From positions 2,910,001-2,942,000 of the forward strand of contig NZ_CP066018.1 of NCBI RefSeq assembly GCF_016127575.1: a stretch of 32,000 bases of DNA, given 5' to 3'. The position numbers were made by a program, and so were the translations under genes. Below are positions 1 through 32,000 of the stretch, piece after piece (the first letter of the stretch is position 1; every line of letters begins with the position of its first letter). The notes below the pieces were generated by a model, which saw only the letters and a list, made by a program, of their open reading frames with translations, made no database searches and was not told where the DNA came from. Source of the stretch: Cupriavidus necator (GTDB taxonomy: Bacteria; Pseudomonadota; Gammaproteobacteria; Burkholderiales; Burkholderiaceae).

Positions 1-69
1 TGGCAGGGCGCGGCGCATTCGTGGCACACTCCGTCGCAACCCTGCAGCCTTCCGTGGCTGCGAGCCTGA
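1..69 (+). CDS. 3' end of an upstream CDS (position fits phoB, but 22 codons cannot verify this)
   Basis: Frame 1 has the highest third-position GC of the three frames by hand count and stops at TGA 67-69, 9 nt before the phoR ATG. No PhoB motif is visible in this short tail. The assignment rests only on the usual phoB-phoR adjacency. Confidence 0.25.
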   Translation, partial: WQGAAHSWHTPSQPCSLPWLRA

Positions 70-78
70 ACCCTGCGC

Positions 79-1461
79 ATGAATGTCATCTGGGCCCGTT
101 CCGTGGCCATCCTGATCAGCCTGCTGGTGCTGTCCGCCGGTGTTTACCTGGCCGTGGGCCCGGTGCCAGCGCTGGCGCTGGCATGCGTATCGCTGCTCGG
201 GCTGCTGTTCTACTACTTGTACCAGATCAACCGCCTGTGGAAGGTGCTTGATGCGCCGGTCTACGGCGAGATCCCCAGTGCACTCGGGCTTTGGGGCGAG
301 GTGTATTACCGGCTGCACCGGCTGGTCAAGCGCTGGCGCACCCAGGTGCTGCAGGTCGAGCAGCAGCACACGCGCTTTATCCAGGCCATCCAGGCTTCGC
401 CCAACGGCGTGCTGATGCTGGACGACGCCGACCAGATCGAGTGGTGCAACGACGTGGCCGAGCAGCATTTCGGCCTGAACGCGCGGCGCGACGTGCGCCA
501 GCGCATCACCCACCTGATCCGCCGCCCCGAGTTCGTCCACTACCTGACCCGGCAGCGCTTCGATGACCCACTGGTGATGCGCGACATGGGCGAGCACAAG
601 CACAGCGTGATCGCGGTGCAGATCCTGCCCTATGGCGACAACCGCAAGCTGGTGATCACGCAGGACATCACCAAGCTCGAAAACACCGAGGCGATGCGGC
701 GCGACTTCGTTGCCAACGTGTCGCACGAACTGAAGACGCCGCTGACGGTGCTGACCGGCTTCCTGGAAACCGTGCGCGACCTGCCGGTGTCGGAAGACGA
801 CCGGCGCCGCTACATCGACATGATGCTGGCGCAGTCGGTGCGCATGCAGAGCATCGTCGAAGACCTGCTGGCGCTGGCCAAGCTGGAAAGCGATGCGCAG
901 CCGCCCGGCAATGACATCGTGCCGATCCGTGCCATGGTGGCGCACCTGACCCACGACGCCGAGGCGCTGTCGCAGGGACGGCACCAGGTCTCGGCCGAGA
1001 TCGACCCGACCGTCGGCATGCGTGGCGCCGAGACCGAACTGCTGTCGGCGCTGGGCAACCTGGTGTCGAACGCCGTGCGCTACACGCCGGACGGGGGGCG
1101 CATCACCATCAGGCTGGCCTGGGAAGAGGGTCATGCCGTGTTCTCGGTGGCCGATACCGGCCTGGGCATCGCTCCCGAGCATATTCCCCGGCTGACCGAG
1201 CGCTTCTACCGCGTGGACCGCAGCCGCTCGCGCGACACCGGCGGCACCGGGCTGGGGCTGGCCATCGTCAAGCACGTGCTGTCACGCCACCATGCGGACC
1301 TGCGCGTGACCAGCGAAGAGGGCCGGGGCAGCGTGTTCCGCGTGATCTTCCCGCTTGAACGCAGCCTGCGTTCGGCCGGGGAGGGCGCGGACATGCCAGC
1401 GCCAGGCAGCGGCCCGACCGCGCCGCCGCAGTCGCCGGACACCTCGCGGCGCGCCGCCTGA
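79..1461 (+). CDS. phoR: Phosphate regulon sensor histidine kinase PhoR
   Basis: 460-aa ORF with two N-terminal hydrophobic helices and a PAS-like segment (FIQAIQASPNGVLMLD). It has an H-box (SHELKTPLT), an N-box (GNLVSNAVRYTP) and G-boxes (DTGLGI, GGTGLGLAIVKHV). It sits next to ppk and ppx. Confidence 0.9.
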   Translation: MNVIWARSVAILISLLVLSAGVYLAVGPVPALALACVSLLGLLFYYLYQINRLWKVLDAPVYGEIPSALGLWGEVYYRLHRLVKRWRTQVLQVEQQHTRFIQAIQASPNGVLMLDDADQIEWCNDVAEQHFGLNARRDVRQRITHLIRRPEFVHYLTRQRFDDPLVMRDMGEHKHSVIAVQILPYGDNRKLVITQDITKLENTEAMRRDFVANVSHELKTPLTVLTGFLETVRDLPVSEDDRRRYIDMMLAQSVRMQSIVEDLLALAKLESDAQPPGNDIVPIRAMVAHLTHDAEALSQGRHQVSAEIDPTVGMRGAETELLSALGNLVSNAVRYTPDGGRITIRLAWEEGHAVFSVADTGLGIAPEHIPRLTERFYRVDRSRSRDTGGTGLGLAIVKHVLSRHHADLRVTSEEGRGSVFRVIFPLERSLRSAGEGADMPAPGSGPTAPPQSPDTSRRAA

Positions 1462-1471
1462 CCCGTAAAGG

Positions 1472-1495
1472 AAAACCCCGCCGCGGCGGGGTTTT
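1472..1495. terminator. Bidirectional rho-independent terminator between convergent phoR and ppk
   Basis: AAAACCCCGCCGCGGCGGGGTTTT is a GC-rich hairpin flanked by an A-run and a T-run. It lies 10 nt after the phoR stop and 62 nt beyond the ppk stop. Confidence 0.8.
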
Positions 1496-1557
1496 GCATG
1501 TTATGCCTCAGGGAAGCCTCCTCGGCTCCTGGCGCAAGGTGGGCAACAGAAGCCCGC

Positions 1558-3645
1558 TCAGGGCATCCCCCCAAACATCACCAGCATATCGTTCTGACTC
1601 ACATGTGGACGCTTCGAGCGCGTCTGCTTGCGTGCATAGTTGCCGTCCGGCTGCATGATCCACGCCGAGGCGTTGTCGCGCAGGTGCACCTGCAGGCTTT
1701 CCTTGATGACGCGTGCCTTCAGCGCCTTGTCCAGCACCGGGAAGGCAACTTCCACGCGGCGGAACAGGTTGCGGTCCATCCAGTCGGCGCTGGACAGGTA
1801 CAGCACCTCTTCGCCGCCGGCGTAGAAGTAGTAGACCCGGTGGTGTTCCAGGAAGCGGCCGATGATCGAGCGCACCGAGATGTTCTCGGACATGCCCGGC
1901 ACGCCCGGCATCAGCGCACACACGCCGCGCACGATCAGGTCGATCTTCACCCCCGCGCGCGAGGCCTTGTACAGCTCGTCGATGATCGATGGCTCCAGCA
2001 GCGCGTTCATCTTGGCGATGATGCGCGCGGGCTTGCCGGCGCGCGCGTTGCGGGCCTCGGCGCGGATATGGTCGACCAGGTTGCTCTGCATGGTGAAGGG
2101 CGACTGCCACAGGTGGTTCAGCCGGATGGTGCCGGCGGTGCCGGTCAGCAGCTGGAACACGTGATGCACGTCTTCGCAGATCTCCTCGTTGGCCGTCAGC
2201 AGGCCGAAGTCGGTGTAGAGGCGGGCGGTGCGCGGATGGTAGTTGCCGGTGCCGAGGTGGGCGTAGCGCCGCAGCTTGACCTGCTTGGCCTTGGGGCCGG
2301 TGGGCTCGCGCCGCACGATCAGCAGCATCTTGGCGTGGCACTTGTGGCCGACCACGCCGTAGATCACGTGTGCGCCCGCGGATTCCAGGCGCTCGGCCCA
2401 GTTGATGTTGGTTTCCTCGTCAAAGCGCGCCAGCAGCTCCACCACCACGGTCACTTCCTTGCCGTTGCGCGCGGCAGTCATCAGTGCTTCCATCACCAGC
2501 GACTCATTGCCGGTGCGATAGACGGTCTGCTTGATCGCGACCACGTTGGGGTCGGCCGCGGCCAGCTGCAGCAGGTCGAGCACGGAACTGAAGCTCTCGT
2601 ACGGGTGGTGCAGCAACACGTCCTGCTGGCGCATCACGTCGAACATTGACGCGCCGGCGGAGAAGGCCTTGACCGGCGCGGGCACATATGGCGCAAACTT
2701 CAGCGCGGGCCGGTCCACCATGTCGGGGATCTGCATCAGCCGCACCAGGTTCACCGGGCCGGAAACACGATACAGGTCCTGCTCGGCGAGGCCCGATTCC
2801 AGCAGCAGCCGGCGTGCCAGCGGTGCCGGCGTGTCCGACGAGACTTCCAGGCGCACCGTGTCGCCGAAATGGCGCGTGGGCAGCTCGCCCTGCAGCGCCT
2901 CGCGCAGGTCGGTGATCTCGTCTTCCGAGACGAACAGGTCGGAGTTGCGCGTGACGCGGAACTGGTAGCAGCCGTGCACGGCAATCGCCGGGAACAGCTC
3001 ATGCACGAAGCCCTGCATGAAGGACGACAGCATCACAAAGCCATACGGGTAGCCCGACAGCTTCTCCGGCATCTTTACCACGCGCGGCAGCGCGCGCGGC
3101 GCCTGCACGATGGCCAGGTCGGCCTCGCGGCCGAAGGCGTCCTTGCCGGACAATTCCACCACGAAGTTCAGGCTCTTGTTGAGCACGCGGGGAAAGGGGT
3201 GGGCGGGATCCAGTGCAATCGGGGTCAGCACCGGCCCCAGTTCGCGCTGGAAGAACTCGCGCGCCCATTCGCGCTGGGCGTCGGTCCAGGTGGTGGTCAG
3301 GTGGAAAAAGACCCCCTCTTTTTCAAGTAGTGGAAAAATGGTGTTCTGCAGCATGTCATACTGCGAAGCCACAAGCCGTTGCGTGCGCTCGGTGACGAGC
3401 TGGTAGGTCTGCTGGAATGACAGGCCGTCCGGCGTCAGCCCCGAAGCGTTGTCGCGCATCTGTTCCTTCAGGCCCGCCATGCGGATTTCAAAGAACTCGT
3501 CCAGGTTGCTGGACACGATGCAGATGAATTTCAGCCGCTCCAGCAGCGGGACCTTCGGGTCCGCCGCTTGCGCCAGCACGCGGGCATTGAATTCCAGGAT
3601 GCCCAGTTCGCGGTTGAGCAGCGTACTGGACGGAGTCGTCGACAT
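1558..3645 (-). CDS. ppk: Polyphosphate kinase 1
   Basis: Typical PPK1 N-terminus (LLNRELGILEFNARVLAQA, SSNLDEFFEIRMAGL) and conserved HLGTGNYH near the C-terminal domains. ATG 3645 (MSTTPSS) has AGAAGG 8 nt upstream. The tracked ORF extends to 3684, a possible alternative start. Confidence 0.93.
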   Translation of the reverse strand: MSTTPSSTLLNRELGILEFNARVLAQAADPKVPLLERLKFICIVSSNLDEFFEIRMAGLKEQMRDNASGLTPDGLSFQQTYQLVTERTQRLVASQYDMLQNTIFPLLEKEGVFFHLTTTWTDAQREWAREFFQRELGPVLTPIALDPAHPFPRVLNKSLNFVVELSGKDAFGREADLAIVQAPRALPRVVKMPEKLSGYPYGFVMLSSFMQGFVHELFPAIAVHGCYQFRVTRNSDLFVSEDEITDLREALQGELPTRHFGDTVRLEVSSDTPAPLARRLLLESGLAEQDLYRVSGPVNLVRLMQIPDMVDRPALKFAPYVPAPVKAFSAGASMFDVMRQQDVLLHHPYESFSSVLDLLQLAAADPNVVAIKQTVYRTGNESLVMEALMTAARNGKEVTVVVELLARFDEETNINWAERLESAGAHVIYGVVGHKCHAKMLLIVRREPTGPKAKQVKLRRYAHLGTGNYHPRTARLYTDFGLLTANEEICEDVHHVFQLLTGTAGTIRLNHLWQSPFTMQSNLVDHIRAEARNARAGKPARIIAKMNALLEPSIIDELYKASRAGVKIDLIVRGVCALMPGVPGMSENISVRSIIGRFLEHHRVYYFYAGGEEVLYLSSADWMDRNLFRRVEVAFPVLDKALKARVIKESLQVHLRDNASAWIMQPDGNYARKQTRSKRPHVSQNDMLVMFGGMP

Positions 3646-3690
3646 GAGCATGACCTTCTTTTGGTAATGTGGCGACTTTTTCATAAAAAC

Positions 3691-3708
3691 GTGTCACTTT
3701 TATGACAG
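3691..3708 (-). promoter_or_regulatory. Pho-box-like site facing ppk
   Basis: The minus strand reads CTGTCATAAAAGTGACAC, against the E. coli-type Pho box CTGTCATA(A/T)A(T/A)CTGTCA(C/T). The first half-site matches 7/7 and the second 5/7. It lies 46-63 nt upstream of the ppk ATG. Confidence 0.5.
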
Positions 3709-3715
3709 TTTGATT

Positions 3716-3733
3716 TTGTCATGATGCAGACAT
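3716..3733 (+). promoter_or_regulatory. Pho-box-like site facing ppx
   Basis: TTGTCATGATGCAGACAT has half-sites matching 6/7 and 5/7 with a 4-nt spacer. It lies about 105 nt upstream of the ppx ATG. Confidence 0.35.
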
Positions 3734-3838
3734 GATCAGGACATATTTTTCCCGGGCGCGAACGCCGGCAGGCCAAGGCACCAGAGCGCACCTGCCGCGC
3801 CACGCAACGCCAACGCGAACCAGCCCTCCTAGCACACG

Positions 3839-5371
3839 ATGAATAACACCCCACGCCTGCTGGCTGCCGTCGATATGGGTTCGAACAGCTTCCGCCTGAT
3901 GATCGGGCGGGTGGACGAGACCCCCACGGCCAATGGCCCGGCCAGCCAGATCTTCCAGGTTGACGCGCTGCGCGAGCCGGTCCGCCTGGCCGCCGGCCTG
4001 ACGCCCGACAAATACCTGGACCAGCCCGCGCGGCGCCGCGGTATCGATGCGCTGCGGCGCTTCGGCGACCGGCTGCGCGAGTTCGCGCCCAACCAGGTGC
4101 GCGCCGTTGCCACCAACACATTGCGCGTGGCCAAGAACGCGTCCGAGTTCCTGATCGAGGCCGAAAGCGCGCTGGGCTTCCCGATCGAAGTGATCGCCGG
4201 GCGCGAGGAAGCGCGGCTGATCTACCTCGGGGCCTCGCACGACGCCCCGGCCTGCCAGGGCAACCGCCTGGTGGTCGATATCGGCGGCGGCTCGACCGAG
4301 TTCATCATCGGCAACGGCTACCAGTCCAAGCTGATGGAAAGCCTGTATATCGGCTGCGTGTCGCACAGCCGCCAGTTCTTCCCCAGCGGCAACGTCGATG
4401 AATACGCGATGAAGCAGGCCGAGCTGGCCGCGCGCCGCGAGATCCAGGTGCTGGTGCGCCAGTACCGGGCCACGGGCTGGGAGCAGGCGGTCGGCTCGTC
4501 GGGCACGGCACGCGCGCTGGCCGAGCTGATCGAACTCAATGGCATGAACGACAGCACCGCCGAGCACGGTATCACGCGCGAAGGGCTGGAGCGCCTCAAG
4601 CGCGCGCTGATCAAGGCCGAGAACACCAACCGCGTCAAGCTGACCGGCCTCAAGGCGGACCGCATCCCGGTGCTGCCGGGCGGCTTGTCGATCATGCTGG
4701 GCGTGTTTGCCGAACTCGATATCGAGCGCATGGATGTCACCGACGGCGCGCTGCGGCTAGGTGTGCTGTACGACCTGCTCGGACGCAGCCACCACGAGGA
4801 CATGCGCACCGTCACGGTGGACCAGTTCATGCGCCGCTATGGCGTGGACCGGGCCCAGTCCGGCCGCGTGCGCCGTGCCGCGCAGACGCTGCTGTCACAG
4901 TTCCCGGAGCCGGCCAACGAACGGCGCGAGGACAACCTGGCGCTGCTGGGCTGGGCCGCCAGCCTGCATGAGACCGGCATGTCGATCTCGCACAGCGGCT
5001 ACCACAAGCATTCGGCCTATATCGCCACCCACGCCGATATGCCGGGCTTTTCCAAGACCGACCAGGCGCGGCTGGCGACGCTGCTGCTGGGCCATGCGGG
5101 CAAGCTCGGCAAGCTGTCGGGCAGCGGCAGGTTCGTCGACTGGCGCATGCTGTTCAGCCTGCGCCTGGCCTTTGTGCTGTGCCGCCGCCGCTCGGACGTG
5201 GCCTTGCCCGATATCCGCGTGAGCCAGTTGGCCGAGGCGCTGGACGAAGGCTTCACCGTGCGCTTGCCGAAGGCGTGGATCGAGGCCAATCCGCTGATCG
5301 AATACAGCCTGGCGCAGGAGGCTGATGAATGGCAGCGGATCGGCAAGCGCTACAAGGTCATCTATGACTGA
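3839..5371 (+). CDS. ppx: Exopolyphosphatase (Ppx/GppA family)
   Basis: ASKHA-fold phosphate motifs AAVDMGSNSFRLMI and VVDIGGGSTEF. A C-terminal HD-like region is present (HKHSAYI). It is divergent from ppk. Confidence 0.92.
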   Translation: MNNTPRLLAAVDMGSNSFRLMIGRVDETPTANGPASQIFQVDALREPVRLAAGLTPDKYLDQPARRRGIDALRRFGDRLREFAPNQVRAVATNTLRVAKNASEFLIEAESALGFPIEVIAGREEARLIYLGASHDAPACQGNRLVVDIGGGSTEFIIGNGYQSKLMESLYIGCVSHSRQFFPSGNVDEYAMKQAELAARREIQVLVRQYRATGWEQAVGSSGTARALAELIELNGMNDSTAEHGITREGLERLKRALIKAENTNRVKLTGLKADRIPVLPGGLSIMLGVFAELDIERMDVTDGALRLGVLYDLLGRSHHEDMRTVTVDQFMRRYGVDRAQSGRVRRAAQTLLSQFPEPANERREDNLALLGWAASLHETGMSISHSGYHKHSAYIATHADMPGFSKTDQARLATLLLGHAGKLGKLSGSGRFVDWRMLFSLRLAFVLCRRRSDVALPDIRVSQLAEALDEGFTVRLPKAWIEANPLIEYSLAQEADEWQRIGKRYKVIYD

Positions 5372-5428
5372 GCGCAGTGCGGAGGGCGGCCGCCGGGGCG
5401 GCGGCCGCTGACAGGCAGCTGGCGCCGC

Positions 5429-6271
5429 TCAGGCGGCGTTGTTCAGGCCGAGGAAGTGACGGGCGTAGCGCGGGTTCATGTCGTTCACGCGCAGCAGCGT
5501 CAGGAAGTCAGCCACGTTGAAGTCCGGATCCCAGGCCGGCTGGCCGCAGATCTTTGCGCCCAGGCGCAGGTAGCCCTTGATCAGCGCGGGCGGCTCGACG
5601 TCCAGCTGCTGGTTCAGGTCCTCGACCGGCAGCGGCACGCGCGGGAAGGCGTGGTATTCGATTGGCGCCAGCGAGCGCTCGCTGAACAGCCGGTGCAGGC
5701 TGGCCGCGTAGTGGCCGCCGTCGTTCATCGGCACGCTGGCGCAGCCGAGCATCGATTCGATGCCCCAACGCTGCAGGTACTCGCCCAGGCCGCCCCACAG
5801 CGCCATGATGACGCTGCCCGAACGGTAGTCGCGGTGCACACAGGAGCGGCCCAGTTCCAGCATCTTGGGGCGCAGGTGGCCCAGGCGTACCAGGTCGAAT
5901 TCAGATTCCGCGTACAGGCAGCCCAGGCGCTTGGCCTGGTGCGGCGGCAGCACGCGGTAGGTGCCCACCACGCGCAGCGTGGCCATGTCGCGCACGATCA
6001 GGTGGTCGCAGTAGGCATCGAACATGTCGATGTCCAGCTCCGGCACCGAAGAGGTCAGGCGCGCGCCCATTTCCTCGGCAAAAACCTTGTAGCGCAGGCG
6101 CTGGGCTTCGACTACTTCGTCCTGGTGGCGCGCCCACGCCACGCTGAGAACAGGCGATTCATGTGCCGGTGTATCTGATTGGCGATGAAGACGGCTCCGC
6201 GCCGTCTGGCCACCAAGGCCATTGGGCAGAGAGTCGAAAAGCGGCTGGGTGGGCGTCGGCAGATCTCGCAT
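5429..6271 (-). CDS. GNAT-family N-acyltransferase of the OlsB/hemolysin-like type
   Basis: The motif AQRLRYKVFAEEMGARL ... CDHLIVRD ... VVGTYRVL is typical of the OlsB-like N-acyltransferase family. I prefer ATG 6271 (MRDLPTP) because AAGGA lies 9 nt upstream. The 69-codon extension up to 6478 also has clearly lower third-position GC. Confidence 0.75.
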   Translation of the reverse strand: MRDLPTPTQPLFDSLPNGLGGQTARSRLHRQSDTPAHESPVLSVAWARHQDEVVEAQRLRYKVFAEEMGARLTSSVPELDIDMFDAYCDHLIVRDMATLRVVGTYRVLPPHQAKRLGCLYAESEFDLVRLGHLRPKMLELGRSCVHRDYRSGSVIMALWGGLGEYLQRWGIESMLGCASVPMNDGGHYAASLHRLFSERSLAPIEYHAFPRVPLPVEDLNQQLDVEPPALIKGYLRLGAKICGQPAWDPDFNVADFLTLLRVNDMNPRYARHFLGLNNAA

Positions 6272-6572
6272 CAGTATGTCCTTTTGGTGACGAAACTGTT
6301 GCGATGCAATGTAGTGAGAGTGGGTGACATTGCCGTGACCCGCGGATGACGGTTCCGTGACGTCACCTGCCAGGGCGGACGGTCGGGCGCTTTCGGGCGA
6401 TGGGTCAGGGTGTGAGTCGCGATCCTCGACGTCAATATAACGATCGGCCGGGCCATTCATGGGGAATCTCCGTGACACCTGCTATCGGCACCGGAAGAGG
6501 CGCCAAGGCCACTCTACTTACGGGAGATTCCGCCCGCCATCAGCTATTTCTGATTTTGGCGGGACAAAATGG

Positions 6573-6599
6573 GCCAGGTGCCGTCAGGCGGCACCTGGC
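6573..6599 (-). terminator. Rho-independent terminator after sixA
   Basis: An 11-bp perfect stem (GCCAGGTGCCG / CGGCACCTGGC) with a 5-nt loop. On the minus strand it is followed by CCATTTTGTCC. It begins 20 nt after the sixA stop. Confidence 0.6.
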
Positions 6600-6618
6600 A
6601 TGCGGGGTGGGGCGGGGC

Positions 6619-7095
6619 TCAGAGGAATTCGGGGTTGATGACGGCGCGCAGCACGGTCTGCGCCTCGCTTTCGCGGGTGCGGCCGGTCAACCACCAGATG
6701 CCGCTCTTGCGCACGCTCCAGTTCATTTCCGAGCCGGCCAGCAGCAGGCTGGCGACGCGGCCGATCCAGGGCTGGTGCCCGACTACCACCACGTGCTCGG
6801 GGCGTTCCGGCCACTCGACTGCTGCAAGCACTGCGCTGACGTCGGCGCCGGGCGCAAGGGCGTCACTGATCTCCGCCTCGGCAGACAGCGCGGCCGCCGT
6901 TTCGCGGGTGCGCAGCGCAGGGCTGCAAAGGACGCGGGTGTCGGCCGGCAGATGCGCGCGCAGCCATTTGGCGGATACCTCCGCCTGCTTGCGGCCGCGG
7001 CGTGTCAGTGGCCGCTGCAGGTCGGCATGGCGGCTCAGGCTGAGCGCGTCGGGGAGGTCTTCGGCTTCGGCGTGGCGCCACAGGATCAGGTTCAT
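6619..7095 (-). CDS. sixA: Phosphohistidine phosphatase SixA
   Basis: N-terminal MNLILWRHAEAE carries the RHG-type histidine phosphatase motif. Also present are LTRRGRKQA, SPALRTRETA and VVVVGHQP. The ATG at 7093-7095 was confirmed in the sequence. The 62-codon upstream extension of the tracked ORF shows no family similarity. Confidence 0.85.
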   Translation of the reverse strand: MNLILWRHAEAEDLPDALSLSRHADLQRPLTRRGRKQAEVSAKWLRAHLPADTRVLCSPALRTRETAAALSAEAEISDALAPGADVSAVLAAVEWPERPEHVVVVGHQPWIGRVASLLLAGSEMNWSVRKSGIWWLTGRTRESEAQTVLRAVINPEFL

Positions 7096-7339
7096 GTCGG
7101 ACGGGGCAATGAGCGAGCTTCGAGTATGGTGAAGCGGCCCGACCGGTGCAAGCGCCAGCTGGCCCGCGCCGGTGCGCAGGCCAGGCTGCACGCGGCGCGT
7201 AAACGGAAGCAGGCTGCCTGTCGGGCAGCCCGCAAGTGTGTCCAGGCGCGGTGTCAGCGGCGTGACAGCGCGTCGGCGCACAACGGCCGCGGCGCGGGCG
7301 ACAGCCGCGCATGCGGTATCGCCGGGGCCGTGCAGAAAC

Positions 7340-7561
7340 TCAGGACTTGTGGCGGAAGTTGATGCGTCCCTTGGTCAGGTCATAGGGCGACATTTCCAGG
7401 GTGACACGGTCGCCGGCCAGGATGCGGATGCGGTGCTTCTGCATCTTGCCCGAAGCGTATGCCCAGATTTCGACGCCGTTTTCCAGCGTGACCCGATAGC
7501 GGTTGTCAGGCAGGGCTTCCGACACCACGCCGCCAAATTCAATGAGTTCTTCCTTAGCCAA
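7340..7561 (-). CDS. infA: Translation initiation factor IF-1 (paralogous copy), TTG start
   Basis: (M)[72 protein letters not shown] is a 73-aa S1-fold IF-1. The TTG at 7559-7561 is preceded by AAGGAAG. The upstream in-frame ATGs would add an unrelated basic tail. Confidence 0.88.
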
Positions 7562-7686
7562 TCTGTCTTCCTTTTCGGCAGCCCGTGAAGGCTGCGTGGT
7601 TGCGATTTTAAAAATCCTGTTCGGTTCGCCCGGTACGGCGCGGAACCGCGGCATGTTTCGCCGATTGCGGCGAAGCGCGCCTTGGG

Positions 7687-8067
7687 TTGTTCGGGGCAAG
7701 CTCACGCGGACTGCGGCGCCTGATGCTCGGTCCTGTCAGCGGTATCGCCCAACGGGCGCGGATGGCTTGGGCGACGGCCTGGCCGCTGACGGCCGGGGAG
7801 GCCGTGTGCTTTGCGGAGCAGGCGGGCAGGTTGTACCCGGTGGTTCGCCAGTTTGGTGTCGTCGCGGAAGGCCCGCGCCGGCGGCTGCTGTTCGCTCGCG
7901 AAGAGCGCGCTGGTGAGAACGCCCGGTTACAGGGATGCACGGACACCCCGGGGGCTACTTTGACATTGTATCACGTACGCAGTTGCAGCATGGCCGGCAC
8001 GTTGCGGCAGATGGCCGGCCGCGGCGGTTGCACCGTGCCGCCAAAGTCGGCAATTCATGTGCCTTGA
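7687..8067 (+). CDS. Hypothetical ORF or gene remnant (coding-like third-position GC, no recognisable domain)
   Basis: A 126-codon frame with a TTG start and about 80% third-position GC by hand count, inside an otherwise unexplained 600-bp gap. I recognise no motif and see no clear RBS. Confidence 0.25.
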
Positions 8068-8166
8068 AAGGCGCGTCTTGCGGTCTGGCCGGCTTGGTAT
8101 TTGCCCCATATGAGCTAGAACTAACTCGTACGGCCTTGCCGGGCCGGATCTCGCAAGGAGACTGCC

Positions 8167-8685
8167 ATGGAACTCCATCTGGAATCGCACCGCTACGTTC
8201 GCTGCCGGCCGGACTGGCGGGCCGCCGTGGTGGCGGGGCTGATTGCCGGCGCGGTCTACATGGTGCTGGAACTGCTGACGGCGCGCTTCCTGCTGTACCA
8301 GGGCGCCTGGGGCACCGTGAAGATGGTCGCGGCCATCATCCTCGGACGTGAAGCCCTGTCTGCTGATGCCTTCAACTGGACAGTCGTGCTTTCGGCGGGG
8401 ACGGTGCACTTCGCGCTGTCGATCATCCTGGCGGCGGTGCTGGCGATGATTCTGTCGTCATTCCGCTTCGATTCCAGTCTGTGGCTGGCCTCGGTGGTCG
8501 GGATCGTGTTTGGCGTGGTGGTCTACCTGGTCAATTTCTATCTGCTGGGGACCTACTTCAACTGGTTCGACGAGGCCCGCGGCTGGGAAAGCCTGTTCGC
8601 CCACGCGCTCTTCGGGTTGGTGGCGGCCGACGTCTATTGCAATCTCGAGAGACGGCGTGGCGAAACGGGGCAGCAGCCTGCCTGA
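8167..8685 (+). CDS. Small integral membrane protein (about 4 TM), unknown function
   Basis: A consensus AAGGAG lies 7 nt before the ATG. Four long hydrophobic segments are present (AAVVAGLIAGAVYMVLELL, VVLSAGTVHFALSIILAAVLAMIL, LWLASVVGIVFGVVVYLVNFYLL, LFAHALFGLVAADVY). Confidence 0.7.
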   Translation: MELHLESHRYVRCRPDWRAAVVAGLIAGAVYMVLELLTARFLLYQGAWGTVKMVAAIILGREALSADAFNWTVVLSAGTVHFALSIILAAVLAMILSSFRFDSSLWLASVVGIVFGVVVYLVNFYLLGTYFNWFDEARGWESLFAHALFGLVAADVYCNLERRRGETGQQPA

Positions 8686-8862
8686 ACCAGGAGATGGAGA
8701 TGGGGGAGGGGGTAGCAGCCGGCATCCTCCCGGCTGGCGCTCTTTCAGCTAGCCCATCTGGTTGATATGACGTTTAACGCGCTCGCACTAACCTAGAGGC
8801 AAACGATCAGAGCGGCCGCCGCCAACCATGCCCGCGGGCGGCTACACCGGAGTACCGAGCCC

Positions 8863-9606
8863 ATGCGGGTTGCAATCGTCAGTACCGAAACCACCGGGCT
8901 CACGCCAGCGGACGAGCCTGTCAGCATCGGCCTGTTGCTTGTCGAAGTGGCGCCGCGGGCTGGCACGCTATTGCGGGAGATCACTGACTATTACGGTTCG
9001 CAGGAGCCCACCGTGCCGATCGGTGAAGCTGCCACCGGCACGCACGGGTTGACCGCGGAGATGCTGCGCGGGCGGCGCTTTGACGTCGATGCCATCCGCG
9101 CCATCGTCGACGACGCGGATGTGCTGGTCGCCCACGGCGCCGAATTCCACGCGCGAATGCTGGGAAAAGTGCTTCCCGACATCCAGCACAAGCGCTGGCG
9201 CTGCTCGGTGCGCCAGGTCCGCTGGTCCCAGTACTTCCATGCCCCCAACCACAAGCTCGATACGCTGTGCGAGCACCTGCGCATCTTCCGGCCCCGGCCG
9301 CAGGTTGCGCTGGATGATTGCCTGGCGCTGTCCAGGTTGCTGTTCCAGCACATGGGTGCAGCCGACCAAGCCACGCCCATGGGCTTCCTGCTGGCCGAGT
9401 CCGACTTCGTGCCGCGTATTGCGATCAGCGTGCCTGTGCCATCGGCGCCGCCGCCGTTACCTGCGGTCCCGGCCGACGCCGGCCAGTCATGGATGCCAAA
9501 GGTTGAGACCAGCCATGCTGGCCCAAGCCGGGGGCTGGTCATCGTTGCGGTGATGCTGATGCTGTTCGCGGGGGCGCTGATCTGGCCGGACTTGCTGCAG
9601 TGGTGA
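8863..9606 (+). CDS. DnaQ/DEDDh-like exonuclease-fold protein with Pro-rich linker and C-terminal TM anchor
   Basis: ExoI-like VAIVSTETTGL, ExoII-like LVAHGAEFHARML and ExoIII-like QVALDDCLAL are present. These are followed by PVPSAPPPLPAVP and a terminal hydrophobic helix (LVIVAVMLMLFAGALIW). Confidence 0.7.
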   Translation: MRVAIVSTETTGLTPADEPVSIGLLLVEVAPRAGTLLREITDYYGSQEPTVPIGEAATGTHGLTAEMLRGRRFDVDAIRAIVDDADVLVAHGAEFHARMLGKVLPDIQHKRWRCSVRQVRWSQYFHAPNHKLDTLCEHLRIFRPRPQVALDDCLALSRLLFQHMGAADQATPMGFLLAESDFVPRIAISVPVPSAPPPLPAVPADAGQSWMPKVETSHAGPSRGLVIVAVMLMLFAGALIWPDLLQW

Positions 9607-9651
9607 GAACAGACCTGTACGGCGCTTGGAGGCCGCTTGGCTGAAAAGAAA

Positions 9652-9681
9652 AACGGCCTGGATCTTTCGATCCAGGCCGTT
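9652..9681 (-). terminator. Rho-independent terminator downstream of tRNA-Pro
   Basis: A 13-bp stem (AACGGCCTGGATC / GATCCAGGCCGTT) with a 4-nt loop. The minus strand continues TTTTTCTTTTC. It may also stop the convergent plus-strand gene. Confidence 0.8.
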
Positions 9682-9699
9682 GTTTCCACTGGGTATTTC

Positions 9700-9776
9700 T
9701 GGTCGGAGCGATAGGATTCGAACCTACGACCCTCTGATCCCAAATCAGATGCGCTACCAGGCTGCGCTACGCTCCG
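9700..9776 (-). tRNA. tRNA-Pro, anticodon UGG
   Basis: Folded by hand. Acceptor stem CGGAGCG/CGCTCCG, D stem GCGC/GCGC, anticodon stem TCTGA/TCAGA with loop TTTGGGA, T arm GTAGG-TTCGAAT-CCTAT, discriminator A and an encoded CCA. Confidence 0.93.
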
Positions 9777-9785
9777 AAGCCCGCC

Positions 9786-9815
9786 ATTGTAGCCGGGCCC
9801 CGCGATCGCGGTCAA
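9786..9815 (-). promoter_or_regulatory. Sigma70-type promoter for tRNA-Pro
   Basis: The minus strand reads TTGACC, an 18-nt spacer, then TACAAT. The -10 element ends 9 nt before the mature tRNA 5' end. Confidence 0.6.
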
Positions 9816-9890
9816 TCTAATGTGATGATGCCCGCTCTGGCGCACTCAGCCTTGCCGGCCTGCTCCCCCTTCTGGCGGGGACGCTTTGGC

Positions 9891-9918
9891 TTGACTTGGG
9901 TTTGCGCGCTGGGATAAT
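9891..9918 (+). promoter_or_regulatory. Near-consensus sigma70 promoter with extended -10, reading toward the GGDEF gene
   Basis: TTGACT, a 16-nt spacer, then TGgGATAAT (extended -10). The predicted start near 9925 is about 250 nt upstream of the first downstream ATG I accept (10179). Confidence 0.6.
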
Positions 9919-10178
9919 CCGCACACCGCACCAGTCCGACCGGCGTGCTTTTGGGAACGCCCGGTTTGCCTATTCCTTCCGGACTGACCTGATCACCACA
10001 ACAATAACGGCGCTCCCGCCCGCGGCGGGCGCCTCGACGTGTTTGCGTCTGCCGGCCGGCGGCGCCAGGCGTTCTGAAACCGGGTATGCGGCTTTGATAA
10101 CAACGGTCCGACACAGGACCGGTAAAGAGCAGGTAACAGCGGCGCCATGCGGCGCACCGCTTGTCACCTTGGACGGGA

Positions 10179-11444
10179 ATGAAGATGTTTCAGTCGCACA
10201 TAGTTGTGCTCATCGCGGGGTTGTTCGCCCTGCAGATGGCTGTGGTTTGCGTGGTGTTGCGCCGCTCGGCGGGCATGGATCGCAGCGGCCTGACGTCGTG
10301 GGCGCTGGGAAGCGTGCTGGCCGCAATGGCAGCGGCCCTGGCAGCGGTGCAGGAACTGCGCCCGCTGTGGCTGGTACTGGAATCGAGCGACCTGGCACTG
10401 CTGGCGGCGCTCTCGGTCATGGCAGTGGGCGCGCGGCATTTCGCGGGCCGGCCCGGCCGCGCCGCGCCGTTGCTGGCGCTGAACCTGGCAGCCGCGGCGG
10501 CGGTGGCCTGGCACGACCTGGCGCCTCAATATCTTGCCGTGCCGCCGCTGATGCCGGAGATGGCACCGCTGCTGACGATGTGCCACATCGCACTGCTGCT
10601 GGACCTGGCCCGCAGCGCGTGGCCGTCGGTGCCGGCCACGCGCGGCACCGGCCGGCTGGCAGCGTTGTCGCTGGTATTGATCGTCATCGCCGCGGCGGCC
10701 ATCAACGCATGGACCGTGGCGCTGCCGCTGGCGGCAGTCATGCAGGGCGGCGCCTGGCCGCGGCCGATGCCGTGGGACGGCGAGCTCGCCATGCTCAATA
10801 TCTTTGCACTGGTGGGCGTGTCGGTCAGCTTTGCGCTGATGGCACACGACCGGCTGCGGCGTATGCTGGAGCGGCGCGCGCGCCATGACGACCTGACCGA
10901 TGTGCTGCTGCGCGGCGCGTTCTGGGAAGAGCTGGAGGCAGCCTGCCTGCGCGCCGAGCGGCAGCGCAAGCCCCTGACGGTGGCCTTTGTCGACCTCGAT
11001 CACTTCAAGGCAATCAATGATGTCTACGGCCACCTGGCGGGCGACAGCGTGCTGCGGCATTTCGCCGGGCAGCTGCGCAAGAATTTTGGCCAGCTCGAGG
11101 TGGCGGGGCGCCTGGGCGGCGAGGAATTTGCCATCCTGATGCCGGATACGGCGCTGGAGCAGGGCCGGCTGGCCTGCCTGCGGCTGGCCACGGCGGTGCG
11201 CGCCACGCCATGCCCGTCCGAGCCCGATCCGATCGCCTATACCGTCAGCATCGGCCTGGCGGCGCGGCAGCCGGGCGAAGGCGCCGATGCGTTGATGCGC
11301 CGTGCCGACCGTGCGCTATACGACGCCAAGCTGAAAGGGCGCAACTGCGTGTCCCTGCATCCGGCAGGCAGCGAGGCGGGCACCGATGGCGGCGCGGCCG
11401 ATGGCCACTACATCACGCGCGGACAGCCGCGCGCCGCATCCTGA
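10179..11444 (+). CDS. Membrane-bound diguanylate cyclase (multi-TM N-domain plus GGDEF)
   Basis: The C-terminal GGDEF domain shows DHFKAINDVYGHLAGD, RLGGEEFAILMPD and ADRALYDAKLKGRN. The N-terminal roughly 230 aa are strongly hydrophobic (6-7 helices). ATG 10179 (MKMFQSH) is preferred over TTG 10161. Confidence 0.88.
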   Translation: MKMFQSHIVVLIAGLFALQMAVVCVVLRRSAGMDRSGLTSWALGSVLAAMAAALAAVQELRPLWLVLESSDLALLAALSVMAVGARHFAGRPGRAAPLLALNLAAAAAVAWHDLAPQYLAVPPLMPEMAPLLTMCHIALLLDLARSAWPSVPATRGTGRLAALSLVLIVIAAAAINAWTVALPLAAVMQGGAWPRPMPWDGELAMLNIFALVGVSVSFALMAHDRLRRMLERRARHDDLTDVLLRGAFWEELEAACLRAERQRKPLTVAFVDLDHFKAINDVYGHLAGDSVLRHFAGQLRKNFGQLEVAGRLGGEEFAILMPDTALEQGRLACLRLATAVRATPCPSEPDPIAYTVSIGLAARQPGEGADALMRRADRALYDAKLKGRNCVSLHPAGSEAGTDGGAADGHYITRGQPRAAS

Positions 11445-11454
11445 CCTGCGCCGC

Positions 11455-11485
11455 TTGTCACTGCGCAGCGGTGCTGCGGTAGAAT
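11455..11485 (+). promoter_or_regulatory. Candidate promoter for tRNA-Arg
   Basis: TTGTCA, a long spacer of 18-19 nt, then TAGAAT. The -10 element ends 9 nt before the tRNA 5' end. Confidence 0.45.
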
Positions 11486-11494
11486 GCCGCCTTC

Positions 11495-11571
11495 GCGTCC
11501 TTAGCTCAGTTGGATAGAGCACTCGCCTTCTAAGCGAGCGGTCAGAGGTTCGAATCCTCTAGGACGCGCCA
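11495..11571 (+). tRNA. tRNA-Arg, anticodon UCU
   Basis: Folded by hand. Acceptor stem GCGTCCT/AGGACGC, D stem GCTC/GAGC, anticodon stem CTCGC/GCGAG with loop CTTCTAA, T arm AGAGG-TTCGAAT-CCTCT, discriminator G and an encoded CCA. Confidence 0.93.
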
Positions 11572-11686
11572 GTGAAATCAAGGGTTTGCGGGGTGTCGCC
11601 CGCGCAGGCCGAAGCGCGCCCCACGTCAGTGGGCAATCTGCGGGCAATTCTGGCCTTCGATGCGAGTGCCATGGAGCTCAGAACGG

Positions 11687-12166
11687 TCAGTGGCCGACTT
11701 TATCGGCTGCGCGACGCCGCCAGCGTGGCGGACCTCTCTTCGCGTCGTGGACCACCATGAAGCCCCCTCCGCCGATATTGCCGGCATTGGGTAGGGCTAC
11801 CGCGTGCGCGAAGCCCACCGCCACCGCCGCGTCCACCGCGTTGCCGCCAGCCTTCAGGATGTCCAGGCCGATCCGCGTGGCCGGTTCCTGCTCCGTCGCC
11901 ACCATGCCGTTGCGCGCCACCACCGGGTGGAACACGTCCACGTCCATGTCGAATTCGTAGGCGGCGCTGGCGGCCTGTGCTGTCGCGGTGGTGGCCGGCG
12001 CCAAGACGGCCGGATCTGCAATGACGGGCGCATAGCGCGGGGCGGCGGTCTGTGCGATAGGGGCGGTGTTGCAGGGAAGCTCTCGCAAAAGGACCCATCC
12101 CGTTTGCGAAGGTTTTCGAGTGCCCCGACGTGACCCGCCCTTTGGCCGGTCGGCGACGCATGCCAA
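11687..12166 (-). pseudogene. ggt: Gamma-glutamyltransferase fragment (N-terminal core only)
   Basis: DVFHPVVARNGMVATEQEPATRIGLDILKAGGNAVDAAVAVGFAHAVALPNAGNIGGGGFMVVH (about 11732-11944) matches the conserved start of the GGT large subunit. Similarity ends abruptly, with a stop at 11687, whereas full GGT is about 580 aa. No signal peptide is visible upstream. Confidence 0.75.
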
Positions 12167-12336
12167 ACATGCGGATTGGCAATCGGAGATTGGATGGAAA
12201 CCGCCGGGGGTGCGTCGAAAGGCTTATGTGAGGCCGTCGTGACTGTTAGCCACGTCTCGCCCCGCCTTGCGCGCATTTCAGCCCATTAATGGCGGCAACT
12301 TCTCGCGCCGTCTACGTGGCAGCAATCCCTCCTGTT

Positions 12337-12357
12337 TTGATGCAAGGAATGCATCAA
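12337..12357. promoter_or_regulatory. Dyad TTGATGCA-N5-TGCATCAA upstream of the porin gene (candidate LysR-type operator)
   Basis: Perfect 8-bp inverted arms separated by 5 nt, 119-139 nt upstream of the porin ATG. The same TGATGC(A/G)-N5-TGCATCA architecture recurs at 18183-18201. An extra GCATCAATT half-site lies at 12406-12414. Confidence 0.5.
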
Positions 12358-12475
12358 TTCATCGAAACATTGCAATTCCCCTCTGCAAGTTGTCTCTGCA
12401 AACTGGCATCAATTCGCCTTTCCCGTTCGCGGGGCAGGGGGAGGTGACGACAATAAGCCGAAATGGGGAGATAGG

Positions 12476-13549
12476 ATGGGCATCGAACAAGAACGGAAAA
12501 GTCGGTTAAACGGGAAGTTGGCGGCCGGGGCGGTCCTTGGAATTGCGATCACTACTACTGTTCAGGCACAGAGTTCGTCCGGAGTAAGCCTGTACGGCAT
12601 CATCGATACCACCATTCGCTACTCAAACAATAACCAGGGCGACAATAAGTTGGCTGCGTTAACCGACGGCTATTTCAACGGCTCACGCTGGGGCATGCGG
12701 GGCAACGAGGCGCTCGGAGGCGGATTGTCCGCCATCTTCAATTTGGAGAGTGGCTTTGATCCCTCGACCGGCGTATCGCAGCAAGGCACCACAACGGCAA
12801 ACTATGGACAGCAGAGTACCGGCGGTCAGGGGCGTTTGTTTGGAAGGCAGGCATGGGTCGGATTGAACCACGAGCGCTTCGGTAGGCTAACGTTCGGCCG
12901 GCAATTCACCACCGGCTACGATGCGACCGCCCGCTTTCAGCCTAACGGTCACCCCAATCTGGACGCAGTCACCATCTTTAACGGCTATACGGGACCGCGC
13001 CAAGACAACATGGCGAAATACGTCGGACAATGGGGAGCGCTATCTGCGGGAGCGTATTACACCTTTGGCGAAGTGTCGGGTCATATGAAGCCGAGCTCTA
13101 GTTACGGCGCAACTCTCGGCTATAAGCAGGGACCGGTGGACGTCGGTGGCTTCTGGCAGCAGGCCAACGCGCTAACCACGCCCGAGTCGAGAAAAGTCTG
13201 GGGCGTGGGTGGCAACTATCAATGGGGGATAGTCAAGCTAACCTTCGGCTATCTAAACAATCGATTCGATGTGAGCCCGACGCGAAACGATGTATTCAGT
13301 GGCGGCTTCGCTGTGGCGGCTACCTCTGCTCTCACGCTATCCGTTGCGTCGCACTACGACCGCCAGCGCAATGCCTCCGGCAGCCGCATTATGGTGACCG
13401 GCGTCGCGGACTACAACCTTTCAAAGCGCACTGACATTTACGCCGAAATTGATTTCAATCGCATCAACGGTGCCTATGCGCTGCCCACCTTCATGGGAGT
13501 GAAAGGCAGCAAAGTCGGCGGTGGCATCGGCTTGCGACATCGCTTCTAG
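12476..13549 (+). CDS. Outer-membrane general porin (Burkholderiales OmpC-like)
   Basis: Signal peptide ends at VQA-QSS. The mature N-terminus GVSLYGIIDTTIRY, the alternating beta-strand pattern and the C-terminal GGGIGLRHRF with terminal Phe are all typical of Gram-negative porins. Confidence 0.88.
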   Translation: MGIEQERKSRLNGKLAAGAVLGIAITTTVQAQSSSGVSLYGIIDTTIRYSNNNQGDNKLAALTDGYFNGSRWGMRGNEALGGGLSAIFNLESGFDPSTGVSQQGTTTANYGQQSTGGQGRLFGRQAWVGLNHERFGRLTFGRQFTTGYDATARFQPNGHPNLDAVTIFNGYTGPRQDNMAKYVGQWGALSAGAYYTFGEVSGHMKPSSSYGATLGYKQGPVDVGGFWQQANALTTPESRKVWGVGGNYQWGIVKLTFGYLNNRFDVSPTRNDVFSGGFAVAATSALTLSVASHYDRQRNASGSRIMVTGVADYNLSKRTDIYAEIDFNRINGAYALPTFMGVKGSKVGGGIGLRHRF

Positions 13550-13686
13550 AGCGGTCCATTGTTCTGCCAGGCGGCTAACTGGTGCGTCGGCGCTTCAATG
13601 TGCCCAACTATTCTTCGAATTGATCTAACTCCGCTGGTCCCGCGCGTGAACGGCATTCGGGCTAGCACAAATGCAAGGAGCCAGCA

Positions 13687-14547
13687 GTGGACGAACAGGC
13701 AGTTGACCCCAGGACGTGGATTGGACGCAGCGAGCAGTGGGAGGACACAGTCACTGCCGCGCCGATCGCAGCGCTGCGTGCGACGATGGATTACCCCGCA
13801 GCAGCGCAGACAGCAGGCACTCCATTGCCGCCACTGTGGCATTGGCTTTATTTCTTACCCATGCATCGTCAAAGCGAAATTGGGCACGATGGCCATGCCA
13901 AGCGCGGCGGCTTTCTACCCCCTGTGCCATTGCCCCGCCGCATGTGGGCAGGCGGCCAATTCGAGTTTCGCCATCCACTTCGGGTGGGCGACAAGATCCA
14001 GCGCACCTCCGTCATCGACGATGTTACAAGCAAGGAGGGGCGGACCGGAAAGTTAGTATTTGTAAGAGTGCGTCATGAGATCCGCGCCATCGGTACTGCG
14101 GAACCGGCGTTAGTGGAGTTTCACGACATCGTTTACCGAGAGGCACAGCAGTCGGGCGAGGCGCCTGTCATGCCCCAAGCGGCGCCCGCGGAAGCGGCTT
14201 GGCAGCGCCAAATTGTTCCGGACGACGTCTTGCTGTTCCGCTATTCGGCCCTGACTTTCAATGGGCATCGCATCCACTATGACCGTCGCTACGTGACAGA
14301 GGTCGAAGGCTACCCCGGCTTGATTGTCCACGGCCCGCTGATCGCTACGTTGCTACTGGATCTGCTGCGGCGTGAATTGCCCCAGGCAGAGGTCGCCAGC
14401 TTTCGATTCCGTGCGGTGCGCCCGACCTTCGACCTGCATCCCTTCCGGGTCAGCGGTCAACCGCAGTCTGACGGCAAAACAGTTCGCTTGTGGGCATCCG
14501 ACCACGAGGGCTGGCTGACCATGGACGCCACGGCAGTCCTTCGCTGA
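13687..14547 (+). CDS. HTD2/MaoC-like double hot-dog enoyl-CoA hydratase (itaconyl-/mesaconyl-CoA hydratase-like)
   Basis: A GTG start has AAGGAG 8 nt upstream. Features include TWIGRSEQWEDTVT, PLPPLWHWLYF, and a C-terminal MaoC-like half (FRYSALTFNGHRIHYD, GLIVHGPL). Confidence 0.75.
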   Translation: MDEQAVDPRTWIGRSEQWEDTVTAAPIAALRATMDYPAAAQTAGTPLPPLWHWLYFLPMHRQSEIGHDGHAKRGGFLPPVPLPRRMWAGGQFEFRHPLRVGDKIQRTSVIDDVTSKEGRTGKLVFVRVRHEIRAIGTAEPALVEFHDIVYREAQQSGEAPVMPQAAPAEAAWQRQIVPDDVLLFRYSALTFNGHRIHYDRRYVTEVEGYPGLIVHGPLIATLLLDLLRRELPQAEVASFRFRAVRPTFDLHPFRVSGQPQSDGKTVRLWASDHEGWLTMDATAVLR

Positions 14548-14569
14548 TTTCGCTTTACGGAAGATCCTG

Positions 14570-15760
14570 ATGCAACCCCTCAAAGACATCACGGTTGTCA
14601 CATTTGAACACGCGATTGCGGCGCCTTTTGCCACACGGCAGCTTGCCGATCTGGGTGCACGAGTTATTAAGATCGAGCGGCCTGGGGTCGGCGATTTCGC
14701 CCGTGGTTACGATGAGCGGGTCCGTGGCCTGGCCTCGCATTTCGTCTGGACAAACCGCTCGAAGGAAAGCCTGACGCTCGATGTCAAGCACCCGGCCGCG
14801 GCTGGCGTATTACAGCGTCTGATTGAGGAAAAGGCGGACGTGGTGGTTCAGAACCTCGCACCAGGCGCCGCAGCACGGCTTGGTCTGGGCTACGAAACGC
14901 TTTCCGCCGTAAAGCCCCAAATCATTGTGTGTGATATTTCGGGCTATGGCGACAACCCGAAGAATCCTGGACCATACCGCGACAAGAAGGCCTATGACCT
15001 TCTCGTTCAGAGCGAAGCCGGATTTCTGTCCGTGACGGGGACGCCTGACGTGCCTTGCAAGGCTGGGCCTTCCATTGCCGATATCGCCGCCGGCATGTAT
15101 GCCTACACAAACATTCTGGCCGCTCTGTTACAACGCAATCAGACGGGCCGAGGGCAACGTATTGACATCTCCATGCTAGAGGCGCTGGCGGAATGGAATA
15201 GTTACCCTCTCTACTACGCTTTTGATGGGGCACAGCCGCCGCAGCGCACGGGCGCAAGCCACGCCACAATCTACCCCTATGGACCGTTTCCGGCTGGCGA
15301 TGGGGCGACAGTAATGTTGGGGTTGCAGAACGAGCGGGAATGGGCAAACTTCTGCAACACAGTGCTCCAGCGGCCCGAACTGATCGAAGATCCCCGCTTT
15401 AGCTCAAACTCGAGACGCGTGGCCGAGCGCACTGCACTGAGGCAGATCATCGTAGATGCCTTTTTGCCTCTAACCGGTGCCCAAGTGGTGCAGCGATTGG
15501 AGTTGGCCCAGATCGCGAATGCCAGTGTCAATGACATGCAGGGGGTGTGGGAGCATGCTCAACTCAAGGCGCGCGGCCGCTGGACTGAAGTCGACTCGCC
15601 CAAGGGCATGCTGCCGGCTCTCTTGCCCCCAGGAACCTGGAACGAAGGGCCGCGTATGGATCCGATACCGGCACTTGGTCAGCACACCGACACAATTCTC
15701 GCGGAGCTTGGATACGCCTCCGACGAAATCGCCGTGATGCGCGCTGATAGCGTTGTGTAA
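14570..15760 (+). CDS. Family III (CaiB/BaiF) acyl-CoA transferase
   Basis: The N-terminus LKDITVVTFEHAIAAPFATRQLADLGARVIKIERPGVGDFAR is diagnostic of family III CoA-transferases. KKAYDLLVQSEAGF carries the catalytic-Asp region. Confidence 0.88.
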   Translation: MQPLKDITVVTFEHAIAAPFATRQLADLGARVIKIERPGVGDFARGYDERVRGLASHFVWTNRSKESLTLDVKHPAAAGVLQRLIEEKADVVVQNLAPGAAARLGLGYETLSAVKPQIIVCDISGYGDNPKNPGPYRDKKAYDLLVQSEAGFLSVTGTPDVPCKAGPSIADIAAGMYAYTNILAALLQRNQTGRGQRIDISMLEALAEWNSYPLYYAFDGAQPPQRTGASHATIYPYGPFPAGDGATVMLGLQNEREWANFCNTVLQRPELIEDPRFSSNSRRVAERTALRQIIVDAFLPLTGAQVVQRLELAQIANASVNDMQGVWEHAQLKARGRWTEVDSPKGMLPALLPPGTWNEGPRMDPIPALGQHTDTILAELGYASDEIAVMRADSVV

Positions 15761-15807
15761 CGCCTGGCCTAGCGCACCATACATGTGACCTAACGGAGAC
15801 ATAACCT

Positions 15808-17154
15808 ATGGCTTCCACCATCATTGATTCCCGCATTTTTGGCGACATGTTTAGCGACGCGCGCATGCGCGAAGTGTGGTCCGATGAAAACCGCACGGCT
15901 AAATACCTGGACATCGAGCGAGCATTGGCAAAAGTGCAAGGTGAGCTTGGCATCATCCCGCAGGAAGCGGCCGACGAGATCGTCAAGAATTGCGAACTTT
16001 CCCAAATTGACTGGGTTAGGCTCAAGGCAAAGACTGAACAGATCGGATATCCGATTATCGCGGTGGTCAACCAGATCAACGCGAACTGCCGGGATGGGCT
16101 TGGCGAATTCTGCCATTGGGGTGCCACCACCCAGGACATTACCGACACAGCGGCGGTGTTGCAGATGCGCGAGGGCCTGGCACTGATCGAGTCGGATCTC
16201 GACGACATCGCTGACGCGCTTGCGACGCTGGCGAAGCAGTACCGCGACACGCCGGTGATCGGTCGGTCCAACCTGCAGCAAGCCACCCCTATTACGTTCG
16301 GCTACAAGATGGCCAGCATCCTTGCTGGCATCGAGCGCCACCGCGAGCGGCTACAGCAGTTGAAGCCGCGAGTGCTAATGGGTGAGTTCGGCGGCGCATC
16401 CGGTACGCTTTCCTCGTTGCAGACGGGAGCCATGGAAACACAGGCTGCGTTGATGAAGGAACTTGGGCTGGCGCAGCCACTGATCTCCTGGCACACGGTG
16501 CGCGATACGATTGCCGAAGTGGGCGCGTTTCTCGGACTCGTCGGCGGCTCGCTCGGCAAGATCGCCATGGACGTGAAGCTCATGATGCAGACCGAAGTTG
16601 CCGAGGTGTTCGAACCCTTTGCGCCGGGGCGCGGCTCTTCATCGACCATGCCGCAGAAGCGCAACCCGATTTCGTGCCTGTACATCCACGCCAACATCTC
16701 GGTTGCACGGCAGCACGCGGCGGCCCTGATGGATGCGATGGTGGCTGATCACGAGCGTTCAACAGGCCCGTGGGAGATCGAATGGGTATCCCTACCGGAG
16801 ATTTTTTGCCTGATTTCCGGTGCCCTGAAGCAGGCGAAGTTCGTGTTGCAGGGCTTGGAAGTGGACGCGGCTCGCATGCGCGCGAATATCGACATGACAA
16901 ACGGGCTAGTTATGTCTGAGGCGGTGATGATGGGCCTGGGTCCATATATTGGGCGCGAGTATGCGCACGATCTGGTCTATGACCTTTGCCGCGAGGCCAT
17001 TGCCAACAACCGACCCTTGATCGACATCCTCGCGGCACATCCGGAAGTAAGCAGCCACGTGTCACGCGCACAACTCGAGGCCATGTGCGATCCACGCAAC
17101 AATCTTGGCCAAGCCGGCGTAATGGTCGACAGGGTACTGGCTAGCCGGCGCTAA
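15808..17154 (+). CDS. Class II fumarase/adenylosuccinate lyase superfamily enzyme (PcaB/ASL-like)
   Basis: Contains the superfamily signature GSSSTMPQKRNP. HWGATTQDITDTA and the N-terminus (FSDARMREVWSDENR) resemble the 3-carboxymuconate cycloisomerase / adenylosuccinate lyase branch. Substrate is unknown. Confidence 0.8.
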   Translation: MASTIIDSRIFGDMFSDARMREVWSDENRTAKYLDIERALAKVQGELGIIPQEAADEIVKNCELSQIDWVRLKAKTEQIGYPIIAVVNQINANCRDGLGEFCHWGATTQDITDTAAVLQMREGLALIESDLDDIADALATLAKQYRDTPVIGRSNLQQATPITFGYKMASILAGIERHRERLQQLKPRVLMGEFGGASGTLSSLQTGAMETQAALMKELGLAQPLISWHTVRDTIAEVGAFLGLVGGSLGKIAMDVKLMMQTEVAEVFEPFAPGRGSSSTMPQKRNPISCLYIHANISVARQHAAALMDAMVADHERSTGPWEIEWVSLPEIFCLISGALKQAKFVLQGLEVDAARMRANIDMTNGLVMSEAVMMGLGPYIGREYAHDLVYDLCREAIANNRPLIDILAAHPEVSSHVSRAQLEAMCDPRNNLGQAGVMVDRVLASRR

Positions 17155-17229
17155 GACGCACTGCCAAGAAGAGCATGCCGGCCTGCCGTCCGTGAGCCGT
17201 CGGCGCGCCAAGGTCGGTCCGCGGGGCGA

Positions 17230-18159
17230 TTATTTGCCACGCCGTTTGCCGGCGGGCGCGCCACGTCTTGGTCGTGTTTCGCAAAGGAAGTCATAGAGCT
17301 GCTGCGCGGCAGGTGTTAAGGATCGGCTCTTGCGGCGTATTAACCCAATTTTGCGCGTCACGACCGGGTCGGTTAGTGGGACACTAACTAGAAGCGGATG
17401 ATCTGGACCTGGCATGGCGATGGATGGCACCGCTGCGATGCCAAGCCCGGCTTCGACCAAGCCCAAGGTCGTGGTGACGTGCTGCGTCTCGTAGATACTC
17501 TGCGGCAATCGTGACACGTTCGAAAGCGCCTGATCGAGGAGCAGCCGGTTGCCGGAAGCTTTGCTGACCGAGATGTAGTCATATTCGGCGAGGTCTGCCC
17601 AGGTCACTTGCCGTCGCTCCGCGAGTGGATGATCGCGACGGCAGGCCGCAACGAACCGTTCCTCCAGCAAGGGCCTGAATTCAATGTCTGGCTCTTGGCC
17701 TCCCACGAAATCGATCCCGAAATCTGCTTCACTGCGCGACACCGCTGACAGTACCTCGTTTGCGCTGGCATCCAGAATCTTTACCCGAATCTTCGGATAC
17801 TGCGCGTGGTAACGCGAGATGACTTGCGGCAAGAAGTAATAAACCGTCGACGGTACGCAAGCAATAGTCACTTCCCCCATCCGCGTCGTTGTCACTCCGC
17901 GTATGCCCAGCAGTGCCTGATCCAGTTCGTCAAGTATCTCCTTTACCTTTCGGTCGAAATCCCGGCCGACGGTCGTAAGGCTAACCCGGCGGGTGGTGCG
18001 GTCGAGTAAGCGCACTCCCAAGGCCTCTTCAAGCTTGTCTATGCGACGGCTAAAGGCCGGCTGTGAGACGTTCAGGGAGGTAGCCGCCTTGCGGAAGCTA
18101 TTCAGTTCGGCAACGGCACGAAACGCCTGCAAATCATTGAGGTTGAAGTTGATGGTCAT
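17230..18159 (-). CDS. LysR-family transcriptional regulator
   Basis: N-terminal wHTH (LNDLQAFRAVAELNSFRKAATSLNVSQPAFSRRIDKLEEALGVRLLDRTTR) followed by a LysR substrate-binding domain. ATG 18159 (MTINFNL) is preferred over 18192, because the longer form would place the shared dyad inside the coding sequence. Confidence 0.88.
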   Translation of the reverse strand: MTINFNLNDLQAFRAVAELNSFRKAATSLNVSQPAFSRRIDKLEEALGVRLLDRTTRRVSLTTVGRDFDRKVKEILDELDQALLGIRGVTTTRMGEVTIACVPSTVYYFLPQVISRYHAQYPKIRVKILDASANEVLSAVSRSEADFGIDFVGGQEPDIEFRPLLEERFVAACRRDHPLAERRQVTWADLAEYDYISVSKASGNRLLLDQALSNVSRLPQSIYETQHVTTTLGLVEAGLGIAAVPSIAMPGPDHPLLVSVPLTDPVVTRKIGLIRRKSRSLTPAAQQLYDFLCETRPRRGAPAGKRRGK

Positions 18160-18182
18160 TGCACTTTCCCGAGCGTCATCAC

Positions 18183-18207
18183 TGATGCGCATTGTGCATC
18201 AATTGAT
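18183..18207. promoter_or_regulatory. Dyad TGATGCG-N5-TGCATCA overlapping palindrome ATCAATTGAT in the lysR-bug divergent region
   Basis: Same arm sequence and spacing as the porin-upstream dyad (one mismatch). It lies 24-42 nt upstream of the preferred lysR start and about 100 nt upstream of the bug ATG. Confidence 0.5.
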
Positions 18208-18303
18208 CCTAAAAATTCAATTCACTAAAAGAAGGGAAACCACGAACATGACCAGACGGCTCCAGTAGGCCGACCAAAAAACCACATCATACGGAGCAGA
18301 CAG

Positions 18304-19275
18304 ATGCAATCATCGAAGCGACTTTTACTTTGCAGCATTGCGATCGCGGTATCACTTGGCAGCGTCAGCGCCTTTGGTGCGTTCCCTGACAAGAGAATTT
18401 CGCTGGTAGTGCCCACCGCAGCGGGAGGCGCTAATGACGCCATGGCGCGGGTAGTTGGCCAGGCAATGTCGACCATTCTCAATCAGACAATCGTGGTCGA
18501 CAACAAAGCGGGGGCGAACGGCGCGATTGCCAGTGAGTTTGTCATGCGTGCCCCACCGGACGGCTACACGTTGCTACTCGGCTACGTGGCGACACATGCC
18601 ATGAACCCTGCGCTGCAGAAGCTTCGGTACGATCCCGTTAAGGATTTTGTGCCCGTTGGCATGGTGGGTTCTTCGGCAACCGTGATGGTCGTCAATCCAA
18701 ACCTGAAGGCCAACGATGCCAAGGGAGTCGTGACGCTACTCAAAGCAACGCCAGGAAAGATCAGTTACGCGTCGGCGGGCAATGGAACCGCTCCGCATTT
18801 TGCCGCGGAGATGTTCAAACTCTCGACCGGCACCGAGATGCTTCATGTGCCGTATAAGGGGTCAGCTCCGGCGATTAACGACACAGTTGCCGGGCAGACA
18901 CAAGTGATGTTTCCGAGTCTTTTCACCGCCATGCCCCAGTTGAAGAACGGCAAGCTGAAGGCGGTCGGGATTGCAGGCAGCAAGCGCTCTTCGCTGATGC
19001 CAGAGTTGCCCACGCTGAAGGAACAAGGGATCGACGACGTTGATGTTTCCCAGTGGTATGCCATCTTCGCCCCCGCGAACACACCAGCCCCCGTTGTAGA
19101 AGCATTGAACAAGGCATTAAACCAGGCGTTGAAGGATAAAGCCGTTGTCCAGCGTTTGGAGGGACAAGGCGCAGAGGTTACGACCATGTCCACGGCCCAG
19201 ATGCGAACATTTATTCAGGAGGAACAGGTCAAGTGGAAGAAAGTAGTTCAGGCGGCAAAACTGAAGGCGGACTGA
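18304..19275 (+). CDS. Bug/TctC-family periplasmic substrate-binding protein (tripartite tricarboxylate transporter receptor)
   Basis: Signal peptide MQSSKRLLLCSIAIAVSLGSVSAFG. Family motifs are ISLVVPTAAGGANDAMAR, DNKAGANGAIA, YASAGNGTAPHFAAEMF, HVPYKGSAPA and SQWYAIFAPANTP. No TctA or TctB genes are present in the window. Confidence 0.88.
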   Translation: MQSSKRLLLCSIAIAVSLGSVSAFGAFPDKRISLVVPTAAGGANDAMARVVGQAMSTILNQTIVVDNKAGANGAIASEFVMRAPPDGYTLLLGYVATHAMNPALQKLRYDPVKDFVPVGMVGSSATVMVVNPNLKANDAKGVVTLLKATPGKISYASAGNGTAPHFAAEMFKLSTGTEMLHVPYKGSAPAINDTVAGQTQVMFPSLFTAMPQLKNGKLKAVGIAGSKRSSLMPELPTLKEQGIDDVDVSQWYAIFAPANTPAPVVEALNKALNQALKDKAVVQRLEGQGAEVTTMSTAQMRTFIQEEQVKWKKVVQAAKLKAD

Positions 19276-19276
19276 G

Positions 19277-21316
19277 ATGAGCAAGACAATACCTTGCGTG
19301 CTGATGCGAGCCGGCACCTCGCGCGGGCCGTTCTTTCTGCGGGAGTGGCTGCCCGAAAGCGTAGAGGCTCGCGACCAGGCGTTGATCGGTGCCATCGGTG
19401 CCTCCGACCCGCTTCAACTGGACGGGGTGGGCGGCGGTAGCACGCTGAACAGCAAGGTGGCGATTGTTTCGCGATCCACGCAACCCGGCTGTGACCTTGA
19501 CTACCTGTTCGTACAGGTAGGAGTGGGTAACTCCTCGGTGGACACCCGGCCCAACTGCGGCAATATGCTTTCCGGAGTCGCACCCTTTGCGATCGAGCAA
19601 GGCCTGGTTGCAGCCCAACTCGGCTCAACCCGCGTGCGCGTTCACAACGTCAATACAGGCTCGCGAATCGATGTGACGGTCCGCACGCCTAATGGGCGGG
19701 TCACCTATGACGGCGACACTCGAATCGATGGCGTTGCGGGCACTGGGTCACCAATCTTGCTCGATTTCGTCGATGCGTGGGGCGCAGTGACCGGAAAGGT
19801 CTTTCCGACGGGCAACCGCGTTGACCTGATTGACGGCATCGAAGTGACTTGTATCGATGCGGCGATGCCATTGATGCTCGTCCGGGCACGCGACCTCGGT
19901 GTCAGTGGACGCGAGGCGCCGGCCACGCTCGACAATGATCCGATACTGCTTGCGCGTCTGGAAGCGCTGCGCTTGCAGGCTGGGCAGTTGATGGGGCTGG
20001 GCGACGTCTCGGACAGCGTTATTCCAAAGCCAGTCCTGGTCAGCCCCGGCGATTCGCCGGAAAGCATTACGTCGCGCTACTTTACGCCCCGCAAATGTCA
20101 TGCGTCGCATGCAGTCACCGGCGCCATCGGCGTTGCCAGCGCATTCGCCTTACCTGGGACGGTTGCTAGCCAATTGACCCGATTGCCCGGCCGCCACGCA
20201 CTTGTCGTCTTGCACCCAGCGGGACGGATCGAAGTGGAGGTGGAATTGGAGGGGGAGGGCGATGCGGCTACTGTAACAAGAGCGGCTCTCGTTCGAACGG
20301 CACGCAAGATCATAGAAGGTCAGCTCCATCTGCCCGAATATGTCTTCTCGCGGCCGGAAGGCAGCCGAGTAAAGCAGGCCTCGGCTCGGCATTCATTGCG
20401 GATCATCGTACCAACCCGTGCCGGAGGCGGCAACGATCTTGTGGCACATCTTATTGGTCCCAGGCTTGGGCGACTGCTGGGGCATGACGTCATCATCGAT
20501 AACCGTCCCGGTGCCAACGGCGGCATCGCCTGCGAGTACGTGGCGCGGGCAGTACCCGATGGTCAGACGCTCTTGCTCGGCTATATTGGAACTCATTCAA
20601 TGAATCCGGCCCTGCAACCTGTTGGGTATGATCCGGTTTCGTCTTTTTCTCCGGTCGGGCTTATAGGATCGTCACCGATATTGTTGGTGGCGAATCCAAT
20701 GCAGACGCCGCTTGACCTGGGTACGCTGGTCGCCCACATGAAGCGCGAGCCTGGAAGGTTTCGCTACGCGTCCGCAGGGGACGGTACACCGCCGCACTTT
20801 GCCGCAGAGCTTTTCCAACTGGCCACTGGCACTTCGATGCGCAGTACTACCTTCGAGGGCGCAGCGCCTGCCATCGCGTCGACCATTGATGGACGGACAC
20901 AGGTTATGTTCGCGAGCCTGCTGACAGCGTATCGGCCGGTGGGTGCCGGTCAGTTGCGAGCACTGGCAGTCGCCGGACCCAAACGTCTGCCAGTGCTGCC
21001 AGAAGTACCGACGCTTGCGGAGTTGGGCGTGAGGGGCATGGAATTGACTCAGTGGTATGGTCTGTTTGCCCCGGCGGGAACTGCTGCCACGATGGTGGAG
21101 CAGCTCAATGGCGCCTTGGCTGCAGTCCTACGGGATCCAGAGGTCAAAGAGGGCTTCGAGAGCTACGGCGCAGCCCCCGAGCCGGGCGGTTCCGAACTTC
21201 TCGCAAGACGGGTGGAGACTGAACTAGAGCGCTGGCAGCGCATTGTTAGGGTGTCAGGTCTTGCGCCGTCGTCGATCGACGGTGACCCGGTGCAACAGTT
21301 TCTGGAGCCCTGCTAA
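19277..21316 (+). CDS. Fusion protein: N-terminal PrpF/GalD/Mii-family isomerase plus C-terminal signal-less Bug/TctC domain
   Basis: A single uninterrupted 679-codon frame starting 1 nt after the bug stop. Residues 1 to about 350 show IPCVLMRAGTSRGPFF, RPNCGNMLSGVAPFA and a C-terminal RTARKIIEG (PrpF family). Residues about 370-679 show RIIVPTRAGGGNDL, DNRPGANGGIA, YASAGDGTPPHFAAELF and TQWYGLFAPAGT (Bug family). Confidence 0.8.
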   Translation: MSKTIPCVLMRAGTSRGPFFLREWLPESVEARDQALIGAIGASDPLQLDGVGGGSTLNSKVAIVSRSTQPGCDLDYLFVQVGVGNSSVDTRPNCGNMLSGVAPFAIEQGLVAAQLGSTRVRVHNVNTGSRIDVTVRTPNGRVTYDGDTRIDGVAGTGSPILLDFVDAWGAVTGKVFPTGNRVDLIDGIEVTCIDAAMPLMLVRARDLGVSGREAPATLDNDPILLARLEALRLQAGQLMGLGDVSDSVIPKPVLVSPGDSPESITSRYFTPRKCHASHAVTGAIGVASAFALPGTVASQLTRLPGRHALVVLHPAGRIEVEVELEGEGDAATVTRAALVRTARKIIEGQLHLPEYVFSRPEGSRVKQASARHSLRIIVPTRAGGGNDLVAHLIGPRLGRLLGHDVIIDNRPGANGGIACEYVARAVPDGQTLLLGYIGTHSMNPALQPVGYDPVSSFSPVGLIGSSPILLVANPMQTPLDLGTLVAHMKREPGRFRYASAGDGTPPHFAAELFQLATGTSMRSTTFEGAAPAIASTIDGRTQVMFASLLTAYRPVGAGQLRALAVAGPKRLPVLPEVPTLAELGVRGMELTQWYGLFAPAGTAATMVEQLNGALAAVLRDPEVKEGFESYGAAPEPGGSELLARRVETELERWQRIVRVSGLAPSSIDGDPVQQFLEPC

Positions 21317-21647
21317 ATTACTTCGTAAGAGGTAGCGGTCGGTAACCGATGTGGTGCCTGCAACCGGCGCACGCTCGATTGTTGGGGTTCGCCTGCCTGC
21401 GAAAACGGAGATACTTTGGGACAACAGAACCGGTTATGGACGGCCGCCATGCTCGACCATCGCTGTGATGAGCCGGCCAAGGACTGCCTACAGTCTTGCA
21501 ACTGCATATCAGCCGGGTTCCGTGTCGGCTCGAAGGAAGTCGGCAATGATTTCGGCAGACCTGCAAGAGTTGATGAAGGGATTTCCGGCCAGGCTCCCCG
21601 CATTACGTGGGGGGCCTTGCACTGACTCGATCGTCGCAATATGGGCA

Positions 21648-21849
21648 ATGCCGCCGCGCGCGTACCGCCCCCTGAGAAGGCGAGGATGACCAGGTTTTCG
21701 TTGTCCGCCGAATACTGGGGGCGCGTGAAGAAGCGATAGCCGGCACCCTGGTCCGCGTGCGCGCTCGTCGGATTGACTGGCCGGGAGGCGCAGGCGGCAA
21801 GCAGAAGCAGCATCGAAATGACGGCCAAGGCTGAGGTCGGCGATCTGGC
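21648..21849 (-). pseudogene. Truncated patatin-like phospholipase lipoprotein (N-terminal fragment)
   Basis: A lipobox (MLLLLAAC) is followed by NLVILAFSGGGTRAAA, the oxyanion-hole glycine motif of patatin-like lipoproteins. Similarity is lost immediately afterward. No GxSxG nucleophile region follows in frame. Confidence 0.55.
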
Positions 21850-22091
21850 AATAGGTCCCCCGCGGCGACTGCAGGACGAACCGGACCGGGCGGGTCGGCG
21901 TGCTGCAACTCCCCCAATACTAGTCGGCCAATGTAGCGATTGGCATACGTTTTGAGGTTGTCCCGGCGCGGCCACTCGTCTAGACTGGATTTCACCTGCC
22001 CAAGAGACCGGTACTTAACCTGGCTTGGCGAATGCGCGGCGGTGAGGCCGCCGATCCGGTACCTTTGCGGTGATCTGCAGGGAGACAAGCG

Positions 22092-23195
22092 ATGTTGCCC
22101 ACGCCCACTTCAGAGAGAGCGCTGTCCCGCGGACTACTCGATGTGCTGATCCGTGCCGGGCTGATCGCGGTGCTGGCAATCTTCTGCTTCCGGATATTCC
22201 GCCCCTTCCTCGATCTCATTGTCTGGTCCGTGATCCTGGCGGTGACCATCTACCCGCTCCAGGTCAGGCTCAGGCGCAGGCTGGGCAACAAGGACGGCCG
22301 CGCCGCCACGCTGATCGTGCTGGCCGCCATCGCCATCATTGCGCTGCCAGCCTACCTGCTGGGCGCCGCCATGATCGACTCGATGGAGAATGCGATCGCC
22401 ATCGTCAAGAGCGAAGGCATTCATATTCCGCCACCGCATGAGTCGGTCGCCAGCTGGCCGCTGGTTGGCCAGCGCCTGTATGACCTCTGGCTGCAAGCCG
22501 CCTCGGACCTGGCCAGCGTGGTGCAGACGCTGGCGCCTCAGATCAAGGAAATCAGCCTGGCCGTGCTGGCCGCAGCCGCCGGCATCGGCAAGGGGCTGCT
22601 GATCTTCGTCTTCGCGCTGATTATCGGGGGCATCTTCATGGCCTACGGCGAGGCCGGCAACCGCAGCACCGTGCAGATTGCCTCGCGCATTTTCGGCCTG
22701 GAGCGGGGCCAGCGCATCGCCACGCTATGCACCGCGACCATCCGTGCTGTGGCGCAGGGCGTGGTCGGCATCGCCTTCATCCAGATGCTGCTGATCGGCA
22801 TAGGTTTTGTGATCAAGGGGGTTCCTGCCGCGGGCGTGCTGGCCATGGCCGTGCTGCTGCTGGGCATCGCGCAGTTGCCGGCAACGCTGATCACGGTGCC
22901 GGTGATCATCTATGTCTTTGCCACGGAAGGTGCCAGCGTTGCCACTATCGTCTTCGCCATCTATGTCTTCGTGGCGGGACTGGCCGACAACGTGCTCAAG
23001 CCACTGCTGCTCGGGCGCGGCGTCGATGTGCCGATGCCGGTGGTATTGATCGGTGCCCTGGGCGGCATGGTGACAGGCGGCGTGATCGGCCTGTTTATCG
23101 GTCCGGTGGTGCTTGCGGTCGGGTATCAGCTGTTCTGGCAATGGGTGGAAGACCCGCCGCCGCAAGCGGATCCCGGCAACCAGCAACAGACCTGA
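22092..23195 (+). CDS. AI-2E (PerM/UPF0118) family transporter
   Basis: A 367-aa polytopic membrane protein. The layout is characteristic of the family (RIFRPFLDLIVWSVILAVTIYPL ... ADNVLKPLLLGRGVDVPMPVVLIGALGGMVTGGVIGLFIGPVVLAV). GGGAGA lies upstream of the ATG. Confidence 0.82.
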   Translation: MLPTPTSERALSRGLLDVLIRAGLIAVLAIFCFRIFRPFLDLIVWSVILAVTIYPLQVRLRRRLGNKDGRAATLIVLAAIAIIALPAYLLGAAMIDSMENAIAIVKSEGIHIPPPHESVASWPLVGQRLYDLWLQAASDLASVVQTLAPQIKEISLAVLAAAAGIGKGLLIFVFALIIGGIFMAYGEAGNRSTVQIASRIFGLERGQRIATLCTATIRAVAQGVVGIAFIQMLLIGIGFVIKGVPAAGVLAMAVLLLGIAQLPATLITVPVIIYVFATEGASVATIVFAIYVFVAGLADNVLKPLLLGRGVDVPMPVVLIGALGGMVTGGVIGLFIGPVVLAVGYQLFWQWVEDPPPQADPGNQQQT

Positions 23196-23213
23196 AGTGG
23201 TCCGGGGTCACGC

Positions 23214-24758
23214 ATGTCGCGCTGGAATCATCCGCTGCGCGCATTGCTGGCCTGCGCCTGTTGCCTTGGCGGCTGCGCGCGCCTGGGGCCGGATTTCCAG
23301 CCGCAGCATGCGCCCTGGACGCAGCAGTGGCACAGCCCGGCGCTTGAGCAGGCGACCGAGCAGCGGGCCCAGCCCGACATCCGCGAGTGGTGGCAGGTCT
23401 TTGCCGACCCGACGCTCGAACGCCTGGTCGCCGAAGCCGACGCGCACAATGCCAGCCTGCGGATTGCCGGCCTGCGCGTGATGGAAGCGCGCGCCCAACT
23501 GGGCATTGCCCAGAGCGGGCGCTTCCCGCAACTGCAGCAGGCCAGTGCCGATGCCCTGTACACGGACCGCCGGCAGGCCGGCGGCCTGAACCCGCAGAAC
23601 AGCCGCTTCTGGCAATACAGCGCGGGCTTCGACATCGGCTGGGAACTCGATTTCTGGGGCCGCTTCAGCCGCGCCATCGAATCTGCCGATGCTGTCTATT
23701 TTGCCGCCCGAGCCAACCGCGACGATGTGCTGGTGCTGCTGCGCGCCCAGGTGGCTGAGACCTACTTTGCGCTGCGCACGGCCGAGGCACGGCTGCGCAT
23801 CGCCCGCGACAACGCAGCGCTGCAAAAGCGCAGCCTTGAGATCACCGAGCGGCTGTTCAAGAGTGGCGAGACCGACGAGCTCGACCTGCAGCAAGCGAAG
23901 ACGCAGTACCTGGGCACCCTGAGCAGCATTCCTGAATTTGAAAGCCAGATCATGCGCACCCGCAATGCCCTGGCGGTGCTGATGGGCCGCCCGCCAGGCC
24001 CGTTGCCGGAGCTGCCGGAACTGGTGGGCAAGGAAGGGGTGATTCCACTGATCGATCGCGCGGTACTGCAGGATGTGCCTGCCAGCCTGTTGTTGCGCCG
24101 TCCGGATATTCGCGCCGCCGAGCTGCAGATTGCCGCGCAATCGGCGCTGATCGGCGTGGCCGAAGCCGATCTCTATCCGTCGCTGACGTTGCTGGGCAGC
24201 ATTGTCTGGTCCGCCAGCACGCTGGCCGGCACGCCCAACAGCCTGGCCCTGATCGGTGGCCCCAGCCTGCGCTGGAGCGTGTTCGACTACGGCCGCATCA
24301 AGAACACCGTGCGCGTGCAGGACGCCCGCCTGCAGCAGCTGATCGTCGCCTACCAGGATGCCGTGCGGCAGGCGGCGCGCGAGGCCGACGATGCCGCCAG
24401 TGCCCTGATCAAGGCGCTGGATCGCGAGCAGATCCTGCGCGACAGCGCGCTGGCCGCCAGGCGTTCGCTGACGCTGGCCAACGCGCTCTACCGCGAAGGC
24501 TACTCGGACTTCCAGCGCGTGCTGGATGCTCAGCGTGCGCTGGCCACCCAGCAGGACGCCTACCTGGTCAACCGCAGCAATGCCGTCAGCAACCTGATCG
24601 CCTTGTACAAGGCCCTCGGCGGCAGCTGGCACAGCGAGCAGCCACTGGTGGACCCGGCCACCCGTCAGCAGATGCAGCAACGCACCGACTGGGGGAACCT
24701 GCTGGATGAACCGGGCCCGCCGTCCGCCGGTGCCAGCCTCCCAGTGAAGCAGAGGTAG
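23214..24758 (+). CDS. Efflux outer-membrane factor lipoprotein, NodT family
   Basis: Lipobox LGGC followed by the typical PDFQPQHAP. WWQVFADPTLERLV is present, as are two repeated OEP halves (LDLQQAKTQY..., VLDAQRALATQQD...). Confidence 0.9.
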   Translation: MSRWNHPLRALLACACCLGGCARLGPDFQPQHAPWTQQWHSPALEQATEQRAQPDIREWWQVFADPTLERLVAEADAHNASLRIAGLRVMEARAQLGIAQSGRFPQLQQASADALYTDRRQAGGLNPQNSRFWQYSAGFDIGWELDFWGRFSRAIESADAVYFAARANRDDVLVLLRAQVAETYFALRTAEARLRIARDNAALQKRSLEITERLFKSGETDELDLQQAKTQYLGTLSSIPEFESQIMRTRNALAVLMGRPPGPLPELPELVGKEGVIPLIDRAVLQDVPASLLLRRPDIRAAELQIAAQSALIGVAEADLYPSLTLLGSIVWSASTLAGTPNSLALIGGPSLRWSVFDYGRIKNTVRVQDARLQQLIVAYQDAVRQAAREADDAASALIKALDREQILRDSALAARRSLTLANALYREGYSDFQRVLDAQRALATQQDAYLVNRSNAVSNLIALYKALGGSWHSEQPLVDPATRQQMQQRTDWGNLLDEPGPPSAGASLPVKQR

Positions 24759-24778
24759 ATCTCCCTGAGCGAGTGCCG

Positions 24779-25906
24779 ATGAGCGATGCCCCGCAACCCA
24801 CCGCAGCCCCAGCGCCCAGCGCACCGCCGCCCGCCGCCGACCCGGCAAGGAAGGGCGTGCGCTGGGTGCTCTTGCTGATCGTCATCAGCCTGACCTGGTA
24901 CCTGTTTGCCGACCGGTTGACCCCGTACACGCAGCAGGCGCGGGTACAGGCTTTCGTGGTGCCGGTTGCGGCGGAAGTGTCCGGGCGTGTGACCAAGGTG
25001 CATGTGCGCAACAACCAGGACGTCGCGGCAGGCACTGTCCTGTTCGAGGTGGATCCCCAGCACTACAAGATTGCCGTGGACCGCGCCCGCGCCGATCTGG
25101 AGTCGACACGCCGGCAGATCGGCGCCAGCACCGCGGGCATCGAATCGGCGCAGGCATCGCTGCGCGCAGCACGCGCCAACGAGCTCAAGGCGCGCCAGGA
25201 CAGGGACCGCCTGGAGCGCCTGTACAGCGATGATCCCGGCACCATTTCCCTGCGCCGTCTGGAGGTGGCGCGCGCCAGCCTCGAGCAGGCTGTCAGCCAG
25301 GTCGCCGCCGCCAAGGCCGAGGTCCAGCGTGCGCGCGAACAGCAGGGGGGCAGCGAGGAAGAGAACGCCAAGCTGCGCAGCGCCGCCACTGCCCTGGAAA
25401 AGGCCGAACTGGATCTCGCCAATACGCAGGTGCGGGCGCGCGCCGCCGGGCTGGTCACCGACCTGCGCACCGATGCCGGCCAGTTTGCCGCGGCCGGCAA
25501 TCCGGTCATGACGCTGATCGCGATCCACGATCTGTGGATCAGCGCGGAGATGACCGAGAACAACCTGGGCCGTGTCGAGCCCGGCACGCCGGTTGCCATC
25601 GTGCTGGATGCGCTGCCGGGCAGGATCTTTGAGGGCCGGGTGCGCAGTGTCGGCTATGGCGTCAACGTCGGCCCGAGCACGCCGCCGGGCAGCTTGCCGA
25701 CGGTGCAGAACAGCCGAGACTGGCTGCGTCCGGCGCAACGCTTCCCGGTGGTGGTCGAGATTGCCCAGGGCGAACTCGCCTCGATGCGCGGCATTCGCGT
25801 GGGCGGGCAGGCCGAGGTCATGGCGTTTCCCACCCAGGGCAACCCGCTCAATCCGCTCGGCCGTGTATTCCTGTACCTGATGAGCTGGCTTTCCTATGTC
25901 TACTGA
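24779..25906 (+). CDS. HlyD-family membrane fusion (periplasmic adaptor) protein
   Basis: An N-terminal TM (VRWVLLLIVISLTWYLF), a lipoyl-like hairpin (VAAEVSGRVTKVHVRNNQDVAAGTVLFEVDP), a long coiled coil and a beta-barrel (ANTQVRARAAGLVTDL). GTG 24773 is an alternative start. Confidence 0.88.
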   Translation: MSDAPQPTAAPAPSAPPPAADPARKGVRWVLLLIVISLTWYLFADRLTPYTQQARVQAFVVPVAAEVSGRVTKVHVRNNQDVAAGTVLFEVDPQHYKIAVDRARADLESTRRQIGASTAGIESAQASLRAARANELKARQDRDRLERLYSDDPGTISLRRLEVARASLEQAVSQVAAAKAEVQRAREQQGGSEEENAKLRSAATALEKAELDLANTQVRARAAGLVTDLRTDAGQFAAAGNPVMTLIAIHDLWISAEMTENNLGRVEPGTPVAIVLDALPGRIFEGRVRSVGYGVNVGPSTPPGSLPTVQNSRDWLRPAQRFPVVVEIAQGELASMRGIRVGGQAEVMAFPTQGNPLNPLGRVFLYLMSWLSYVY

Positions 25907-26945
25907 CAGCCCGGTGCTGCCGATGCCCGCGCGCGATCCACGCGCCCAGCGTTCGCTGCGCGTGGCGAGCGGCACCGCGCTGTGCCTGGCGGCCAGCTTC
26001 GGCCTGGGCCTGCCGATCCCCATGCTCGCGCCGGTGCTCGGCGTGTTCCTGCTGGCCAGCGTCAACCAGCCGGTGTCGCCCAAGGCCGGGCTGGGCCTGG
26101 TGCTGGTCGTGATGCTGACCACCGGCACTGGCCTGCTGCTGATCCCCATGCTGCGCTACTACCCCGTCAGCGGCGTGCTGATGATCGGCCTGTGCCTGTT
26201 CCTGGCCTTTAGCTACGGACTGCGCGGCGGCAACAACCTGGTCTCCACCTTCCTGGTGATCGGCCTGACCATGATCTCGGCGGCGGGCACCTTCGATTTC
26301 GGGCTGGCGGTCATGGTCATCGGTGCCCTGGTCAAGGGGCTGCTCGTCGCGGTCGTGGTGCTGGCACTTTGCCACTGGCTCTTTCCCGAACCGGCCGGCG
26401 CGCAGGCGCGGCCTGCGGCCAAGGCCTTGCCGGATGACCAGGCCGCCTGGATTGCGCTGCGTGCGGCGCTGGTGGTGATGCCGGCCTTCCTGCTGGCGCT
26501 GAACGACCCGGCCGCGTACATCCCGATCATCATGAAAGCGGTCAGCCTCGGCCGGCAAAGCTGCACCACCACGGCACGCGGCGCCGGGCGCGAACTGCTT
26601 GGCTCGACCTTGTTCGGTGGCGTGCTGGCCATCCTGTTCTGGTGCGCACTCAGCCTGTTCGTGCATTTGTGGATGTACTTCCTGTGGATGCTGCTGTTTG
26701 GCCTGCTGGCGGCGCGCAAGCTGTATGGCCTCAGCCCGTCGCGGTACCCGCCAGGCTTCTGGGTGAACACTCTGGTGACGCTGATCATCCTGCTGGGCCA
26801 GTCCGTGCAGGACAGCGCGGCCGGGAAGGATGTCTATACCGCCTTCGCCGTGCGCATGGGCCTGTTTGTCGGCGTCACGCTGTATGCCTGGCTGATGATC
26901 GAGCTGCTCGACCAGCCGCGCGGCGCACGACGGCATGCCCGCTGA
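25896..26945 (+). CDS. DUF2955/FUSC-like inner-membrane protein (putative pump component)
   Basis: Overlaps the adaptor gene stop by 11 nt. It is a 349-aa polytopic protein with a FUSC-like N-terminus (LRVASGTALCLAASFGLGLPIPMLAPVLGVFLLAS). The family name is recalled from memory and has not been searched. Confidence 0.65.
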   Translation: MSTDSPVLPMPARDPRAQRSLRVASGTALCLAASFGLGLPIPMLAPVLGVFLLASVNQPVSPKAGLGLVLVVMLTTGTGLLLIPMLRYYPVSGVLMIGLCLFLAFSYGLRGGNNLVSTFLVIGLTMISAAGTFDFGLAVMVIGALVKGLLVAVVVLALCHWLFPEPAGAQARPAAKALPDDQAAWIALRAALVVMPAFLLALNDPAAYIPIIMKAVSLGRQSCTTTARGAGRELLGSTLFGGVLAILFWCALSLFVHLWMYFLWMLLFGLLAARKLYGLSPSRYPPGFWVNTLVTLIILLGQSVQDSAAGKDVYTAFAVRMGLFVGVTLYAWLMIELLDQPRGARRHAR

Positions 26946-26956
26946 AGAGGCCGGTC

Positions 26957-27406
26957 ATGCTGAGCAACCTGCTGATCGGCCTTCCCGTAATGCTGCTCTG
27001 CCTGCTGCTGCAGGCGGTCTTCGTGGCTATCTGCCTGCGCTACTACGTGCGCTTCAAGCATGTCCGGCAAGGCCGCGAATCGCTCGGGCAGGACATCCTG
27101 CTGTTGTCGGTCGTGATGGTGCTGATGTTGCTCGGCAACTTCGTGCAGATGGCGATCTGGGCCGTCTTGTTCATGCTGTTGGGCGAGTTCGGCGATTTCG
27201 CCACCGCGCTCTATCACTCGGGCGTGAACTTCGCCACGCTGGGCTACGGCGATATCGTCATGTCCGAAGCCCGGCGCTTGCTGGGGCCGCTCGAGGCGGC
27301 CAACGGCATCCTGATGTTCGGCGTCTCCACCGCAGTGATGACCGCGGCGGTGCTGGACGTGATCAAGCGCAACCCGGCCAAGCTGCGGCAGGACGAGGGG
27401 CCATAG
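26957..27406 (+). CDS. Small K+-channel-like protein (pore-loop family, TLGYGD filter)
   Basis: ATG 26957 has AGAGG 7 nt upstream. Hydrophobic helices flank a pore helix plus selectivity-filter sequence (ALYHSGVNFATLGYGD). The upstream part of the tracked ORF (26642-26956) overlaps the previous gene and is discarded. Confidence 0.8.
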   Translation: MLSNLLIGLPVMLLCLLLQAVFVAICLRYYVRFKHVRQGRESLGQDILLLSVVMVLMLLGNFVQMAIWAVLFMLLGEFGDFATALYHSGVNFATLGYGDIVMSEARRLLGPLEAANGILMFGVSTAVMTAAVLDVIKRNPAKLRQDEGP

Positions 27407-27617
27407 GGATGGGGGCGTCGGGCGCAGCCCGGGCCGGGACTGGGACGGTTCTAATATCGGATGCCGAATCGCGGGCGGGGTCGGGCAATCGATGCATCCC
27501 GATCTCTGCGAAAGCTGGCCCGCCGCGGGCGACTCTTCGGCCGGCTGCACTCGCCATTCAACGATCCAGGGAAACTCTGATGATTGCACGGCGAGCAAGC
27601 ATAGCGGGCGCCACAAA

Positions 27618-27667
27618 GCAGCGCGGCGGTGGGGCCAGGCACAGGCCTGGCCCCACCGCCGCGCTGC
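27618..27667. terminator. Long perfect hairpin, bidirectional terminator-like, between convergent genes
   Basis: A 23-bp perfect stem (GCAGCGCGGCGGTGGGGCCAGGC / GCCTGGCCCCACCGCCGCGCTGC) with a 4-nt loop. It is followed by GTTTTCC on the plus strand and TTTGTGG on the minus strand. Confidence 0.65.
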
Positions 27668-27677
27668 GTTTTCCCGG

Positions 27678-27929
27678 TCAGGAAATCGTGTAGGTGGTAC
27701 GTTCCCCGGGGTTGTAGAGGTCCCTGGCCAGTTGCAGGATCTGGTCCCGATGATGGTCGAAGGTGGCGAGAAGGGCGGATTCTTCCGCGGCACCCTGGTG
27801 GCTCAGGCGCAGAAGGATTTCGTCAGTGACCTGAAAGGCCACTTCGCGCGCGTTGTCGTAGCCCCAGAAGCAAACGCAGTGCCGCGCCGCATCGTAGCTG
27901 CGGCTGGGATTGGGAAAATTCAGTGCCAT
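27678..27929 (-). CDS. DUF1488-like small protein
   Basis: The 83-aa product starts at MALNFPNPSRSYD, with CAGGAG upstream. CFWGYDNAREVAFQVTDEILL matches my recollection of the DUF1488 family. The longer tracked ORF (to 28169) is unsupported. Confidence 0.6.
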   Translation of the reverse strand: MALNFPNPSRSYDAARHCVCFWGYDNAREVAFQVTDEILLRLSHQGAAEESALLATFDHHRDQILQLARDLYNPGERTTYTIS

Positions 27930-28154
27930 TGCAGACTCCTGTCCGGTCACGGTACGCCGTGCGTGTTGGGCTTGCTGGCGCCAGCCGGTGCTGCCGCCCC
28001 CAGTATGCGCCTGTTTCCCGCAAGCTGGGCATGTGTCCCTGCGGCCTGCTGGAGCGCATGGCGCGTTCTTCGCGAAAGATATTTCCTTCGCCGGCGATTT
28101 AGCGCGTATGCTGGGATTGCCATTATCTCCAGGCAAGCCATTCAGGAGCCCATC

Positions 28155-28289
28155 ATGGCCAAGAGTCAACTACGCAGCAGCCGCGAAGCCAAGAAACCCA
28201 AGCAACCGAAAAAGCCATCCGTGCCGGCCTCACCCTTCAGCACGGTCCAGTTTCGCGGGCACGATGAGGTCGCCAAGAAGAAGAAATGA
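28155..28289 (+). CDS. Small Lys-rich protein (44 aa), unannotated class
   Basis: AGGAG lies 6 nt upstream of the ATG. The product is MAKSQLRSSREAKKPKQPKKPSVPASPFSTVQFRGHDEVAKKKK. Its stop overlaps the next start in an ATGA. Confidence 0.45.
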   Translation: MAKSQLRSSREAKKPKQPKKPSVPASPFSTVQFRGHDEVAKKKK

Positions 28290-28456
28290 CTGAGACCGAC
28301 AGTGCAGGGGTCGTCTGGTCCCTTGTGTTCCTGGCCGCGTTGGTCGGGGTCTACGGCTACATCATCCGGGTGGGCATCCACCACAAGCCGGTGTTCGGCA
28401 TAGCGAAGCACTCGCTTCGGTACTGGTGGCACCGGCTGGTCCACGTGACCAAGTAA
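28286..28456 (+). CDS. Small single-TM protein (56 aa), below the ORF-track cutoff
   Basis: Hand translation gives MTETDSAGVVWSLVFLAALVGVYGYIIRVGIHHKPVFGIAKHSLRYWWHRLVHVTK. Third-position GC is about 90% by hand count. It is linked to the preceding ORF by the ATGA overlap. Confidence 0.5.
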   Translation: MTETDSAGVVWSLVFLAALVGVYGYIIRVGIHHKPVFGIAKHSLRYWWHRLVHVTK

Positions 28457-28616
28457 GCAACGCCGGCCAGTCAGGCCGGCGCGGGCAAGATTTGCGGTTT
28501 TGCCGCACAATACAGCCTGCGCGCCGCACAGGAGCACGCTGGATCGATCAGAGGCGAGGGCACTGACCTCGCCCGTCAGCGGGCGGCATTTTGTTGAACA
28601 TCCTGCAATCCTGTAC

Positions 28617-29867
28617 ATGGCCGCCCCACATGCACATTCCGCCGCGGATCCCGTCCGCGGCGCAGACACTTCCGTTTCTTTCCGCGATAGCAATCCATCC
28701 GGCCGCCTGCCGCTGCTGGCGCTCGGGGTCGGCAGCTTCGGCATCGGCACCGGCGAATTCGTCATCATGGGCCTGCTGCCCGATGCCGCCAGCGACCTCG
28801 CCATCTCCATCCCGCAAGCCGGCCACCTGATCAGCGCCTATGCGCTGGGCGTGGTCATCGGCGCGCCGCTGCTGGCGGTGCTGGGCGCGCGCTGGCCGCG
28901 GCGCAACCTGCTGATCGCGCTGATGGCGGTGTTTGCCGCCGGCAATATCGCCAGCGCGCTGGCGCCTTCCTATCTGTCGATGATGGTGGCGCGCCTGCTC
29001 ACGGGTTTTCCGCATGGCACGTACTTTGGCGTGGCGGCGCTGGTGGCCGCCAGCCTGGTCCCGCGCGAACGGCGCGCGCAGGCGGTGGGGCTGGTGATGC
29101 TGGGCCTGACCACTGCCACGCTGGTGGGCGTGCCGATCGCCGCCACGGTCGGCACCTGGCTGGGCTGGCGCTCGGCCTTCGTGATTGTCGGTGCCCTCGG
29201 TGCACTGACGGCGCTGCTGGTGTGGCGGTGGGTCCCGTTCGTGCCGGCCGACCGGCGTGCCAGCCCGCTGCGCGAGCTGTCGGCGCTCAAGCGCAAGCAG
29301 GTCTGGCTGACGCTCGGTATCGGTGCGATCGGCTTCGGCGGCATGTTCTCGGTGTTCAGCTATATCAAGCCGACCATGCTCGAGCTGGCGCATATGCCGG
29401 CGGCGGGTATCCCGGTGGTGCTGGCCTTGTTCGGCATCGGCACGGTGGCGGGCAACCTTGCCGGCGCGAAGCTGGCCGACAAGGCATTGATGCCGACCAT
29501 CGGCGGCGTGCTGGTGTGGGCGGCGCTGGTGCTGGGCGCCTTCGCCTTGACCGCGTCGCATCCCTGGCTGGCTGCCATCAATGTGCTGCTGGTGGGCACC
29601 ACGGTGGCACTGGGCCCGGCCTTGCAGATCCGGCTGATGGATGTCTCCGGCGACGCGCAGACGCTGGCCGCGGCCCTCAACCACTCGGCCTTCAACATGG
29701 CCAACGCGCTCGGCGCGTGGCTGGGCGGGGTGACCATTGCCGCCGGCTACGGCTGGGAGTCCACCGGCTGGGTCGGCCTGCTGCTGGCGCTGGGCGGCCT
29801 GGTGGTCTATGCGTGGTCGATGCTGAGCATGGGCCGGCAGGGCGCGCCAGTCGCGGCGCAGGCGTGA
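28617..29867 (+). CDS. MFS transporter, AraJ/YdhP-like (DHA1 type)
   Basis: Twelve predicted helices. The N-terminal motif GIGTGEFVIMGLLPDAASDLAISIPQAGHLISAYALGVVIGAPLL is typical of the AraJ/YdhP group. ATG 28617 is preferred to the upstream non-ATG start at 28500. Confidence 0.85.
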   Translation: MAAPHAHSAADPVRGADTSVSFRDSNPSGRLPLLALGVGSFGIGTGEFVIMGLLPDAASDLAISIPQAGHLISAYALGVVIGAPLLAVLGARWPRRNLLIALMAVFAAGNIASALAPSYLSMMVARLLTGFPHGTYFGVAALVAASLVPRERRAQAVGLVMLGLTTATLVGVPIAATVGTWLGWRSAFVIVGALGALTALLVWRWVPFVPADRRASPLRELSALKRKQVWLTLGIGAIGFGGMFSVFSYIKPTMLELAHMPAAGIPVVLALFGIGTVAGNLAGAKLADKALMPTIGGVLVWAALVLGAFALTASHPWLAAINVLLVGTTVALGPALQIRLMDVSGDAQTLAAALNHSAFNMANALGAWLGGVTIAAGYGWESTGWVGLLLALGGLVVYAWSMLSMGRQGAPVAAQA

Positions 29868-29910
29868 TGCAGGCGGACCTGGTGGGTGCGCGCGCAGGTC
29901 TGCAAGGAAC

Positions 29911-29945
29911 AAAAAAGGGGTGCCTCATCGGGCACCCCTTTTTCA
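29911..29945. terminator. Bidirectional rho-independent terminator between the MFS gene and fabI
   Basis: AAAAAAGGGGTGCC-tcatc-GGCACCCCTTTTTC is a 9-bp GC-rich stem flanked by an A-run and a T-run. Confidence 0.85.
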
Positions 29946-29970
29946 TCCGCGGTCCGCTGGCGGGACGGGC

Positions 29971-30759
29971 TTACTCTGCGTCCGCGACGCTGGCGCCGAC
30001 CACGTTGAAGCCGCCGTCGACATAGGTGATCTCACCGGTCACGCCGCTGGCCAGGTCGGACAGCAGGAAGGCGGCCACGTTGCCGACTTCTTCGATGGTG
30101 ACGTTGCGGCGCAGCGGCGCGGCCTGCTCGAAGTGGCCGAGCAGCTTGCCGAAGCCCTTGATGCCCGAGGCGGCCAGGGTCTTGATCGGGCCGGCGGAGA
30201 TGCCGTTGGCGCGGATGCCACGCGGACCGACCGACGAGGCCAGGTAGCGCACGCTGGCTTCCAGCGAGGCCTTGGCCAGGCCCATGGTGTTGTAGTTGGG
30301 AACCACGCGCTCTGCGCCCAGGTAGGTCAGCGTCAGCAGCGAGGCCTTGTCCGATAGCAGCGGCAGCGCGGCCTTGGCCAGCGCCGGGAAGCTGTAGGCG
30401 GAGATGTCATGGGCGATGCGGAAACCTTCGCGCGACAGGCCTTCCAGGAAGTCGCCGGCGATCGCCTCGCGCGGCGCGAAGCCGATCGAGTGCACCAGGC
30501 CGTCGAACTTATCCCAGCGCTGGCCCAGCGCGGCGAAGGTCGCGGCGATCTGCTCGTCGCTGCCGACGTCGCATTCGAACACCAGGTCGCTGCCGAATTC
30601 CTTGGCAAAGTCGCTGATCCGGTCCTTGAACCGTTCGCCGACATAGGTGAAGGCCAGTTCGGCGCCTTCGCGTTTGCACGCCGACGCGATGCCATAGGCG
30701 ATCGACCGGTTAGAGAGCAAGCCGGTGATCAGGATCCGCTTACCTGCCAGAAATCCCAT
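29971..30759 (-). CDS. fabI: Enoyl-[acyl-carrier-protein] reductase (NADH) FabI
   Basis: [25 protein letters not shown] is the Rossmann motif typical of FabI. The catalytic Tyr/Lys region is [20 protein letters not shown], and [13 protein letters not shown] is also present. GGAGA lies upstream of ATG 30759. The upstream extension of the tracked ORF is discarded. Confidence 0.93.
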
Positions 30760-30969
30760 AAGTTCTCCAAGGTGGTGTATCAGGCACGCTTCGTGCGTCC
30801 GCCGTGCGGCCGTGCGCGTGCTTTGCTGTCTTGCGGCCGTTTTTATTGCGCCGCGCAGAGGGAATGTCCGGATGGCTGGCGCCACCCCCGACGCATGTAA
30901 AATTGTCTCATACTTGGCCCGGCCGCAGAATGCCGGGCCCCACAGGTCATAGTGGAGGAATCCAACGGG

Positions 30970-32000
30970 ATGCCTATTCAAGCACGTTGGCCGCTTCAGG
31001 CGGCATGGCAGTGCTTCCGGCGGGATGCGGTACTGCGCGGTTGGGTCGCAAGCGGGCTGGCGATGGCGCTGGCGGCGGGGGTCTCTCTCTTTTCAAATCC
31101 GGCGCTGGCGGCGCATGGCTTCGCGCTGCACGGGGACCTGAAGTACCAGGCGGATTTCCGGCATTTCGACTATGCCAATCCCAATGCACCCGCCGGCGGC
31201 ACGCTGACACTCGCCAATCCGGACCGGCGCACCAGTTTCGACAAGTTCAATCCGTTCACGCTGAAGGGCACGTCGGCGCCCGGCCTGAACGCGCTGATGT
31301 TCGAGTCGCTGCTGATCAGCAGCGCCGACGAGAGCGCGAGCGCCTATGGCTTGCTCGCCGAGGATGTCACGGTGGCGCCGGACGAGCTGTCGGTCACGTT
31401 CACCATCCGGCCCCAGGCGCGCTTCTCCAATGGCGACCCGGTGCTGGCGTCGGATGTCAAATATTCTTATGACATGCTGATGAGCAAGGCCTCGAGTCCG
31501 GGCTATCGCAGCATGTGTACCGATGTGAAGGCGGTGATCGTCGCCGGCGAGCGCACAGTGCGCTTCGAATTCAAGCAGCGCAACCGCGAGCTGCCGCTGA
31601 TCGTAGGCTCGCTGCCGGTGTTCTCGAAGAAATGGACGGCCAAGGTTCCGTTCGAGAAGCTGACCTTCGAGCCGCCGGTCACCAGTGGCCCCTACCTGAT
31701 CGAGCGCTATGACGCCGGCCGCGGCATCATCTTCCAGCGCGACCCGAAGTACTGGGGCAAGGATCTCGCGGTGCGCCGCGGCACCTTCAATTTCGCGCGC
31801 GTGGCCTACCGCCTGTACAAGGACGAGACCGCCAAGCTCGAGGCATTCAAGGCAGGGGAGTTCGACGCCATCGTCGAATACAAGGCCAAGAACTGGGCCA
31901 AGAGCTACCAGGGCACCCGCTTTCGCAACGGCGAGCTGCTGAAGACCGAGTTCCCGCACCGCAACGGTGCAGGCATGCAGGGCTTCGTGATGAATATGCG
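30970..32000 (+). CDS. ABC transporter substrate-binding protein, family 5 (YejA/oligopeptide-like), 5' partial
   Basis: Not in the ORF track because the frame runs off the window. ATG 30970 follows GGAGGA. The signal peptide ends ALA-AHG, followed by [22 protein letters not shown] and a [17 protein letters not shown]-type family-5 motif. Confidence 0.8.

Follow-up and report, generated by a model that had tools for sequence, protein, structure and literature searches.

A widespread gene fusion in Burkholderiales joins a PrpF-family isomerase to a Bug/TctC receptor domain without a signal peptide

The window, by which we mean the whole 32-kb stretch of DNA that was analysed, carries a gene in which an isomerase of the PrpF family is joined to a domain of the Bug/TctC family, whose members are otherwise known only as extracytoplasmic receptors. 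It directly follows the gene of a free Bug protein, whose stop codon ends 1 nt before the ATG of the fusion gene. The two genes and their parts are as follows.

18304..19275, + strand: free periplasmic Bug/TctC paralogue, coupled in translation to the fusion gene; has a signal peptide and the canonical VPYKG
19277..21316, + strand: PrpF::TctC fusion gene, 679 aa plus stop
19277..20347, + strand: PrpF-family isomerase domain, residues 1-357, with Lys60 at 19454-19456 and Cys94 at 19556-19558
20348..20395, + strand: interdomain linker, residues 358-373, variable in length and sequence across the family, pLDDT <50
20396..21262, + strand: Bug/TctC domain without signal peptide, residues 374-662, supported by profile, alignment, fold and dN/dS
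20411-20437, + strand: first clamp loop, PTRAGGGND, in the fused Bug/TctC domain
20765-20797, + strand: distal pocket motif, YASAGDGTPPH, in the fused Bug/TctC domain
20849-20863, + strand: remodelled second clamp loop, T-F-E-G-A, in the fused Bug/TctC domain
21263..21313, + strand: C-terminal tail, residues 663-679, weakly conserved and of low confidence

An earlier note on this DNA had described a single open frame of 679 codons, with a PrpF-type domain over its first 350 or so residues, a polar linker of about 16 residues and a full Bug/TctC domain thereafter, and this description was borne out. The frame runs without interruption from 19277 to 21316 (+). Pfam PrpF (PF04303) matches residues 4-353 (E 6e-111, 371 bits, profile positions 3-371 of 371) and Pfam TctC (PF03401) matches residues 397-661 (E 8e-49, 167 bits, profile positions 9-273 of 274); when the sequence is aligned with Bug proteins of solved structure, TctC homology begins at about residue 371, and the domain scores 195 bits against BugE. 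The linker, SRPEGSRVKQASARHS (residues 358-373), is indeed polar. Nor is there an export signal at the N-terminus or the junction of the fusion, where the Kyte-Doolittle maximum stays at or below 0.25 in every 15-residue stretch. The N-terminus of the upstream Bug reaches 2.39 and, with its TctC match, marks that protein as the normal receptor with a signal peptide it had been taken for. Because the fused domain lacks a signal peptide its location should be cytoplasmic, and we infer that the fusion product is a soluble, cytoplasmic, two-domain protein.

The structure of the whole protein was predicted with AF2 from 149 sequences, including unfused homologues (pLDDT 85.6); an earlier run on 72 close fusions had given a poor N-domain (pLDDT 67.8). 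In the otherwise confident model the linker has a pLDDT below 50. The fused Bug domain superimposes on liganded Bug structures with TM-scores of 0.91-0.94, and on closed Bugs with 0.93-0.94. Neither run yielded a fixed interdomain geometry (pTM 0.61), and since AF2 gives no trustworthy arrangement of the two domains, we claim no channelling geometry, channel or interface.

Such a gene might be an error of sequencing or assembly, or a lesion of one strain in which two normal genes were joined. A stop codon was in fact lost historically, as discussed below, and otherwise the idea has prior plausibility alone. Here it is refuted. The junction is not an assembly error, because an independent assembly encodes an identical protein (P0001) and public data contain over 120 clusters (90% identity) of 665-689 aa with both domains; orthologues of this architecture number in the hundreds, and both domains are under purifying selection. 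A search for PrpF plus TctC across Burkholderiales, as had been suggested, found the full-length fusion in at least 80 species representatives, at 63-86% identity, and the architecture is common to three families. The orthologous loci are therefore not all pairs of separate genes, the pattern that the earlier note had set against its own reading. Full domain length is retained in 80/80 species, and the signal peptide is absent from 173 of 182 unique fusions. Relative to the closest genome, dN/dS is 0.04 for PrpF and 0.09 for TctC, with the linker free to evolve; across the fusion family the linker is hypervariable and ranges from 13 to 50 residues, while values of about 0.09-0.24 for the Bug domain indicate purifying selection. 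An exhaustive search returned one full-length cluster representative (50% identity) among the 150 best-scoring clusters. Independent PrpF-TctC fusions elsewhere were considered and rejected, as the other long matches were TctC-TctC, PrpF-PrpF or FA_hydroxylase-PrpF. The architecture had been thought undescribed, and a literature search likewise found no paper describing it.

Three arrangements of these genes occur: separate prpF and bug genes, a read-through form without the stop codon (9 species, Piscinibacter caeni among them), and the fusion without a signal peptide. Where the genes are separate (L088 and L089, with a signal peptide on bug), the loci carry TAAGGAG / TGAAGGAGAC, with the prpF stop codon embedded in the ribosome-binding site. 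The read-through frames, which read CCC GAA GGA GAC ... ATG/GTG AAG, retain an intact GAAGGAGAC site, the start codon, the signal peptide and the canonical VPYKG, and their loci have no orthologous upstream Bug. L063 and L072 are intermediates. In the window, the linker sequence CCG GAA GGC AGC CGA GTA AAG (20354-20374) corresponds to the decayed Shine-Dalgarno sequence, start and Lys codon of an ancestral bug. Together, the read-through forms and this relic site indicate that the fused domain derives from a bug that lay 3' of prpF and that the free Bug encoded upstream is a paralogue. We also considered whether internal initiation in the window could still produce a separate cytoplasmic Bug, and rejected this, since GTA now stands in place of the ancestral start codon and the ribosome-binding site, too, is decayed.

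The three arrangements would then form a temporal series. Loss of the prpF stop codon would have come first and, as the stop overlapped the ribosome-binding site of bug, would have turned that site into the peptide (P)EGD. The signal peptide would have been deleted afterwards, trapping the receptor domain in the cytoplasm, with the periplasmic role passing to the paralogous free Bug or to a DctA-type carrier. One of the two explanations first offered for the fusion, a recent deletion joining two genes, thus survives in part: the mechanism stands, as loss of a stop followed by deletion of a signal peptide, but the event is old, being shared by three families, and the partner was the downstream bug. 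In a neighbour-joining tree of PrpF domains, unfused metagenomic sequences, some of them probably truncated calls, are interspersed among the fused ones.

The fused and upstream Bug domains share 46% identity over 289 residues without gaps (E 6e-94), close to the earlier estimate of roughly half. An orthologue of the upstream Bug lies directly 5' of the fusion in 37/80 loci, and most of the remaining loci have one at another place. At 68 of the 289 positions, identity is at least 95% in both the fused and the free families. The motifs PTxAGGxND and YASAGxGTxPHF are near-invariant in fused and free families alike, and the first clamp and distal pocket motifs are 96-100% conserved among the fusions. 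The first clamp signature of Bug proteins is P-F-x-A-G-G-x-x-D (PMC5812351); PTRAGGGND has its P, G, G and D, with Phe changed to Thr in fused and free families. The trapped domain thus appears to have kept its carboxylate-binding parts. In common with the receptors BugD, BugE, AdpC, TphC and TBP, it retains the P-x-x-A-G-G-x-x-D clamp and the helix motif of the distal pocket, and its type II binding-protein fold is complete; unlike them, it has no signal peptide, is joined to an enzyme, and has had the P-Y-K of its second clamp replaced.

This second clamp, identified in the TphC paper as the PYKG loop, had been noticed as divergent, and alignment places HVPYKG of the upstream Bug against STTFEG, a change that proves to be family-wide. 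In place of the signature V-P-Y-K-G-(S/T), the domain in the window reads TTFEGA. All 58 free orthologues and all 9 forms with a signal peptide have this P, Y and K, which become T/S, Y/F/H and E/D/Q in the 182 fused sequences. Seven invariant basic residues are also relaxed in fused domains. Our interpretation is that the residues invariant only in exported Bugs and lost here serve transporter docking or latching, although the remodelled clamp and the relaxed basic residues could also mean that it was ligand binding, not docking, that was altered or lost. Comparing exported with trapped domains in this way points to P-Y-K and a set of lysines as serving the periplasmic role, and would provide a testable map of the TctAB docking surface. 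The families of orphan Bug proteins in Burkholderiales are huge and puzzling. A scan of the ORFs of 200 aa or longer in the 32-kb window revealed neither TctA nor TctB, which says little, since bug genes of this order are as a rule orphans (PMC8556258). Within the fused family, R381 covaries with E/D527 in 98/101 sequences (kinship ignored). Because these positions are the sites of the S31-K177 inter-lobe contact in TphC, the closed state of the fused domain seems still to matter.

The N-terminal domain is a cofactor-free allylic isomerase of the PrpF type, with a catalytic Lys60/Cys94 pair, that most likely interconverts cis- and trans-aconitate. The LigU mutant positions K66M and C100S align to K60 and C94 of the fusion, of which C94 is invariant and K60 at least 90% conserved within the family. 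PrpF-family aconitate isomerases are established, namely Adi1 (PMC4720413) and TarA/TbrA (PMC11495376). The fold and the catalytic Lys/Cys pair are common to the fused domain and to LigU/GalD, YbhH, Adi1, TarA/TbrA, PrpF and Mii, but all members that have been characterised are single-domain proteins of ~350-440 aa without a solute-binding domain.

Databases name the protein a 4-oxalomesaconate (OMA) tautomerase. As a GalD/LigU-type tautomerase or isomerase, the N-domain would act in 4,5-cleavage of gallate or protocatechuate, and the Bug domains would bind an aromatic or ring-cleavage acid. In keeping with this, the domain passes the NCBIfam equivalog model OMA_tautomer (NF033377; 486.5 bits, cut-off 440) and shares 45% identity and a Foldseek TM-score of 0.95 with LigU. 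The same model, however, also passes an unfused Limnohabitans protein that adjoins tcuAB, and GalD is the best characterised match even of Ustilago Adi1, a proven aconitate isomerase (PMC4720413). The closest PDB entry is E. coli YbhH (6OTV), with 54% identity and 402 bits against 311 bits for LigU, the TM-scores to the two being 0.92-0.95. The E. coli genome is not known for gallate degradation, and ybhH adjoins the aconitase-family gene ybhJ and a DASS transporter. Neither the window nor five inspected orthologous loci contain genes of gallate/protocatechuate 4,5-cleavage (dioxygenase, OMA hydratase, CHA aldolase); no inspected neighbourhood has a ring-cleavage dioxygenase or OMA hydratase, and a CHA aldolase is not conserved. 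We therefore consider an OMA tautomerase very improbable. The database name probably does not fit the neighbourhood, and the YbhH-like clade has probably been misannotated systematically. A lone RraA-like gene lies ~7 kb from the fusion in locus L001 and is not conserved.

The neighbourhood of the fusion was compared across 51 full loci, defined as those that extend 8 kb or more to each side.

12476..13549, + strand: porin heading the hydratase, transferase and lyase genes, in Cupriavidus-type loci only
13687..14547, + strand: MaoC-type hydratase, itaconyl-CoA hydratase homologue, in 42/51 full loci
14570..15760, + strand: family III CoA-transferase (Pfam CoA_transf_3), candidate itaconate CoA-transferase, in 41/51 full loci
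15808..17154, + strand: Tad1-like lyase, probable trans-aconitate decarboxylase, in 44/51 full loci
17230..18192, - strand: divergent LysR-type regulator, in 48/51 full loci

The Tad1-like lyase is 56.9% identical to Tad1 of Ustilago maydis (9H3I) over 436 aa without gaps, and scores 551 bits against it compared with 388 bits against CMLE, for which it stays under the NCBIfam cut-offs; its Q109, S277, S278, R317, T319, W322 and W326 match residues defined by mutagenesis in Tad1. The CoA-transferase has SUGCT as its best PDB match and falls under all NCBIfam equivalog cut-offs, and it and the HpcH lyase are under the curated cut-offs of the itaconate-pathway models. The hydratase matches only the PDB entries 8KHG, 'itaconyl-CoA hydratase' (E 1e-70, full length), and 8HUC, which are one 275-aa protein. 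In Limnohabitans, TcuA and TcuB adjoin the unfused prpF/bug pair. We draw the link to aconitate because it recurs in three independent contexts: the loci with Tad1, Ich and CoA-transferase genes, the tcuAB of Limnohabitans, and the neighbours of ybhH in E. coli. The setting is also that of an aconitate delta-isomerase, in which genes of aconitate metabolism cluster with an uptake component under the control of a LysR protein; a divergent LysR gene and an adjacent uptake component are similarly present in tarR-tarAB (PMC11495376) and ybhD-ybhHI.

Taken together, the cluster is a probable aconitate-to-itaconate breakdown route, so far undescribed in bacteria. The itaconate cluster of U. maydis likewise contains the PrpF-family Adi1 together with Tad1 (PMC4720413). 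That pair makes itaconate for secretion, whereas the pair in the window sits with genes of the itaconate-degradation type and with uptake components; the Ich homologue, CoA-transferase and HpcH lyase, along with these components, imply catabolism. The literature searched described no trans-aconitate decarboxylase from a bacterium, and the neighbourhood predicts the first one together with a new catabolic route, which bears on how plant-derived aconitate is turned over in soils and on the use of Cupriavidus for itaconate bioproduction. The 'operon2' (Ict2/Ich2) of C. necator H16 is not induced by C5-dicarboxylates (PMC13491972); that it matches the cluster in the window is a lead only.

Our preferred reading is that of an aconitate isomerase with a tethered cytoplasmic tricarboxylate-capture module, and as a whole we give it a probability of roughly 0.5. 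The flexible linker of ~16 residues would tether the isomerase to the 'Venus-flytrap' Bug/TctC domain, which would bind an imported tricarboxylate, an isomer of aconitate, in the cytoplasm with receptor-like affinity. Bound in this way, trans-aconitate, an inhibitor of aconitase, would be held at a low free concentration and presented to the isomerase. The isomerase would divide the aconitate, the cis form entering the TCA cycle and the rest a route through the Tad1-like decarboxylase, the CoA-transferase and the itaconyl-CoA hydratase to pyruvate and acetyl-CoA. Aconitates and itaconate as ligands fit the gene neighbourhood. We infer the identity of the substrate, ligand binding by the fused domain and its role in capture and hand-off alike, and only tentatively propose that the captured receptor acts as an intracellular chaperone, buffering trans-aconitate and feeding the isomerase in an unrecognised pathway that leads from trans-aconitate, by way of itaconate, to pyruvate and acetyl-CoA. 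A stoichiometric binder alone cannot raise steady-state flux, which counts against capture. As to recruitment of a cytoplasmic Bug as a functional module, the other explanation in the earlier note, the sequences agree with it: the fusion is found in at least 80 species, is under purifying selection, and has invariant core ligand-binding motifs.

The fused Bug domain might instead be a regulatory sensor, whose closure on aconitate, itaconate, citrate or another metabolite switches the isomerase and so sets the split between the TCA cycle and the decarboxylase. LysR and LacI regulators have cytoplasmic domains of the periplasmic-binding-protein fold that sense effectors, and a sensor here would resemble them. 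A flytrap domain retained under selection, with a covarying inter-lobe latch that implies that switching between open and closed states matters, is what a sensor would need; the remodelled second clamp could have retuned affinity to cytoplasmic concentrations, and a domain that autoinhibits or activates could well sit on a flexible tether. However, no conserved interdomain interface is predicted (pTM 0.61), so variable a linker is unusual for tight allosteric coupling, and the LysR regulator already provides control of the pathway. No allosteric regulation is known in PrpF-family isomerases. We regard a sensor as rather unlikely.

Alternatively, the domain may no longer bind a small molecule, and persist as a structural appendage (for solubility, oligomerisation or docking, for example to a Tad1-like tetramer) or as what is left of the read-through frame while it slowly decays. 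This is the direction in which the lost P-Y-K clamp and lost invariant basic residues point, as do the greater variability of fused domains (mean column entropy 1.07, against 0.70 in periplasmic orthologues), the mean pairwise identity across fusions of 67% for the Bug domain against 84% for the PrpF domain, and the database variant P0321, in which most of the Bug domain is deleted. Yet the dN/dS of the domain over a long divergence rules out neutral decay, its length is kept in every species, and the first clamp and distal pocket motifs are conserved with no obvious structural role. Moreover, a related Bug with the substitution K184D is still ligand-bound in its structure (TBP, PDB 8HKB), so that Lys to Asp at this position of the second clamp is compatible with ligand binding; this rests on the PDB title and alignment, as a literature search found no publication on the variant. 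An inert domain is accordingly improbable, and the capture module remains our preferred reading.

Binding-protein folds are found in the cytoplasm not only in the effector domains of LysR and LacI regulators but also in enzymes such as HisG and cyclohexadienyl dehydratase, in which the fold has been reused as a sensor or catalyst. Those recruitments are ancient and their intermediates lost, whereas the separate, read-through and fused states of the present gene all survive in related genomes, which makes the locus a rare case where the steps from secreted receptor to enzyme domain can still be read; its partner, too, differs in being a soluble metabolic enzyme. That a cytoplasmic fusion of Bug and enzyme is conserved and under selection suggests that the fold can also serve inside the cell. 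The read-through forms of the 9 species may themselves be bitopic proteins, with a cytoplasmic isomerase, an internal signal-anchor and a periplasmic receptor, coupling uptake to catalysis of the first step.

The plus-strand frame at 19277-21316 is one unbroken ORF of 679 residues that joins a PrpF domain to a Bug/TctC domain, the periplasmic receptor family of tripartite tricarboxylate transporters (TTT). The genes of the window that are discussed here are:

79-1461: phoR
1558-3684 (minus): ppk
3839-5371: ppx
13687-17154: MaoC-type hydratase, family III CoA-transferase and Tad1-like lyase genes
18304-19275: free Bug protein with a typical signal-peptide core
19277-21316 (+): PrpF-TctC fusion
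21313-21975 (minus): 220-residue ORF
22092-23195: AI-2E family transporter
23214-24758: outer-membrane factor
24773-25906: HlyD-type adaptor
25896-26945: DUF2955 membrane protein

In Pfam, the PrpF domain of the fusion protein is complete (residues 4-353, E 6e-111) and the TctC domain covers residues 397-661 (E 8e-49); alignment to solved Bug proteins moves the start of the TctC homology back to about residue 371. The interdomain segment (358-373, SRPEGSRVKQASARHS) is polar, and no hydrophobic stretch was found at the N-terminus or junction. The earlier note had described just such an unbroken frame with a polar linker and no export signal, and was also right that the upstream gene encodes a signal-peptide-bearing Bug and that the two Bug domains agree at roughly half of their positions (46% identity over 289 residues, gapless); every factual point in it is borne out.

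The fusion is neither an artefact nor a lesion of one strain. A word-indexed search found an identical protein in an independent assembly and more than 120 clusters (90% identity) of 665-689 residues, all with both Pfam domains and 69-86% identical across their full length, in Cupriavidus, Variovorax, Ramlibacter, Rhodoferax, Hydrogenophaga, Pseudorhodoferax and Ottowia. When one genome was scanned for each species, 80 loci were retained (63-86% identity), every one with the full-length architecture. They extend the range to Polaromonas, Limnohabitans, Piscinibacter, Ideonella, Rhizobacter, Methylibium, Caenimonas and Noviherbaspirillum, all Burkholderiales; a search for PrpF and TctC in one polypeptide across this order had been proposed, and the combination is found there. 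HMMER, run exhaustively over 1.84 billion representatives of 50%-identity clusters, gave only one full-length fusion representative, plus fragments, among the 150 best-scoring clusters considered. No other PrpF-TctC fusion occurred among its long matches, which were TctC-TctC, PrpF-PrpF and FA_hydroxylase-PrpF proteins, and all fusions therefore seem to belong to one fairly tight family. Comparison with the closest genome gives dN/dS values of 0.04 (PrpF part) and 0.09 (TctC part); for TctC, other pairs range over 0.10-0.24. The linker evolves almost freely, and selection therefore maintains the fused Bug domain.

Three gene arrangements survive. In the first (Limnohabitans sp. Rim28, locus L088, and one other genome, L089), prpF and bug are separate genes: prpF (350-357 residues) comes after a divergent LysR gene, and bug, with a signal peptide and canonical VPYKG, lies 9-13 nt beyond prpF; the bug ribosome-binding site contains the prpF stop codon (TAAGGAG; TGAAGGAGAC). 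In the second, found in nine species of Piscinibacter, Ideonella, Rhizobacter, Methylibium and relatives (loci L055, L058, L068, L070, L071, L075, L076, L078 and L087), the prpF ORF has no stop codon. The junction lies about 1.07 kb from the start of each fusion ORF: GAAGGAGAC, the ribosome-binding site, is translated as (P)EGD, QGD or DGD, and an ATG or GTG in the same frame then leads into an intact signal peptide joined to a canonical Bug domain. NCBI and JGI also call these as single ORFs (proteins P0348 and P0368). Read-through may yield a full-length protein carrying an internal signal-anchor alongside a secreted Bug translated from its own start, or else a bitopic protein cleaved by signal peptidase. 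None of the nine loci has an orthologous upstream Bug; three have distant Bugs only (30-38% identity).

The third arrangement, without a signal peptide, accounts for 173 of 182 unique sequences, that of the window among them. Most of its linkers have 13-17 residues, and in all but two of its members the lysine of the second clamp loop is lost. The window junction, CCG GAA GGC AGC CGA GTA AAG, can still be recognised as a decayed ribosome-binding site, start codon and Lys codon. The two exceptions look like intermediates: L063 has a degenerate hydrophobic core and RYKG, and L072 has PHKG and no signal peptide. In a neighbour-joining tree, signal-peptide-bearing fused domains cluster with the free upstream Bugs and those without signal peptides form their own clade. 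Together with the gene arrangements, this grouping indicates that the fused domain descends from the downstream bug gene. The earlier proposal of a recent deletion joining two genes is thus right in part, in that stop-less and signal-less joins are seen, but the spread over 80 species and the downstream rather than upstream source speak against the rest. The free Bug is a paralogue that now holds the periplasmic function, with or instead of a DctA-type carrier; its gene sits immediately upstream at 37 of 80 loci and, at most of the remaining ones, in another part of the locus. In one metagenomic protein (P0321, 404 residues), the linker runs straight into the C-terminal Bug part (QWNALFAPAGTP...), so that the domain is largely missing; this copy is either decaying or mis-assembled.

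An AF2 model built on a deeper alignment has a mean pLDDT of 85.6 (about 90 in both domains) and a pTM of 0.61, with values below 50 in the linker (360-371) and C-terminal tail (664-679). The full-length prediction that had been proposed thus gives two well-folded domains on a flexible tether, their mutual orientation being predicted without confidence. No PDB chain spans both PrpF and TctC. The N-domain superposes on YbhH and LigU with TM 0.92-0.95, and the Bug domain on closed, liganded Bugs with TM 0.93-0.94 versus 0.79-0.82 on open ones. AF2 is often biased toward closed forms, and this better fit is therefore weak evidence.

In solved Bugs, the first clamp loop (P-F-x-A-G-G-x-x-D) holds the proximal carboxylate of the ligand via waters, the second closes onto it (K177-G178-T179 in TphC, K177 touching S31 of the first loop), and the N-terminal end of a helix holds the distal one (PMC5812351, PMC8556258). 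The TphC triplet corresponds by position to P-Y-K-G-(S/T) here, and all 58 free orthologues (100%) have the P, Y, K and G of this motif. In the 182 fused sequences these positions hold T/S/P, Y/F/H, E/D/Q (78%, with K in just 6%) and G (100%). Free and fused families have virtually the same first clamp (PTxAGGxND) and distal motif (YASAG(D/N)GT(P/A)PHF), both of them near-invariant, and both families reach 95% identity or more at 68 of the 289 positions. A further 14 positions with 95% or higher conservation in exported forms have become relaxed or have switched in the trapped domains, half of them Lys or Arg (R424, K489, K527, K556, K559, K569 and K654). We infer that the pocket is kept and that features needed only in the periplasm, TctAB docking or hand-over or the native latch, are released. 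R381 (TphC S31) occurs with E or D at 527 (K177) in 98 of 101 sequences, and the mutual information of the pair, uncorrected for phylogeny, is 0.57 versus 0.10 shuffled. This covariation suggests a charge-swapped inter-lobe latch, and hence that the closed state is still relevant. An acidic residue at the clamp lysine is compatible with ligand binding, since the Ideonella terephthalate-binding Bug 8HKB carries K184D at this position and is titled as the TPA-bound form.

Genes near the fusion that recur across genomes are listed here.

Companion genes among 51 loci that extend 8 kb or more to each side of the fusion
LysR regulator: 48
448-residue lyase (Tad1-like): 44
286-residue MaoC-type hydratase: 42
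Family III CoA-transferase: 41
HpcH/CitE-type lyase (e.g. L003:4246-5076): 34
DctA-type carrier: 18

In Ramlibacter, the hydratase, transferase and lyase genes directly follow the fusion on the same strand. The lyase scores 551 bits against Ustilago maydis Tad1 (56.9% identity, 436 residues, gapless) versus 388 against Pseudomonas CMLE, falls under the NCBIfam CMLE cut-offs, and keeps all Tad1 residues probed by mutagenesis (Q152, S320, S321, R360, T362, W365 and W369, Tad1 numbering). The only PDB matches of the hydratase are two entries of one 275-residue protein, including 8KHG, 'itaconyl-CoA hydratase' (E 1e-70), and the best model for the HpcH lyase is itaconate C-C lyase RipC/Ccl, below its cut-off. 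The cluster would be a catabolic route from aconitate to itaconate (Tad1-like), itaconyl-CoA, citramalyl-CoA and finally pyruvate and acetyl-CoA. The literature searched gave no trans-aconitate decarboxylase from bacteria, and the putative trans-aconitate to itaconate route of 13687-17154, with its Tad1 orthologue, and the HpcH lyase is apparently undescribed in bacteria; fungal Tad1 may derive from such bacterial genes. In C. necator H16, 'operon2' (ict2, ich2) contributes to itaconate consumption, and its promoter is uninduced by itaconate, mesaconate, citramalate or methylsuccinate (PMC13491972). If operon2 is the orthologue of 13687-17154, the true inducer could be aconitate.

The N-domain carries the LigU catalytic pair (K60, C94) and exceeds the NCBIfam cut-off for 4-oxalomesaconate (OMA) tautomerase (486 bits versus 440). 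However, no gallate or protocatechuate 4,5-cleavage genes lie near the fusion in the inspected neighbourhoods, and its closest solved relative is E. coli YbhH (402 bits), of unknown function (PMC9068703); the annotated OMA function is very improbable. In Ustilago, as here, a PrpF-family isomerase gene accompanies a Tad1-type lyase gene: Adi1, whose best characterised match is GalD, is an aconitate isomerase (PMC4720413). The Bacillus aconitate isomerases TarA and TbrA are PrpF-family too, controlled by a LysR regulator and neighboured by an importer (PMC11495376). The unfused Limnohabitans pair precedes TcuA and TcuB (776 and 691 bits), and E. coli ybhH precedes a DASS 'tricarboxylate transporter' and an aconitase-family protein. 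The TcuA/TcuB tricarballylate dehydrogenase system yields cis-aconitate. From these precedents and contexts, the predicted activity of the N-domain is most likely cis/trans aconitate isomerisation (probability about 0.65). The Limnohabitans locus (L088:8001-13546: prpF, signal-peptide-bearing bug, short-chain dehydrogenase, TcuA, TcuB) suggests tricarballylate/aconitate utilisation with a TTT receptor. The OMA model NF033377 passes proteins adjoining tcuAB or Tad1-like genes (L088:8001-9074; window 19277-20347), and YbhH (L091:2760-3812), beside an aconitase-family gene, is labelled only 'putative isomerase'. None of the three has a gallate or protocatechuate context, and the name OMA tautomerase is probably given too freely within the YbhH-like clade.

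Since the trapped domain derives from the receptor for the acid that the pathway imports, and its pocket motifs are retained, continued binding of this acid is most plausible. Tethered to the isomerase, it might capture substrate delivered at low cytoplasmic concentrations by high-affinity uptake, keep free trans-aconitate low and hand the ligand on. Trans-aconitate is an aconitase inhibitor (cited in PMC4720413). This capture and hand-off role is the leading but tentative reading; ligand-gated regulation of the isomerase is rather unlikely, and a ligand-blind structural role improbable.

The sequences are public, as '4-oxalomesaconate tautomerase' (NCBI) and 'PrpF/tripartite tricarboxylate transporter receptor' (JGI), and both domain families are well known. 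The searched literature contains no mention of a PrpF-TctC fusion or a cytoplasmic Bug domain; the architecture, the location of the Bug domain, the three arrangements and the pathway context are new.

Of the other window genes, phoR, ppk and ppx are phosphate/polyphosphate genes unrelated to the fusion. The AI-2E transporter and efflux-type operon downstream (22092-26945) are not conserved beside it in other genomes. The 220-residue ORF, opposite the fusion and overlapping its stop codon by 4 nt, has no Pfam match and is probably just a chance reading frame in a high-GC genome. Among the compared loci, CP158803.1 (L008) is titled 'Ralstonia pickettii RAL3' and its protein named Cupriavidus necator; MAGs labelled 'Synechococcus sp. 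UW140' and 'Candidatus Intricatilinea gracilis' (L035, L087) carry a Burkholderiales-type fusion locus, probably through bin contamination.
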